Shown: positions 1-64,000, counted from the stretch's first letter. The stretch: 64,000 bases of DNA from an uncultured delta proteobacterium (GCA_963712115.1 CAVQGX010000021.1:1-64000); one strand, 5' to 3'. A program made the numbers and translations. The notes: a model not told the origin generated them from the sequence alone.

Positions 1-122
1 GCCTGGAGAAGTGATAAGGCATAGAGCTAGGGCCAAGCGCATAGCGTAGAATTAAAAGGTCCTCCAACTGGATGGCCTTTTGTCTTTAGTGGACGACAAC
101 GTCATAATTTCCTCCCTCTCAA

Positions 123-214
123 AATCCCCCCAAAGCCCCCCTTTGACTAAGGGGGACTGCAGCAAACCGTGATGATAAAAGTCCCCCTTTTTTAAAGGGG
201 GATTTGGGGGATTC
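123..214. repeat. REP-like double hairpin (CCCCCTTT..AAGGGGG family) within an outer inverted repeat
   Basis: AATCCCCCCAAAGCCCCCCTTTGACTAAGGGGGAC ... GTCCCCCTTTTTTAAAGGGGGATTTGGGGGGATT; lies just after the stop of the 218..1594 gene. Confidence 0.75.
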
Positions 215-217
215 TTA

Positions 218-1594
218 CTAAAAATACAGCTTAAACTGCATGAAGTAAAAGTCGGGGAAGGTGCCGAATTCACTTCTGAGTTGCACCTGTCCAGAAGAAT
301 CTCTTGTGGGGCGGTCACCAAAATTAATGCTGGCTCCAACGAGCACTTCGGTGTTGTCGGAAGGCGACCAGGTCAATATGGGTTGAATCTGAGCAGATGG
401 GTCGTCCCACGAATATAATGCGGTGAATTGACCGATAATGATGGGTTCGAACTCATAGCTGATAAGAAAACCGGATACATTACGGCTCATTTGCAATATG
501 TTGCCGCTGGCGAAGCGGACCGAAGAAGCGTCCAGATCATTGGAGTCACCTGCGCCGTTATAGAAGTGCTCGATTTCAACCGTAAGGGTGTTTTCAAAGC
601 GATGACCAAAGCCAACCACGACGGCAAAACTGTCTTCAACCAGATCTCCCTCGAAAGGCAAAGGTAGCGGTTCGCTATCCCGAGCCCAGAAATAGGAAGC
701 CTCTGCCCGGGCTTCGATGGGCCCAATCTCACCCACCAAACCGGTCCCGAGTTGGTAGCCACCGTAGGTCTTGCCACCTTGGATTGCCAGGTCCCAGCCG
801 TGCAAGGTGGTAAAGGTCCTGCCAAGCAAGGCAGAACCATACCAAGATGCATTTAAAGTCCCATGGTCAACGTAGCCTCCAGAGGAGTCGAGTTCCCGGC
901 CCGCAACCCCAATCAGATTAATGCCGGTGAAAGAACCCAAAGGGATATCCATTCGCAATGCGTCCACTCCCGCCTTGTAGTCCCTATCAAACTGTCTGGG
1001 GTCGAAGGAAAGAAAAATGTCAAGGGGATTCCAAAAGTAGGCCTTGCCGAATGTTATGGGTTGGCGCCCCGCGATAATGTCGGCCTTGGCAAGAGTTGCT
1101 TTGAGGTTAAACCTGTCCAGCCACAAAGAGGCCGAACTCTTGCTACCATCGTACCAATCCCAGGTAGCGTCCAGAGCCCTGTAGCGAGTGTCCGTTCCAC
1201 TGGTGCCAAAAATTGAGGCCCCGGTTTCCCGTCGGGTGGTGGAGTAAGTATAAGACTGTACCCCGTGCACCTCGTAATGTAGTTGTTCGGTAGGCCGGCC
1301 TGCAGCTATAAGCCGCAAAACATTTTGGGAAGTCTGATCGTTGTTGCTATCGCCGAAAAAGGGCTCAAAGTCGTAGTTATCGATGAAGAGATTTGTGGTG
1401 CTCAGTCTGCCGTCCAGGCCGAAAGAGGACTCGGTGTCACCATATAAAGCCCAGCTCATATTAGGGTTGACAGCCAAGGCAGCACAAATCACCGCTGCGA
1501 CTAACGCTCGAAAAAGGTGGAGGACAAAGGGATGTGAGATGTGGGATGTGATATGTGGGATCTTTCCTATTGTCTCTGGTATCTCACATCTCAT
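218..1594 (-). CDS. Outer-membrane beta-barrel protein associated with the LolA-like/ABC export operon
   Basis: Signal-like segment ending SWA, GRQPITFG motif, C-terminal QFKLYF (terminal Phe); start uncertain because a heptamer repeat lies in the 5' end. Confidence 0.7.
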   Translation of the reverse strand: MRCEIPETIGKIPHITSHISHPFVLHLFRALVAAVICAALAVNPNMSWALYGDTESSFGLDGRLSTTNLFIDNYDFEPFFGDSNNDQTSQNVLRLIAAGRPTEQLHYEVHGVQSYTYSTTRRETGASIFGTSGTDTRYRALDATWDWYDGSKSSASLWLDRFNLKATLAKADIIAGRQPITFGKAYFWNPLDIFLSFDPRQFDRDYKAGVDALRMDIPLGSFTGINLIGVAGRELDSSGGYVDHGTLNASWYGSALLGRTFTTLHGWDLAIQGGKTYGGYQLGTGLVGEIGPIEARAEASYFWARDSEPLPLPFEGDLVEDSFAVVVGFGHRFENTLTVEIEHFYNGAGDSNDLDASSVRFASGNILQMSRNVSGFLISYEFEPIIIGQFTALYSWDDPSAQIQPILTWSPSDNTEVLVGASINFGDRPTRDSSGQVQLRSEFGTFPDFYFMQFKLYF

Positions 1595-1608
1595 ATCACA
1601 TATCCCAC
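1529..1608. repeat. Heptamer inverted-repeat element (GATGTGA/G ... TCTCACA)
   Basis: GGGATGTGAGATGTGGGATGTGATATGTGGGA, ~20-nt spacer, ATCTCACATCTCATATCACATATCCCAC. Confidence 0.8.
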
Positions 1609-1669
1609 GTCTGCCACTGGCATTTCCTTCTTGTTCTTCGTGGCGAAGCCACCCTGTGCCGACAAATTC

Positions 1670-2356
1670 TCAATGGGCTTCGTCATTGAAAATAACTCCG
1701 TCCCTGAGTTGCAAGAGTCGACGGGCACGCTTCATCACAGCTTCTTCATGGGTGGAGAAAAAGAAAGTCACCCCTTTTTCCTCGTTTAGGTTGCGCATGA
1801 GGTCCAATAAGGCCTTGCCGGTCTCAGAGTCAACATTAGCGGTGGGCTCGTCTGCCAAAACCAGAGCAGGCTCCGACACTATGGCGCGGGCAATGGCCAC
1901 CCGCTGCTGCTGCCCGCCGCTAAGCTGCCGAGGATAACGATTCTCCAAACCTTCCAGGCCCACCTCCTTGAGCACCTCCCTCACTCGCTTTCTCCGTTCA
2001 GCAGTTGGAATCCCTTGGAGCATGAGGACGTATTCGGCGTTCTCCAGGGCGGTGAGCACAGGAATTAGATTATAGCTCTGAAAGATGAAACCAATTCTCT
2101 CTCGACGCAACAGGCCGAGTTCAGTGTTGGACATGGCGTTGATTTCACGGCCATCAACTTCAACTCGACCCGAGGTAGGCCGGTCGAGACCGCCGATTAT
2201 ATTTAACAGAGTTGACTTGCCTGAACCTGAGGGACCGGCCATGGCGGTGAACTCTCCGGCTTCGACTATCAGATTAACTCCACGCAAAGCTTGGGTGAGA
2301 GCGTCTCCTTGCCCGTAGTTTTTGGTTACTTTTTGTAGGCTAACTATGTTCGCCAT
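1670..2356 (-). CDS. ABC transporter ATP-binding protein (LolD/MacB-like)
   Basis: Walker A GPSGSGKS, LSGGQQQRVAIARA, ADEPTANVD. Confidence 0.95.
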   Translation of the reverse strand: MANIVSLQKVTKNYGQGDALTQALRGVNLIVEAGEFTAMAGPSGSGKSTLLNIIGGLDRPTSGRVEVDGREINAMSNTELGLLRRERIGFIFQSYNLIPVLTALENAEYVLMLQGIPTAERRKRVREVLKEVGLEGLENRYPRQLSGGQQQRVAIARAIVSEPALVLADEPTANVDSETGKALLDLMRNLNEEKGVTFFFSTHEEAVMKRARRLLQLRDGVIFNDEAH

Positions 2357-2365
2357 GGTTTCCCC

Positions 2366-3592
2366 CTATCGCAACTGATCAACTATTGACAAACGGGTGG
2401 CGCGGTGCATTGGAATGAGACTTAAGATCAACGTAGCCGCAAAGACAAGCCCCGCCGTGCCCAAAAGCAGTCCTATGGTTACCCGGGCATGCATCTTGGT
2501 GCTCACGGCAAAGCCCGAAATGGTAAATCCCTCTTTAAGGAGAGACCTCAGATCTATACCCCACACTTGGACTGCCCAAGCCGCCAGTCCACCAACGAGT
2601 AGACCGAGGGCGCAGCCAATGAGCCCCAAATAGACTGACTCCATGAGAATCTGAAGCCTCAGTAGAAGGGGTTTTGTACCCAAGGCCAACAAAACCGCGA
2701 ACTCCCGCTGTCTTTCCAGCACAGACATAAGAATGGTGTTGAAGATGGTAAAGAGAATCAAGAAGACTAGGATTGCCTGGAAGATCAAGTTTGAGCCTTT
2801 GTCCAATTTTATGTAAGAGGCAATTTCCGGTATTACTTCCTGCCAGGGAAGGACGGCAATGTCTTGCTCAGCCACCATCAGCCGAGTCTCTTGCAAGACA
2901 GACTCCTGCGCCTGAGGAATTCTCAAGACCACACCGAGCTGAGTAGCCCCTTCCTCAGGAAGACCGAAAAGGCGCCGAGCAAAGTCGATAGGAGCCTGGA
3001 TGAAGTATCGGTCAATTTCTACCGAGCCGGTTTCAAAAATCCCCCTGACCCGGCAGAGTACGTCCACCAGATTACCGGCTGCATCGTTGGTGGTTATAAC
3101 CATCTTCTTGCCCACTCCCAGCTTCAACCGTTTGGCAAGCTCACTACCGATTACAACCCACGGACCATCATCGTCATCCAAGTATCTTCCCGCAACAATG
3201 TGGCGGACTAAAGGCGAGGTATCCAGTTCTACTGAGGGTTCTATCCCCATCAAAGTGGCGCTAACGTCGCCTGAACCGGATCGGGCTATGCCTTGGCCAA
3301 TGATGATCAGCTTAGTCCGTTCAACCTGGGGTAATCTTTCAATTTGGGACCGAAGAGATTCTGGGGCCTTGAGCCAAAGATCGACAGCAGGTCCATCGCG
3401 ATAGCTAGGGTTTTCCATGGTGATGTGACCAGCTTGCATTCGAACGACCTGGTCTATTAATTGGGCATAAACGCCCTCGCCAATGGCAATGAAGAAAATG
3501 GTGCAGGCCAGACCGAAACCAATGGAAATGATGGTGATCAGGGTCCGTCTTCGGTTACGCCATATGCTCCTCCAAGCCAAACGAGCGATCAT
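2366..3592 (-). CDS. ABC permease, FtsX/LolE-like
   Basis: AWRSIWRNRRRTLIT N-terminus, ERQREFAVLLALG motif; start moved to ATG 3592 (AAGGA upstream). Confidence 0.9.
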   Translation of the reverse strand: MIARLAWRSIWRNRRRTLITIISIGFGLACTIFFIAIGEGVYAQLIDQVVRMQAGHITMENPSYRDGPAVDLWLKAPESLRSQIERLPQVERTKLIIIGQGIARSGSGDVSATLMGIEPSVELDTSPLVRHIVAGRYLDDDDGPWVVIGSELAKRLKLGVGKKMVITTNDAAGNLVDVLCRVRGIFETGSVEIDRYFIQAPIDFARRLFGLPEEGATQLGVVLRIPQAQESVLQETRLMVAEQDIAVLPWQEVIPEIASYIKLDKGSNLIFQAILVFLILFTIFNTILMSVLERQREFAVLLALGTKPLLLRLQILMESVYLGLIGCALGLLVGGLAAWAVQVWGIDLRSLLKEGFTISGFAVSTKMHARVTIGLLLGTAGLVFAATLILSLIPMHRATRLSIVDQLR

Positions 3593-3658
3593 GGGGTTTT
3601 CCTTGTTATGTAGGGTATAGTCTAGGCAGCCACTCACTACAAATGTACGAAGTCAGGT

Positions 3659-3814
3659 AAATCCGAAATCCGAATATCTAAATCCTAAACAAGTACAAAT
3701 CTCAAATGTTCCAATGTTCAAAACAGATGTCCTAGTTCCCGATTTTCACGTTTTGAATTTTGTGCTTTGGTCATTTGATATTGTTTCGAATTTCGTGCTT
3801 AGAATTTCGAATTT
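3659..3814. repeat. Heptamer inverted-repeat element (AAATCCG/T ... CGAATTT family), copy 1
   Basis: AAATCCGAAATCCGAATATCTAAATCCTAAAC ... GTTTCGAATTTCGTGCTTAGAATTTCGAATTT; homologous to 30598-30754 and 33304-33499. Confidence 0.85.
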
Positions 3815-3898
3815 GACCGCACCTTACTTGAACCTCGGTCTTCGCGTCCGACTTCATCTCCTACGTATTTGTACCCAGAGGGCTCGGCACTTCAATGA

Positions 3899-5116
3899 TT
3901 AGGTGCGGTGAATCGCCCTCACTGGATCCAACCGGGCGGCCAAGGCCGCCGGGTAGAGGGAAGCGAACAAGCCAATGATCAGCATGAGCATCACCGGAAT
4001 AAAAACCATTTTGGGACTGATGGTCGCTCTCCAGATGGGATCAAAGGCTACTCCGCCCACCGAGTAGGTACCGGCGAAGATGCTAAGATCAAGACCGACT
4101 TCCTGCAGATAGTAAGAACCTGCCAAGCCCAAGATTGTTCCCAAAACGGTCCCCAAAGCAGCTAGCACCAGAGCCTCGGCGGCAACATCTCCAATGATCC
4201 GCCATGGTGTGGCCCCTAAGGCCTTGAGAATGCCAAATTCTCGGATTCGTTCATAAGTTGCCATGAGCATGGTGTTCATCACACCCATCCCAGCAGCCAA
4301 TAAAAAGATCAGGCCAAATATCCAAATAAAGGCATCAAAGAGATTGACCATATCCGAGACCTCGGGCATGAGTTGGCGCCAGCTCATTATCTCTTCTTCA
4401 GGGGCTGCAATCGAGAGCAGTTCTGTTAGTCCCTCGAGGGACACCGTTCCTCTGGAATTGAGGGCTACCTCATGAATCCGCCCTCCTGAAACAAAGAGTT
4501 CGTCAAAGTCTGCTGCATGGATGAGGGCAGCGTTGCGATCGATGCTGTCTCCGGCAGGCTTTAGGATACCCGTTACAGTAAAGAGATCGTTGCCTAGAGA
4601 ACCATCGGCAGCCTGAACCACAACCACGATCTCTGAGCCAATCTTGGCCTGTAGAGACCGAGCTAACTTCTGGCCCAAAACCACACCCCGCTGGCTGGTC
4701 TCTGATAGAAAGCGACCCTGGTCCAGACGTTGGGCAAGGTCAAAGGTGGTCCGCTCCAAAACCGGCTCCACCCCCCAAAAACGGGCCCCAGCAGATTTGG
4801 TTCCAAGCGCCACGAGTCCATAGCCGTAACGGCGGGGTGCGGCGGCGACGTTATTCTGTTTTGCAGCCCGCAAAATAAGGTCGGGCCGGTTCAAGGCCTT
4901 GTAGATTGAGTGGTCCCCTCGATAGCCCTGGGCGTGGACCTGGACCTCTCCCACCACGAGATTCGTGGCATTTGATACGGCGTGTTGCATGAGGCCGTCC
5001 ATGAGCCCATAGCTGGCTATGAGGATGGCAGTGCTCAAGGTCACTGCAGCCAGGGTGATACAGGTTCGCCTGGTATTTCGCCAGAGGTTTCGCCAGCCAT
5101 ATTGAAGAATATTCAC
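3899..5116 (-). CDS. ABC permease, FtsX/LolC-like
   Basis: WRNLWRNTRRT N-terminus, ERIREFGILKALG, YPAALAARLDPVRAI C-terminus. Confidence 0.92.
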   Translation of the reverse strand: MNILQYGWRNLWRNTRRTCITLAAVTLSTAILIASYGLMDGLMQHAVSNATNLVVGEVQVHAQGYRGDHSIYKALNRPDLILRAAKQNNVAAAPRRYGYGLVALGTKSAGARFWGVEPVLERTTFDLAQRLDQGRFLSETSQRGVVLGQKLARSLQAKIGSEIVVVVQAADGSLGNDLFTVTGILKPAGDSIDRNAALIHAADFDELFVSGGRIHEVALNSRGTVSLEGLTELLSIAAPEEEIMSWRQLMPEVSDMVNLFDAFIWIFGLIFLLAAGMGVMNTMLMATYERIREFGILKALGATPWRIIGDVAAEALVLAALGTVLGTILGLAGSYYLQEVGLDLSIFAGTYSVGGVAFDPIWRATISPKMVFIPVMLMLIIGLFASLYPAALAARLDPVRAIHRT

Positions 5117-5138
5117 CAGAGTTTCCTTCCAGAAACCG

Positions 5139-5921
5139 CTATCTTTGCAGAGTTCTCAAGGAGAAAAAGTCGTCTTTAAGGTCGATATCGTAGTCCATTT
5201 TTTTATAATGGATATTAGTAGATTCCTCTGGTTTTTCCTCTGGGACCATGGTCACCATAGCGGGAATCAGACGCCCACCCAGTTCTGAGACCTGAGAGAA
5301 AGTCATGGTCCGGGCCAGCCGCAGATCCTCATCGAAGTATTTGACAAATAGCGGTATATAGTCCTTCATTCGTGCTCTAACTAAAACCTTACCCCAGACC
5401 ACGGCCGCCTCCGGCTTGGGATGACAGGTGACCTCCACAATTTCCTCTCCCTCACCTTCGCCCATAAAGGTAATCTCGAAGGTGTAGTCATCAGCCATGC
5501 GGCTCTCCTTGACCAGGTCATCGTTGGTAAAATGTGAGCCCATCCAGGAGGCCGCCATCATGGATGAGGGCAGTTTAATTACCCTTTTTACCTTGGGCAG
5601 GTAGTTCCAGATGTCATTGCCCGAACGCAGGGTTGCTGTGCCCTTTTCCTTTTTGGGGGCAAGTATGCGCACAAGAGATTTGTCCTTACCCTTGCTCCAC
5701 ATTTCCAGGGATAAGGACCTCTTCCAGTGGGCGGTAGCCACGGTCATGGTTGCAAGGCCCTGGCTCGACTGGCTTCGAAAGAGATCGTCCACCTTATCCA
5801 GAATCTGTTTGGGGGTGAGGGGTTGCTCTTGAGCCCGGAGCGGAGAATGATTCAGTAGCAGAATGCAAACTGAAAAGGATAAAAATAGTGTTTTCAAGAA
5901 CATCTTGATTAAGGTCATCAT
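5139..5921 (-). CDS. Outer membrane lipoprotein-sorting protein (LolA-like)
   Basis: Signal peptide, WNYLPKVKRVIKL, SWMGSHFTNDDL, FFSLRTLQR. Confidence 0.88.
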   Translation of the reverse strand: MMTLIKMFLKTLFLSFSVCILLLNHSPLRAQEQPLTPKQILDKVDDLFRSQSSQGLATMTVATAHWKRSLSLEMWSKGKDKSLVRILAPKKEKGTATLRSGNDIWNYLPKVKRVIKLPSSMMAASWMGSHFTNDDLVKESRMADDYTFEITFMGEGEGEEIVEVTCHPKPEAAVVWGKVLVRARMKDYIPLFVKYFDEDLRLARTMTFSQVSELGGRLIPAMVTMVPEEKPEESTNIHYKKMDYDIDLKDDFFSLRTLQR

Positions 5922-5938
5922 CTCTCCGCTCTAAATTT

Positions 5939-6035
5939 CGTCATTCCGGAATCCGCCGAAGGCGGATATCCGGAATCCAGAAAGGCATCAAGTTCCTGGA
6001 TACCTGATCTCGACTCCGTCTCTTCCGGTATGACG
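5939..6035. repeat. REP-like palindrome (GTCATTCCG...GGAATCCAG family) with an inserted TCCGCCGAAGGCGGA hairpin
   Basis: CGTCATTCCGGAATCCGCCGAAGGCGGATATCCGGAATCCAG ... CTGGATAC ... CCGGTATGACG. Confidence 0.7.
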
Positions 6036-6069
6036 ATTCTTGAGATGTTTCAGCTTTTTTGGCACTCCT

Positions 6070-6690
6070 CTAAACAACCTGGGGTTTCGAAGCCAAACCG
6101 CTGATGACAACGGCCATAAATCTTCTTGAGGTGGTCAAGGGATCAAAACCCTCATCAAACCATGCTTGCAGGAGCAGGGCATCCCAGGTTCCTACCAAGG
6201 CAGCGGCGACGGACTCGGCATCTACTTCAGGCTGAAATTCGCCTGTCTCTATCCCATCCCTGATGAGAGCCGAAACGATCTGGCGAAAATCCCTGTAACC
6301 CTCCCTAAAGGCCTGTTTGAACCTCTGCCGCATTTTGGACGAGGCCGAGGCGGACCAGAACTCCATAACCAGTGAATACATATCCAGCATGTCAAGCCAA
6401 GATCCTAAAAGTGCATCGTTTAATGCCCTCAGTCGCTCTGAGGCAGATCCTCCCAAAGCAGAAATACTGACCTTGGCTTCTGCCTCAGTCATTTCAACGA
6501 ACCACTCGAATACAGCAAAGAAAAGGTCCTCTTTGCTGGGGAAATACTCATAAATTGTCCCCTTCCCTATTCCTGCTTCTGTGGCGATCTCAGCTATGAG
6601 AGTGGAGTTGTAGCCTCTATTGGCGAAGACCCTGGCCGCCGCCTCAATTATAAGTGACTTCTTATTTTGCTTGCGGGCTTTGTATTCCAT
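6070..6690 (-). CDS. TetR/AcrR family transcriptional regulator
   Basis: HTH IATEAGIGKGTIYEYFPSKEDL. Confidence 0.95.
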   Translation of the reverse strand: MEYKARKQNKKSLIIEAAARVFANRGYNSTLIAEIATEAGIGKGTIYEYFPSKEDLFFAVFEWFVEMTEAEAKVSISALGGSASERLRALNDALLGSWLDMLDMYSLVMEFWSASASSKMRQRFKQAFREGYRDFRQIVSALIRDGIETGEFQPEVDAESVAAALVGTWDALLLQAWFDEGFDPLTTSRRFMAVVISGLASKPQVV

Positions 6691-6708
6691 TCAGGCTGCT
6701 TTCCCCTT

Positions 6709-6726
6709 TGACCGACCAGTCGGTCA
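6709..6726. promoter_or_regulatory. TetR operator 1 (TGACCGAC-CA-GTCGGTCA)
   Basis: Perfect 8-2-8 palindrome 18 bp upstream of the TetR start. Confidence 0.85.
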
Positions 6727-6728
6727 GC

Positions 6729-6759
6729 AATATATACATAATAAAAATATAGTTGTCAA
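6729..6759 (-). promoter_or_regulatory. Sigma70-type promoter of the tetR-ABC operon
   Basis: TTGACA-N17-TATATA(TT) on the minus strand, between the two operators. Confidence 0.65.
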
Positions 6760-6772
6760 GTATGCACTAATA

Positions 6773-6790
6773 TGACCGACCAGTCGGTCA
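6773..6790. promoter_or_regulatory. TetR operator 2 (identical to operator 1)
   Basis: TGACCGACCAGTCGGTCA, 64 bp from operator 1. Confidence 0.85.
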
Positions 6791-6820
6791 AAATAGCCGC
6801 CATTGGTAATTCGCCGGCAG

Positions 6821-6866
6821 AAAAAAAAGGAGGTGTCCTAGACCGACGACCACGGGACGCGCCTCC
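6821..6866 (-). terminator. Intrinsic terminator-like hairpin followed by T8
   Basis: Minus strand GGAGGCGCGTCC...GGACACCTCC TTTTTTTT. Confidence 0.5.
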
Positions 6867-7024
6867 AACTTCTCTCTGAGATGTCCGGAGAATGGCAATT
6901 TCCTGGGGGGACCATGAGTCCAAGGGTGGACTTTTTTGGTGCGGACCGTTATAGTAGAAATCCAAGCACTAATTTCAAAGTCCGTGCTGCGGGCTTGCAG
7001 CCGGACATTTTTTTTAAGGAGAAG

Positions 7025-7540
7025 ATGCTAATGAAGATTCAAGATGACGTCTACGTGGCCATCGACTACACCCTCACCCTTGACTCTGAAGAGGTGGTGG
7101 ATTGTTCCGAACCGGGCAAGCCCTTTGGTTTTATATTTGGCGGCGGCCAGGTCATAATGGGGCTAGAAAAGGGACTGGAAGGGATGGAGCAAGGCCAGAG
7201 TGTCAAGTTCACAGTTGAGCCTGAGGAGGGTTACGGCCAACCCAGACAGGAGCTTTTCCGTGAACTTCCACGGGAGCACTTTCCCGGTGATCTGGACCTT
7301 GCGCCCAACATGATATTTGAGGGCAGCGGGCCGCAAGGAACTTTCAGGTTCAGAGTGGAGTCAGTGAGCGACGATGTGGTGGTAGCCGACCTGAATCACC
7401 CCCTGGCCGGGCAACGTCTGCATTTCGAGGTTGAAGTGGTCGAGGTTCGAGAAGCTCGGGCTGAAGAGTTGGAAGCGCTAAAAGACCACGCCGGCTGCGC
7501 TCCCGAAAGCTGTGCCTGCTGCGATACCACTTGCGACTGA
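7025..7540 (+). CDS. slyD: FKBP-type peptidyl-prolyl isomerase SlyD with a Cys-rich tail
   Basis: GLEKGLEGM, VEPEEGYG, DLNHPLAGQRLHFEVEV; tail HAGCAPESCACCDTTCD; AAGGAG RBS before ATG 7025. Confidence 0.9.
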   Translation: MLMKIQDDVYVAIDYTLTLDSEEVVDCSEPGKPFGFIFGGGQVIMGLEKGLEGMEQGQSVKFTVEPEEGYGQPRQELFRELPREHFPGDLDLAPNMIFEGSGPQGTFRFRVESVSDDVVVADLNHPLAGQRLHFEVEVVEVREARAEELEALKDHAGCAPESCACCDTTCD

Positions 7541-7618
7541 TCTGAGCCAAAGATAACATGGCGGCAGACTCAGAGTAGATCAATCCTCAACTTAACGTCT
7601 TAGGGAACCCAGTATTTT

Positions 7619-7647
7619 AAGCCCTTCATGAACGAAGGGCTTTTTTG
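7619..7647 (+). terminator. Rho-independent terminator
   Basis: AAGCCCTTC-ATGAAC-GAAGGGCTTTTTTG. Confidence 0.8.
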
Positions 7648-7808
7648 TGTTGCCTATCCGTTGCACCATTTGCTCGAAATGTATGGCAGTCACAATACCA
7701 AACTGCAGTTGTTATAAAAACCTTATTGACGCAAACCAAGATGGCCGCATAATGTGTTGATGATCCCTTTACCAGAAACTGAATATGAGAAGCTCAGGGT
7801 AAAAAGCG

Positions 7809-8447
7809 ATGAATCCGTTTGAAGACTTAACCGAAGCTGTAATCAAGGGCGACATGCAGACGGCGGTTGCAGAAATAGGGCGTGCTCTGGATGGTGGCGG
7901 GGATGTTAAGGAGGTTCTTGAAGAGGGACTCTTTGCTGCCATGGACGAGGTTGGCCAGAGGTATTCCAAGGGACTGATGTTTGTTCCTGAGATGTTGCAA
8001 TCCGCCCGGGCCATGCAGGAGTGTATGGAATTACTTAGGCCGTTGTTTCAAAAAGGAGACCTCTCCTCCAAGGGAAAGGTGATCATTGGAACGGTCAGGC
8101 AGGATATACATAACATAGGCAAGAACCTTGTTGTCATGATGATGGAGGGAGGGGGCTTCGCGGTGACTGACTTGGGAGTGGACGTATCTCCAAAAAAATT
8201 TGTTCAGAAGGCTCAAGAATTAGAGGTAGATATTGTTGCCATGTCGGCTTTGCTTTCAACCACCATGGTTGCCATGAAAGAAACCATAGAAGCTCTCGAG
8301 GAAGCAGGTATTAGAGACAGGGTAAAGGTTATGATTGGTGGAGCACCAGTAACCGAGCAATACGCCCACCAAATAGGGGCGGACTCCTATGCCCCCGATG
8401 CAGGCTCTGCAGTGATGGAAGCCAAAAAGTTACTTTCCGTCTCTTGA
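7809..8447 (+). CDS. Corrinoid (B12-binding) methyl-carrier protein
   Basis: Cap domain FVPEML, DxHxxG motif QDIHNIGKN, SALLSTT, GGAP. Confidence 0.92.
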   Translation: MNPFEDLTEAVIKGDMQTAVAEIGRALDGGGDVKEVLEEGLFAAMDEVGQRYSKGLMFVPEMLQSARAMQECMELLRPLFQKGDLSSKGKVIIGTVRQDIHNIGKNLVVMMMEGGGFAVTDLGVDVSPKKFVQKAQELEVDIVAMSALLSTTMVAMKETIEALEEAGIRDRVKVMIGGAPVTEQYAHQIGADSYAPDAGSAVMEAKKLLSVS

Positions 8448-8512
8448 GGATCTGCGCGATCAAAATCTTCACGGCGGCAGCAGATAGTTGGTGAAATATC
8501 CAGCTTGAATGC

Positions 8513-9307
8513 TCACTGTCGAAAGGCTTGCAAGTAGCTGAGGCAGTGCTCGTCCTTTCCCGCCAATAATTCCGCCGTTTTCACTGCGGCCGCCATTTCT
8601 TCATGCAATATGTCAACAATGGCTGCATCGAGACCTGCGTAGGCAGCCATATGTAGGAAGCCCGCATTCAATCTGGCTCGCCCGGGCAAGCCAAAGGATA
8701 TGTTCGAGATACCCAAAACCGTCCTGCAGCCTGGGAATTCTTTCTTGATCTCGGTTAGGGCGGCCAGGGCTGTCAATCCCTGTTTAACATCTGTACTGAT
8801 GGGCATAACCAGAAGATCAAAGAAGACGTTTTCAATCGGGACTCCGTATCTCTTGCAGGCCTCCACAATTTTTTCGCCGGCCCTAATCCGATCTTTGACA
8901 CTCTCAGGTATGCCTGACGCATCCATGGTTAGAGCCACAAGAGGAGTGTTATATTCTTTTGCCAAAGGGAGCACCTCTTCCAAACTCTTTCGCTCTGCCT
9001 TAGTGGAATTAAGCATGGCAGGTTTGCCTCTGCGGCTTTTCACTCCTGCTGCCAAGACAGCTGGGTTGCTACTGTCTATGCAGAGCGGTGTTTCGAGCTC
9101 ACCCTGAATGGTCTCTACCGCCCATTTCATCGCTTGAATCTCATCTTCAGGCGAACCGACACCAGTGGACACATTGACGTCGATATAGCTGGCTCCGGCG
9201 TCAGCCTGCCCTCTCGCCAAACCCAGGAGACCCTGAGCGTTACGATTAAGGATTATGTCCTTGACGGATGGGATCGTACCGTTGATCCTCTCAGCGATGA
9301 TGATCAT
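8513..9307 (-). CDS. Methyltetrahydrofolate:corrinoid methyltransferase (AcsE-like pterin-binding protein)
   Basis: IIIAERING, YIDVN, LCIDSSNP, GISNISFGLP. Confidence 0.9.
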   Translation of the reverse strand: MIIIAERINGTIPSVKDIILNRNAQGLLGLARGQADAGASYIDVNVSTGVGSPEDEIQAMKWAVETIQGELETPLCIDSSNPAVLAAGVKSRRGKPAMLNSTKAERKSLEEVLPLAKEYNTPLVALTMDASGIPESVKDRIRAGEKIVEACKRYGVPIENVFFDLLVMPISTDVKQGLTALAALTEIKKEFPGCRTVLGISNISFGLPGRARLNAGFLHMAAYAGLDAAIVDILHEEMAAAVKTAELLAGKDEHCLSYLQAFRQ

Positions 9308-9385
9308 GACCGGTTATCTCCTTGACTCAGTTCCAATCTATGACTTACTAAAACGCCGCCGGGGAGGCAGCTTAAGGACCGCTAG

Positions 9386-10045
9386 CTAAATCCTCCTTGC
9401 TTTGCAAGCCCTGTCGTCACAATAGCGACAGGGGTTGTAGGGGGCCGACCCTTGGGGAACTATGCCGAAAACTCCCGAAATGGATTTTATCGGCTGCATA
9501 AGACAGGAATCCAGGAGTTGCACCGTTATATCTTCTGGCTCGAACAAACTGAAAAGCTTCTTTTGCTCCGTAAGGGGCCAGTCACAATAACCGGGACTGA
9601 ATCTCAAGGTCACTGTTCTGCCTTCTCTTTCGCATTCGTTCTTTATGGTCTGTTGGAACTTGTCTACCAAATCTTCAACCGCCACTGATCCCATGGCATC
9701 GAGAATGTAAGCTTCGGAAAGATCATTATTTTGCATAAGAACACCCACCTCTTCTTCTATCCCAGGCCCAAGAGTGCCGATGAAGCAGACTAGCTTTTCA
9801 GCATTCTTCATTACCTCTGACAGGTTCTTGCTTTCGAACTCTATGGCTCCTTTAATGCGTATTACCCCTTCGTCCTTGACCCTGAAGTCTACCATCCTAT
9901 AGTGAATGTCGGGTGTTATGAGGCTATTGAACTTATCCTCCAAAACCCGCAATTTACTCCTTATGGATTTTGGCAGCTCCTGATTTTCCTTGCCTCCGAG
10001 AAGCCTGGCCAGCTTGCTTTCTTCCACCTCTGGATGGATTTTCAT
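9386..10045 (-). CDS. Stand-alone B12-dependent methionine synthase activation-domain protein
   Basis: TLGPGIE, RFSPGYCDW, MQPIKSISG, C-terminal CxxCxxxxC; start at ATG 10045 inferred. Confidence 0.85.
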   Translation of the reverse strand: MKIHPEVEESKLARLLGGKENQELPKSIRSKLRVLEDKFNSLITPDIHYRMVDFRVKDEGVIRIKGAIEFESKNLSEVMKNAEKLVCFIGTLGPGIEEEVGVLMQNNDLSEAYILDAMGSVAVEDLVDKFQQTIKNECEREGRTVTLRFSPGYCDWPLTEQKKLFSLFEPEDITVQLLDSCLMQPIKSISGVFGIVPQGSAPYNPCRYCDDRACKARRI

Positions 10046-10275
10046 GAATTTTTTTTCACCGCTTTGTCGAATCATCCATGGGCTAATAATGCAGGTTAGT
10101 CTAAATTATAACTTTATACTTCAAAGGTGAAAGGGGTGTCCAATTATAAGGGATGAGCAATTCATTACCTCTTCCGACCACAGGTGACTCCGGGCTCATA
10201 TGCGGTTAGAATAAGCAGAATCCTGCGAATCTTTTCCTTTTTCAAACTCTTGCTAGTGCCACTGAGGGGCATAAG

Positions 10276-10993
10276 ATGCTTGAGTTCCTTTATCAACACT
10301 CTGACAAAAATCGGTTACACCCACCCCATTCATCCGCCAGTGACCCACCTTACTGTAGGCATGGTAATAGGAGGTTTTTTATTCGGGATTTTTGCCTGGA
10401 AACTACGCCACCAGGGTCTGGCCAGGACGGCTCACCACTGCATTATTTTGGCTTTACTTGCACTCTTTCCCACAGTCTTGTCGGGTCTAATGGACTGGCA
10501 GCACTACTACGCAGGGGGTTGGCTGTTTGCCATCAAGATGAAGCTTGCCCTGGCAGTTATCCTGTTTATTCTCCTGGTGTTTGCCTTGAGCGCAGGCTAC
10601 AAGGCTGAAACTGTATCCAAGGCCGCTGTGATACTTTATACTGTTTGTTTAGTGAACGTTACAGCCATTGGCTATTTTGGTGGTGAGTTGGTTTTTGGCG
10701 ACAGGACCGCCCGAAAAGAAGTGGAGACGCTGGGAGTTGAGGTTAACGCTGAGCAATTCAATAAGTCCTGTGGTGCATGCCACCCGAATGGGGGTAACAG
10801 CATCAAACCGCACCTGCCACTAAAGGATGCACCACAACTGGTGAATTTTGAAACCTTCCTCTCCTACATCCGCAGCCCCAAAGCTCGCGATGGCTCGCAA
10901 ACTTTAATGCCTTCCTTTTCTCCGGAAAAACTCTCAGACCAACAGGCGAGGGAAGTTTATCAGTACATCGTGAAAGTGCTTGAGAAGAGTTAA
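10276..10993 (+). CDS. DUF2231 membrane domain fused to monoheme cytochrome c (apparent +1 frameshift near 10297)
   Basis: GAGGGG RBS then ATG 10276; removing one base gives MLEFLYQTLTKIGYTHPIHPPVTHLTVG; GYFGGELVFG; CGACH heme motif and distal MP. Confidence 0.8.
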
Positions 10994-10998
10994 AATCT

Positions 10999-11145
10999 CT
11001 GTCCGACAACCCCTTTCCCCTCCTCTGGCGGGAGGGGATAAAGGGGAGGGGGGAATATAGACTAGCTGAAAATACAATTATTTTTTCACCCCCACCCTAA
11101 CCCTCCCCCGTCAAGGGGGAGGGAAATTATAAAGTTCTCAGACAG
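10999..11145. mobile_element. MITE-like element with terminal inverted repeats enclosing CCCTCCCCC..GGGGGAGGG hairpins
   Basis: CTGTCCGACAAC ... GTTCTCAGACAG ends; the internal hairpin family recurs at 28227-28256, 50072-50111 and 51833-51892. Confidence 0.55.
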
Positions 11146-11174
11146 CCTCTAAACTGCCGCTCGATCCTAAGAGA

Positions 11175-11777
11175 TTGGGTACAATGAGAACGAACAACTT
11201 AAAAATGGAAAAAAACCTTACTCTCGATCCCGAGGCCTGGGTAGACGAGCACGGCGATGCGCTCTTTCGCTATGCCTTGTTCCGGATCCATGACGGTCAG
11301 GTAGCTGAGGACCTTGTCCAGGAGACCTTTTTGGCTGCTATCCGGGGCAAGGACAGTTTTGCGGGCCGTTCCTCGGTTAAGACCTGGCTCTTTGGCATCC
11401 TCAAGCACAAGATAATAGATCACATCAGGAAGATAAGCAGAGAGAGGCCGGCGGAAGACATTGAGACCATAGCAGACCTGGCTGACAAGAATTTTAATGA
11501 TCAAGGAGGATGGAAGTACCAACCATCAGAGTGGACCACAAACCCCGGCCTCCTTTTTCAACAACAGGAATTTTGGGAAATCCTTCAAAAATGCTTGTCT
11601 GAGTTGCCGCCACGGCTGAATCAAGCATTCACTTTACGGGAACTCGATGGGCTCAGTGCGGAGGAAGTCCGTAAAATTTTAGGGGTTACCGCGACTAATG
11701 GGGGCGTTATGCTTCACCGAGCCCGCATGGGTTTGAGAAAATGCCTGGAACTAAAATGGTTTGACCGGGAAGAGTAG
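11175..11777 (+). CDS. ECF sigma-70 factor (TIGR02943/Neisseria sigmaE-like); start may be ATG 11205
   Basis: AEDLVQETFLAA, TWLFGILKHKIIDH, LHRARMGLRKCLELKWF. Confidence 0.92.
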   Translation: MGTMRTNNLKMEKNLTLDPEAWVDEHGDALFRYALFRIHDGQVAEDLVQETFLAAIRGKDSFAGRSSVKTWLFGILKHKIIDHIRKISRERPAEDIETIADLADKNFNDQGGWKYQPSEWTTNPGLLFQQQEFWEILQKCLSELPPRLNQAFTLRELDGLSAEEVRKILGVTATNGGVMLHRARMGLRKCLELKWFDREE

Positions 11778-11789
11778 GAAGAGGGAATT

Positions 11790-12053
11790 ATGTACTCTTG
11801 TAAGCAAGCTACTGAGCTAATGTCCCTGTCTCTGGATGGCAAATTGTCTTTATATCAACGTGTAGCTCTGAAGATGCACCTGTTGATGTGCAAACTTTGT
11901 TCACGTTGCTGGAAACAAATCTTGTTTGTCAGGGACGCTGTGCACAAGTGCGCGGAGCGAACTGAGGAGATTGATTTTATGCCCGACCATTCTCTATCTC
12001 CCGAAGCCTGTGAGCGGATAAAAAATGCTCTCAAAAAGGGGAGTCCTCCCTAA
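11790..12053 (+). CDS. Zinc-binding anti-sigma factor (zf-HC2/ZAS)
   Basis: CKQATELMS, HLLMCKLC (HxxxCxxC), directly after the ECF sigma gene. Confidence 0.88.
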   Translation: MYSCKQATELMSLSLDGKLSLYQRVALKMHLLMCKLCSRCWKQILFVRDAVHKCAERTEEIDFMPDHSLSPEACERIKNALKKGSPP

Positions 12054-12150
12054 GAACTGGCCAGTTTCCAAAGCAACCCTCCTCTTAATCTAACCTCCTT
12101 TGGTCTAGCCCGGATATTTCCTCAATCGTCTGCAGACAATGAACTTTTCG

Positions 12151-12197
12151 ATCGCGGCTGACCTTCGACGGGCTCAGGTCGGGGAAAGCAGTTCCCA
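12151..12197. repeat. Composite REP (CTTCGAC.GGCTCAG inside ATCGCGG...GCCGCTCCCA); second copy at 14833-14880
   Basis: ATCGCGGCTGACCTTCGACGGGCTCAGGTCGGGGAAAGCAGTTCCCA versus ATCGCGGTTAACCTTCGACAGGCTCAGGTCGGGAAAAGCCGCTCCCAC. Confidence 0.7.
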
Positions 12198-12592
12198 GAG
12201 GATGAGGCGGACTAATATTTTTTGTGGGATATGTACACTTGACTTGGATTTTGCTCATGCAATATAACATCGAACGAAAGATGGTGATCAACTTCAGCAA
12301 AACTTCGGGACATCCTGCCCATCCAGGGGGGTTGTCATCCCATTCGAGTCCGGTAATACTTTTCTAAACCATAACTACTGCCCTACCCCACGAAGTAGGG
12401 ATTTCCTAATTGTGATCTACTTCCAAGCCGGATCAATAGTATTCCATGGCGTTGATTTCCCTGCAAAAGAAGGAATAGATAGTGTAACTGGCCTAGATGA
12501 AGTTTTTTATATTGGCTCAAGTCCAGATCTGCAAGAAACAGAAGTTCCAGAGAACACTCGTATGGACAATCAAACAGAATGGGGGGTTGGGA

Positions 12593-14612
12593 ATGACTAC
12601 TGAACAAAAGGACTTGGATCTTCTTTGCATCAACACTATTCGCACACTTTCCATGGATGCGGTGCAGAGGGCAAATTCTGGTCACCCGGGGACTCCGATG
12701 GCATTGGCGCCTTTGGCCTATGTGGTATGGACACAGTTTCTCCGGCACAATCCAGGTAATCCCAAATGGTTCAACCGGGACCGCTTTATTCTCTCCTGCG
12801 GTCACGCATCCATGCTTCTCTATGCCATGCTTTATTTGACCGGCTACGATCTTTCCCTGGAGGAGATCAAGAATTTCCGGCAATGGGGAAGCAAGACCCC
12901 GGGCCATCCAGAATACGGGATCACCCCAGGGGTGGAGACCACCACCGGGCCGCTCGGCCAAGGTATTATGAATGCAGTGGGCATGGCCATGGCAGAGGCT
13001 CATCTTGCCAAAGCCTTCAATCGTGACGATCATAAAATCGTCGATCACCACATTTATGCATTTTGCAGTGACGGCGACTTCATGGAGGGAGCTTCACACG
13101 AGGCAGCCTCTCTGGCGGGACACCTTGGACTCAGTAGGCTGATCTGTTTTTATGACGATAACCGAATAAGCATTGAGGGAGCCACCGCCCTGACCTATTC
13201 AGACGATGTAGCTAAACGCTTCGAAGCCTACAACTGGCACGTTCAGAATATTGGTGATAAGGCAAATGATCTGGCAGCCCTGGCAAATGGACTTGTGAAG
13301 GCCAAAGAGGAAAGAGCAAGGCCATCGCTCATAATAGTTCGTTCCCACATCGGTTATGGTTCTCCCAACAGGCAGGACTCCGCCAAGGCCCATGGCGAGC
13401 CATTGGGTGAAGAGGAGGTGAAACTGACCAAGAAGTCCTATGGTTGGCCCGAAGATCAGACTTTCTTGGTGCCCGAAGAAGTGCTGGCCCATATGAACCA
13501 GGCTGTGGGGCGAGGGGAGAGACTGGAGAAAGAGTGGAATGAGAATTTTTCCTCTTACCAGCGGGCTTACCCTGAGCTGGCTGAAAGGTCTCCAAAGGGC
13601 TCTAAAGAGAGATCTTCCGCCTGGGTGGGACGATGACATCCCGAATTTCACCGTGGATGAAGGTCCCATGGCCACTCGGGTGGCATCAGGTAAAGTACTT
13701 ACTAGTTTCGCCGATAAAATCCCTTGGCTTATGGGAGGCAGTGCTGACCTGGCACCGTCTACAAAGACACTGATTGATGACTCAACCTACTTTTCCAAAG
13801 AACACTACGAAAGACGCAACATTGCCTGGGGTGTCCGTGAACATGCCATGGCCGCCTGTTGCTCTGGCATGGCACTCCATGGAGTGATACGTCCCTACGC
13901 GGCCACCTTTTTTATATTTACAGACTACGCCAGACCCGCTATCCGTTTGGCGGCTCTCATGGAATTACCGGTGATTTACGTGATGACCCATGACTCCATC
14001 GGAGTAGGCGAAGATGGTCCAACTCACCAACCAATAGAACATCTAGCTTCATTGCGAGCTATGCCCAACCTTCACGTTATCCGCCCTGCTGATGCCAACG
14101 AAGTTGCTTATGCCTGGCGGGCGGCGGTGGAACGCACTGACGGACCTACCATGTTGGTTCTAACCAGACAAGGGCTACCCATTTACGACCGAGCCCAGAT
14201 GGCTAGTGCCGAGGAACTGTTAAGAGGTGGCTATATTCTTTCGAAGGAAAAGGGTGCGACTCCGGATATAATTCTCATGGCCTCGGGCTCGGAGGTGCAC
14301 CTAATAGTGGAGGCTCAAGAGATCCTGGCCGGTGAGGACATTGATGCCAGGGTGGTGAGCATGCCCTGTTGGGAGCTTTTTTTCGAGCAAGGGCAGGGAT
14401 ATAGAGATGAGGTTCTGTCACCTGCGGTAAAAGCAAGACTGGCAGTGGAAGCGGGTGTGCCTTTGGGCTGGAGCCAGTGGGTGGGGGATGGAGGTGATGT
14501 CATAGGCATCACCAAGTTTGGTGCCAGTGCCCCTGCTAAAGAGAACTTTAAACAATATGGTTTTACCGTAGAGAACGTGGTAAAGAGAGCAAAGAAATTA
14601 ATTGGGAAGTAA
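12593..14612 (+). CDS. tkt: Transketolase (apparent +1 frameshift near 13589)
   Basis: [24 protein letters not shown] in ORF 12497; [26 protein letters not shown] in ORF 13539; frames join at E-R-L-Q. Confidence 0.95.
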
Positions 14613-14892
14613 GAGATCGCATAGCGACAGTAGTCAGCCGGCAGCAAGCAGCTGACAGCGGGCAGATATTACTAGGCACTATGCACTAAGCACCACAAAG
14701 AAGTAATTAGTACTAGTAGCTGAGAGAAACTGAATTTTGATTGCTTTTCTCCTGAATTCTGGATTCTGACTCCTGGCTCCTTACTCTGTGCTCCATGCTC
14801 TATGCTCTATGCGTTTCTCTTAACAACGGACAATCGCGGTTAACCTTCGACAGGCTCAGGTCGGGAAAAGCCGCTCCCACGAGAGATAAGAT

Positions 14893-15357
14893 ATGGTAAA
14901 ACGGGTGGCCCTCGCTGCAGACCATGCTGGATTCGAGCTCAAAGAGAAGATGGCAGCCCATCTGAAGGGGGCAGGATTCGAGGTCATGGATCTGGGCACC
15001 GGTGACCAGGAACCGGTTGATTATCCAGATTTCGCTCTTGCCATAGGTGAAGCTCTGAGGGAAGGAAGAGCTGAGAGGGGCATCCTTATTTGCGGTAGTG
15101 GGGTGGGAGCCTGTGTTGCAGTTAATAAAATAAAAGGCATACGCGCCGGACTCTGCCATGACACCTACTCGGCACATCAGGGTGTTGAACATGACAATAT
15201 CAATGTGCTTTGTCTTGGGGCCCGGGTTATAGGCGAGGAGCTTGCCAAAGAACTGATCACAGCCTTCCTCTCTGCCAAGTTCACAGGCGAGGAAAGACAC
15301 CGACGCAGGTTGGCCAAGATTGAAGAGATTGAGAGCGGATTGACAAGTAAGGCTTAA
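14893..15357 (+). CDS. rpiB: Ribose-5-phosphate isomerase B
   Basis: ADHAG, DYPD, CGSGVG, GARVIG, RHRRRL. Confidence 0.95.
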   Translation: MVKRVALAADHAGFELKEKMAAHLKGAGFEVMDLGTGDQEPVDYPDFALAIGEALREGRAERGILICGSGVGACVAVNKIKGIRAGLCHDTYSAHQGVEHDNINVLCLGARVIGEELAKELITAFLSAKFTGEERHRRRLAKIEEIESGLTSKA

Positions 15358-15557
15358 GGCTCACGGCGCAAGGCTATTTTATTTCGGATTGCGGATTTCG
15401 AAATGCGGATTTGCAGATTTAATTATGCTCTAAGCACGATACTTTGTTCTCCTTGCTCCTGACTCCTGAATTCTGAATGCAGTGGTTTTCTTGTACTTTG
15501 AGCCTTTTACATCTAATGATTACAATTATTGCTGGTTTAGTAAAAACCTCCCAAGGA

Positions 15558-15683
15558 GACGGCACAGTAAAAAGCTCCAGATGCAAGGCGCGCGAATCTT
15601 TAGGAATGAGGCGCACTTATGTGTGCGCCGCAGTGACGAAAGATGAAGCGCAACATCGCAGATGGACTTTTTACGAAGCCGTC
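15558..15683. mobile_element. 126-bp MITE-like element
   Basis: Terminal inverted repeats GACGGCACAGTAAAAAG ... CTTTTTACGAAGCCGTC; internal hairpin GGCGCAC..GTGCGCC. Confidence 0.65.
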
Positions 15684-15722
15684 AACTATTGTGTTTTTAA
15701 TATTCACCATTGAAGGACCTCC

Positions 15723-17300
15723 ATGGTTGAAGACCAAGATAGAGATGAGATGATAAGAGTGCAGGCCAAGGCTCCTTCTATGGATATCTCCCCAGCCGAG
15801 TGCGTAGTGATTGGCCCCCTGGATCCTTGCACCATTGTTATATTCGGAGCATCCGGCGACCTTACCTCCCGAAAGTTAGTTCCCGCTCTTTATAACCTGT
15901 ACCTGAACGATGGATTGCCGAAGCCTTTCATCATCGTTGGAGCCAGTCGTACCACCCTGAGTCACGGCGAATTTAGAGAAAAGTTAAAGACCAGCTATGC
16001 GGCCACGGAGAATTCAGATCTTTCTCGATGGGATGAGTTTGCTGGCAATCTTTACTATAAACCGGTGATCTACGATTCACTAGACTCCTATAAGGAATTG
16101 GCAAAGTTTTTCAGGGAACTGGACGAAGAATACAAGGTAGGCGGAAACAGAGTCTTTGATCTGGCGGTTCCTCCCTCTCTTTATCCGGTTATTGGCGAGA
16201 TGCTCGGAAAGAGCGGGCTTGCTCAGGAAGGTGAAAACGGCAACGGCTGGTCCCGTATCGTGGTGGAAAAGCCATTCGGCCGAGATCTGAAATCAGCAAT
16301 GGAGTTGGACCAAACGCTGCACCGGAGTTTCAGGGAACACCAGATCTTCAGAATCGACCACTATTTGGCTAAAGAGACGGTGCAAAATATATTAATGTTT
16401 CGTTTTGCCAATGCCATTTTCGAACCAATCTGGAATCGCAGCTATATCGCTTATGTGGGAATCATTGCAGCGGAAAAGTTGGGGGTTGAAAACCGAGCCG
16501 GCTATTATGAACAGTCTGGTGTGATAAGAGATATGTTTCAAAACCACATGATGCAGGTTCTGTCCCTCACTGCCATGGAACCGCCCTCCCTTTTCGAAGC
16601 GGAGCGGGTGCGAGAAGAGAAAGCCAAAGTATTCCGGTCTCTTAAACCCCTCGATGGGGGCAAGCATGCAGACAATCTAGTTCTGGGACAATATGGGCCT
16701 GGCATTGTCGATGGGGTAAGGGTTTCCGGATATCGTGGGGAGCCGAGAGTGAACCCTGAGTCTCTCATCCCTACATTCGCTATGATGCGAGTTTTTATTG
16801 ATAATTGGCGATGGAAGGGTGTTCCTTTTTACCTCGTCTCTGGCAAGAGGTTAGCTAGGAAAATAACCCGAATAATAGTCCAGTTCAAGCGAGTACCTCA
16901 TTCCATGTTTCGAAATGTTCTAGGCGAGGAAATCCTTGCCAACCGGCTGGTTTTGGGGATTTATCCGGAAGAGCGCATTACGCTAACTTTTCAAACCAAG
17001 AATCCTGGTGCACGGAACTGTTTGCGACCTGTGACGCTGGACTTCTCTTATGACCAGAACTACAGTGGCCCCACCCTTGAGGCATATGAAAAAGTTCTGT
17101 TGGATTGCATCCAGGGTGATCAGATGCTTTTTTGGAGTAATAATGGGGTGCGGCTAACTTGGTCGTTCCTAACCCCAATATTACAGGAATGTGAGACTTG
17201 TGGTGATCGAGGGGCACGTCTCCACCCATACGACTCGGGAAGTTGGGGACCCGAGGCCGCTCAGAAGTGGATGAAGTTGATAATTGATGAGGATCAGTAG
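15723..17300 (+). CDS. zwf: Glucose-6-phosphate 1-dehydrogenase
   Basis: GASGDL, EKPFG, RIDHYLAKE, RDMFQNH, WRWKGVPF. Confidence 0.96.
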   Translation: MVEDQDRDEMIRVQAKAPSMDISPAECVVIGPLDPCTIVIFGASGDLTSRKLVPALYNLYLNDGLPKPFIIVGASRTTLSHGEFREKLKTSYAATENSDLSRWDEFAGNLYYKPVIYDSLDSYKELAKFFRELDEEYKVGGNRVFDLAVPPSLYPVIGEMLGKSGLAQEGENGNGWSRIVVEKPFGRDLKSAMELDQTLHRSFREHQIFRIDHYLAKETVQNILMFRFANAIFEPIWNRSYIAYVGIIAAEKLGVENRAGYYEQSGVIRDMFQNHMMQVLSLTAMEPPSLFEAERVREEKAKVFRSLKPLDGGKHADNLVLGQYGPGIVDGVRVSGYRGEPRVNPESLIPTFAMMRVFIDNWRWKGVPFYLVSGKRLARKITRIIVQFKRVPHSMFRNVLGEEILANRLVLGIYPEERITLTFQTKNPGARNCLRPVTLDFSYDQNYSGPTLEAYEKVLLDCIQGDQMLFWSNNGVRLTWSFLTPILQECETCGDRGARLHPYDSGSWGPEAAQKWMKLIIDEDQ

Positions 17301-17318
17301 GGTTTTTCCAGGAGGGAT

Positions 17319-17657
17319 GTGATAATGGAGACTTACTATCACCCGCAGGATTTGCCTAAGTTCGAAGAAATTGGTGAGGGAGCTCCTGAGTTGGCAAAGA
17401 AGTTTTTTGAATATTATGCGGCGGTATTTGCCGAGGGTGAACTCACGGAAAGGGAAAAAGCCCTCATCGCCTTGGCTGTAGCCCACACCGTTCAATGCCC
17501 CTATTGTATTGATGCTTACACCCAGGCTTGCCTGGAAAAGGGATCAAATCTGGCCGAAATGACAGAAGCGATTCATGTGGCAACGGCAATCCGGGGAGGG
17601 TCGTCTTTGGTTCACGGTGTGCAGATGAGAAACATTGCTAAGAAAATCTCTTTATGA
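17319..17657 (+). CDS. AhpD/CMD-family peroxidase-like protein (arsenosugar/rSAM-selenodomain associated)
   Basis: TYYHPQDL, REKALIALAVAH, QCPYCID, LVHGVQM. Confidence 0.88.
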   Translation: MIMETYYHPQDLPKFEEIGEGAPELAKKFFEYYAAVFAEGELTEREKALIALAVAHTVQCPYCIDAYTQACLEKGSNLAEMTEAIHVATAIRGGSSLVHGVQMRNIAKKISL

Positions 17658-17723
17658 GGTACTCCTCTATCAGTTTTGAAGCGGATAACTTTTTAATGTT
17701 CAGTTTTTCCACATTTCTTCCAG

Positions 17724-17752
17724 TGTAAGAGACTGGGCTTTGAGGCGACTAA
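17724..17752 (+). promoter_or_regulatory. Candidate ECF-sigma promoter upstream of arsS
   Basis: TGTAAG-N16-CGACTAA; similar CGTAAA-N16-CGACTAA at 11670-11698. Confidence 0.55.
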
Positions 17753-17841
17753 CAAGAAAGTCAGGATGTAGGGAAGGTCGCAGAAATAAGATAACTGCCT
17801 TTTTGCTACAAGCTTCCAAGAAGTAAGAAGAAAGACTTACC

Positions 17842-18852
17842 ATGCAGCACGCGCAACCACTGGATGAAAACTTCAATACCGACAATACTAAAGTACCGGT
17901 GGAACCCATCAGGCAGACCCTGGCCAAGCATGGACTTAGTTTGACCCGGGTGAAGACCACTACCCTCCAGGTCAACGTGGGTTTGCTCTGCAACCAGGCT
18001 TGTCGCCACTGTCATCTCGAGGCAGGTCCAAGCAGCCAAAAACTGATGGACAGGGATACTATGGAGCAGGTGTTGGAGCTGGCCCGGAGGTTCCCTTTCG
18101 AGGCCATCGACATAACCGGCGGTGCGCCTGAGATGAATCCCAACCTGGTGGAGATGATCGAAAGATTCTCAGCCCTAACACCGCGGCTTATGCTCCGCTC
18201 CAACCTTACTGCTTTGGACCATGAAGAGCGGGATCACCTCATTGATCTTTGCAAACAAAATCGAGTTGTTATTGTTGCTTCCTTCCCTTCTCTGAATGAA
18301 GCGCAGACAGAGTCGCAGAGGGGAAAGGGTGTTTTTCAGGGGTCCATTGGTGTTCTCAGGAAACTGAACTCCATGGGGTACGGAAAACCTGGTTCAGGTC
18401 TGGCGCTCAACTTGGTCTCCAATCCCACCGGGGCTTTTCTGCCCTCCTCCCAGGAGCAGCTGGAGAAGAGATTTCGCCAAGTATTGGAAAATAAGTGGGG
18501 AATAGTTTTCAACAATCTCTTCGCCTTCGCTAACGTGCCTTTGGGAAGATTCCGCCATTGGCTCGAAAGGTCTGGCAATTTGGATAAATACCTTCAAAAG
18601 CTGGCCACCAGCTTTAACCCTTGCGCTATTGAGGGGTTGATGTGTCGGTCATTAATATCCGTCTCCTGGGACGGCTATCTCTTTGATTGTGACTTCAATC
18701 AGGCCGCCAATCTCTACCTGGGGGGAAAGAAGACTCATATCTCTGAGTTGAAAGAGTTGCCCGAGCCCGGAGAGCCTATCGCCATCTCATACCACTGCTA
18801 CACCTGCACGGCCGGCTCTGGCTTCACCTGAGGTGGGGCAATCGGCGCCTGA
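17842..18852 (+). CDS. arsS: Arsenosugar biosynthesis radical SAM selenoprotein ArsS (Sec at UGA 18829-18831)
   Basis: LQVNVGLLCNQACRHCH, DITGGAPE, MCRSLISVSWDG, DCDFNQ, HCYTCTAGSGFT-UGA-GGAIGA-stop. Confidence 0.9.
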
Positions 18853-18863
18853 GGGTCAGGGGC
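18845..18863 (+). promoter_or_regulatory. Candidate bacterial SECIS hairpin
   Basis: GC-G-CCTGA-GGG-TCAGG-G-GC, G-rich apical loop about 22 nt after the in-frame UGA. Confidence 0.65.
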
Positions 18864-18913
18864 AATACGGATGAGGCGGAGATCCGGAGAGACGGGGAAA
18901 CGGCGACACAGAT

Positions 18914-19663
18914 GTGAATAAGAAGCCCGAAATAAGATCTTATCCCAGTTTGCCGAAGCTAAGCCTTGCTGCGGCTGAATTCATTGCCGAACTGGCTGAG
19001 GCTTCAATAAAAGAAAGAAATATCTTCACCCTGGTCCTCTCGGGTGGTAGTACTCCCCTTTTGCTTTATGAGGAGCTGGCACGCCAACCCCTTTCCAAGA
19101 GGATAGACTGGCAGAAGACCCATATTTTTTGGGGTGATGAGCGTTGCGTGCCGCCGGATCATCCGGACAGCAACTATGCGTTGGCTTTTCAAGCAGTTGT
19201 CTCCAAGGTGGATATACCAACAGCGAATGTGCATCGAGTTATTACTGAAAGCGACTCCGCCAATGCTGCTGCGGAAGATTACGAAAAGACCCTCCGTCAT
19301 TTTTTTCGCCATCTTGCAGGGAGTGAAGACCAGCCGTACCTCCCCTCTTTTGACTTGGTCCTGCTGGGTTTGGGACAAGATGGTCACACTGCCTCTCTTT
19401 TCCCCGGAGATGCGGCCCTGGAAGAAAAATACCGCTGGGTTGTGGCAGTGGATGGTGCGAGCGCTTCGCCCCCTGTCCCGCGGGTCACCCTTACTTTTCC
19501 TGTTTTGAACAAGGCCGAGTGCGTTATTTTCCTTGTTTCGGGATCGAGCAAACAAGATGTTTTTGCGGAAATTATGAACAATCCCGGAACAGCAGCCTAT
19601 CCGGCGGCCAGAATAAGACCGTCAGGAAGGCTGTTGTGGTTTATTGATGAGTGGTTGGTGTGA
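18914..19663 (+). CDS. pgl: 6-phosphogluconolactonase
   Basis: LSGGSTP, WGDERCVP, GLGQDGHTASLFP, RVTLT. Confidence 0.95.
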   Translation: MNKKPEIRSYPSLPKLSLAAAEFIAELAEASIKERNIFTLVLSGGSTPLLLYEELARQPLSKRIDWQKTHIFWGDERCVPPDHPDSNYALAFQAVVSKVDIPTANVHRVITESDSANAAAEDYEKTLRHFFRHLAGSEDQPYLPSFDLVLLGLGQDGHTASLFPGDAALEEKYRWVVAVDGASASPPVPRVTLTFPVLNKAECVIFLVSGSSKQDVFAEIMNNPGTAAYPAARIRPSGRLLWFIDEWLV

Positions 19664-20991
19664 GCAGGGTAAACTCCTCTGAGCGACTAATTCTTTTCAC
19701 CCGGTATCCCGAACCGGGGAAAACCAAAACCCGCCTGATTCCAGTTCTGGGCTCCCATGGAGCCGCTGATCTCCAGAAGCAAATGACAGAACACGTCCTA
19801 GCTCGGACAGGCGGTTTCGTCGGCGACCGACGGGTTGATATGGAGGTTCGCCATGAAGGTGGCAACCGAGGACTTATGGAAAAGTGGCTTGGCAGCCATA
19901 TCTCTTATCGATCCCAAGGTCGCGGGGATGTCGGCACCCGCATGGCGAAAGCCTTTTCGCAGGCTTTTAATCAGGGAAAAAAGCGGGTGGTAATCGTGGG
20001 TTCTGATTGCCCAGGGATAAATGAAGAAACTGTAAGAACCGCCTTTGATTTGCTTGATCAGTTTGATCTGGTACTGGGGCCGGCCAATGACGGCGGCTAC
20101 TACTTGATTGGCCTCCGTCAAGAAAAGCCCCAGTTATTTGAGGATGTTCCATGGGGTACGGCCGAGGTGGGAGCCAGAACCCTTGAAATCGCCATTCAGC
20201 TAGGACTTCGCTGGGTAAAAGTTGAACCGCTGGATGATGTGGACCGAGCAGAGGATATTGAGGTATGGGAAAGTGAAGCCACCAGGAAAGAGGCTACACC
20301 TCAGCCTGCAATTTCCATCGTTATTCCAACCCTGAACGAGGCAGAAAACCTGGCTGCGACTCTGGCCAGTACGGAGAGCAGTGTGGATCTTGAGATTGTC
20401 GTTGTGGATGGTGGTAGCAGCGATGAGACTCTCGAAGTAGCGAAGAGTTTTGGGGTGCGGTTGCTCACTACAGCTGCTGGTCGCGCAAGGCAGGTGAATG
20501 CAGGCGGTCTCGCTGCCAGGGGTGATGTACTCTTTTTTCTCCACGGAGACACCCTGTTGCCCCGGGGATTCGAAAGATATGTCCAGGATATTATGGGAAA
20601 ACCAGGTGTGGTGGCGGGTGCTTTTACCCTAGGTATCCATGGTTCGGAGTTCGGTTTTAGAATGGTTGAAATGCTGGCCAATTTTCGCTCCCGTGTCTTG
20701 CAAATGCCTTATGGCGACCAAGGAATCTTTCTCAGGAGAGAGGTTTTTCGTGCCCTGGGAGGGTTTCCTGATATGGTTCTCATGGAGGACTTTGTATTAA
20801 TGCAGCGGTTAAGAAAAAGGGGGAGAGTTGCGATTGCGCCCGTTGCTGTAAAGACTTCAGCTCGACGCTGGCGTGAACTCGGAATCTTGAAAACAACCCT
20901 GATAAATCAAGTTGTTTTGCTGGCCTATTTCCTTGGCAGTAATCCTCAGCGGCTGGCACGCTGGTACGGAAGGTCCAAATTTAAAAATTGA
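19660..20991 (+). CDS. Fused glycosyltransferase: TIGR04282-type (CofC-like) N-domain plus TIGR04283-type GT2 C-domain
   Basis: FTRYPEPGKTKTRL, GSDCP, GPANDGGYYLIG, DVD; then SIVIPTLNE, VDGGSSD, PYGDQG, MEDF, TSARRW; GTG overlaps the pgl stop (GTGA). Confidence 0.9.
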   Translation: MSRVNSSERLILFTRYPEPGKTKTRLIPVLGSHGAADLQKQMTEHVLARTGGFVGDRRVDMEVRHEGGNRGLMEKWLGSHISYRSQGRGDVGTRMAKAFSQAFNQGKKRVVIVGSDCPGINEETVRTAFDLLDQFDLVLGPANDGGYYLIGLRQEKPQLFEDVPWGTAEVGARTLEIAIQLGLRWVKVEPLDDVDRAEDIEVWESEATRKEATPQPAISIVIPTLNEAENLAATLASTESSVDLEIVVVDGGSSDETLEVAKSFGVRLLTTAAGRARQVNAGGLAARGDVLFFLHGDTLLPRGFERYVQDIMGKPGVVAGAFTLGIHGSEFGFRMVEMLANFRSRVLQMPYGDQGIFLRREVFRALGGFPDMVLMEDFVLMQRLRKRGRVAIAPVAVKTSARRWRELGILKTTLINQVVLLAYFLGSNPQRLARWYGRSKFKN

Positions 20992-21125
20992 GGAATTCAG
21001 GTATTAAGGAAATTAGCGAATCTATAAATTTGAACTAGCCATCAAGAATACTTGAATCCCCAAATTTCTGAATCGTTTTGCTCGAGGACTTGCATTGTCA
21101 ATAGGGATGGGCTATTGTAAAGTGT

Positions 21126-21143
21126 TTGAGAGAAGATTCACAA
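21126..21143. promoter_or_regulatory. Rex-like operator
   Basis: TTGAGAG-AAGA-TTCACAA, 2 mismatches to TTGTGAA-N4-TTCACAA. Confidence 0.4.
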
Positions 21144-21189
21144 TGATGACGTCATAGAGGAATTGCTACTGAAACCCTGAGGATCAAGC

Positions 21190-21909
21190 ATGGAAGGCAA
21201 GTTGAAAGAATTCAGCCGTGGGGAACTGGCCCAGTTTAATGGTGAAGATGGAAAGCCGGTTTATATCGCCTACGAGGGCAAGGTTTACGATGCTTCTGAA
21301 AGCAAATTATGGAAGACAGGGTTCCACATGCGGAGGCACCAGGCGGGAGCAGATCTGAGTGAAGAGATCGGAGGCGCTCCCCATGGCCTCGAGGTTTTGA
21401 AAAGACTTCCGCAAGTTGGCACTTTAAAGGCGGAAAAAGATCCCATGGATGAGCACATTCCTGAGCTTCTTCTGGCGGTCTTTCGTAAAATTCCCATGTT
21501 GAGGCGCCACCCCCACCCCATGACTGTACATTTTCCCATTGCCTTTATGATGCTCTTTCCGGTTTTAAACATTCTTTACCTGGCAACTGGTAAGGAAAGT
21601 TTTGATATCTCCTCATTTCATGTGCTCGTTGCTGGTCTTGCTTTCACACCTGTAGCACTGCTCACGGGGCCATACAACTGGTGGATCAATTACGCGGGCA
21701 AGTGGTCAAAAATAATCGCGGTTAAGATGTTCGGTTCTCTTATCCTGATCACTCTGATTCTGGTCATTTTCATGTGGAGAATATTGGTACCCGATATTAT
21801 GTTGCAGCCAAGCGGGGCCAGGATTATTTACATTATGCTCAGCCTCATACTACCGCCGATAGTATCAGTCCTCGGATGGTTTGGAGCCAAGATGACCTTC
21901 CCCCACTGA
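21190..21909 (+). CDS. Cytochrome b5-like heme/steroid-binding domain fused to DUF2231 membrane domain
   Basis: ELAQFNG, YIAYEGKVYD, HQAGADLS, PHG; HPHPMTVHFPIA followed by about four TM helices. Confidence 0.85.
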   Translation: MEGKLKEFSRGELAQFNGEDGKPVYIAYEGKVYDASESKLWKTGFHMRRHQAGADLSEEIGGAPHGLEVLKRLPQVGTLKAEKDPMDEHIPELLLAVFRKIPMLRRHPHPMTVHFPIAFMMLFPVLNILYLATGKESFDISSFHVLVAGLAFTPVALLTGPYNWWINYAGKWSKIIAVKMFGSLILITLILVIFMWRILVPDIMLQPSGARIIYIMLSLILPPIVSVLGWFGAKMTFPH

Positions 21910-22027
21910 GGTTTGAGGTGTCAGGTGTCAGGTTTCAGAAATGATAGACCTGAACACTGACACCTGAAACCTGAAACCTTAAACTTTGGTGTTTGGAATT
22001 TGATATTTTACAATGCTCCATTGCTCG
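21908..22027. repeat. Heptamer inverted-repeat element (GGTGTCA/CTGAAAC family), copy 1
   Basis: (GTGTCAG)n-AAATGATAGAC-(CTGAAAC/CTGACAC)n plus a TTTGGTGTTTGG tail; relatives at 28027, 44448 and 61681. Confidence 0.85.
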
Positions 22028-22094
22028 CCGGAGGCCGGGCCTGGATTCTTTGCTTTCTCAGGAAACCTAAGAGAGGGATGAAGACAAGATCAGT

Positions 22095-23033
22095 ATGAGT
22101 TTGCAATCCACAGTCAAACCAGAACAGTTGAAGCTTTTCCTGGCTCTCTCCCGAACTCCCCATTTGTTAATTGATCTCGCAACCCCAATGGCAGCAGCGC
22201 TCTTGTGTATCGGGAGATTCCCAGCCATTTCCACGATCATACTCGGACTAATAACCGTTTTCGCTGGATACGCTTGCATCTACGCCCTCAATGATGTGAC
22301 CGATTATGAATTGGATAGGAAAAGGATGGGAGAACTCCCCAGAGAACAAGCCTGCTTTGATCTCGACTGCATTTTTGTTCGCCACCCTCTAGCACAAGGG
22401 TTCATAACTTTTGCTGGGGGCATGGTGTGGACCGCCCTGTGGGGACTTATTGCTCTGGTTGGGGCTGCGCTTTTAAATCCAGTTTGTGCCGCCATTTTCA
22501 TAGTTGGTGCCATACTCGAAGTGATTTACTGCAAGTTCTATGGTTATAGCCAGTGGAAAATCCTTATCGCCGCCACGGTAAAAAATCTCGGCAGCTTGGC
22601 TGCCATCTACGCAGTAAACCCAGATCCACCGCTCGAGTTCATAGTTATAGTTTTCATCTGGATTGCACTCTGGGAAGTCGGGGGACAAAACATCCCCAAC
22701 GATCTAGTGGACATGGGTGAAGACAGAAGACTAGGGGGTAAGACCGTTCCCGTGGTTTATGGGCCGAACCTTTCGATATTCATCATTTTTATTACACTCA
22801 TTGCCAGTTTTGTCCTGGGTCTTGGTCTGGTATTTCTCTCCCCCCTTGCCTTTAAGGGGGTGTACATAGTAGGTGCGATTATTTCCGGACTTTTATTTCT
22901 CTTGCTTCCCCTCAGAAGATTCCTAGCAGGGAAGGACACCACCAAAGCAATAAATCTCTTTAACCAAGCTAGCCTTTATCCCGTGGGGATATTCATTACC
23001 ACCGTCTTTTGTATTTTGATCCAGTATATATAA
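22095..23033 (+). CDS. UbiA-family prenyltransferase
   Basis: NDVTDYELD and NDLVDMGED Asp-rich motifs, RHPL, multiple TM helices. Confidence 0.88.
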   Translation: MSLQSTVKPEQLKLFLALSRTPHLLIDLATPMAAALLCIGRFPAISTIILGLITVFAGYACIYALNDVTDYELDRKRMGELPREQACFDLDCIFVRHPLAQGFITFAGGMVWTALWGLIALVGAALLNPVCAAIFIVGAILEVIYCKFYGYSQWKILIAATVKNLGSLAAIYAVNPDPPLEFIVIVFIWIALWEVGGQNIPNDLVDMGEDRRLGGKTVPVVYGPNLSIFIIFITLIASFVLGLGLVFLSPLAFKGVYIVGAIISGLLFLLLPLRRFLAGKDTTKAINLFNQASLYPVGIFITTVFCILIQYI

Positions 23034-23080
23034 TCCTTACAAGACGCGCCCTCCCTTGAGAAAAAGATAGTTAGACTTCC

Positions 23081-23181
23081 TTGGAGTAGTGGAGCGTTGG
23101 AGTACCGGAGTAATGGAAAATCTACGATTTCTGACTTTGTAAATCTTTTCGATGCCCAACACTCCAATACTCCATTACTCC
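23081..23181. repeat. Octamer inverted-repeat element (TGGAGTAN ... NTACTCCA)
   Basis: TGGAGTAGTGGAGCGTTGGAGTACCGGAGTAATGG ... CCAACACTCCAATACTCCATTACTCC. Confidence 0.75.
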
Positions 23182-23347
23182 CAAAACCGCGCAAACAGGA
23201 AAAACCTCGAATAAAGTTTGTCGGGTTCATGACCCTGACTCTTTGGCCCAACAATCCGTCATTTCGATGTAATAGTTAAAATACCAACGCCGACGATTCA
23301 ACGTAGAGGTTTCTGCTGGATGTTGACACTTAATCTAGGAGTGAGAA

Positions 23348-24997
23348 ATGAATTTCGACAACTTCCTGGCCAACATCTACTTTGGCTCTTTGGATGTGGA
23401 ACGATTCCATTCCTTTAGAGATCTGGAGGAAGATGATAAAACCAGAGAAATAATTGAAAAGTATGAGAAAATCACCGAGAAATATCCCTCCTCCCATCTC
23501 GAAGAGAAAGAAACCGTCCCGGCAGAACTGCTGGAGGAGCTGAAGAGGATTGGCTTCTTTGGACTGAATATACCGGAAGAATACGGCGGAGTTGGGCTAA
23601 ATCTCAAACAATACTTGAAGGTAGTGGAAGAGATAGCCGGTCGTGATCTGGCTCTAGCAATCATTTCCCTGGCTCATCTTTCCATTGGTTGCAAAGGCAT
23701 TGTGCTCTTTGGCACTGAAGCGCAGAAGGAGAAATACCTCGTCCCTGCCGCCACTGGCGAGATGATTTTTTCCTACGCACTCACTGAACCGAAAATAGGC
23801 TCGGATGCCAAGCACATTGAAACGTGGGCCAAGCTTTCTGACGATGGCAGCTACTACATTTTAAACGGTCAGAAGACATACATAACCAATGCAAACTATG
23901 CCGGAGGACTCACAGTCTTCGCCCAGCTAGATAGGGACAAGCCAGGTTTCATTGGTGGTTTAATAGTAGAGACCGCATGGGATGGAGTAAAGATAGGTAG
24001 AGACATGCCGAAGATGGGACTCAAGGCAAGTTCTACTGCAGCCATTCAATTCAAAGATGTTCGCGTTCCAAAAGAAAATCTCCTGGGTCAACCCGGAGAT
24101 GGGTTCAAGATCGCCATGACTATTTTAAACTACGGTAGAGTCGCTCTGGGAGCTGGTTCGGCTGGTGCGCTGATTCAGTCAAGGCGTGACATGGTGAAAC
24201 AATCTGGCCGCAGAATCCAGTTCGGAGTTCCCATCAATACTTTTGAACTGATCCAGGAAAAAATGGTTAAGGCCAAAGTTGACGGCTACCTGACCTCAGC
24301 CATTACCGCTTTTACGGCAGGATTGCTCGAGAATGACCCTCTTGCGGCTGTTGCCATTGAGAGCTCCCACTGCAAACTCTTCGGCACCACCAGGGCCTGG
24401 GATACCATTTATAATGGACTGCAAGTGGCCGGAGGTTCTGGATACCTGGCCACGCAGCCCTATGAGAAAAGAATGAGGGATTTTAGGGTAACTACCATCT
24501 TTGAGGGGACCACTGAGATCCATTCCATCTATCCGCCCCTGTTTGTTTTGAGAAATCTCGAGAAGGAAATGAGAGCAGCGAACCGCTCCACCACCTCTAG
24601 GCTGATATTTCTGCTTAAAGGCATATTTGCTAGAGCTAAGTGGAAGCTCAGGTTTAGTCACAGAGGTATGAACCGGGCGGTTAGACTTGCCAAAGCCAAC
24701 GCCAGGTCCATACGGTGGTTGCTTCACGCCGGACTGTTGATTTATGGAAAAAAAATCCAGAAGAAGCAGTTTTTTCTCCGCCGCCTAACCAATCTTAGTC
24801 TCTACCTCTTCGGGATCATTTCAGTATTGGCAAAAATAGATGCAGAGCAGAAAATGGGACGAGACGTCTCTGCGGGTCTGAAGGTCCTAGCCTATATTGT
24901 GGAGGAGGCGCTCCAGGTGAGGAAGGATAACAAACGTTTACTCAGCTCCAAGCAGGAAGCTCTGCACAAAAAGATTTTCCAGGATATTGTCTCCTAG
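23348..24997 (+). CDS. Acyl-CoA dehydrogenase (ACAD9/VLCAD-like, extended C-terminus)
   Basis: IPEEYGG, YALTEPKIGSD, KMGLKASST, RDFRVTTIFEGTTEI. Confidence 0.92.
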   Translation: MNFDNFLANIYFGSLDVERFHSFRDLEEDDKTREIIEKYEKITEKYPSSHLEEKETVPAELLEELKRIGFFGLNIPEEYGGVGLNLKQYLKVVEEIAGRDLALAIISLAHLSIGCKGIVLFGTEAQKEKYLVPAATGEMIFSYALTEPKIGSDAKHIETWAKLSDDGSYYILNGQKTYITNANYAGGLTVFAQLDRDKPGFIGGLIVETAWDGVKIGRDMPKMGLKASSTAAIQFKDVRVPKENLLGQPGDGFKIAMTILNYGRVALGAGSAGALIQSRRDMVKQSGRRIQFGVPINTFELIQEKMVKAKVDGYLTSAITAFTAGLLENDPLAAVAIESSHCKLFGTTRAWDTIYNGLQVAGGSGYLATQPYEKRMRDFRVTTIFEGTTEIHSIYPPLFVLRNLEKEMRAANRSTTSRLIFLLKGIFARAKWKLRFSHRGMNRAVRLAKANARSIRWLLHAGLLIYGKKIQKKQFFLRRLTNLSLYLFGIISVLAKIDAEQKMGRDVSAGLKVLAYIVEEALQVRKDNKRLLSSKQEALHKKIFQDIVS

Positions 24998-25163
24998 TTG
25001 CTTTACCCACCCAAAGCTTGACCGAGGTCTGGCTGTGACTTAATATTAAACAATTGCACCTTATTTAAATCTTTAGAATGTCTAGCCAGCCTTTGGTCAA
25101 CTCCCCAGTCTAGAAGGGGTGCCAAGAAGAGAAACTTTACCATTATCCTTATAGGAGACTAAT

Positions 25164-25679
25164 ATGAAAGAACGTGCTGGACTCGTGACTATGAAGGGAA
25201 ATCCGATCACTCTGATCGGTACCGAACTGAAAGTTGGCGATAAGGCCCCTGACTTTATTGCCGTAGACAACGATCTCTCTCAAGTGAGCCTGAAGTCGTT
25301 CCGAGGCAAGGTGTGCATCATTTCCTCAGTCCCATCTCTAGACACTCCCGTATGTGACATGGAAACGAGAAGATTCAACAACGAGGCGGGCCGACTGGGC
25401 GATGATGTGGTGATCCTTACCATTAGCATGGATTTACCCTTTGCCCAAAAGCGCTGGTGCGGTGCAGCCGGCGTCGACCAGGTTGTGACGCTTTCTGACC
25501 ACAGGGATGGTTCATTCGGCCAGGCCTACGGTGTGCTAATCAAAGATCTGCGGCTTTTAGCGAGAGCGGTATTTGTCTTGGACAAAGAGGGCACAATCAG
25601 ATACCTGGAGCTTGTAAAGGAAATTGCCAGCGAGCCAGACTATGAGGCAGTACTGGCTGCAGTAGCAAAACTAATTTGA
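25164..25679 (+). CDS. tpx: Thiol peroxidase
   Basis: VPSLDTPVC, SMDLPFAQKRWC, LARAVFV, EPDY. Confidence 0.95.
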   Translation: MKERAGLVTMKGNPITLIGTELKVGDKAPDFIAVDNDLSQVSLKSFRGKVCIISSVPSLDTPVCDMETRRFNNEAGRLGDDVVILTISMDLPFAQKRWCGAAGVDQVVTLSDHRDGSFGQAYGVLIKDLRLLARAVFVLDKEGTIRYLELVKEIASEPDYEAVLAAVAKLI

Positions 25680-25778
25680 GACTATTAAATGTCTTTTAAG
25701 CAGACAAATGAAATAGTTACCACACCATGATTTGCATTGTTACCCTAAAGAAATTCTTGTTAAGAGTCTGCTTGTGCC

Positions 25779-25850
25779 CTAGATTCCCGCTTTCGCGGGA
25801 ATGACGACAGTATGCGATCGCCCGTCATCCCCGCGTAGGCGGGGATCCAG
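25779..25850. repeat. dRS3-format palindromic repeat pair (ATTCCC-N8-GGGAAT); second copy at 48730-48801
   Basis: GATTCCCGCTTTCGCGGGAATGAC...GTCATCCCCGCGTAGGCGGGGATCCAG, nearly identical at both loci. Confidence 0.85.
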
Positions 25851-25970
25851 GTAGGTCACCGCTTCAAGGCATCCAAAGACTAATTGTTGAACAGTTTCAA
25901 TTTAACCTATTGATATTACATTGAATATAGATAAGACTAGGTGCTTGTTTTGCTAAAGGAGAGTTGAATC

Positions 25971-27470
25971 ATGCGTGTGCTAATACTGTTGACATTTCTG
26001 ACCTTGTTTTTTCCTTCACATTTTCAGGCAGCTGAAACGAGTGATGCCACTCAGGAGTGTTTGGAGTGTCATACCACCTTAGCTCCAGGGATGGTTGCTG
26101 CCTGGGAAAAAAGCCGACACGCCAGAACAAGCCCCGAGGAAGGGCTAAAAAAAGCGGAGATGGGAAGAAGGATTTCTGCGAAAAAGGTGCCGGAGAAGCT
26201 GGCGAGAAACGTTGTGGGCTGTGCCGAATGCCATACCCTCAATCCGGAGAAACACAGTGATACCTTCGAACATAATGGCTATCAGGTTCATATTGTGGTC
26301 ACACCTGAAGACTGCGCCACTTGTCATCCAGTTGAAGTAAAGCAATACGGGCAGAATCTAATGTCTCAAGCATACGGGAATTTGATGAACAACTCTCTTT
26401 ACCAGGATTTGATGCTGTCAATCAATGGGGTGCAGTTTTTCCAGGATGGGAAGACGAAATTCAAGGCTTCCAGCCCAGAAACAAATGGAGATTCCTGCCT
26501 CTCATGTCACGGAACCATAGTCGAGGTGAAAGGCTTCGATGAACGGGACACCGAGATGGGAGCAATGGAGTTTCCTGTTTTGAGCGGCTGGCCCAATGAA
26601 GGCGTTGGCCGTATCAATCCTGACGGAAGCAAGGGTTCATGTTCCTCCTGCCACACCTGGCACCGATTCTCCATAGAGATGGCCAGGAAGCCTCATACCT
26701 GCTCTCAGTGCCACAAAGGGCCTGATGTACCCATTAATAAGATCTACCAGGTGAGTAAACATGGAAACATATATTCTGCCATGGGAAAGACATGGGACTT
26801 CGAGGAAGTTCCCTGGACCGTAGGAAAGGATTTTACTGCCCCCACCTGTGCCACCTGTCATGTCAGTCTCCTGGTAACTCCTGAAGGCGAGGTTGTCGCC
26901 GAGAGATCACATGTAATGAACAATCGGCTTCCCTGGAGGATTTTTGGACTGATTTACGCTCATGCTCATCCTAAATCTCCAGACACGAGTCTGATCAAAA
27001 ACAAGGCGGGTCTGCCTCTACCCACTGAGCTCAATGGCGATGCGGCTTCAGAGTATCTGATCGACAACCAGGAACAGCAGAACCGCCGTAAAGTGCTGCA
27101 GCAAGTTTGTTTGTCCTGCCACACTCAACAGTGGGTGGAGGGGCACTGGGCCCGCTTTGAAAACACAATTAAGGTAAGCAATGAGATGACATTGACCGCC
27201 ACTGAGTTGATCATTCAAGCATGGGACAAGGGGGTGGCCAACGGGTTGGCCCAAAATGACTCGATTTTCAATGAGGCCATCGAAAAGAAATGGATGGAGG
27301 AATGGTTGTTTTTTGCCAACTCAACCAGGATGTCATCAGCCATGCTTGGTACCGACTATGGTGTTTTTGACAACGGCCGCTGGTACATGGCGAAGAACAT
27401 AGCGGAAATGGATAGCTGGTTAAAGATGATGCTAGCAGTGGGCAGCGGGCCATCTCGAGATGCAAAGTAA
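25971..27470 (+). CDS. Periplasmic octaheme cytochrome c, hydroxylamine oxidoreductase (HAO)-like
   Basis: Signal peptide; 8 CxxCH motifs (CLECH, CAECH, CATCH, CLSCH, CSSCH, CSQCH, CATCH, CLSCH); WPNEGVGRINPDGSKG, SKHG. Confidence 0.9.
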   Translation: MRVLILLTFLTLFFPSHFQAAETSDATQECLECHTTLAPGMVAAWEKSRHARTSPEEGLKKAEMGRRISAKKVPEKLARNVVGCAECHTLNPEKHSDTFEHNGYQVHIVVTPEDCATCHPVEVKQYGQNLMSQAYGNLMNNSLYQDLMLSINGVQFFQDGKTKFKASSPETNGDSCLSCHGTIVEVKGFDERDTEMGAMEFPVLSGWPNEGVGRINPDGSKGSCSSCHTWHRFSIEMARKPHTCSQCHKGPDVPINKIYQVSKHGNIYSAMGKTWDFEEVPWTVGKDFTAPTCATCHVSLLVTPEGEVVAERSHVMNNRLPWRIFGLIYAHAHPKSPDTSLIKNKAGLPLPTELNGDAASEYLIDNQEQQNRRKVLQQVCLSCHTQQWVEGHWARFENTIKVSNEMTLTATELIIQAWDKGVANGLAQNDSIFNEAIEKKWMEEWLFFANSTRMSSAMLGTDYGVFDNGRWYMAKNIAEMDSWLKMMLAVGSGPSRDAK

Positions 27471-27577
27471 GGTGTGCCCGTCTAAAAGAAATTCGTTGCC
27501 GACTATGGACCCCGTTTTGGGGACCTAGTTGGACAAGTTAAGTTTGAACGAACCCTAATATACAAGGAGGTATTGTA

Positions 27578-27952
27578 ATGGCAGAACGGTTAGAAGTTTA
27601 CAAATGCGATCTTTGTGGCAACATTGTCGAGGTAATGCATGGCGGTGCGGGTGAGCTGGTCTGCTGCGGGCAGCCCATGAAGCTCTTTGTTGCGAACACA
27701 GTGGATGCTGCCAAAGAGAAGCACGTTCCAGCAATCGAGAAGACCGCAGACGGTTTCAAGGTAAAAGTGGGGAGTGTTGCTCACCCCATGGAGGAGAAGC
27801 ATTACATTGAGTGGATTGAGGTTATTTCCGGCGGCAAAACCTATCGCCAATTCCTGAAACCAGGAGAAGCGCCCGAAGCCACATTTTGCATCGACGCTGA
27901 CCAGGTCACAGCAAGGGAGTATTGCAACCTGCACGGCTTGTGGAAAGCATAG
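27578..27952 (+). CDS. dfx: Desulfoferrodoxin (2Fe superoxide reductase)
   Basis: [29 protein letters not shown]. Confidence 0.97.
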
Positions 27953-27986
27953 TAAATCATTAGGAAGAAAAGCAGACTTGATTGCA

Positions 27987-28008
27987 GGCCCGGAAACCGG
28001 GTCCTTTA
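27987..28008 (+). terminator. Terminator-like hairpin after dfx
   Basis: GGCCCGG-AAA-CCGGGTCC-TTT. Confidence 0.5.
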
Positions 28009-28026
28009 GGCAGGTCATAGTTCACT

Positions 28027-28132
28027 GAGGTTTCAGTGTTCAGGTCTATCATTTCTGAAACCTGACACCTGAAACCTTAAAATTTGGTGCTTGGGGTTTG
28101 GGCTTTCATAGACTTCACCACTCCATTACTCC
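28027..28132. repeat. CTGAAAC-family element, copy 2 (core inverted relative to copy 1)
   Basis: GTTTCAGTGTTCAG-GTCTATCATTT-CTGAAACCTGACACC plus a TTTGGTGCTTGG tail. Confidence 0.85.
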
Positions 28133-28335
28133 AGAAGACTCACGCATCAAGGAAAGACGCTAAAAGCCTCCTCTGGGGGCTGGAGAAAGCCAGGTCCCCC
28201 GAGCCTGGATTCTTTACTTGACCGCAGATGCCTCTCCCCCGTCGGGGGGAGAGGAAATTTTTTTCTGGCATCAAGTTAGATGAATTCTTATCTTTACGAA
28301 TTAAGACGGTTTTATTTATGGGAAGAGAGCTACAT

Positions 28336-28851
28336 ATGAGCTTTGATTTTAGTGCCGACGAAATCCTGGCGATGGCGGAGCAGATAGAACGAAATGGTGC
28401 TCGTTTTTACCGCCGGGCAGCGGGGCTGGTAAAGGACGTTGAGGTGAGCAAATTACTTCAGGAGCTCGCTACCTGGGAAGATGGTCACGAGAAAGCCTTC
28501 GCTTCCATGCGTCACATTTTAAAGGAACGAGAGCGCAAGCCCACCACTTTCGATCCCGAGGATGAGACATCACTTTACTTGCACGCCATGGCGGATGGGC
28601 ATGTCTTTGATGTCAGGGTGGATCCTGTGGACAAGTTAACTGGCAAGGAGTCAGCAAAAGATATATTGAGCCTGGCAATCGGGCAGGAAAAGGACTCCAT
28701 CATCTTTTATCTTGGTATAAGAGATATGGTTTCCGAGGTCATGGGCAAAGATAAAATCGACGAAATCATCAGAGAAGAGATGCGTCATATCGGCTTTTTG
28801 AACAAGCAAATTAATGCTTTAGGCAGTGCCCCCCTTTTGAGAGGAAGTTAA
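28336..28851 (+). CDS. Ferritin-like/rubrerythrin-family protein
   Basis: EQIERNGARFY, WEDGH, EKDSIIFY, EEMRH di-iron motifs. Confidence 0.88.
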   Translation: MSFDFSADEILAMAEQIERNGARFYRRAAGLVKDVEVSKLLQELATWEDGHEKAFASMRHILKERERKPTTFDPEDETSLYLHAMADGHVFDVRVDPVDKLTGKESAKDILSLAIGQEKDSIIFYLGIRDMVSEVMGKDKIDEIIREEMRHIGFLNKQINALGSAPLLRGS

Positions 28852-30534
28852 ATGGAAAAAAGCGAGATTAACCTTTTAATTGGGGGGGAGGCAGGGCAAG
28901 GGCTCGTTACCCTTGGGGAACTCCTTGCAAAGAGTCTGGTCCGAGCTGGCTACTTTATTGTTGTAACCCAGAGCTACCACTCACGCATCCGCGGTGGTCA
29001 CAACACCTACACCATTAGGGCGAGTGCGGAAAAAATATTTGCTCCTCGGGAAGAAGTGGATTTACTAGTTGCTCTCAATGCGGAAACGGTTGCTCTGCAC
29101 AAGAGAGAACTTAGTGCTGGCGGGCTCACTATTGTGGATAAGGGTTTTGAGACAACCAGCGACAACTGTCTTCAGGTACCCTATGTGGAATTGGGGGAGA
29201 AGCAGTTTTCCAATGTGGTAGCCCTCGGGGTAGTGAGTTCCCTTTTAGGGTTAGAATTAGAAATGGTTGGCAGGGCCCTGGATGATGCTTTTGGCAAAAA
29301 AGCACCTGAGCTTGCTGAAAAGAATATGCAAATCTTGGAAGAGTCCTACAGATGGTGCAGCCAGCAAGGGGTGAATTTCTCGAAACTGGCTCCCCCCTCT
29401 GACCTCCGTAAACGACTTTTGATGAATGGCAATGAGGCTATTGCCATGGGAGCCCTGTCCGCAGGAGTCAAATTTTGCTCCTTTTACCCCATGACTCCGG
29501 CCACATCGATTGCCCTCAATCTCGCCGCCCGGGCCAGCAGTATGGGTTTGGTGGTAGAGCAGGCAGAGGATGAGATCGCCGCTATCAACATGGCTATTGG
29601 TGCCTCCTTTGCCGGAGCGCCCAGCATAGTTCCTACCTCGGGTGGAGGTTTTGCCCTCATGACCGAGGGTGTGAGTCTGGCAGGCATGTCGGAAACCCCG
29701 CTGGTGATCGTGGTGGCCCAGCGACCAGGGCCGGCAACAGGTTTGCCCACTAGAACAGAGCAGGCTGACTTAGAGTTTGTCTTGCACTCAGGCCATGGTG
29801 AATTTCCGCGGGCCATCTTCAGCCCCGGGACAGTGGAAGAGTGCTTCTGGCTGACGAGGAAAGCATTTGAAGTGGCGGCGAAGTCGCAAGGACCTGTGTT
29901 TATTCTGACTGATCAGTTTCTTGCTGACTCAGCTAGGCCAATAGAGCCATTCGATCTCGCAAGCATAGCAACTGTTGAAGCTGGCGTTGAAAGAAATTCT
30001 TCTGATTTGCCTTACTTTCGTTACAACATCTATGAAAGCGGCATTTCGCCCCGACTACTGCCTGGTATGAGCAAACATTTGGTTGTGGCGGGCAGTGATG
30101 AGCACCCAGTTGATGGCCACCTCACCGAAGATCTAAGTGTACGTAAATTTATGGTTGAGAAGCGACTGAGAAAGGAGGAGGAGATCATTGCTGAGGTCGT
30201 TCCTCCTGAGATTCAGGGGGACGAAAAGCCTGATCTCCTTCTGGTCACTTGGGGGTCAAGCAAAGGAGCGATCCTAGAGGCTGCCGCGAAGTTGCGCAAC
30301 GATTCCACTCGAGTTGGAACCCTCCATTTTTCTCAGGTCTGGCCCCTTGTTCCCCATCAGTTTCTGGGAGTACTCCAGGATGCCGGAGAAGTGGTGTGCG
30401 TGGAGGGTAATGCATTGGGACAGCTGGCTCGTCTCATCCGCAGAGAGACCGGTTTTGATTTTCATAGGCGGGTGCTTCGCTATGATGGTCTGCCTATCAC
30501 ACCGGAGTATATATTGCGAGCGTTAGGCAACTAA
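28852..30534 (+). CDS. 2-oxoacid:ferredoxin oxidoreductase alpha (gamma-alpha fusion)
   Basis: GGEAGQG, SRIRGGH, YPMTP, QAEDEIAA, QRPGPATGLPT. Confidence 0.93.
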   Translation: MEKSEINLLIGGEAGQGLVTLGELLAKSLVRAGYFIVVTQSYHSRIRGGHNTYTIRASAEKIFAPREEVDLLVALNAETVALHKRELSAGGLTIVDKGFETTSDNCLQVPYVELGEKQFSNVVALGVVSSLLGLELEMVGRALDDAFGKKAPELAEKNMQILEESYRWCSQQGVNFSKLAPPSDLRKRLLMNGNEAIAMGALSAGVKFCSFYPMTPATSIALNLAARASSMGLVVEQAEDEIAAINMAIGASFAGAPSIVPTSGGGFALMTEGVSLAGMSETPLVIVVAQRPGPATGLPTRTEQADLEFVLHSGHGEFPRAIFSPGTVEECFWLTRKAFEVAAKSQGPVFILTDQFLADSARPIEPFDLASIATVEAGVERNSSDLPYFRYNIYESGISPRLLPGMSKHLVVAGSDEHPVDGHLTEDLSVRKFMVEKRLRKEEEIIAEVVPPEIQGDEKPDLLLVTWGSSKGAILEAAAKLRNDSTRVGTLHFSQVWPLVPHQFLGVLQDAGEVVCVEGNALGQLARLIRRETGFDFHRRVLRYDGLPITPEYILRALGN

Positions 30535-30597
30535 TAGGCTTTGCAGGGAAGTTAAATCTTTTTTAGTTTGGCGACTGAGAACTAAAGCGGGAGATCT

Positions 30598-30754
30598 AAA
30601 ATCCGAAATCCTAAGCACGAAATCCCAAACAATATCAAATGCTCCAAGTTCTAATGACCAAAACATTAAACTGATTTCCAAGTATTTTGTTTTGAACATT
30701 GAAAAATTTGAATTTTGGATTTGTTTCGAATTTAGGATTTAGGATTTAGGACTT
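30598..30754. repeat. AAATCCG/T-family heptamer element, copy 2 (between OFOR alpha and beta)
   Basis: AAAATCCGAAATCCTAAGCACGAAATCCCAAAC ... GTTTCGAATTTAGGATTTAGGATTTAGG. Confidence 0.85.
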
Positions 30755-30778
30755 GTTATTACGGTCAAACCTCGAGGG

Positions 30779-31636
30779 ATGAATATGGTGAGCATTGAAG
30801 ATTACGGACAATTTGAAACAGCCTGGTGCCCTGGTTGCGGCAACCACTCCATTTTGGAAGCGGTCAAACGTGGTCTGGTTGATAGTGGGCTGGAGCCTGA
30901 TCAAATCTTGCTTATTTCCGGAATCGGACAGGCCGCCAAAACGGTTCACTATTTAAAGGCCAACGTTTTTAACGGACTCCATGGCCGGGCTTTGCCGGTG
31001 GCTAGCGGGGCCAAGCTTGCCAATCCAAATTTGAAGGTAATAGTTGAAAGTGGCGACGGTTGCAATTATGGGGAGGGTGGCAACCATTTTCTAGCTGCCA
31101 TAAGACGCAATATTGATCTGACCATGATAGTTCACAACAATCAGGTGTATGGTCTGACCAAAGGGCAAGCCAGCCCGACCACTCAAGAAGGGTTCGTCAC
31201 CAAAGCACAACCTGAGGGAGTGGCCTCTGTGCCTTTTAATCCAATTGCGGTTGCGGTGGCCATGCAGGCCAGTTTTGTGGCTCGGGGTTTTTCCGGAATG
31301 ATTGATCACCTAGCTGGCCTCATCAAACAGGCTCTGGCTCACGAAGGGTTTGCCCTTGTTGATGTACTGCAACCCTGCGTTTCATTCAACAAAGTCAACA
31401 CCTTCGCCTGGTACAAGCAGCGTTGTTATGCTTTGCCAGAGGAATACGATCCCACTGACTGGCAAGCTGCAATGCAGAGAGCCATGGAGTGGGGTGATAG
31501 GATCCCCCTAGGAATAATTTATCGAAACCAGAGGCCTACCTTTGAGTCTAGGCTTGCTGTTCTAAAGCAAGGGGTTCTGGTTGGCAGGGAGACGGACCTG
31601 AAGAAGCTAGAGAAGATTATGGATAAATTTAGCTAG
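30779..31636 (+). CDS. 2-oxoacid:ferredoxin oxidoreductase beta
   Basis: WCPGCGN, LHGR, GDG...NNQVYGLTKGQASPT. Confidence 0.93.
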   Translation: MNMVSIEDYGQFETAWCPGCGNHSILEAVKRGLVDSGLEPDQILLISGIGQAAKTVHYLKANVFNGLHGRALPVASGAKLANPNLKVIVESGDGCNYGEGGNHFLAAIRRNIDLTMIVHNNQVYGLTKGQASPTTQEGFVTKAQPEGVASVPFNPIAVAVAMQASFVARGFSGMIDHLAGLIKQALAHEGFALVDVLQPCVSFNKVNTFAWYKQRCYALPEEYDPTDWQAAMQRAMEWGDRIPLGIIYRNQRPTFESRLAVLKQGVLVGRETDLKKLEKIMDKFS

Positions 31637-31888
31637 TCTGGCAGACTCTTAGCCACACCTGCACCACGGATGATAAAGGTGCGACCATAGGGATTATAAG
31701 AGTAGTAGCTTACGAATAGCTCTCACTAGGAGTCTGCGAATAACACTAGAGAAATCCGAAGAACTGTGGAGGTGGAACTACAGGTATTTCGGATTGCGGA
31801 TTTGTGTAAATTGAAGTCGATGATCGTACGATTACACAATCTAAAATCTGCAATCTGAAATTTAAAATCTGAAAATAGGGAGGTTCAG

Positions 31889-33100
31889 ATGAGCAAAGCG
31901 TTCAAGGCAATTAAGGTAACCGATAATGTCTATTGGGTAGGAGCGATCGATTGGGGAATCCGTGATTTCCATGGTTATCTAACTGAACGGGGGACCACAT
32001 ACAACGCCTTTTTGGTAATGGCAGATAAAATCACCTTGATCGACACAGTCAAACCTCCTTTCCAATCGGAGCTCTTGGGTCGAATCAGTTCTGTGGTGGA
32101 TCCAAAGGAAATCGATTATGTGGTCTCCAATCATGCGGAGATGGACCACTCGGGTTCTCTGCTAGGGGTTATTGAGGCGGTGCAACCGGAAAAGGTATTT
32201 GCTTCTTCTATGGGATGCAAGCACCTCCAAGAACACTTTCACTTTGATAGGGAAATTGTGGCGGTCAAGGACGGTGAGAGTCTTAGTCTTGGCAATTTGA
32301 GTCTCACCTTTCTAGAGACTCGAATGCTTCACTGGCCTGACAATATGTTCAGCTACCTGGCTGAAGAGAAGTTGCTCTTTTCCCAGGACGCTTTTGGAAT
32401 GCATTTGGCCACCAGTGAAAGATTTGCAGATGAGATAGATGAATCCCTTCTGGAGTATGAAGGTGCAAAATATTACGCCAATATCTTGCTCCCCATGTCT
32501 GCTCTAGTAACCAAGCTGATAAAAAAGGTTGGTGAACTCAATCTTCCCATAGAAATAATCGCCTGTGACCATGGTCCTATTTGGCGCCGGGATCTCGACA
32601 AGATCATTGGCTGGTATGCCAAATGGGCTGAGCAGAAACCAACGAACAAGGCGGTAGTTGTCTTTGACACCATGTGGTTTAGCACTGCAAAAATGGCGGA
32701 AGCTATTGCCGAGGGCTTGATGGCTGGAGGAGCTCAGCCAAAACTGATGCCGCTCAAGTCAAATCACCGGAGTAATGTGGCAACTGAAATCCTGGATGCC
32801 GGGGCGTTGGTTGTGGGCTCACCCACCCTGAACAACAACATGTATCCAACTGTTGCCGACTTGCTGACCTATCTGAAAGGACTGAAACCAAAGAATCTGG
32901 TGGGTGCTGCCTTTGGTTCTTATGGGTGGAGTGGTGAAGCTGTGGGCCAGGTAAGAGGAATATTGGAAGAGATGAAGATAGACCTGGTTGATGAGGGATT
33001 ACGGGTCAAATTTGTGCCTAATGATGATGCCCTGAAGCAGTGCTACGATCTTGGGCTGAGAGTTGCGGAAAAGACCAAAGTATTGCTTGAAGCGGCATAG
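31889..33100 (+). CDS. fprA: Flavodiiron protein (FprA/ROO)
   Basis: GTTYNAF, NHAEMDHSG, LHWPD, CDHG, GSPTLN, FGSYGWSGEA. Confidence 0.95.
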   Translation: MSKAFKAIKVTDNVYWVGAIDWGIRDFHGYLTERGTTYNAFLVMADKITLIDTVKPPFQSELLGRISSVVDPKEIDYVVSNHAEMDHSGSLLGVIEAVQPEKVFASSMGCKHLQEHFHFDREIVAVKDGESLSLGNLSLTFLETRMLHWPDNMFSYLAEEKLLFSQDAFGMHLATSERFADEIDESLLEYEGAKYYANILLPMSALVTKLIKKVGELNLPIEIIACDHGPIWRRDLDKIIGWYAKWAEQKPTNKAVVVFDTMWFSTAKMAEAIAEGLMAGGAQPKLMPLKSNHRSNVATEILDAGALVVGSPTLNNNMYPTVADLLTYLKGLKPKNLVGAAFGSYGWSGEAVGQVRGILEEMKIDLVDEGLRVKFVPNDDALKQCYDLGLRVAEKTKVLLEAA

Positions 33101-33125
33101 ACAACTGAAAAGGAGGAGTGAAAAA

Positions 33126-33287
33126 ATGCAGAATTCATGGAAGTGTACGAAATGCGGCTACACATTGGAAACGGACGCACCGCCCGAAACCTGTCCATCT
33201 TGCAGTGAAAAATGTGAATTCGTCAATGTTACCTGCTACATACCAGACTGTGGTGATACAGGTAGTGATCCGCGTTTAGGATCCTGA
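33126..33287 (+). CDS. Small rubredoxin-like protein
   Basis: WKCTKCGYT...CPSC...CEFVNVTCYIPDCG; AGGAG RBS. Confidence 0.85.
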   Translation: MQNSWKCTKCGYTLETDAPPETCPSCSEKCEFVNVTCYIPDCGDTGSDPRLGS

Positions 33288-33303
33288 CGCCCCAGGGCGT
33301 CTC

Positions 33304-33499
33304 AAATCCGAATATCGAATATCGAAATACCAAACAAATTCGAAATTCGAATTACCAAATTTTCCAAACCTCTGGAGAATCTAAGATGGTATGTCTATTT
33401 TCGGACAATCGGTTGGGATAAACTAAAGGTTTTGTTTGGAATTTGGAATTTCAGTCATTTGATATTGTTTGGAATTTCGTGCTTAGGATTTCGAATTTT
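33304..33499. repeat. AAATCCG-family heptamer element, copy 3
   Basis: AAATCCGAATATCGAATATCGAAATACCAAAC ... GTTTGGAATTTCGTGCTTAGGATTTCGAATTT. Confidence 0.85.
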
Positions 33500-33572
33500 A
33501 TGAGTTTGTCACATTAGAATTCGCCCAACCCAATGGGTGTTTACCTGAACGAGATAACGAGAGAGACAAACG

Positions 33573-34163
33573 GTGAGCGTGAAAGTCCTTGGAATCTATG
33601 GAAGTCCGCGCAAGGGCGGCAACACTGACTTACTTCTAGATCGGATTTTGGAGGGATCGAGCCAGGCAGGTGCTGAGGTGGAGTCCCTTTATGTTCGGAG
33701 GTTAAAGATCAACGGCTGTCTGGAGTGTGGGAGCTGTGACGAAACAGGAGAATGCGCCGTTCGGGATGACATGGATAAAGTATATCCACTACTTGAGGAG
33801 GCGGACATCATCTTTCTGGCCTCGCCCAACTTCTTTTATAATGTCACTGCCCAAGTCAAACTACTGATTGACCGAAGCCAGGCCATGTGGTCCAAAAGGT
33901 TGCTGGAGAAGAGCCCCGAACAAAGACGGAGATATGATGGCGGCAAAGGCTTCCTGATCTGCGTAGGAGCCACTAAGGGAAAGAATCTATTTGTGGGGGT
34001 CGAGCTCACAGTGAAATACTTCTTCGATGCTCTGGACATGAGTTACGAGGGCGGTCTCCTTATTGACAGGGTTGAGGCAAAAGGGGAGATTCTCAAGCAC
34101 TCAGACGCCATGGATCAAGCCTTTGAACTGGGTAAGAGGGCGGTTGAAAGCATGAAAGTTTAA
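33573..34163 (+). CDS. Iron-sulfur flavoprotein / NADPH-dependent FMN reductase family
   Basis: GSPRKGGNT, CLECGSC-x5-C, DDM, IDR. Confidence 0.9.
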   Translation: MSVKVLGIYGSPRKGGNTDLLLDRILEGSSQAGAEVESLYVRRLKINGCLECGSCDETGECAVRDDMDKVYPLLEEADIIFLASPNFFYNVTAQVKLLIDRSQAMWSKRLLEKSPEQRRRYDGGKGFLICVGATKGKNLFVGVELTVKYFFDALDMSYEGGLLIDRVEAKGEILKHSDAMDQAFELGKRAVESMKV

Positions 34164-34249
34164 ACCTGTTTCTCGAAGAGTTTTACCGTTCATCTTGGAG
34201 CAAGCTTTGCTTGCGATAGGATCCTTCCTGCGTGAGGAGGAAAAAACAT

Positions 34250-34687
34250 ATGGCAAGATTTCTTGTAGTTTATGCTACCAGGACCAAGTCGACCCAGGAG
34301 ATTGCAGAACTGGTTGCCGAGGGAATACGATTCAGTGGCAATGAAGCAGTGGTCGTTGACGTCAAGCAAATCAAGAGTGAGGCTGATTTTGAGGGTTACC
34401 ATGGATACGCTTTCGGATCCCCCACTTACCATGGTGAGATGTTGCAGTCAATGAAGACCATGCTTTTTCTGGCGGAAAAGGCCAAGCTGGAAGGCAAAGT
34501 GGGTGGCGCCTTCGGGGCTCACGGCTGGAGTACTGAAGCCCAGGACCGTATCTACAATACTATGAAAGAAATTTTTAAGATGGACATGACTAAAGGGCCA
34601 CTGCTGTTGAAGTCCGCTTCCCTGGGGGGTGGAGTGCAAATGGCCCATGATTATGGGAAGGAGATGGGCAGTAAATTGAGCCTCTGA
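34250..34687 (+). CDS. Flavodoxin-domain protein
   Basis: YATRTKST, GSPTYHG, AFGAHGWSTEA. Confidence 0.88.
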   Translation: MARFLVVYATRTKSTQEIAELVAEGIRFSGNEAVVVDVKQIKSEADFEGYHGYAFGSPTYHGEMLQSMKTMLFLAEKAKLEGKVGGAFGAHGWSTEAQDRIYNTMKEIFKMDMTKGPLLLKSASLGGGVQMAHDYGKEMGSKLSL

Positions 34688-34875
34688 TCTGTGCCCGCCT
34701 AGAATATAATCAATCGAGATTCCTTGTCCGACGTTCTGCGGTTCTAAGAATTTTCTGCAATGGTTCCCAACCGGAAAAATCACCTCAACATATAGACTAG
34801 CGCACATGTAGTGTTTATCTTTTTCTAATAAGACATTGAAATTAGATAATTTTGATATCCAAGCACCTCAGTGTC

Positions 34876-36957
34876 ATGGAGCATAATCTAGTGGAAAAAA
34901 GACATAGTAGGAACCGTTTGATTAAGGAGAAAAGTCACTATCTCCTTCAACATGCCGAAAATCCGGTGGATTGGTACCCTTGGGGAGAGGAAGCATTCGA
35001 AAAGGCCAGAGAAGAAAATAAGCCCATATTTCTCTCCATCGGCTATTCAACCTGCCATTGGTGTCATGTGATGGCTCACGAGTCCTTCGAAGATGAAGAG
35101 GTGGCAAGTATTCTCAACAAATCTTTCGTTTCCATCAAAGTAGACAGGGAAGAACGGCCGGACGTGGACATGGTCTACATGGCAGCTTGTCAAGCTATTA
35201 CCTTGAAAGGCGGATGGCCTCTTTCAGTTTTCATGACTCCGGAAAGCAAACCATTTTTCGCCGGCACCTACTTTCCCAAGACCGGCAGGATGGGGATGCC
35301 GGGATTTTTGGATCTGGCAAACCAAATTGCCGCTGCCTGGCAAAACAACCGGGGTCCTCTTATCGAGGCCAGTGAGAAGATTACCAGAGGTATCCAGCCG
35401 AGACCGACCAAGGGCTCAATTAGCGAGCTCGATCCAGATACCTTAAAGAAAGGTTACGACCAACTGGCACAAGCCTTCGACCCCAAATGGGGGGGGTTCG
35501 GTTCGGCCCCCAAGTTTCCCACTCCCCACAATCTTACTTTTCTTTTGCGTTGGCACAAAAGAAGTGGGGAGGCGAATGCTCTGCACATGGTGGAAAAGAC
35601 CTTGGATGGTATGAGGGCTGGTGGAATATTCGATCATCTTGGCTATGGGTTTAGCCGCTACTCTGTAGATGAAAGATGGTTGGTCCCTCACTTTGAGAAG
35701 ATGCTCTACGATCAGGCCATGTTGGCCATGGCCTACACTGAGGCTTATCAATCTACCGGTGAGGCCAGGCATGGCAAAGTGGTTGACGAAATTCTAACTT
35801 ACGTCCTCCGCGACATGACTTCACCCGAGGGCGGCTTCTACACCGCAGAAGACGCGGACAGCGAGGGCAAAGAAGGGCTTTTTTACGTCTGGACTCCCGG
35901 GGAAATAAAGGACGAGCTAGGGGAAGATTTGGCTGAGCTTTTTTGCCGCTATTATGATGTAGGTACTCACGGGAACTTTGAGGATGGTCGCAGCATTCTC
36001 CACGCTCGTATACCACTAGATAAGTTCGCAGCGCGGCAGAAGATGGAAGTTGCTGAGCTTGAAAAGGTCCTGGAGGAAGGAAGAGAGAAACTCTTCTTAG
36101 CCAGGGAGAGACGTATCCATCCTCTCAAAGATGACAAGGTGCTAACCTCCTGGAATGGTTTGATGATTGCCGCTATGGCCAAGGCCTATCAGGCCCTGGG
36201 TAATCAGACCTACGTAGATGCAGCACAGCGTGCCGCTGGTTTCATCCTGGAGAATCTGAAGAAGAACCACCGACTGTTCCGGCGTTACCGGGATGGCGAC
36301 GTAGCCTACTCAGGCTACCTGGACGATTATGCAAATTTTGTCTGGGGACTCATTGAACTGTACGAGGCCACTTTTGAAATTGGTTATTTGGAAGAAGCCC
36401 TGGCCCTCAACCATACCATGATCGACCTTTTCTGGGATGAAACACACGACGGTTTTTTTTACAGCGGCACACACAATGAAGTGCTGATTAAACAGAGCAA
36501 GGAGATCTACGACGGGGCAATTCCGTCGAGCAATTCGGTTGCATTATTGAACTTGATCCGTCTTGGCCGAATAACAGGAGACGCAAATCTGGAAAAGAAG
36601 GCAGAACAGTTAGCCGGAGCTTTTGCCAACCGGATCAAGGCATATCCCTCTGCTTACACGCAATTCCTGGCAGCGTTGGATTTTCTCATCGGCCCGAGCA
36701 GGGAGATAGTTATTGTGGAAAGCCGTAACGGCCGGAGTTACAGACCATTGGTTGAGGCCATCCAAAAGCAATTTGTGCCCAATAAGGTCCTGTTGCTGCG
36801 GCCGGCCGATGAGTCAGGAGATCGCATTTCGGCTCTTGCTCCGTTTACTAAAGACCTTCGGGCACTGGGGGATCAGCCGGTGGTTCACATCTGTGAACAC
36901 CACTCTTGCCAAAATAGCCTAACAGGAGTGGAGGAACTTGACGGGGCTATTGCTTGA
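34876..36957 (+). CDS. Thioredoxin-domain plus glycosidase-fold protein (YyaL/DUF255)
   Basis: [32 protein letters not shown]; start uncertain (34852-34891). Confidence 0.92.
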
Positions 36958-36991
36958 AATATCCGGGTTAAGAAAAAGGAAGGAGAAAGTT

Positions 36992-37243
36992 ATGCACGAC
37001 AAAAAAGAATTATGTGAGAAAATCAAATCCATTTATCCTGATATCGGTGAATGTGGCATTGAGGTTGATGTGGACTACAACGAAACTAAGAAAGCTTGGG
37101 TCGTTGATTTAAAACATGGGGAGCATCATCTGTCGACCTATATTGAACCGGAAGATGCCGACGCCTGCATGGAAGGGAAAGAGTGCGTATATCTGGGCAC
37201 TCAGGTTGCTCAGCTTGCAGCCAACGTAAAGAGACAAACTTAA
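36992..37243 (+). CDS. Small Cys-containing hypothetical protein
   Basis: AAGGAG RBS; LCEKI..YPDIGECGI...CMEGKECVYLG. Confidence 0.75.
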   Translation: MHDKKELCEKIKSIYPDIGECGIEVDVDYNETKKAWVVDLKHGEHHLSTYIEPEDADACMEGKECVYLGTQVAQLAANVKRQT

Positions 37244-37271
37244 ATTATTGTAGAAACTGCGCAAGAGCAAA

Positions 37272-37303
37272 TAAAAGGGCGGGTCTAAACCCCGCCAATT
37301 TTG
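37272..37303. terminator. Hairpin between convergent genes
   Basis: AAAA-GGGCGGG-TCTAAAC-CCCGCC-AATTTT. Confidence 0.6.
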
Positions 37304-37348
37304 TTTAGTTTTATTCTGCCAGCTCTGAGCTGCCTGCTGCCTGCTATA

Positions 37349-37858
37349 TCACCCTCCCCAGGGCATGCTGGCGTAAACAGCGGAGAGTTTGTCTCGGTAT
37401 TCTTTAAAAAAATTCTGGTGAGCCTTTTCCCAACGGGCGAGCATAGCAAAGGCCTCACTGTCGGATCCTTCTGTTTTGCTTGCCGCATTGGAGTAGAATT
37501 CACTCAGATCTTTTTCAATCAGCCAGGCGGTGTTAAAGACGGTGACGTCCGGAACCATGGAGCCCTCGACGCACTGTTCTAGAAATTCAGACTTGGCCCT
37601 TTCATCGAAGTAATTGGTGGGCTCCAGCACGAATTCTTGCACTGCCACGAGATCCAGGTCCCCACCCTTCTTGAGGTTTTCAATAATATGACTAATAAAG
37701 AGGATGTGTTTCTCCTCTTCTTGAATCAATCTCTTGAAGGCGCTTACCGCAGCCCCGATTCCCATTCTGTCTAGGGAAGTCTTAAAGAAACTCATCCCAG
37801 TTTGTTCCTGATTCAGCGCGTACTCGTAGACCTTGATTAGATTCTCCTTAGTCGACAT
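37349..37858 (-). CDS. Ferritin-like/rubrerythrin-family protein
   Basis: ALNQEQTG, EEEKH, EKDLSEFY, WEKAH; AGGAGG RBS. Confidence 0.87.
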   Translation of the reverse strand: MSTKENLIKVYEYALNQEQTGMSFFKTSLDRMGIGAAVSAFKRLIQEEEKHILFISHIIENLKKGGDLDLVAVQEFVLEPTNYFDERAKSEFLEQCVEGSMVPDVTVFNTAWLIEKDLSEFYSNAASKTEGSDSEAFAMLARWEKAHQNFFKEYRDKLSAVYASMPWGG

Positions 37859-37964
37859 TTAAAATCCTCCTATCTCATTGCCATCACAACGTTATCGCAG
37901 ACGAAGTATAACCCAATCCCAGGGGCATAGCAATGTTGATTTATAAGCGCATAGCGTAGAAGGT

Positions 37965-38080
37965 CAATCGTTTAAGCCGTTCAAATCGTTAAAGTCGTAG
38001 AAATCGTAGAAGCCGCGAAAGTCGTGGAATTCGCACTTTTAATTTCAAAATCCGCAATCAGAAATCCGCAATCAGAAATC
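37965..38080. repeat. Nonamer (AAATCGTNG) and heptamer (AATCCGC/AATCAGA) tandem repeats
   Basis: AATCGTTTAAGCCGTTCAAATCGTTAAAGTCGTAGAAATCGTAG...; AAATCCGCAATCAGAAATCCGCAATCAGAAATC. Confidence 0.7.
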
Positions 38081-38181
38081 CCATATCGTGGGTTGCATAT
38101 GACCATGACCGTGTTTATATGAGCAGATATGCAGTTATGGACCAAGGGCAAATGATTAAAGGGGGCCGCTAAGACCAGAAA

Positions 38182-38868
38182 ATGGAAAAGACCAACAGGA
38201 AATTGAGGGGGCGGAACCTCAAAAGAAAAGTTCTTGATCTGCTCAGGGCTGAGGATATCAGTCAAGGGTTGGAGGAAATTGGTTCACTCCCGGGTCGTCG
38301 AGTGATTAACCCGCTGTTTTCCTTTTTGTGCAGTACTGATCCACAAGTGAAATGGCGAGCTGTAAAGTCCATAGGAGAGGTGGTGAAGAATATTGCAGAA
38401 GAAGATATGGAGTCAGCCAGGGTGATAATGAGGCGAATGATGTGGAATTTGAACGATGAATCGGGAGGCATTGGTTGGGGACTGCCGGAGGCCATGGGAG
38501 AGGTCATGGCTCAGCATCAGGGCTTGGCCGGTGAATATGTAATGATTTTGAAATCCTATATACGAGAAGACGGCAACTTCCTCGAGCACGAACCCTTACA
38601 GCGAGGTGTACTCTGGGGCTTAGGAAGGCTGGCTCAGGAGAGGCCAGAGTTACTCAAAAATGCAATACCCCATGTGCGGCCCTTTCTTTCATCTGCAGAT
38701 GCAGTTCTAAGAGGTCTGGCCGCCTGGACCATGGGATTACTTGGTGGTAGTCAGGGAGATCCCGCTCTGACGGCCTTAGAAAGTGATGAGACTGAGGTTA
38801 CCCTCTACTTGAACGGAACAGAGCGTAGTTATCGGATAAGCGAACTAGCAAGAAAAGCAAGAGGCTAG
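38182..38868 (+). CDS. HEAT-repeat protein (DVU0298-like)
   Basis: RRMMWNLNDESGGIGWGLPEAMGE; repeated helical units. Confidence 0.8.
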   Translation: MEKTNRKLRGRNLKRKVLDLLRAEDISQGLEEIGSLPGRRVINPLFSFLCSTDPQVKWRAVKSIGEVVKNIAEEDMESARVIMRRMMWNLNDESGGIGWGLPEAMGEVMAQHQGLAGEYVMILKSYIREDGNFLEHEPLQRGVLWGLGRLAQERPELLKNAIPHVRPFLSSADAVLRGLAAWTMGLLGGSQGDPALTALESDETEVTLYLNGTERSYRISELARKARG

Positions 38869-38991
38869 ATACTGGTCACTGGATACTAGACACTTGATCA
38901 TAGTTATTGGGACTTGAGAAATGTTTTTGGTATCTATTCAATCCAGAATCTAGAATCCAGAAACCAGCATCTAGAATTAGGAGGTATGAAA

Positions 38992-39371
38992 ATGAACCTG
39001 AGAGAATATTTTGAATCTGTGAAAGGTCGAGGCGTGCTCGCTACAGCAGACGGAGGCGGCAAGGTGGATGCGGCAATGTATGCCACTCCCCATTTCATAG
39101 ACGATGAGACAATTGCCTTCATCATGCGCGACCGGTTGACCCACAATAATCTGCAGTCCAACCCACACGCAGCCTATCTTTTTATGGAGTCAGGCCAGAA
39201 GTTTGCCGGCAAAAGACTGTTTCTAACCAAAACAAGGGAAGAGCAGGATAGCGAACTTCTTTACTCCCTGCGGAGAAAAAAGTATTCTGCCGAGAAGAAT
39301 GAGCCAAATTCTTAGTTTTTTTTCAAATCGATAAGGTTTTACCACTCATCGGCTCTGGAGATGAAGTCTAA
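38992..39371 (+). CDS. Pyridoxamine 5'-phosphate oxidase-family protein (apparent -1 frameshift near 39307)
   Basis: GVLATAD, NLQSNPHAAYLF; adding one A restores KFLVFFQIDKVLPLIGSGDEV-stop. Confidence 0.82.
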
Positions 39372-39427
39372 TCCTTTCAAAGGGTTAGATACTGACAGCT
39401 TAGCCCGAAAAGTGTGTTGCCTTTGCA

Positions 39428-39443
39428 TGTGTCTTATGTCACA
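39428..39443. promoter_or_regulatory. Crp/Fnr-family (HcpR-type) box
   Basis: TGTGT-CTTATG-TCACA, one mismatch to TGTGA-N6-TCACA, upstream of grx-FTR. Confidence 0.4.
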
Positions 39444-39500
39444 ATTCCCGGCAGTAAATCCTTTAAACCACAACCGGGGAATGAGAAAAGGGGATTTGTT

Positions 39501-39758
39501 ATGACTCAAGATTCCGTTAAGATGTACTCGCTGAGCACCTGTAGTCACTGCAAATCTGTTAAGAAATTACTTGATGAGTGCACCGTGAAGTATGAATTTA
39601 CCGACGTGGATCTGCTCAAGGGTAAAGAACGTCAGGCCATCCTGGAGGATGTGAAGAAGTTCAATCCGAACTGTTCTTTCCCCACCATTATCATTGGCGA
39701 AAAGATAATTGTCGGCTACAAGGAAAAAGAGATCAAAGAAGCTCTGGGGTTAGGATGA
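39501..39758 (+). CDS. Glutaredoxin/NrdH-like protein
   Basis: YSLSTCSHC, SFPTI, IVGY. Confidence 0.88.
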   Translation: MTQDSVKMYSLSTCSHCKSVKKLLDECTVKYEFTDVDLLKGKERQAILEDVKKFNPNCSFPTIIIGEKIIVGYKEKEIKEALGLG

Positions 39759-40090
39759 TGGACGTTGAAAAGCTCTATGAAGGGTTACGTAAGGTACAGG
39801 AGGCCAAAGGTTACTACTTCAACAAGGATAAAGAGAGAACCTTTGAACTTTTAGAAAATCTTATTATCAACAAGGACCGCTATGGCTACATGGCATGTCC
39901 CTGCCGGTTGGCGAGTGGTGACCGCGAATGGGATAAAGACATAATCTGTCCGTGCCTCTATCGCGAGCCTGACGTGGAGGAATACGGCAGTTGCTACTGC
40001 AACCTTTATGTCACCCAGGAGTGGAATGAAGAGAAAATTCCTCGCGAATACGTGCCGGAGCGGAGACCTCCGGAAAAAATTCGGTTCTGA
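39755..40090 (+). CDS. Ferredoxin:thioredoxin reductase catalytic-chain homologue
   Basis: CPCR, ICPC, CYC motifs; overlaps the glutaredoxin stop. Confidence 0.9.
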   Translation: MMDVEKLYEGLRKVQEAKGYYFNKDKERTFELLENLIINKDRYGYMACPCRLASGDREWDKDIICPCLYREPDVEEYGSCYCNLYVTQEWNEEKIPREYVPERRPPEKIRF

Positions 40091-40249
40091 TAGAGTCCGG
40101 ACTTTGTATCCGGTCCTGTGCCGCGATTCAGAGTGAACCGCGGCACCCCACCTCAAATATCCCGCAGGTATAAAACCCACCCATCTTCACGGTCGCAGTC
40201 ACGCCAGGGCGTGAATTCATTAAATATCCGGGCTGAATATTGAGAGTAA

Positions 40250-41155
40250 ATGAGCCAAAGTAATAAAATAATTATTTATCTAAAGCTATTTGTGACTGCC
40301 ATTCTTTGGGGGGGAACCTTCATTGCCGGTAGGGTAGTTGCAAGAGAGGTTGGCCCCTTCTCTGCTGCTTTCCTTAGATTCGCTGTAGCCTCTATTTTCC
40401 TTCTCTTTATTACCTATAAGGTCGAAAAAAGGCTTCCTCCGGTGAAGAAAGGACAGGTGATTCCTCTGATTCTTCTTGGAATGACCGGAGTATTCTCGTA
40501 CAACGTCTTTTTCTTCAAGGGACTCAAAATCATCCATGCGGGCAGAGCCTCCGTGATTATAGCCAGTAATCCCGTGTTTATTGCTCTTTTTGCTTCTTAC
40601 CTTTTTAAAGAAAAGTTGAGTTTTACCAAGTTTGCCGGAATTATCATTTCAGTAACCGGAGCAATAGTTGTAATTTCAAGGGGTAATCCCATGGAACTTT
40701 TTAAGGGAAACGCTGGTTTAGGTGAGGTCTTCATTTTTTGCTGTGTTGTGAGTTGGGTGGCCTACTCTTTGATTGGCAAAGCAGTGATGAAAGACCTTTC
40801 TCCACTAGTTTCCGTATCTTACTCCTCCGTGGTCGGTGCAGTCGGCTTATTTATTCCAGCCTATTTGGAGGGTATGGTTCAGCATTTTTCCCATTACACT
40901 AAAATAGAATGGTTAGGTATTTTCTACCTGGGGTTTTTCGGCACCGTCGTCGGGTTTGTTTGGTACTACGAGGGAATAAAGGCCATTGGTGCCACGAAGG
41001 CGAGCCAGTTTATTAATTTCGTTCCAATAAGTGCTGTTGTACTTGCTTTTTTCTTGCTAGCCGAACCCGTCACTTCTTCTCTGGTGATTGGGACATTAAT
41101 GGTCTGTGCTGGAGTTTACTTGACCAATTCAACTTATGTGAGAAAAGGAATATAA
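40250..41155 (+). CDS. DMT/EamA family transporter
   Basis: About 10 TM helices, LWGG, FLRF, NFVP, LAEP. Confidence 0.92.
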   Translation: MSQSNKIIIYLKLFVTAILWGGTFIAGRVVAREVGPFSAAFLRFAVASIFLLFITYKVEKRLPPVKKGQVIPLILLGMTGVFSYNVFFFKGLKIIHAGRASVIIASNPVFIALFASYLFKEKLSFTKFAGIIISVTGAIVVISRGNPMELFKGNAGLGEVFIFCCVVSWVAYSLIGKAVMKDLSPLVSVSYSSVVGAVGLFIPAYLEGMVQHFSHYTKIEWLGIFYLGFFGTVVGFVWYYEGIKAIGATKASQFINFVPISAVVLAFFLLAEPVTSSLVIGTLMVCAGVYLTNSTYVRKGI

Positions 41156-41223
41156 TTGGTTGGCGAATACCAGCGCTTTCCTTATCATCCCTGAGCCCAC
41201 AACTCGTTTCAGGAGAAATTGCC

Positions 41224-42549
41224 GTGAAATATCCCCAGATCAAAAGCCCTCTACCAGGTCCCAGAGTCAAGAGACTCATTGAGGTTGACCGCGAGTTCGT
41301 ATCGCCCTCGTACACCAGAATCTATCCTTTGGTGGCTGAGTCTGCTCAAGGGCTATGGATAAATGATCCTGATGGTAATACTTTTCTCGATTTTACTTCC
41401 GGCATAGCGGTCTGCGCTACCGGTCACTGCCACCCAAAGGTTGTGGCAGCCATAAAGAAGCAAGCGGACAGGCTCCTTCACATGTCGGGTACCGATTTCT
41501 ATTACACACCCCAAATCATGTTGTCACAAAAGCTTGCCAGTCTCGCCCCTGGGTCCGGCGGCTATAAGGTCTATTTCGGCAACTCCGGCGCAGAAGCGGT
41601 TGAGGCAGCTTTCAAGCTGGCTCGCTGGCATACCCGCCGGGAGCTAAATCTGGCCTTTTTCGGTGCTTTCCATGGTCGTACCATGGGAGCTTTGTCCCTC
41701 ACTGCAAGTAAGACCATCCAGAAAAAGCACTACAATCCTCTGGTGCCGGGCATAACTCACATTCCATATGCCTATTGCTACCGCTGCCCTTACCACCTGT
41801 GCTACCCCGCCTGCGGGATAGCTTGCGTGCATTGGCTGGAAGAGACTCTCTTTCGTACCACCGTGCCGCCGGAGGAAGTGGCGGCCATATTTGTCGAACC
41901 TATACAAGGTGAGGGTGGTTACATCGTGCCTCCTCCCGAATTCCACCGGGAACTCAATAAGATAGCCAAAAAGTATGGCATTCTCTATGTGGCCGATGAA
42001 GTACAATCAGGCATGGGTCGCACCGGGAAAATGTTCGCCATGGAACATTTTGAGGTTGCAGCTGATATCATTGCCCTTGCCAAGGGCATTGCATCTGGTT
42101 TGCCCTTGGGCGCTATGGTGGCCCGGGCGGACATCATGAACTGGGAAGCAGGCTCCCATGCCTCCACCTTCGGCGGCAACCCTATCTCTTGTGAGGCAGC
42201 CCTAGCCACCATTGAACTTCTGGAAGAAGAGCTTATGGACAACGCCAGCGAACGGGGTGATCAACTCATGGGGGGGCTGGCAGAGCTGCAAAAATCCATT
42301 GAATGCATCGGTGATGTTAGAGGCATGGGTTTGATGATCGGCGTTGAGCTGGTGAAGGACCGCGAAACCAAGGAGCGAGCAGGTGACTGGCGAGACCAGC
42401 TTATCCAAAAGGCTTTTCACAAGGGTTTGCTTTTACTTGGTTGCGGCCAAAACACAATCCGAATCTGCCCGCCACTTACAGTAAGTAGTGAGGAAGCTGC
42501 GGTATTCCTCGACATATTTGAAGAAAGCCTGAGGGAACTATTCAACTAA
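41224..42549 (+). CDS. Class III PLP aminotransferase (4-aminobutyrate/acetylornithine family)
   Basis: SGAEAVE, FHGRT, EPIQGEGG, DEVQSGMGRTG, AKG. Confidence 0.92.
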   Translation: MKYPQIKSPLPGPRVKRLIEVDREFVSPSYTRIYPLVAESAQGLWINDPDGNTFLDFTSGIAVCATGHCHPKVVAAIKKQADRLLHMSGTDFYYTPQIMLSQKLASLAPGSGGYKVYFGNSGAEAVEAAFKLARWHTRRELNLAFFGAFHGRTMGALSLTASKTIQKKHYNPLVPGITHIPYAYCYRCPYHLCYPACGIACVHWLEETLFRTTVPPEEVAAIFVEPIQGEGGYIVPPPEFHRELNKIAKKYGILYVADEVQSGMGRTGKMFAMEHFEVAADIIALAKGIASGLPLGAMVARADIMNWEAGSHASTFGGNPISCEAALATIELLEEELMDNASERGDQLMGGLAELQKSIECIGDVRGMGLMIGVELVKDRETKERAGDWRDQLIQKAFHKGLLLLGCGQNTIRICPPLTVSSEEAAVFLDIFEESLRELFN

Positions 42550-42550
42550 C

Positions 42551-42703
42551 GGGCACAAGGCGCAAGGTATAGGGCACAAGGGATAAAATGAAATCTAACA
42601 ATAGGAGTCATAATTCAGGAGCCAGGAGGTCTGAGATCGATTCTAGAATCTCCTGGATTCTGGCTCCTGGATTCTAGATTCTCTATCTTATGCCCTGCGC
42701 CCC
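42551..42703. repeat. Nested heptamer elements (outer GGCGCAA/GGCACAA, inner AGGAGTC/GACTCCT-type)
   Basis: GGGCACAAGGCGCAAGG...[AGGAGTCATAATTCAGGAGCCAGGAG ... CTCCTGGATTCTGGCTCCTGGATTCT]...TGCCCTGCGCCCC. Confidence 0.75.
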
Positions 42704-42728
42704 AAGGCGACTGGATCAGGAGTAGCCC

Positions 42729-44273
42729 ATGAAAGATATATTGAAAGATTTGGGTCTGTCGGACCTGAACCCCGGGGCAGGGACGGGAACTACCTGGCTG
42801 GAATGTGGGGGGGAGATATTGGAGTCAGTATCACCCATTGACGGCCGAATTATTGGCAGGGTTCGGCAGGCTTCAGCGGCTGATTATGACAAGGTGGCTG
42901 CCAGGGCGAGGGCTGCCTTCGAAGAGTGGCGCATGGTGCCAGCGCCGGAGCGTGGCGATATTGTTAGACAAATTGGTAATGCAGTGCGAGCACGCAAGCA
43001 AGAATTGTCCACCCTGGTGAGCCTTGAAGTGGGCAAGATTCGGGCTGAGGCAGAGGGCGAAGTTCAAGAGATGATAGACATCTGTGATTTTGCCGTGGGC
43101 CAGTCACGCATGCTCTATGGTCTAACCATGCATAGTGAGCGTCCCAGACATCGAATGTATGAACAGTATCATCCACTGGGGCCCATGGGGGTGATTACGG
43201 CTTTTAACTTCCCGGTGGCGGTTTGGTCCTGGAATGCCATGATCGGCCTGGTGGCGGGAGATACAGTGGTGTGGAAACCTTCGAGTAAGGCAGCTTTCAC
43301 TGCCCTCGCCCTTACCAAAATCATAAGCAGAGTATTACAGGAGAATGACCTTCCGGAAGGCATTCTGAATGTGGTCATCGGGAGTCGTAATGAGGTCGGG
43401 GAAAAGTTGATTGCAGATAGACGGTTGCCTCTTATCTCCGCAACTGGCAGCGTGGCCATGGGCCGTCATGTAGGCCAGGTGGTGGCTTCCCGGCTGGGAA
43501 AATCCCTGCTTGAATTGGGGGGTAACAACGCGGTAATCGTCAGCTCCCAGGCGGATCTGGATCTCGCTGTACGGGCCATCCTATTTGGGGCCGTGGGTAC
43601 CGCAGGTCAGCGGTGTACTACCATTCGCCGCGTAATCGCCCACAAAGAGATCTTTAATCCCCTCATTGAGGCTCTCATTCAGGCTTACAAACAGGTGGTG
43701 ATTGGCAATCCCCTGGAGGATGGCGTGCTCATGGGTCCACTCATCGATGGTCAAGCAGTGGAAGACATGCAAAGAGGTCTTGAAGAACTCAAAAGCCAGG
43801 GCGGGCGGATACTTTACGGAGGAGAAATCTTATCCGGGGGTATCTACGATGCTGGCACCTATGTGACCCCATGCATCTGTGAGGCCCGCAACCACTATCC
43901 CATCGTGCAAGAGGAGACCTTTGCCCCCATTCTCTACCTGATTCCCTATGAGACTCTGGAAGAGGCAATCCAATATCAAAACAACGTGCCACAAGGGTTG
44001 AGCTCTGCAATTTTTACCAATGATCTGCACGAGAGTGAGATTTTCTTGAGTCACATGGGAAGCGACTGTGGTATAGCAAATGTCAACATCGGCACCTCGG
44101 GCGCGGAAATTGGTGGTGCTTTTGGTGGGGAGAAAGACACCGGAGGAGGTCGGGAGTCCGGCTCTGATGCCTGGAAGACCTACATGCGCAGACAGACCTG
44201 CACTATCAATTGGTCCAGGAAGATGCCCCTGGCGCAGGGGATTGAGTTTGGGGTGAAGGAAGCTGGCAGCTAG
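42729..44273 (+). CDS. Aldehyde dehydrogenase family 7 (piperideine-6-carboxylate/aminoadipate-semialdehyde dehydrogenase-like)
   Basis: EGEVQEMIDICDFAVGQSR, AFNFPVAVW, LELGGNN, GTAGQRCT, GGGRESGSDAWK. Confidence 0.92.
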   Translation: MKDILKDLGLSDLNPGAGTGTTWLECGGEILESVSPIDGRIIGRVRQASAADYDKVAARARAAFEEWRMVPAPERGDIVRQIGNAVRARKQELSTLVSLEVGKIRAEAEGEVQEMIDICDFAVGQSRMLYGLTMHSERPRHRMYEQYHPLGPMGVITAFNFPVAVWSWNAMIGLVAGDTVVWKPSSKAAFTALALTKIISRVLQENDLPEGILNVVIGSRNEVGEKLIADRRLPLISATGSVAMGRHVGQVVASRLGKSLLELGGNNAVIVSSQADLDLAVRAILFGAVGTAGQRCTTIRRVIAHKEIFNPLIEALIQAYKQVVIGNPLEDGVLMGPLIDGQAVEDMQRGLEELKSQGGRILYGGEILSGGIYDAGTYVTPCICEARNHYPIVQEETFAPILYLIPYETLEEAIQYQNNVPQGLSSAIFTNDLHESEIFLSHMGSDCGIANVNIGTSGAEIGGAFGGEKDTGGGRESGSDAWKTYMRRQTCTINWSRKMPLAQGIEFGVKEAGS

Positions 44274-44447
44274 CAGCTTGCAGTAAGACTCAGCTCTTAT
44301 CGAGCTTCGCGTCATGTGCCTGCGGCGCCATTAGGTCATTACGCTTCGCTGTCATTTGTTGTAATCGGTAGAGGGTAGAGGGTAATAAAGGCTGGGCACT
44401 AGACACTAAGCACCAAAAAGATGGAATCAGGAGTCAGAATCCAGAAT

Positions 44448-44520
44448 TCAGGTTTCAGCTTTTGTGTTTCTCTTCCCTGACACCTGACACCCGACACCTG
44501 AAACCCTGAGATTTGGTGCT
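44448..44520. repeat. CTGAAAC-family element, copy 3
   Basis: TCAGGTTTCAG-CTTTTGTGTTTCTCTTC-CCTGACACCTGACACCCGACACCTGAAAC...ATTTGGTGCT. Confidence 0.8.
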
Positions 44521-44577
44521 AAAAGCAAAATGTATTCGTAGTTACACAAACCAACGCTAGAAGATTGGGCGAAGAAA

Positions 44578-45699
44578 ATGGGCTTGCTTTTCATAGACGG
44601 AAACCAGGCTGTGGCCATGGGAGCCTTGTATGGGGGCTGCAAGTTTTTTGCCTCATATCCCATAACTCCCGCGAGCACTCTTCTTTCAGCCATGTTGGAG
44701 AGCTTGCCCGCCGCAGGAGGCATTGTTCTGCAGGGTGAGGACGAGATCGCTTCAATAGGTTACTGCCTCGGTGCATCTATGGCGGGCATGAAAGTCATGA
44801 CTGCCACCTCGGGCCCAGGTCTCAGCCTTTATAGCGAGAACATCTCCTTTGCCATTGCAGGCGAGATTCCCATAGTAATCGTCAATATAATGCGTCAGGG
44901 ACCGTCAACCGGTTCCGCTACCCGAGGCGCAGACTCGGATGTGCAGTTCATGCGCTGGGGATGCAGCGGCGGCTTGCCGGTTATTGTCCTTGCCCCGGCT
45001 GACGTTAGTGATTGCTTTACCCTGACGGTGCATGCTTTCAATCTTGCCGAGCAGTTCCGTTGCCCGGTATTTATAGCCTCCAACAAAGAGATAGGGATGA
45101 CCAGCCAGACTGTTGATATGGAGGGAGTCGAAAAACCGGCAATCGTAGATCGCACTCTCCACGAATCTGGCCCCTTTCTTCCTTTTCAAGTTAATCCTGA
45201 GGAGGACGTTCCTGCATTCCTTCCCATCGGCGGCCCCATCTTAGTGAGACAGACTTCATCCACCCACGGACCAGATGGATACATTACAACTGATCCTTCG
45301 GAGATTCAGGCAGGGGTCGAAAGGCTACAGAGAAAAATCCAAGCCAATATAGAATCATTTACCTACTTCGATCTGGAAGAAAGAAAAGGGGCTCGCACCT
45401 TGATCGTGGCCTACGGGATAACAGCTGGAGCTGCGAGAGCTGCAGTTGCTGAGCTTTTTGAAAAGCAAAACGTCCCTGTATCTCTCTTGGTTCTAAAGAC
45501 CTTGTGGCCGGTTCCCGAGCAAGTACTCCACGCTGCTGCAGCCGGCATGGAGCGAATTCTGGTAGTGGAAATGAATCTGGGCCAATACATCCATGAAGTC
45601 CGGAGAGTACTTTGCAAGCAAAGAGTTGATTTTTATGGAAAAATGTCTGGTCAGTTGATCTCACCCAGAGAAATCATAAAGGAGGTGTTGGGTGGATAG
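44578..45699 (+). CDS. 2-oxoacid:ferredoxin oxidoreductase alpha
   Basis: GNQA, YPITP, EDEIAS, TSGPG, EMNLGQ. Confidence 0.92.
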   Translation: MGLLFIDGNQAVAMGALYGGCKFFASYPITPASTLLSAMLESLPAAGGIVLQGEDEIASIGYCLGASMAGMKVMTATSGPGLSLYSENISFAIAGEIPIVIVNIMRQGPSTGSATRGADSDVQFMRWGCSGGLPVIVLAPADVSDCFTLTVHAFNLAEQFRCPVFIASNKEIGMTSQTVDMEGVEKPAIVDRTLHESGPFLPFQVNPEEDVPAFLPIGGPILVRQTSSTHGPDGYITTDPSEIQAGVERLQRKIQANIESFTYFDLEERKGARTLIVAYGITAGAARAAVAELFEKQNVPVSLLVLKTLWPVPEQVLHAAAAGMERILVVEMNLGQYIHEVRRVLCKQRVDFYGKMSGQLISPREIIKEVLGG

Positions 45700-46993
45700 C
45701 CTCCTAAACCCAGACCGAGCACCAGTTTTCTGCCCCGGTTGTTCTCACGATCGCAGTGTCCATGTCTTGGACCGCGCTCTCCAGAAGCTGGGTCTCCGAG
45801 GCAGTGACCTGGTTATCGTAAGCGATATTGGCTGCTCCGGGCTTTTTGATACCTTTTTCAATACCCATGCATTTCATGGACTTCATGGTCGAGCTCTTAC
45901 CTATGCAGCTGGGATAAAGCTGGCGCAGCCGGATCTTAAAGTGATAGTAACCATGGGCGATGGTGGACTGGGAATAGGAGGAGCACATTTCCTTGCTGCC
46001 TGCCGCAGAAATATAGACCTCACCCTTCTGGTGTTGAACAATTTCAACTTTGGCATGACCGGGGGTCAGTTTTCCTGCACCACACCCGAACACGCATCCG
46101 TGTCTTCCAGTTTTCTCAATGTTTTAGAAAAGCCATTCGATCTTTGCCATGTCGCAGCTTGCGCTGGGGCTCCTTTTGTGGCTAGGTCTTCGGTCTACCG
46201 CAAGGACCTCCCAGAACTGCTCAAAGAGGCCATCTCCTTTGAAGGCTTTGCAGTTTTGGATATATGGGGGGGTTGCCCTGCCCGCTATATGAAAAAGAAC
46301 CCCTTATCCCCTAAAGAGATCGAAGCGGCCATAGAGAAACTGCCAACTTATGAGGGAGTTGTGCCTTCAAATATACGGCGAGAATACTCCAGCCATTACC
46401 GGGAAGCGGCCGCTACGGATAGGGCAGAAGTTCACTGGCAAGGAATTGAAACGATTTTTGAGCCAACGGTCAGGGAACGACGGGAGGTGGTTTTTTTAGG
46501 CAGTGCAGGGCAACGGGTAATAACAGCGGGCGGTCTTTTAGGTCGGGCGGCCATTTTGGCCGGGATGAATGTCAGCCAAAAGAATGACTTCCATATTACA
46601 GTCATGCGAGGGCCCTCTGTGACCGAGCTCATTGTTTCACCCCAGGCCATCACCTTTACGGGGGTAGAAGAGCCTCAGGTGATCATCGCCCTTGCCCATG
46701 AGGGAGTGCGGAGGTGCTGGGGGCTATTTGAGAAAATGAAAAAGGGGGGGCAAATCATTCTGTCGGCTGGAGTTGAAATCCCCCCTACCGCTGGACAAAT
46801 CCTGGAAGTAGATTTCAAAGCTGGAGGAATCAAGAATAAGGAGATGGCTCTAGCGGCCCTTTATCTCCTCGCTCGGGATCGAGACCCCATTACACCTGAG
46901 ATGCTCGAGGAAGCACTCAAACAGACATTTCAGGGCAATAGACTTGAGGAAGCTCGCCTAGTTCTGGAGAAAGCCGCCACAATCCCGGTTTAA
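45692..46993 (+). CDS. 2-oxoacid:ferredoxin oxidoreductase beta-gamma fusion
   Basis: FCPGC, DIGC, LHGR, GDGG, FGMTGGQ; then GSAGQRV gamma domain. Confidence 0.9.
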   Translation: MDSLLNPDRAPVFCPGCSHDRSVHVLDRALQKLGLRGSDLVIVSDIGCSGLFDTFFNTHAFHGLHGRALTYAAGIKLAQPDLKVIVTMGDGGLGIGGAHFLAACRRNIDLTLLVLNNFNFGMTGGQFSCTTPEHASVSSSFLNVLEKPFDLCHVAACAGAPFVARSSVYRKDLPELLKEAISFEGFAVLDIWGGCPARYMKKNPLSPKEIEAAIEKLPTYEGVVPSNIRREYSSHYREAAATDRAEVHWQGIETIFEPTVRERREVVFLGSAGQRVITAGGLLGRAAILAGMNVSQKNDFHITVMRGPSVTELIVSPQAITFTGVEEPQVIIALAHEGVRRCWGLFEKMKKGGQIILSAGVEIPPTAGQILEVDFKAGGIKNKEMALAALYLLARDRDPITPEMLEEALKQTFQGNRLEEARLVLEKAATIPV

Positions 46994-46994
46994 T

Positions 46995-47094
46995 CGCAAA
47001 GGGCAGAGCGTCACTCCTATTTCGAATTTCGAAATTAAAATCCAAAATTCGCAATTCGACATTCGAAATCCGAAATTATGCTCTATGCTCTCTG
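46995..47094. repeat. Nested heptamer elements (outer GCAGAG/CTCTATG, inner TTCGAAT/AATTCGA)
   Basis: GCAAAGGGCAGAGCG..[ATTTCGAATTTCGAAATT..AATTCGCAATTCGACATTCGAAATCCGAAAT]..ATGCTCTATGCTCTCTG. Confidence 0.7.
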
Positions 47095-47288
47095 TAGAAA
47101 GCAGAAAGAATTTCGTTTTTTTTATGCAGATTCCAAGATTCTGCCTATTCTATTGGCACCTTTTTTTCTGTAAGTATTTCCTGATTTTACTGGTATTTCA
47201 TTGAGATATTCTTAGAAGCACAGCCTATTCCGCTCAGAGAAGTTAGTTAGAGTAATTCTTCTTTTCTCATAAGCGTTGGGGATAAGAG

Positions 47289-48549
47289 ATGCGGAGAGTG
47301 GTAAGAAGAGTTTGTGGGTGTTTTGTAATCGTTCTTTTAACTGCCTTTCTGTTTTGTTCTATGGCCGGTGCCGAAGAAACACCTGATGTTGAAGCTGAGC
47401 CGAAGGCGAATCAAAAACTCCAACAGGCTGAAAAAATAGAAGAAAAGGCAGAGACAGAAGAAAAACGTTCCCTTGAAACTGACTACGAAGAACAAGGACA
47501 ACCTGAGGAGAATGAGGAAGTAGAGGACGAGGAGCCAACCGCAGAAAGTCCAATTCTTTCAAGATTGCCCGTGGAAAAGATAACCTTGGGTGGGTACATC
47601 GACTTTGACTACGACTACTATGAGGTCTCGGATGTCTCTGACAAAGACAGCGGCAGCAGTTCTGACCTGGGTCTGGGTTCGGTGGAGCTTGAATTGCGGG
47701 TGTTTTTCAATAAATGGGTTAAATCAAAAATTGTGGTGGCTGTGGATGATGTTGGTAAGAAGGATGGTGAAGAAAAAATAAAAATAGATGAAGCCATCTT
47801 CACCATGAAGTGTCCCTCGGTCCCCTTGTATTTCACTGGTGGCTACACAGTTCTTCCTTTTGGCGTTTTTGAAGACCGGTTGATCACTGGGCTTATCACT
47901 GAGGACCTCTATGAGATACAAGAGGTAGGTGCCACTCTGGGTTTTGCTCCTGATTTCTATGGTTTAGACATTTCTTTCACCGTCTATGGAGGTCAGGATA
48001 TCATTGAGAATCTCGAGGATTTCGGCACACATGAGTTCAGCGAGGACCCAGATCGTGAAGAAGACGATGACGTGAGTTCCTTTATTGCCAATGTCACACT
48101 CGAGCCAGTAGAGGACATGTTTAGCCTGAGTGTTTTCTACGACAGTGAACCTGGCGACGGCAGACGCAACCTGACCATAGGGTCCGCTTTTACCTTGGAT
48201 GTTTGGAAGTTCAGTTTGGACGGCGAATACATAACCGCCCTGCAGCGAGAAAAAGGGGAAAACGGAGAAGAGAACAAGGAGAGTGCCTGGGTTGCGGGCC
48301 TCGCTTTTCGGCCCTTTGAGTCAGTGCCTCTGGAGTTTGTGGTCCGGTACGAAGATTTTGATGATGATCAAAAGGGTAATCAGGATGAAATACTAGACGA
48401 CCGATACGTGGCAGGGTTCAGCTACAAATTTCTAGAATGGGCCACCTTTTTTTTCGAGTATGACTACTTAAACTACGAGAAAGAAAAGGGACAGCGACGC
48501 TGCCGACCACGTAAACACAATACACTTCCGCATTGGCTTGGCGTTTTAG
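47289..48549 (+). CDS. LbtU-like outer-membrane porin with acidic N-terminal region (apparent +1 frameshift at the G-run 48488-48490)
   Basis: Signal peptide, IDEA, LPFGVFE, YITAL; removing one G gives ...HVNTIHFRIGLAF-stop with a terminal Phe. Confidence 0.75.
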
Positions 48550-48729
48550 CCAGGGCTAGTACTGCTTTAAGTACTCCTTCTGTCAACCTGCCAAAACCAA
48601 CCTTAAGTTTTCTCCAATCATTAATTTAAGGCTGTTAAATATTTACTAAGCCAAGTATATTAACCTATTATACCACTTTGTTGTGGATAATGACCCCCAA
48701 GAATTTCAAGGTAAATATCCGTCTATACC

Positions 48730-48801
48730 CTGGATTCCCGCTTTCGCGGGAATGACGATAGTACACGTTCACCCGTCATCCCCGCGTAGGCGGGGATCCA
48801 G
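48730..48801. repeat. dRS3-format palindromic repeat pair, copy 2
   Basis: Near-identical to 25779-25850. Confidence 0.85.
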
Positions 48802-48872
48802 ATAAGAAAAGGCTTTCAAGCATCTTGAGTGGCTTTACAATCCCACCAAAGAATCTCCTATCCAGCCCAATC

Positions 48873-48927
48873 CTTATCATTTCGTAATGTTTTGGCAATC
48901 TTTTGGTAAGCTTCCCATATTTATTAT
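48873..48927 (+). promoter_or_regulatory. OmpR-family direct-repeat promoter, copy 1
   Basis: GTAAT/GCAAT/GTAAG at 11-bp period, then N11-TATTAT. Confidence 0.6.
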
Positions 48928-49265
48928 GCAAAAACTCATCGAAATTTTAGCCGGTGTGGTTTTCTAATTGACTAATATTTTATTTTTAATATGATATCAA
49001 TATTTTATTGTAAAATCTCTGCCGACTCTTGGCATATAATTTCCCAGTTCCCATTTTTGTTCTCCAACTAAAGACAATATTTTCGTTCTACACTGGTCTG
49101 ATGGATGCAAAGTATTTCTTTATGGTAAGGAGGTGAGAGAGAAGCGAAAAGTTGCTCTATTGAGTCATTTAGAGAATTTTCTCGAGTCTATCATTGGAGA
49201 TGAGAACGAGTTCATCTGAGACTTATGAATTAAGTTTGATGATAAAACAAGAAAGGAGAGGGCCC

Positions 49266-49760
49266 ATGACCAGACTTTTTGTTACTATCGTCGTGACATT
49301 CGCTTTAATCTCTGGAACTGCACTAGCACAGGACACACTGGCAGAAAGAGGACCATTTGGATTGGGAGCGATGTATGGTATGACAGGTCCTAACCCTAGG
49401 TATCTCGCAGGTATTACCGCGAAGTATTTTCTGGATGAGACCAATGCATTTGACGGTGCTGTCCTCCGGCGCCTCAGTTCAAAAGACGACTGTTATATTT
49501 GGGCAGACTACCTGTATCACTTCCGTTCGCTGATTACACTTGAGCAAGGCGAATTGCCAGTCTACTTGGGCATTGGCGGAAGACTAAAGCTTCAAGAGAG
49601 CAACGAGGATAAATTCGGGATTCGATTTCCCGTGGGCCTGGCTTATGAATTTGCAGGCGTGCCTGTTGATGTCTTTGTTGAAGTTGTACCAATATGGGAC
49701 GTGGCGCTCAGCTATGATTTTGATCTCGAAGGAGGTATCGGCGTTAGATTTTATTTCTAG
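49266..49760 (+). CDS. Small outer-membrane beta-barrel protein
   Basis: AAGGAG RBS, signal peptide ending ALA, GIRFPVGL, C-terminal GGIGVRFYF. Confidence 0.85.
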   Translation: MTRLFVTIVVTFALISGTALAQDTLAERGPFGLGAMYGMTGPNPRYLAGITAKYFLDETNAFDGAVLRRLSSKDDCYIWADYLYHFRSLITLEQGELPVYLGIGGRLKLQESNEDKFGIRFPVGLAYEFAGVPVDVFVEVVPIWDVALSYDFDLEGGIGVRFYF

Positions 49761-50188
49761 CTTTGCCTATGGGCAACATGGAATGAAAATCAGACTTTGA
49801 CTAATGACTTCGAGACTAATTGGTAAGGTCCTTAGTTCTATTATCCAGAAAACTGCCACAATCCCAAACTAACGTCCATCCAGGAATTACCGAATGTCAT
49901 TCTGAGCCCTTCGATTTACTCTAGGGTAAACTCCGAGAAGAATCTCATAAATTCAGATCTTACACCTTCGAGATTCTTCGCCCGCCTGCGGCGGACTCAG
50001 AATGAAGTTGTCGAATTGCTGTTTTGTGGAGTTGATACTACGATAAGAACTCCCTGCAAGAAAAACCAAACACTCCCTCTCCCTTGACGGGAGAGGGTTG
50101 GGGTGAGGGTGAAAAGGAGGTATTTTCGATAGATTATATCCCCCTCGCCGTAATTATCCATCCAGAAACCTTCTTATTCTGGGCAATC

Positions 50189-50243
50189 CTTACCATTTCG
50201 TAATACTCTGGTAATCTTTTGGTAAGCCCCTCAGTTGTACTAT
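50189..50243 (+). promoter_or_regulatory. OmpR-family direct-repeat promoter, copy 2
   Basis: CTTACCATTTCGTAATACTCTGGTAATCTTTTGGTAAG-N11-TACTAT. Confidence 0.6.
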
Positions 50244-50479
50244 CCAGAAAACCGGCTACAAAACCAAACTAACGTCCATCCAAAGATTAGCGAATGTCAT
50301 TCTGAGCCCTTCGACAAGCTCAAGATGAACTACGCGAAGAGAGTAATTGTCATCCTGAGTCCCGCCCAGGCGGGACGAAGGATCTCGAGATTCTTCGGCT
50401 GACGCCTCAGAATGACATTAGGAAGTGACACCGGTTAGCCACCGGCGAACAAAAACTTGAAGAAAGAAGGAGGAGTACC

Positions 50480-51500
50480 ATGGTGCAAGAAAAGGACATT
50501 GTTAGACTGGGTTTAACCATTATCATGTTCATTGCTCTACTTGGGCTGGTCAGCACGCCTGCTTTGGCAAAGGGCAACGGCCGGCATGCCCAAAAGGGCC
50601 TGCAGCCAGACCGCGTCGTCGGCCTTCCTCGCCTGCCAATATGAGGTCAAAGACGATTACTGGATTGCCCAGGGAAACTGCTACAACTGTCTGACAAAGA
50701 AGACCAAGCTGAGTGCTTCGACGAGGCGAAAGAGGATTACAAGGAGGCAAGGGAAGAGTGCAAGGCCCAGCTGGAAGCCCGTAAGGATCTCTGTGAGGAG
50801 CTGGGCGAAGCACCCTATGATCCGCAGATCGACCCGGAGGACTTTGTTGATCCCACTACTATCAATTCGTACAAATGCCAACCCCTATTTCCCGCTGGTG
50901 CAGGGCTATGAGTGGGTATACGAAGGCGGTGGCGAGACCATTACCGTAACGGTCACAGAGGAAACTAAAGAAATCCTTGGTGTAAAGTGTCGCGTTGTCA
51001 AAGATGTCGTGACGGAATGAAGACGGATGAAGGATCATGATCGAAGACACAGATGACTGGTACGCCCAGGACAAAGATGGCAACGTCTGGTACTTCGGCG
51101 AGTTTTCGTTGGCGAAAGAAGAATGTGAACCTGAAGAACTGTGCGAAGGACTATATAACAACGATGGCTCGTGGAAAGCTGGATATGCGTCCGCCAAACC
51201 AGGTTACCTGGTGAAGATCCGTCCCCGGAGGTAGAATGACATATACCGCCAGGAATTTGCTCTTGGGGATGCCGAGGATTGGGCTAAAGTGCTGAGCTGT
51301 TAGAAGCACTAGCGGCGGATGCTAGGCTATATACCTGTACAGCAACAGCGACGGGTGCATGCAAACTGAGGAGGGCACGCCCATTGAACCAGACGTCAGT
51401 GAGTACAAGTTCTACAAACCGGGCATCGGGCTGTATCTTGGAAGTTAATCCTGAAACCGGCGAGCGGGTGGAACTTACAGGTTTCAATGCCTCACCCCTA
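50480..51500 (+). pseudogene. Multiply frameshifted secreted protein of unknown function
   Basis: AGGAGG RBS, signal peptide, then fragments in alternating frames: ACSQTA.., ECFDEAK..DLCEELG, NPYFPL, DWYAQDKDGNVWYFGE, GSWKAG, YRQEF, NPETGERVEL; 3' end approximate. Confidence 0.7.
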
Positions 51501-51810
51501 ACTGTAACAAAACATGTTTGGCCCGCCAAAAAGGCGGGCCTTGCTCCGAACTTCACCGGTGCCCACAGCGTAAAAGGCCGCAGCTTGTAGTGGGCTAAAT
51601 GTGGTCACGGCTCGCTGAGGTTGACGGCATGTGGCGGCTGTGACGATGAGAACTGAAGGATAATGGATACTTATCGCGAAATTCCGGGCCCTGGCTTCGG
51701 CCGGGGCTCGGGGTATTTCCAAAGGTAGCAAGAAAATCAATTCTGTAGATGCTATTCGTAGAGAAATAATACGGCACCATATTGATGCCAGACGATTTAT
51801 CTAACTGGTG

Positions 51811-51912
51811 CTTATCCGGAAACACCATACTTTCCTCCCCCTTGACGGGGGAGGATTGAGGTGGGGGTGATCCCCCTCCCCTGCGGGAGGGAAAAGGAGG
51901 TTTCCGGATAAG
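51811..51912. mobile_element. MITE-like element with perfect 13-bp terminal inverted repeats
   Basis: CTTATCCGGAAAC ... GTTTCCGGATAAG enclosing CCTCCCCCTTGACGGGGGAGG hairpins. Confidence 0.65.
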
Positions 51913-51926
51913 ACTAACTAATATTG

Positions 51927-52524
51927 ATGATAATTTACAGATATCTAAATAGTGTAATCCAACAAATACCTAAACAAGTTCTCATAGCTGCTTTTCATAC
52001 TCACCTTCGGCTGTAATTTGGCACAGGCAACCAAAGCTAGCCTGCAGAACATAGTCTTGGATAGCAAGAATGAAAATCTTACTCTCAGTTTCAAATTAGA
52101 AGATGCTTTTTCTGAACAAATGAAAGAAGTCATTCTAAGTGGAACATCCATCACTTTCACATTTTTTGTTGTATTACGGGAGATCAAGGATTTTTGGGTG
52201 GACAAGAAGATAATCGATATAAAAATCGATCACATGCTCAAATACAACGTTTTGAAAAAAGAATTCGTTATCAAAAGATCATGGGAAATTGATGAGGTCT
52301 TGATTACCGACTCTTTTGTCGAAGCTCAGAACTTAATGGCCGCAATTAGCAGCCTAAAAATTCTTCCCTTCAACTGGCTGGAGAATGGCAACCGTTACCA
52401 AATAGCAATCAAGGCCGAACTCAGCAAAGCCAACCTGCCTCTCAATTCGAGACCTGTGGTGTTTTTCTCTCCTCCCTGGGGTTTTGAAACAGATTGGTAT
52501 ATACTGGATTTCAATCGCTCATAG
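51927..52524 (+). CDS. DUF4390-like periplasmic protein (apparent +1 frameshift at the T-run 51992-51995)
   Basis: WGFETDWY C-terminal motif; removing one T joins ATG 51927 to a signal peptide VLIAAFILTFGCNLAQA. Confidence 0.7.
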
Positions 52525-52538
52525 AAGAGGTAGTTCCC

Positions 52539-53216
52539 ATGCGTCTCCTGTTGGTTGAGGATGATTTGAAGCTTGCCTCCTTCATATCAAAGGGACTCAG
52601 AGAGGCCGGCTTTGCCGTGGACCACTGCGCGGATGGAGAGGATGGCCTGCATATGGCCTCAACTGAACCTTACGATGCTGCCATTATTGACATAATGCTA
52701 CCCAAACTTGACGGTCTTTCTCTAATAGATGAACTGCGAAAGATTAAGAACAACACACCTGTAATTATTTTGAGCGCAAAACGCTCGGTAGATGATCGGA
52801 TCAGGGGACTGCAGGCGGGTGGCGACGATTATCTGGTCAAGCCTTTTTCTTTTGCTGAGCTTCTGGCACGGGTTCAGGCACTGGTCCGCAGGGCTAGCGG
52901 GACAGCAGAGCCTACCACCCTGGTAGTAGGTGACCTTTCCATGGATATTCGCACCCACAAGGTTGAGAGAGGGGGAAAGAAGATCGATCTCCCACCCCTG
53001 GAGTTCTCCCTACTCGAGTACCTTATGCGCAACGCAGGAAATGTCGTTTCCAAGACCATGATTATGGAACACGTCTGGGATTATAACTTCGACCCGCAGA
53101 CGAACGTGGTGGAGGTTCGCATATGTAAACTGCGGGAGAAGATTGATAAAGATTTTGAAGAGAAGCTGATTCATACCGTCTATGGAGCCGGTTATGTACT
53201 TGAGCAAGATTCTTAG
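52539..53216 (+). CDS. OmpR-family response regulator (CusR/CzcR-like)
   Basis: LLVEDD, DIMLP, DDYLVKPF, VWDYNFDPQTNVVEV, IHTVYGAGY. Confidence 0.95.
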   Translation: MRLLLVEDDLKLASFISKGLREAGFAVDHCADGEDGLHMASTEPYDAAIIDIMLPKLDGLSLIDELRKIKNNTPVIILSAKRSVDDRIRGLQAGGDDYLVKPFSFAELLARVQALVRRASGTAEPTTLVVGDLSMDIRTHKVERGGKKIDLPPLEFSLLEYLMRNAGNVVSKTMIMEHVWDYNFDPQTNVVEVRICKLREKIDKDFEEKLIHTVYGAGYVLEQDS

Positions 53217-54627
53217 GCCCCCTAGCACGCTGGCGGCTCGATTAGCCCTCTGGTATGCGGGGATATTCACCATATCGACCCTCGTGGCCTTTGGGGCCTT
53301 CTACTTAGTGATCTCTACAGTGCTCAGTGAGCGTGGGGACCAGGACCTTATGAAAGATGTGCAAGAGTATTCCGCCATGCTAGCCGCAGAAGGGATTGAC
53401 AGGGTCAAGGCTGAGATGGCCTGGGAGGCTTTATCTGACGGCCAGGAACATATCTTTCTGCGTCTCCTATCTACGGATGGCAAGGAACTGGCCGCAACAG
53501 ACATGTCAGCCTGGCGGAGCGTAGGTACAGGTAGCAGTGCATTGGAGAAGTTGAAAAGGGGTGCAGATTACGTTCTAGAGACACTTGATCTCGCGGAACA
53601 GGAGTTTAAAGTTCGCACTGTCTACGGCAGCATCGGGCCTGACCTGGTTTTGCAGATAGGGGAGTCATTAGAGGAAGACACGGAATTTCTAGAATTACAT
53701 CGTACAGTATTTATCCCACTGATGGCTGTCATGGTAATCATTGCCGCTATAGTTGGTTGGCTCATGGCCAGACGTGCTTTGACCGGTGTTGAGGAGGTAA
53801 CTCAAACAGCAGTCCAGATTTCAAAGGGTGCATTAGACAAACGCGTTCCCTTTAAGGCCAGAGGCAACGAAATCGAACGCCTTGCAACTACTTTCAATTA
53901 CATGCTCGATCGCATCAATCTGTTGATCAAGGGAATGAGAGAGATGAGCGACAATATTGCTCACGACTTGAGAAGCCCCCTTGCAAGAATTCGCGGCGTT
54001 GCTGAAATGGCACTGACCAGCTCTGCCACTGAAGAAGAGCACAAAGCAATGGCCGGTAGCATGTTAGAGGAATGTGATCGTCTCTTGGGAATGATCAACG
54101 CCATGCTGGATATTGCAGAAGCTGAGTCAGGAGCAGGCGAGACTAAATTGGAAGAAGTTGACCTTGTCAACATAATACAACGTGCCTGTGAGTTATTTCA
54201 GGCTATAGCAGAGGAGAATTCGGTAACAATCGCTGCTGACTTACCTGAAAATTGTCTGGTCTACGGAGAGGCTAGAAAGTTTCAACGAATGGTTGCCAAT
54301 CTCCTCGACAATGCCTTGAAGTTCACTCCACCGCAAGGGACTGTGACGGTTTCGCTCAAAGCGGATAACGGGCAGGTCGCAATTTCAGTGAGCGATACTG
54401 GTATCGGCATATCTGAGGATGATCTCCCCCACATCTTTAAACGATTTTACCGGTGTGATAATAGTCGGGCACAGCAAGGTACCGGTCTTGGACTGAGCCT
54501 GGTTAAGGCACTTGCCGGATCCCTCGGTGGAAGTGTCAATGCTACAAGTCACCTTGGTGAAGGTAGCACCTTCACGGTAACCCTTCCTCAAATGCCTCTT
54601 TCTCACCAATTCCAGCCTGCTAGGTAG
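53194..54627 (+). CDS. Sensor histidine kinase (HAMP, CusS-like)
   Basis: Two TM helices, AHDLRSPL, NLLDNALKF, DTGIG, GTGLGL. Confidence 0.94.
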   Translation: MYLSKILRPPSTLAARLALWYAGIFTISTLVAFGAFYLVISTVLSERGDQDLMKDVQEYSAMLAAEGIDRVKAEMAWEALSDGQEHIFLRLLSTDGKELAATDMSAWRSVGTGSSALEKLKRGADYVLETLDLAEQEFKVRTVYGSIGPDLVLQIGESLEEDTEFLELHRTVFIPLMAVMVIIAAIVGWLMARRALTGVEEVTQTAVQISKGALDKRVPFKARGNEIERLATTFNYMLDRINLLIKGMREMSDNIAHDLRSPLARIRGVAEMALTSSATEEEHKAMAGSMLEECDRLLGMINAMLDIAEAESGAGETKLEEVDLVNIIQRACELFQAIAEENSVTIAADLPENCLVYGEARKFQRMVANLLDNALKFTPPQGTVTVSLKADNGQVAISVSDTGIGISEDDLPHIFKRFYRCDNSRAQQGTGLGLSLVKALAGSLGGSVNATSHLGEGSTFTVTLPQMPLSHQFQPAR

Positions 54628-54713
54628 CATGTCCTTTGGCCCTCTTTTTGCAAGACGTATTCAAGGTAATCACCTTTGGCGCAGGAGGTAAAAAGCACAG
54701 CAGGAGGGGCACC

Positions 54714-55169
54714 ATGGCGCAAAAGATTTTGGTAGTGGATGATGAACCAACCGTAAGGGATTTTCTCAACGACTTCTTTACCGAAGAGGGCTATAAGGTA
54801 TTACAGGCCTCAAACGGCGAGCAAGCCATACTCTTGGCGGAAATAGAGAGTCCGGAAGTAATTCTGTTGGACATACATATGCCCGGTATTGATGGCATAG
54901 AAGTTTGCAAGAGATTAAAAGCGCAGAAAAAAACTCGCTACATTCCAATCATCATAATAACTGGCCTCGATGACAGAGGTTTCATAGCCTATCTAGAGGG
55001 AGCCGATGATTTTGTCACCAAACCTTTCAATCCTGTTGAACTTACTTTTCGGGTAAGGTCGATGCACCGCATCAGGCGACTGAATACAGAGCTTCTCCTT
55101 GCCCAGGGTTACATAGGGCAACTAGAAAAAGAACTTTTCAAGCTTCAAGGAAGCGACTCCATAGATTGA
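54714..55169 (+). CDS. Single-domain response regulator with short helical tail
   Basis: ILVVDDE, LLDIHMP, DDFVTKPF. Confidence 0.9.
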   Translation: MAQKILVVDDEPTVRDFLNDFFTEEGYKVLQASNGEQAILLAEIESPEVILLDIHMPGIDGIEVCKRLKAQKKTRYIPIIIITGLDDRGFIAYLEGADDFVTKPFNPVELTFRVRSMHRIRRLNTELLLAQGYIGQLEKELFKLQGSDSID

Positions 55170-55261
55170 TCGTCATTATTATCAAGACTAACACCAGCTC
55201 GCTCTCTACCAGAGTGAGCCTGAGCCGCGGTTTTTCTTGACCCGTCTTTTGTCTGTCACAC

Positions 55262-55312
55262 AAAAAAGCCTCTTGGAGAAGCACACTTTCGCTAGCTCCA
55301 AGAGGCTAAAAA
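55262..55312. terminator. Bidirectional terminator-like hairpin
   Basis: AAAAAAGCCTCTTGGAG ... CTCCAAGAGGCT between convergent genes. Confidence 0.65.
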
Positions 55313-55359
55313 TATCTCGCTCTCAGCCGTCCCGGATATTATAAACATGCAATTATAAA

Positions 55360-55421
55360 CTGACCGCTGATTGCTGATAGCTGATCACGCTCATCCGAAA
55401 ACAGCGTATTCGGATGAGCAC
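55360..55421. repeat. GCTGA(T/C)-heptamer plus GCTCATCCGAAAAC palindrome element; inverted relative at 59563-59720
   Basis: CTGACCGCTGATTGCTGATAGCTGATCACGCTCATCCGAAAAC..TTCGGATGAGC. Confidence 0.7.
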
Positions 55422-55443
55422 TAACTAGAAAATCTGTGAATTT

Positions 55444-55713
55444 CTATTTCACTGCATCCTTTAAAGCCTTTCCCGCGACAAATCGGGGAGCCTTGCGTGC
55501 CGCAATGTGAAGCGGTGCGCCGGTCTGAGGATTCCTCCCCTGCCTCGCCTTCCTTTGTTGAACCTTGAAAGTTCCGAAACCTACCAGGGTAACCGCCTGA
55601 CCCCTTCTCAATGCTCCGGTGATAGCAGAGAAAACGCGGTCTACCGCAGCCTGGGCCTCTTTTTTTGTCTTGACCACCTTGGCTACCTCATTAACCAGAT
55701 CGGCCTTATTCAT
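55444..55713 (-). CDS. hup: HU family DNA-binding protein
   Basis: [30 protein letters not shown]. Confidence 0.97.
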
Positions 55714-55939
55714 GTCCTCCTCCTGTGCTAAGGTTTAACGCCGAGCGCTAATTTGGAGGACATATAGCGGGTTGTGAGATGTTTGTCAATAGCGGGTCTA
55801 TTTCGAGGGCCTATAATATTAGCTCGAAAAGTCGAAAAAATAGGTTGGATGGGTATGAAGATCTTGACAAGAATTATAGTTTGTGCTAAAAATCACTTTC
55901 ACTTATTCGATAAGTAGTGCCACTAATGAGGTGGATAAA

Positions 55940-56473
55940 ATGGAGGTGGGAATGGGTGCAGCCTTGGAAGTCTTGAAATTTAAGTGGTTTATAATGAGTC
56001 GTTTCTTCAGATATTTTTTGTGGATAGTTTTGGGTTCAAACATCTTGTGGTATTTTTTCGGTTCTATCTGGCCTTACTATTGGAATATGCTTGCATCTTT
56101 GCTCATTCCTTTCGGTGTGTGTCTGATCACCAGCAGATCCACCGATGAAGCCGCCAGCTGCCTTTGTGGTTGGGGGCGAGAAGATACGTCCCAACAAGAT
56201 TGGCTTGCTGGAGAGATGAATAAGATTCGATTACTCAAGGGGCAGCGAAATTTTGACAAGGCTTTTGCCTTAGTAAATGATTTGCTGGATAAGGTACCTA
56301 ATTTCCCCGAAGCCCTCTATCTCAAAGGACATTTGCTCTGGGAAGGATTCAAGAACCCTTGGGCTGCGGAGAAGTGTTTCAGGAGAGTTGTCGAGCTGAC
56401 CGAAGATAACCAGCCAGTCCACAGGTGGGCTTCGAGCTGCCTTTCGGGCCTCTACAGCAAAGTTAGCTATTAA
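55940..56473 (+). CDS. Membrane-anchored TPR-like protein
   Basis: Two N-terminal hydrophobic segments; PNFPEALYLKG helical repeat; start uncertain. Confidence 0.6.
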   Translation: MEVGMGAALEVLKFKWFIMSRFFRYFLWIVLGSNILWYFFGSIWPYYWNMLASLLIPFGVCLITSRSTDEAASCLCGWGREDTSQQDWLAGEMNKIRLLKGQRNFDKAFALVNDLLDKVPNFPEALYLKGHLLWEGFKNPWAAEKCFRRVVELTEDNQPVHRWASSCLSGLYSKVSY

Positions 56474-56485
56474 GGGATGGGGGGA

Positions 56486-57874
56486 TTACTGCTCTCGCAA
56501 GGCTGCGATGAGTTCTCGCACCATTGCCTTGCCGTCGCCATAGAGCATGAGAGCATTGGGGGCGGCAAAAAGGGGATTAGGAATACCGGCAAATCCAGGG
56601 CTCAAACTCCTTTTGATGATCATCACCGTTTGAGCCTTGTCTACATCCATAATAGGCATGCCGTAAATAGGGCTGGTTTTATCCTCTCGTGCAGAGGGGT
56701 TGACCACGTCATTGGCTCCGATGACCAGAGCCACATCAGCTTCCGGAAAACTGTCATTAATATCTTCTAAAGCAAAAAGCTGATCATAAGGGACGTCTGC
56801 TTCTGCTAGAAGCACGTTCATGTGACCTGGCATGCGACCGGCCACCGGATGAATTGCATAGCGAACCTCTGCCCCTTTCTCCTGAAGAAGGTTGGCCAGA
56901 TCTCGGACCGAATGCTGTGCCTGGGCTACGGCCATGCCATATCCTGGCACAATAATTACCAACCGTGCCGTTTCGAAGATCATGGCCGCTTCTTCAGCGC
57001 TGGCACTCTTGACTTTGCCTCCGTATACCTCATCAGCAGAGGCGGTTTCTGCAGTGGGTCCAAGGGTGCCGAATAACACGTGGGTCAACGACCTGTTCAT
57101 AGCTTTGCACATTATACTGGTCAGGATCAGTCCTGAGGCACCTACCAGAGAACCGGCGATGATCAGTACGTTGTTGCCGAGCACAAATCCAGTAGCGCAG
57201 GCTGCCAGCCCAGAGTAGGAATTGAGCAAAGCAATGACCACCGGCATGTCTGCACCACCAATCGGTACAGTGATCATCACCCCGAGAACCGAGGCCACAG
57301 CCACGAGCAACCAATAGGCCCAGAAACCCGTAGGGTTAATTACCACAAGTGCCCCCAGAGCCATGGCTGACAAAAACAGGGTTCCGTTGATTGTTTTCTG
57401 TAAGGAATCGCTTTTGGGCTGCCAGCGGAGTACTCCCTGCAATTTTCCCCAGGCCACCATACTACCGGTAAAAGTAGCAGCACCAATAAGACCACTGGCT
57501 GCAGTGGCCACATAGAGCTGGGTTGGCGGTACGTTGGTAAGATTACCAGGGGCGAGCAAGGCAGTTGCGGCAACCAAAGCAGAGGCGCCACCGCCAAACC
57601 CATTGAACGCTGCGACCATCTGTGGCATGGCGGTCATCTCTACTTTGAGGGCCAGATAAGTACCTATGGCTCCTCCTACGACCAGGCCGATGATGATGAG
57701 TTGAAAAGTAACGATTTGCTGGTCCAGCAGGGTGGCCACCACGGCAAGGAGCATGCCGAGAGCACCGATCATATTACCGCGAGGTGCAGTACGGGGAGAG
57801 GCCAGACCTTTGAGACCCAGAATGAAGCAAACCGAGGCAACCAGGTAAACTATGTTGATCAGGCTAATTCCCAT
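56486..57874 (-). CDS. pntB: NAD(P) transhydrogenase beta subunit
   Basis: MTAMPQMVA, IGGADMPV, HPVAGRMPGHMNVLLAEA, GANDVVNP. Confidence 0.97.
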   Translation of the reverse strand: MGISLINIVYLVASVCFILGLKGLASPRTAPRGNMIGALGMLLAVVATLLDQQIVTFQLIIIGLVVGGAIGTYLALKVEMTAMPQMVAAFNGFGGGASALVAATALLAPGNLTNVPPTQLYVATAASGLIGAATFTGSMVAWGKLQGVLRWQPKSDSLQKTINGTLFLSAMALGALVVINPTGFWAYWLLVAVASVLGVMITVPIGGADMPVVIALLNSYSGLAACATGFVLGNNVLIIAGSLVGASGLILTSIMCKAMNRSLTHVLFGTLGPTAETASADEVYGGKVKSASAEEAAMIFETARLVIIVPGYGMAVAQAQHSVRDLANLLQEKGAEVRYAIHPVAGRMPGHMNVLLAEADVPYDQLFALEDINDSFPEADVALVIGANDVVNPSAREDKTSPIYGMPIMDVDKAQTVMIIKRSLSPGFAGIPNPLFAAPNALMLYGDGKAMVRELIAALREQ

Positions 57875-58155
57875 TATTTTTTCTTCTTAAACATCAAGAG
57901 CATCCGATTGGTGACCAAAAAGCCTCCCACCACATTGATGGTGGCCATGATAACCGCTGCACAACCGAGGACAGCGGCTATGGTAGATTCCTTTGAGCCC
58001 GCTGCCACAAGAGCCCCAACCACAGTGATACCGGAGATGGCATTGGCTCCTGACATGAGGGGGGTGTGCAGAGTGGGGGGTACTTTGGTGATTACCTCGA
58101 AGCCAACAAATATGGCGAGGACAAAGACGGTAATATAAATGATGAAAGCTTCCAT
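57874..58155 (-). CDS. pntA: NAD(P) transhydrogenase alpha-2 (membrane) subunit
   Basis: LHTPLMSGANAISG, NVVGGF..RML. Confidence 0.95.
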   Translation of the reverse strand: MEAFIIYITVFVLAIFVGFEVITKVPPTLHTPLMSGANAISGITVVGALVAAGSKESTIAAVLGCAAVIMATINVVGGFLVTNRMLLMFKKKK

Positions 58156-58167
58156 GATTATTTCTTT

Positions 58168-59323
58168 CTATCCCAGAGCATTCAAGACGGCCTGATGAAC
58201 CAACTTTCCTCCGTGAGCTACCATTGCTCCTTTGGTAATTTCGTCCTCAAGATCCAGTTCCAGCTCTTCCTTCCTTGACCATGTGAAGGAGAAAAGTTGA
58301 GATGTTTTTGGCATACATCTGGCTCGCATGCACGGGAACTTGTGCCGAAATATTCAGTGGCCCAATGACAATCACACCTTTATGGACAATCTTTTCACCC
58401 GGCTTGGTGACGGCACAATTGCCGCCTTTGTCGGCAGCTATATCGACAATAACCGACCCTGGTCGCATGGAGGCCACCACTTCTTCTGAAATTAAAACCG
58501 GAGATTTCTTTCCCGGAACCGCCGCAGTGGTGATGACCACGTCTGAGTTCTTGATGCGTTCGGCCATGAGTTCTTGCTGCCGCTGGTAGAAGTCTTCTGA
58601 TTGGGCCTTAGCATAACCCCCTGAATCTTGAGCTTCCTCGGTTGCTAGTTCTAACTGAACAAATTTGGCTCCTAAACTTTCCACTTCTTCCTTTACCACT
58701 GGGCGGATGTCAAAAGCCTCTACCACAGCACCTAAACGACGGGCGGTGGCAATAGCCTGCAGTCCTGCCACGCCAGCGCCAAGTATAAAAACACGGGAGG
58801 GAGTAATGGTGCCAGCAGCTGTCATGAACATAGGGAATAGTTTGGGGGAAGCATCAGCCGCAGCCAGCACCGCCTTGTATCCGGCAATAGTTGCCATGGA
58901 ACTGAGGGCATCCATACTTTGGGCCCGGGTGGTGCGAGGCATGAGCTCCATGGAAAAGACGGTGAGCTTACGCTCAGCCAGCTCCTTCATGATCTCCGGC
59001 TGGGCCAAAGGTTCGGTGAAAGAAATGAGAGTGGCGCCTTCCTTTAGTGCATCAAGGTCGGCAGCTGGAAAATCAGGGTAAGATCCCGGCCCCCGAACCA
59101 TGAGGACTATGTCTGCCTGGGCCAGGAGACTATGGCGATCTTGTTCAACCCGGGCGCCTTGGGCCTCAAAGTCCTTGTCTGCACTATTAGCGGACTCACC
59201 AGCCCCTGCCTCAATTGCCACTTCAAGACCTGCCTTGATCAAAGCAGGAACTGTTTGGGGAATGAGCGCTACTCGTCTTTCTCCCGGATAGATTTCTTTG
59301 GGGACAGCAACTAACATTTTCAT
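58168..59323 (-). CDS. pntA: NAD(P) transhydrogenase alpha-1 subunit (apparent +1 frameshift near 58267)
   Basis: ERRVAL, RAQSMDALSS, GAGVAGLQA, GGNC; correction restores ELELDLEDEITKGAMVAHGG...LG-stop. Confidence 0.93.
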
Positions 59324-59437
59324 TCTTCTGAGGATTAGTTGCAAGATCTAAAAGCAGCTATCGAAAATAGTAGGATTTCTTGAAAGGGTCAACCATTAAA
59401 TTGACCAAATGAACGTTTTTTTCTTTGAAGTTACAGA

Positions 59438-59455
59438 TAGTTAACAGTTTCACAA
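59438..59455. promoter_or_regulatory. Rex-like operator upstream of pntA
   Basis: TAGTTAA-CAGT-TTCACAA, 2 mismatches to TTGTGAA-N4-TTCACAA. Confidence 0.45.
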
Positions 59456-59720
59456 ACAGTTTTAGCTTTACTTACAAAACCTTCTGTCCGGAAAAAGAGG
59501 TTTTAGGTTTTAACCAATTACCTATTACCTATCACCCATAACCTTAGACAGGCTTAATTAATGCTCATCCGAAAACGGCCGTTTTCAGATGAGCGCGATC
59601 AGCTATCAGCGCTCAGCCATCAGAAAAACACATGTAAACAGAACATATTAAACTGATCCCGCCTGGGCGGGACTGAATGCTGACAGCTCTATCCGGAAAT
59701 CTCGGATTTCCGGATGGAGA

Positions 59721-60305
59721 TTAATTACAGCTCCCTTTTTTGGCGAACTCACTGAAGGAGATCTGAGTTTCGTAGCACTTTTGATCGATGTAATCCAAGA
59801 CAGGCATGAACTGATGGGGAGGAACAAAACCGGAGAGCATAGTTATGGGCTGGCCCTTGGAGTCCAGGAAGACGAGAGATGGGTAAGCATTTATGCCGAA
59901 AGCCTGAGTCAGCTCGACATTTGACAAGGATTTGCCGTTGTAACGAACCCGGCTTTCTGAGTTTTCCGCGTTGAGACGCACGTAGACGAAATTCTCTGAG
60001 AGCATCCTGGCGACCTTTTGGTCCTTTATGGTCTCTTGCTGGAACTTTTTGCAGAAAATGCACCATTCAGCATAGAACTCAACGAAAATGGGCTTGTTTT
60101 CAGTTCTACCCTTGGCAAGACCGTCGTCGAAAGCAAGCCATTTAGTGGGCAAATCTTTTTGCTGCCTCTCTGAGGCGTTAGCTTGCTCTCTCGCGGTATC
60201 GTCCCTGGCACAGGAAGGGCCGGCTATAAGAAGTGATGCTAGGAGCAAAAGGGTGAGGGCATAACGTAAAAGGGGCATAACGAGTTGTTTTTCATGTGTT
60301 TTCAT
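59721..60305 (-). CDS. Exported thioredoxin-fold protein (SoxW/DsbD-gamma-like)
   Basis: Signal or lipobox-like N-terminus, FYAEWCIFC, cis-Pro AYPS. Confidence 0.85.
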   Translation of the reverse strand: MKTHEKQLVMPLLRYALTLLLLASLLIAGPSCARDDTAREQANASERQQKDLPTKWLAFDDGLAKGRTENKPIFVEFYAEWCIFCKKFQQETIKDQKVARMLSENFVYVRLNAENSESRVRYNGKSLSNVELTQAFGINAYPSLVFLDSKGQPITMLSGFVPPHQFMPVLDYIDQKCYETQISFSEFAKKGSCN

Positions 60306-60399
60306 CTAATATGCCGTTTCCATTTTAGCAAGCCGGGCTAGATAAACTTTAGATTAGATAGAAGATAAGCAGCGTGGTTGATCTTTGCAAGAAAGCAAG

Positions 60400-61020
60400 T
60401 CAAAACTCACCCTTGCCGTAAAGGGCCACTATTCCTTGGGAGGCCAAGTCGGGGATGAGGAGTCCCAGCCCTTGGTAGCGCGGCAGTATTTTGTTGAATC
60501 CATAAACTAAATACAGTGCCTTTGGTTTGGCCTCCGCGGCTATTTTGGCAGCAAATAGATCGTGGAGGGTTATGTATGTGTAAAAGATATCGATTTTTTC
60601 AAAGCTGACGTTGACGGTGCTCTCTATTTGTTCATAAGTGGCAGACTCTAAAGAATTTCCTCGGAAAAGTGTAATATTGTCAATTGGTTGTATCAGTTTT
60701 GCCCTCCGGAGTTTGTGGACGAGTTCTTCTTTTCTGGGGTTGTACTCGGCAAGTATTTCAGGGTCAATTTCGATGCCCACAGAGAGCTTGACAAAATAGC
60801 TCATCAAGACGTTTACTCTACCATCAGCACAACCCAGATCTAGAAAAAGGGTATGGTTGGGATCAATGAGGCCGAGACCTAACAGTTCATCTATGCACCT
60901 TGCGAACTTTACCAGGTCTGTAGATTTACGGTAACCTTCATGGCCTACATAGCCGATCTTGCAAGCGTCATAGTATCTGGCGATGAGGTCTACGGTCTCG
61001 CTCAAACGGTGGTTGTCCAT
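60400..61020 (-). CDS. Class I SAM-dependent methyltransferase-like protein
   Basis: FLDLGCADG motif I, GIEID motif II. Confidence 0.6.
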   Translation of the reverse strand: MDNHRLSETVDLIARYYDACKIGYVGHEGYRKSTDLVKFARCIDELLGLGLIDPNHTLFLDLGCADGRVNVLMSYFVKLSVGIEIDPEILAEYNPRKEELVHKLRRAKLIQPIDNITLFRGNSLESATYEQIESTVNVSFEKIDIFYTYITLHDLFAAKIAAEAKPKALYLVYGFNKILPRYQGLGLLIPDLASQGIVALYGKGEF

Positions 61021-61069
61021 AGAGTCTGCTACCCTCTGCTACCATCATTCCAATCTTCCAGTATTCCAC

Positions 61070-61591
61070 TTAGGGCTTAGCCCTAAGTCGCTTTTTGATT
61101 GCCTCATGGAGAAAGAACAACGTATCTAACTCTTCTCCGGCACAGGTTTGCAGGGCAATTAACTCTTCTCTAGTCAGCTTGTTTTGCAATTTATCGCAGA
61201 TGTAGTTTACGCAAAGCACGTGACGGGCTGTAAGCTTACAACCTTTTTTTCCGAGAAAAAAACAGCTGTTGCCAAGAGGTTCATGATTTTGCAGGGAACA
61301 ATCCAAAAGGAGATTTATTAGCAGAAGTACTACGTCATACTTATTCTCTATACCGGAGCCGCAACAACTTCCCCCTTCCTTTTCCTCGCAGTTTTTACAT
61401 TCTGCTACAACCCCGAGGGTCAACATGCTCTGGTTAGTATTGTCTATGCAGTCTCGGAGCTTTTGCAGGAGGTCACCTATTGAAGGATCTTCTGCGAGTG
61501 AACTGCCACAGGTTCCGAATAGATTGTGGGCTTGCTCAATCTTTTCCTCTATGGCTCGAGGGTTGGCCTGACCATGGCTTTGTTCACTCAT
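61070..61591 (-). CDS. Cys-rich hypothetical protein (YkgJ-like cysteine cluster)
   Basis: CxxC..SCC..CFFLGKKGCKL..R..LCVNYIC. Confidence 0.65.
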   Translation of the reverse strand: MSEQSHGQANPRAIEEKIEQAHNLFGTCGSSLAEDPSIGDLLQKLRDCIDNTNQSMLTLGVVAECKNCEEKEGGSCCGSGIENKYDVVLLLINLLLDCSLQNHEPLGNSCFFLGKKGCKLTARHVLCVNYICDKLQNKLTREELIALQTCAGEELDTLFFLHEAIKKRLRAKP

Positions 61592-61680
61592 GAATCTTCG
61601 CTCACTTTTAATGTGGGGCCATAGAACATACCTGAATCGGGCTGCTTTTGGAATGCCAAAGTATTACCTTCATTGTGGGT

Positions 61681-61870
61681 TCAGGTTTCAGCGCGGATGG
61701 AGGTTTCAGTGTTCAGTGTTCAGGTTTCAGCTTCTATGTTTCTCTTTCCTGACACCTGAAACCTGAAACCAGAAACCCAAAGCCCTGAAACCCGACACCT
61801 GAAACCTAAAGCCCTGAAACCCTGAGATTTGGTGCTTGAAGTTTGCGATTTCATTGCTCCATTACTCTAG
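61681..61870. repeat. CTGAAAC-family element, copy 4 (expanded)
   Basis: (TTTCAGG/GTTCAGT)n-CTTCTATGTTTCTCTTTC-(CTGAAAC)n...ATTTGGTGCTT..CTCCATTACTC. Confidence 0.85.
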
Positions 61871-61875
61871 AGTGT

Positions 61876-62742
61876 TTACTTGGCAATCAGAGAACGAAGC
61901 ACTCTCAGGTTCTTCTTGTCTTCTTTCAGATCTTGTCCCTTAGGCGTTTCCAGCACCATGGGGTGGTCTTGGAAACGTGGATCGTTCAGGAGCAGACGAA
62001 AGCCCTTCAAGCCTATTTCCCCTTTGCCAATGTGTTCGTGGCGATCCACCCGCGAACCCAAAGGCCGCTTGGAGTCGTTGAGGTGAAAGAATTTAAGTCG
62101 CTGCAAGCCGATTATCTGATCAAAGAGGGAGAAGGTCTCCTTATAGGTTTCAGGGGTGCGAAGGTCATAGCCGGCAGCAAAGGCATGGGAGGTATCGAAG
62201 CAGACTCCTAGACGGTCTTTGTATTGAGACTTCCTCAAGATGAAGGCAATCTCGTCGAATTTGGAGCCCAAATTCGTGCCTTGTCCTGCCGTGCTCTCTA
62301 TGAGTACCGATACAGTGCTGGTTCCCGAGAGACTTATGGCGGAGTCCAGGTTACGGACGAAGCATTCGAGGCCGGCTTCCACACCTTGACCCCGATGGGA
62401 CCCAGGGTGAGTGATAAGAAAGGGAATTTTCAGTGCGGCAGCTCGCACCAGTTCATCGGCAAAAGCAGTTACTGATTTCTCAACTGTTGCTTGGTCTGGG
62501 GCGGCCAAATTAATGAGATAAGAATCGTGGGCTGCCACAACCATCCGGTGGTTCTTTTGCCATTGCAGACGAAAGTCTTCAATCATTTGGGCAGTAAGAG
62601 GAGGAGTCTTCCACTGCCTCTGGTTACTGAGAAAGATCTGCAAGGCTTCACCTTTAACCTTTAGGATTCGGGTGAAAGCCAGATGCAGGCCGCCGGCAAT
62701 GGACATATGAGCTCCTAGCAAGGGCACCTCAGTATCCTCCAA
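61876..62742 (-). CDS. nfo: Endonuclease IV
   Basis: LGAHMSIAGG, HDSYLINL, HPGSH, ESTAGQG, HLNDSK, DRHEHIG, ETP. Confidence 0.96.
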   Translation of the reverse strand: MEDTEVPLLGAHMSIAGGLHLAFTRILKVKGEALQIFLSNQRQWKTPPLTAQMIEDFRLQWQKNHRMVVAAHDSYLINLAAPDQATVEKSVTAFADELVRAAALKIPFLITHPGSHRGQGVEAGLECFVRNLDSAISLSGTSTVSVLIESTAGQGTNLGSKFDEIAFILRKSQYKDRLGVCFDTSHAFAAGYDLRTPETYKETFSLFDQIIGLQRLKFFHLNDSKRPLGSRVDRHEHIGKGEIGLKGFRLLLNDPRFQDHPMVLETPKGQDLKEDKKNLRVLRSLIAK

Positions 62743-62745
62743 GAT

Positions 62746-64000
62746 TTAGTCACTCCCGATGTTAAGACTTTTGTCCTGAAACTCAACTTCTGGAAAGTCA
62801 CTTCCTAAAAAGGCAAACCCGAAGGTGCCAATTACACCGAATGAGAAAGCGACTAGGAAGTTTGTCGTGGGGCTTATTAGCCAGAGAAATGCACCGCCGA
62901 AGGCGGCAATGGAAACGAACACATCTCGCATAAGATAGTACAGGCCGAACATACCTGCCTTGCAGTTTTCTGGGGCTAGATCCATAATCAGCGCCTTACG
63001 GGTGGGTTCTCCGAACTCTTTGAAACCTCTCAAGATAAAGGCGAGGACCAGCCAGTTGAAAGAATGGCAGAAGAGGAGGGTGAGGGGAAATAAGGTGAAA
63101 AAAACAAAGGTCATGACCACGAAAGGCTTTTTTGTCAGTCTTATCAGCAAGATATGCGACAGGCACATAGACGAGCACGGCCGTGGCCATCTCAATGCTG
63201 GTGAGGATGCCAAACTGTAAAGCGGAAACAGGCGAGGAAATGGTCTTCATACACCAGACGACGACAAAGGCATAAGGGATCTGTTCGCAGTAGCGCACGA
63301 GAATGTCGGATACCAGAAGCCGTCTAAGGTTCGGAGCCATTAAGCGGTAGAGTTTTAACGGATTCTTCTCCGGTACATATAGGCACTCTTCTCCAGGCTG
63401 TTTCGGCGGCTCATCTTCGATGAGCTTCTGCTGCAGGACAATTGCTACGAATGAAAGCAGCAGAGCAGCAACAAAGGCCGCCCGAACCCCGTCTCGCTCC
63501 CCCCAAATTCCAATGCAAACACCCCCCAGCACAGGGCCCAGGGCCATGGGAATTCTTCGCACCAAAGAATGCATACTGACTCCCATGGTCCTTTTGCTCA
63601 TAGGCAGCACTTTGGCGATAAGGCTCATGGTGGCGGGAAGAGAGATTGCTGACCAGGAAATAAAAAGAACGGCCCCAACAAGAACAGCCTGCCAGGCGGG
63701 AAATATGATGACAACAAGGAAGCCGCACATGGCGACAATATTGAATATGAGTAGGGCTCGTTTGGTGCCTAAGCGGTCGGACAGATACCCTCCAGGAAAG
63801 GAGTAAAGGGCCGAGAGCAGGTTATCCATTCCGTTTAGAAAACCAATGGACAGGGCGCCGCCCCCTAGGGCCAGAAGGTAAATGGGTAGAAATCTCTCGG
63901 CCAACCGCTCTCCCATACCTACGAGAATCACCATGAACAGCACGCCCACTGTGCTTCTGGTGAGACCCAAAAAATCGGAGACACGGTCTACCCGCGCCAT
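62746..64000 (-). CDS. MFS transporter (apparent +1 frameshift at the T-run 63128-63133)
   Basis: GGYLSDRLGTKRAL motif A; removing one base joins AYLADKTDKKPFVVMTF...GEPTRKALI. Confidence 0.88.

Follow-up and report, generated by a model that had tools for sequence, protein, structure and literature searches.

The locus considered here raises the question of why genes of the pentose phosphate pathway (PPP) lie interleaved with genes of an ArsS cassette. It is part of a stretch of 64,000 nucleotides from an uncultured delta proteobacterium, which was analyzed as a whole and is referred to as the window. The host is a sediment anaerobe.

Gene Order of the Locus

Profile searches found seven genes on the + strand in the order tkt-rpiB-zwf-[AhpD-like, TIGR04169]-ArsS-pgl-[TIGR04282/TIGR04283 fusion], so that zwf and pgl are separated by the AhpD-like gene and arsS, exactly as the original prediction had read them. 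Every gene of the cluster exceeded its curated cut-off apart from tkt, whose reading frame is broken by a single additional A. The transketolase gene tkt (12593..14612, +) matched TIGR00232 in two frames (470 + 426 bits, model positions 3-321 and 321-653), with the frame break at an AAA run (13584-13586). Since contigs from public sources, both DNA and RNA-library (those of X1, X15, and X17), are without one base there (13584 or 13589), the frameshift is most likely an assembly indel. The rpiB gene for ribose-5-phosphate isomerase B (14893..15357, +; NF004051, 198 bits, cut-off 135) is bordered by copies of a dispersed intergenic repeat, and its flanks gave 201 blastn matches in the genome. 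The glucose-6-phosphate dehydrogenase gene zwf (15723..17300, +; TIGR00871, 576 bits, cut-off 401; one match in G000) and the 6-phosphogluconolactonase gene pgl (18914..19663, +; TIGR01198, 232 bits, cut-off 124) are each the sole copy found in the genome.

The AhpD-like CxxC protein is encoded at 17325..17657 (+; TIGR04169, 193 bits, cut-off 120), with an alternative start at 17319. The spacing of 18 bp after zwf given in the original prediction holds for the GTG at 17319, but the ATG at 17325, 24 bp after the zwf stop, is the likelier start because AGGAGG stands at 17310-17315. The predicted overlap at the other end of the cluster is present, with the pgl stop and a possible start of the glycosyltransferase (GT) fusion gene sharing GTGA at 19660-19663. 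The fusion (19651/19660..20991, +) consists of TIGR04282 (residues 13-203, 212 bits) and TIGR04283 (residues 221-439, 254 bits). It is also matched by Pfam DUF2064, the CofC-like nucleotidyltransferase fold of TIGR04282, and by Glycos_transf_2, TIGR04283 being a GT2 domain. RNA-library contigs, which neither establish a single transcript nor exclude DNA carry-over, span the zwf|AhpD, AhpD|ArsS, ArsS|pgl, and pgl|GT junctions, and these contigs are a weak hint at co-expression of the cluster. Just upstream are an ECF sigma factor of the TIGR02943 family (11175..11777, +; NCBIfam, 177 bits, cut-off 162) and its paired ZAS-type zinc-finger anti-sigma factor (11790..12053, +; NF052368, 57.5 bits, cut-off 50), for which RsrA is a weak match. 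The ECF sigma factor is a possible regulator of the cluster.

A Predicted Selenoprotein of the ArsS Family

The radical SAM protein (17842..18852, +) matched TIGR04167 with 395 bits (cut-off 300, model positions 2-303/303). It carries CxxxCxxC at residues 50-57 (C50, C54, C57) and a C-terminal Cys-rich DUF3641 domain ending in ...CTAGSGFTUGGAIGA. An in-frame TGA is found at 18829-18831, with the true stop at 18850-18852. In the alignments, C268, C283, C319, and C322 are conserved, the C-terminal cysteines are invariant or nearly so, and U330 falls on an invariant Cys of the homologues (alignment A1), many of which also have a single in-frame TGA. Together with selB (395 bits) and selD (382 bits) in the genome, the UGA at a conserved Cys position identifies the protein, as judged from sequence, as a selenoprotein, in agreement with the original prediction. 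A small candidate SECIS hairpin lies 3' of the Sec codon (18845..18863, +); it had no Rfam match, and its fold is not significant alone (z-score -0.67). Two ArsS subtypes, a Sec type (GSGFTU) and a Cys type (GSGSSC), are about 40% identical. No solved ArsS structure was found for a comparison of binding sites.

Related Genes Elsewhere in the Genome

A search of the genome for arsM, gnd, selB, and selD found all four, with arsM and gnd each in two frames; the predicted absence of arsM and gnd is thus true of the window and not of the genome. The arsM gene (C21:100573-101386, -; 206 + 121 bits, cut-off 263) lies on the same contig as ArsS, at a distance of 82 kb and not next to it. It adjoins a gene for a small AhpD/CMD-like CxxC protein, and NCBIfam includes ArsM/AhpD fusion families; the association of AhpD-type domains with arsenic enzymes is therefore a recurrent one. 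The gnd gene, of the short type, was found on contig C31 (137808-138729; NF007161, 309 + 138 bits) and completes the oxidative PPP of the genome with zwf and pgl of the window. It belongs to a second gene set, DUF547-PNDR-gnd-VTT, on that contig, which is not the contig of the window.

Linkage of ArsS and zwf across Genomes

The survey of the phylum covered 401 genomes with 150 ArsS loci; 145 genomes have ArsS, and 86 have both ArsS and zwf. The zwf gene was found within 6 kb of ArsS in 15/150 loci, spread over 11 families and at least six gene orders, and also in three further Desulfobacterota loci, so the interleaving is not unique to this genome. No such linkage was seen in the 56 loci from other phyla. 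The order zwf-AhpD-ArsS-pgl of the window is repeated in L015, L018, and L183, while a further 14 loci show the genes in different permutations. Random placement in genomes of about 4 Mb would give well under one linked case, compared with the 15 observed among the 86 genomes holding both genes. Both the Sec and the Cys subtypes are among the zwf-linked loci, and accounting for the linked state on the ArsS tree takes at least 13 changes. The zwf gene was detected in only 140/401 genomes, and ArsS occurs with zwf in 86/145 (odds ratio 5.5), an association that is overstated because related genomes are not independent. The coupling is optional, since the genes are linked in only 15/86 genomes and zwf was not detected in 59/145 genomes with ArsS. 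The literature search found no published description of a link between ArsS and zwf or the PPP.

The partners linked to ArsS are mainly the NADPH-yielding zwf, pgl, and gnd, together with PNDR, DUF547, and a membrane protein of the VTT/DedA type. The zwf gene was found within 6 kb of ArsS in 15, pgl in 13, and gnd in 10 of the 150 loci, compared with tktN in 3, tktC in 5, rpiB in 2, and tal-pgi in 3. Genes for a glucokinase and a glucoside hydrolase, a possible source of G6P, stand beside the cluster in L025, L166, L020, and L024. The AhpD-like gene, which is the usual partner on the 5' side of ArsS, adjoins it in 79/150 loci, and the CPYC motif is kept in 141/142 of the AhpD-like neighbors.

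PNDR is a distinct flavoprotein disulfide reductase of the NAD(P)H type with the redox motif GGDCLH[YF]GC and a C-terminal ...GRAC tail, which is kept in 23/23 homologues. It scored 356 bits against TIGR01350 (Lpd), below the cut-off. The order PNDR-gnd-zwf-AhpD-ArsS was found in L172 and L023 and PNDR-zwf-AhpD-ArsS in L183, while PNDR-AhpD-ArsS without PPP genes in between occurs in L166-L169, L176, and L186. A CxxxxC flavoprotein reductase is thus paired genetically with a CxxC protein of the AhpD fold, although here the PNDR gene is on C31, outside the window. Manual comparison gave at least 15 genomes with PNDR and zwf no more than 7 kb apart, and ArsS was not found in 5 of these. Among the 401 genomes, PNDR occurs with zwf in 52/75 genomes (odds ratio 6.1) and with ArsS in 45/75 (odds ratio 3.4), both values overstating the association since kinship is ignored.

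A Proposed NADPH Supply to a Thiol Relay

From the observed gene identities, Sec codon, motifs, recurrent linkage, and co-occurrence, we infer a direction of electron flow, protein contacts, a substrate, and co-regulation. The explanation that we favor, and to which we give an even chance, is that the oxidative PPP genes fuel a relay from NADPH through PNDR and the AhpD-like CxxC protein to the Cys/Sec thiol of ArsS. The locus would then join the known ArsS cassette (AhpD-like, ArsS, TIGR04282/TIGR04283) to the only oxidative PPP genes of the cell, and the oxidative branch (zwf and pgl, with gnd on C31) would most likely be a dedicated NADPH generator. PNDR would take up that NADPH and keep the CPYC dithiol of the AhpD-like protein reduced, which in turn would keep in the reduced state either the C-terminal Cys/Sec center of ArsS or the trivalent metalloid on which the enzyme acts. 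ArsS would transfer a 5'-deoxyadenosyl group from SAM to the metalloid, and the transferases and the VTT/DedA membrane protein may process or export the product. The oxidative genes between PNDR and its presumed client AhpD/ArsS in L172, L023, and L183 count for this relay, while the location of PNDR on another contig in this genome counts against it. According to PMC13598754, characterized ArsS adenosylates DMAs(III) to DDMAA in a redox-neutral reaction that does not need NADH, which also counts against the relay, as any demand for reductant would lie outside the radical step.

The embedding of the ArsS genes in a PPP operon probably represents a supply of reducing power and not of sugar. The original prediction was of an integrated pathway in which the oxidative PPP supplies NADPH and/or sugar phosphates for a conjugate. 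Its NADPH part is favored by the excess of oxidative genes near ArsS and their interleaving with PNDR, whereas its sugar part found no support, since the ArsS product is reported to take its sugar, the ribose of the 5'-deoxyadenosyl group, from SAM (PMC13598754). That the PPP gives or reclaims sugar phosphates (ribose-5-P, 6-phosphogluconate), built into the conjugate by the TIGR04282/TIGR04283 domains or recovered from it, would fit the position of pgl immediately 5' of the GT gene in five loci (the window, where it overlaps the start, L015, L018, L021, and L183) and the presence of tkt and rpiB in the window, L016, L021, L024, and L025. CofC activates a phospho-acid; TIGR04282 resembles CofC, and the nearest substrate analogue here might be 6-phosphogluconate. 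However, even within 10 kb of ArsS the non-oxidative genes are rarer (tkt 6, rpiB 4, and tal-pgi 3 vs. zwf 15, pgl 13, and gnd 10 in 150 loci), the zwf-PNDR linkage persists without ArsS or a GT gene nearby, and gnd recurs in the clusters, so that 6-phosphogluconate follows its usual route of consumption. We therefore regard a supply or recycling of sugar as distinctly improbable.

A stress island or regulon, in which PPP, PNDR, DUF547, VTT, and the ArsS cassette are separate accessory defenses of anaerobes against thiol, oxidative, or metalloid stress under common control, e.g., of the ECF/ZAS pair at 11175-12053, and make no direct hand-off, is unlikely, but is the foremost of the alternatives. 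It agrees with the sigma/anti-sigma pair just upstream, with ECF sigma homologues (48-49% identity) near three other linked loci (L025, L027, and L028), with the membership of zwf in oxidative-stress regulons of other bacteria, and with a patchy linkage of variable gene order in which unrelated redox genes (nitroreductase, AhpC-like, rhodanese) are intermixed. It accounts poorly for the tight coupling (a zwf-AhpD gap of 18-24 bp, pgl overlapping the GT gene) and for the repeated insertion of oxidative genes exactly between PNDR and AhpD. Moreover, just 7/150 loci have the ECF sigma gene at 10 kb or less from ArsS, and the promoter and terminator scans, which were otherwise uninformative, found no shared promoter motif.

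Relation to ArsM and the Substrate of ArsS

The arsenosugar label of the original prediction is weakened by our survey, while the TIGR04167 identity itself stands. ArsS and ArsM showed no co-occurrence in the phylum (43/145 ArsS genomes with ArsM over the cut-off, odds ratio 1.1), and arsM was within 6 kb of ArsS in 1/150 phylum loci and 0/24 Desulfobacterota loci, compared with 18/56 loci from other phyla. These counts, together with a Sec-type C-terminus (GSGFTU) unlike that of the Cys type (GSGSSC), speak for an ArsS-family enzyme in Desulfobacterota that acts on another soft nucleophile, e.g., inorganic or thio-arsenite or an Se/S species, instead of ArsM-made dimethylarsenite, in an undescribed NADPH-driven conjugation pathway. 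We consider this quite unlikely, as the protein exceeds the TIGR04167 equivalog cut-off with all conserved Cys kept, arsM is present on the same contig, methylated arsenic can also enter cells from the community around them, and no positive evidence points to another substrate.

Comparison with Known Systems

The cyanobacterial ArsM-ArsS arsenosugar pathway is known from Synechocystis sp. PCC 6803 (Xue et al., 2019, as cited in PMC8552651). Our locus shares with it the radical SAM family, CxxxCxxC, the C-terminal Cys-rich DUF3641 domain, and an arsM gene in the genome; it differs in that ArsS is a predicted selenoprotein encoded between zwf and pgl, that arsM is not adjacent, and that ArsS does not track ArsM across this phylum. 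TIGR04167, TIGR04169, TIGR04282, and TIGR04283 form the NCBIfam/TIGRFAMs 'rSAM/selenodomain' cassette, named 'arsenosugar biosynthesis(-associated)' by NCBI. All four families exceeded their cut-offs and follow the common order of AhpD-like, ArsS, and transferases, but here pgl interrupts the cassette and zwf, tkt, and rpiB precede it, and in relatives PNDR, gnd, DUF547, and VTT are joined to it as well. The literature search found no published description of PNDR, gnd, DUF547, VTT, or the PPP as partners of the cassette.

The proposed relay resembles the mycobacterial Lpd-DlaT(SucB)-AhpD-AhpC system, an NADH-dependent peroxidase relay, in combining an Lpd-related class-I flavoprotein disulfide reductase, an AhpD-fold CxxC protein, and a Cys/Sec end acceptor. 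However, the reductase here is distinguished by a GRAC tail of its own, a radical SAM enzyme would serve as acceptor, and the module is without a lipoyl carrier or peroxiredoxin, except for sucAB-lpd upstream in L166 alone. Similarly, zwf provides NADPH within stress regulons, e.g., SoxRS of E. coli. In both cases a dehydrogenase that yields NADPH is coupled genetically to redox-defense functions, whereas the coupling described here is built into the operon structure, involves a specific reductase and a metalloid enzyme set, and occurs in anaerobes.

Taken together, the ArsS cassette is already known, and its joining to oxidative PPP genes is a new variant that recurs in many related bacteria. 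A bolder and rather unlikely reading is that the Sec-type ArsS of Desulfobacterota, the AhpD-like protein, the GRAC-tailed reductase, DUF547, and VTT/DedA, with a private oxidative PPP, form one self-fueled, NADPH-driven thiol/selenol system that is independent of ArsM and adenosylates not dimethylarsenite but, e.g., inorganic or thio-arsenite or Se/S species. If true, metalloid conjugation would here proceed by an undescribed pathway that generates its own reductant.

Composition of the gene cluster

The seven-gene run on the + strand described in the original prediction was confirmed by an ORF listing and family scans of the window. It consists of tkt (12593..14612, in two frames), rpiB (14893..15357), zwf (15723..17300; TIGR00871, 576 bits), a gene coding for an AhpD-like CxxC protein (17319/17325..17657; TIGR04169, 193 bits), the ArsS gene (17842..18852; TIGR04167, 395 bits against a cut-off of 300), pgl (18914..19663; 232 bits), and a single fused gene (GT; 19651/19660..20991) that joins TIGR04282 (DUF2064, CofC-like) and TIGR04283 (GT2). 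The 18 bp gap predicted between zwf and the AhpD-like gene corresponds to GTG 17319, which starts 18 bp past the zwf stop; AGGAGG at 17310-17315 favours ATG 17325 over this codon. The predicted overlap of pgl and GT was likewise found, as the GTGA at 19660-19663 contains both the stop codon of pgl and a possible start codon of GT.

The selenocysteine codon of ArsS is the in-frame TGA at 18829-18831, and the true end of the gene is a second TGA at 18850-18852. The C-terminus reads ...CTAGSGFTUGGAIGA, in which U aligns with an invariant Cys in our ArsS alignment (A1), and both selB and selD were found in the genome. The Sec form of the ArsS family is already included in selenoproteome review tables (PMC13188914, PMC9312934). 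No Rfam match of any kind, SECIS elements and riboswitches included, was obtained at E <= 1 over 10900-21300, and the hairpin after the Sec codon folds no better than shuffled sequences. A PDB sequence search with ArsS returned only distant radical SAM cores and no ArsS structure. The predicted complex of ArsS (translated with code 11, 329 aa, Sec tail absent) and the AhpD-like protein, based on 45-row alignments of each, scored 0.28, the mark being 0.32, and speaks neither for nor against their contact.

The cluster lies between two DUF2231 membrane proteins, one with a cytochrome c domain (10184-10993) and one with a cytochrome b5-like domain (21190-21909), the latter followed by a UbiA-family prenyltransferase (22095-23033). 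All three were dropped as parts of the system, each being near ArsS in 1 of 150 loci. On the - strand at 8513-10075, a methyltetrahydrofolate:corrinoid methyltransferase (NF005719, 287 bits) adjoins a protein with a B12-dependent methionine synthase activation domain; this pair has no relation to the ArsS/zwf finding.

Linkage of ArsS and zwf

In a sample of 401 genomes of the same phylum (Desulfobacterota/Thermodesulfobacteriota), ArsS was present in 145 genomes and zwf in 140, with 86 holding the two together (odds ratio 5.5; this and the other co-occurrence figures are descriptive, since related genomes are not independent). Among the nearest loci, the closest, with 76% ArsS identity, belongs to a Syntrophobacteria MAG. 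A total of 149 listed ArsS loci and the window were mapped by tblastn with the window proteins. Within 6 kb of ArsS we found the AhpD-like gene in 79 of these 150 loci, TIGR04283 in 53, TIGR04282 in 46, a VTT/DedA-type membrane protein in 45, the flavoprotein disulfide reductase PNDR in 28, zwf in 15, pgl in 13, DUF547 in 12, gnd in 10, and arsM in 1, all of which are lower bounds owing to short contigs and single-query tblastn. The loci with zwf near ArsS represent 11 families, showing that the arrangement is not unique to the genome under study.

The order zwf-AhpD-ArsS-pgl-GT of the window is also found in two loci from other genomes (L015, L018), and zwf-AhpD-ArsS in three (L019, L020, L023). 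Other orders are ArsS-zwf-pgl-tkt (L016), ArsS-tkt-rpiB-zwf-pgl-GT (L021), zwf-pgl-...-AhpD-ArsS-GT (L022), and AhpD-ArsS-...-zwf-pgl (L017, L024), while zwf and ArsS form convergent pairs in L026-L028. The linkage is seen in both ArsS subtypes, the Sec type with AhpD and a ~40%-identical Cys type without it. On a FastTree of 230 ArsS sequences, with 18 of the 133 loci having sufficient flank treated as linked, the linked state requires at least 13 changes (shuffles: mean 17.1, minimum 13), indicating that zwf linkage arose or broke up many times. In addition, a pattern scan with the ArsS alignment gave 80 named loci, 24 of the Desulfobacterota type and 56 from other phyla, and three more zwf-linked loci were among the 24 (L166, L172, L183). 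The proposal of an integrated unit is supported, and the unit is conserved.

PNDR and other recurring partners

Pfam and NCBIfam scans of the zwf-linked loci showed that PNDR, the VTT-domain membrane protein, and DUF547 are the foremost recurring partners of zwf and ArsS. Short-type gnd and tal or tal-pgi also recur, and glucokinase and a glucoside hydrolase are present in a few loci only. PNDR is a class-I flavoprotein disulfide reductase whose best matches, NF004991, Lpd, and MerA, were each under their cut-off. Its subfamily carries the redox motif GGDCLH[YF]GC and a C-terminal ...LKGRAC tail, the latter in 23/23 homologues of at least 45% identity, and CPYC is retained by 141 of 142 AhpD-like neighbours. 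The order PNDR-gnd-zwf-AhpD-ArsS-VTT was found in L172 and L023, VTT-PNDR-zwf-AhpD-ArsS-pgl-GT in L183, and the simpler PNDR-AhpD-ArsS in L166-L169, L176, and L186. The cultivable Geobacter sp. OR-1 has VTT-AhpD-ArsS (L209). In the genome of the window, the second half of the set, DUF547-PNDR-gnd-VTT, forms a tight cluster on the - strand of another contig (C31:136997-141000), and its DUF547 protein bears a CxxxxC motif (NCASKSC). We know of no description of the function of this group.

The phylum-wide search identified the PNDR subfamily in 75 of the 401 genomes; of these, 52 also have zwf (odds ratio 6.1) and 45 have ArsS (odds ratio 3.4). Coordinates compared by hand showed that PNDR and zwf are no more than 7 kb apart in at least 15 genomes, of which five have ArsS alongside, five have it elsewhere in the genome, and in five no ArsS was found. 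The pentose-phosphate link is thus at least as much to PNDR as to ArsS.

In L166, a Desulfobacterales chromosome (974-6688, 16914-19787), sucA-sucB-lpd lies directly upstream of PNDR-AhpD-ArsS, and past pgl there is a fusion of a glutaredoxin-like and a glucosylglycerate-hydrolase-like domain, as well as a ROK kinase. Related glycoside hydrolases are present in L020 and L024. These hydrolases, with the ROK kinase of L166, could convert a stored glucoside to G6P.

ArsM and the arsenic context

In other phyla (Bacteroidota, Nitrospirota, Binatia, Acidobacteriota, and others; L187-L240), an arsM-like methyltransferase flanks ArsS in 18 of the 56 loci, with the order pgl-arsM-ArsS in one Nitrospirales locus (L219), and zwf is near ArsS in none of the 56. 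Among the 24 Desulfobacterota-type loci of the pattern scan, arsM is beside ArsS in none. The arsenic context of ArsS seen in other phyla is thus replaced by a different context in Desulfobacterota. Across the 401 genomes, ArsM exceeded its cut-off in 113, counting the frame-broken copy described below; among the genomes with ArsS it did so in only 43 of 145 (odds ratio 1.1, p 0.64). The arsenosugar label is therefore uncertain for Desulfobacterota, where ArsS shows no association with ArsM, whereas arsM is found beside ArsS elsewhere.

The reported absence of arsM and gnd holds for the window but not for the genome, which contains both. Short-type gnd (NF007161) lies at C31:137808-138729, and arsM at C21:100573-101386, on the same contig as the window and 82 kb downstream. 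In the arsM locus (C21:97422-101386), arsM is followed by a small CxxC protein of AhpD/CMD-like type, then a second ECF sigma factor, and then another protein with a CMD domain. The CxxC protein matches the MduS and ArsM/AhpD selenoprotein families weakly, and the locus is a second pairing of AhpD with an arsenic enzyme in this genome.

Reductant or sugar supply

ArsS is described as cleaving SAM and adenosylating DMAs(III) to 5'-deoxy-5'-dimethylarsinoyladenosine, a redox-neutral step for which NADH is not required (PMC13598754). ArsS and ArsM of Synechocystis are cited in PMC8552651 and treated in a preprint (bioRxiv 10.1101/2024.02.01.577332). The original prediction allowed the pentose-phosphate genes two roles, supply of NADPH and supply or recycling of sugar. 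Within 10 kb of ArsS, the oxidative genes zwf, pgl, and gnd were found in 15, 13, and 10 of the 150 loci, compared with 6, 4, and 3 for tkt, rpiB, and tal. The original prediction is supported in part, for the NADPH role but not for the sugar role. Reductant supply is favoured over sugar supply by the higher frequency of the oxidative genes, by the insertion of oxidative genes between PNDR and AhpD, and by the PNDR-zwf link even where no ArsS was found.

What the analysis shows directly is linkage and co-occurrence, the identities of the genes, their motifs, and the Sec codon. We infer a relay in which zwf, pgl, and gnd would provide NADPH for PNDR, and PNDR would hold the dithiol of the AhpD-like protein in the reduced state. 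The AhpD-like protein may in turn maintain ArsS in reduced form at its Cys/Sec centre, or maintain the substrate or product of ArsS in the reduced, trivalent state, and the transferases and the VTT protein would then deal with the ArsS product. Mycobacteria have an Lpd-AhpD-AhpC relay, which the proposed PNDR/AhpD-like/ArsS relay resembles. Since no reductant enters the radical step itself, the model is weakest as to where NADPH would be consumed.

Transcription and assembly

At least half of the words sampled from the stretch were present in 14 public runs of marine-sediment, estuary, and mangrove metagenomes, and part of the stretch in six runs recorded as RNA. The genes are covered by contigs of three RNA libraries (X15, X16, X17), which span four junctions, namely zwf/AhpD (X17, 16661-17462), AhpD/ArsS (X16, with a variant spacer), ArsS/pgl (X17, 18598-19089), and pgl/GT (X15, 19429-19732). 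These contigs are only a weak hint of joint transcription, as they neither establish a single transcript nor rule out DNA carry-over. A promoter and terminator scan of 10900-23400 gave counts at or below those of shuffles and no operon boundaries, and no ECF-type promoter motif was common to the sequences preceding tkt, rpiB, zwf, and ArsS. A 47-nt element common to the tkt and rpiB upstream regions was rejected as a specific regulator, since it is part of a genome-wide dispersed repeat. The rpiB spacers (14613-14892 and 15358-15722) are copies of this short intergenic repeat, which has 201 blastn hits genome-wide; in metagenome contigs the depth of these spacers is very high and their alternative joints are many. 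The window contains two copies of a 23-nt core of the repeat, and a repeat site is also found at 12151-12197.

The frame of tkt changes at an AAA run (13584-13586), and taking out one base merges the frames. A single DNA run and two RNA-library runs gave contigs that lack one base here, with missing-base depths of 31.3/31.3 in X1, 9.5/18 in X15, and 2.86 (13584) and 6.06 (13589) of 8.91 in X17. An indel of the assembly is thus the likeliest cause of the break. Like tkt, gnd and arsM are otherwise intact but each in two frames. Homopolymer indels are probable in the assembly (70 contigs, 4.9 Mb, 94% complete), and apparent pseudogenes of this genome should be viewed with caution.

Implications

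The core cassette is already catalogued under NCBIfam names. Our literature search, which was incomplete, found no paper tying ArsS to zwf, pgl, or the pentose-phosphate pathway, and none on the oxidative embedding, the PNDR/DUF547/VTT set, or the missing ArsM co-occurrence. The "arsenosugar biosynthesis" label given to ArsS and its partners everywhere rests on one cyanobacterial system, and ArsS counts in metagenomes should not be equated with arsenosugar production. PNDR, the AhpD-like protein, DUF547, and VTT are concrete candidates for the auxiliary steps by which organoarsenicals are made in sediments. The finding would also account for the oxidative pentose-phosphate branch retained by some sulfate-reducer relatives. 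Taken together, the cassette tracks zwf and PNDR rather than ArsM, NADPH genes are spliced into it, and PNDR-zwf pairs occur even where no ArsS was found, which suggests a putative thiol/selenol electron relay in a large anaerobic phylum.
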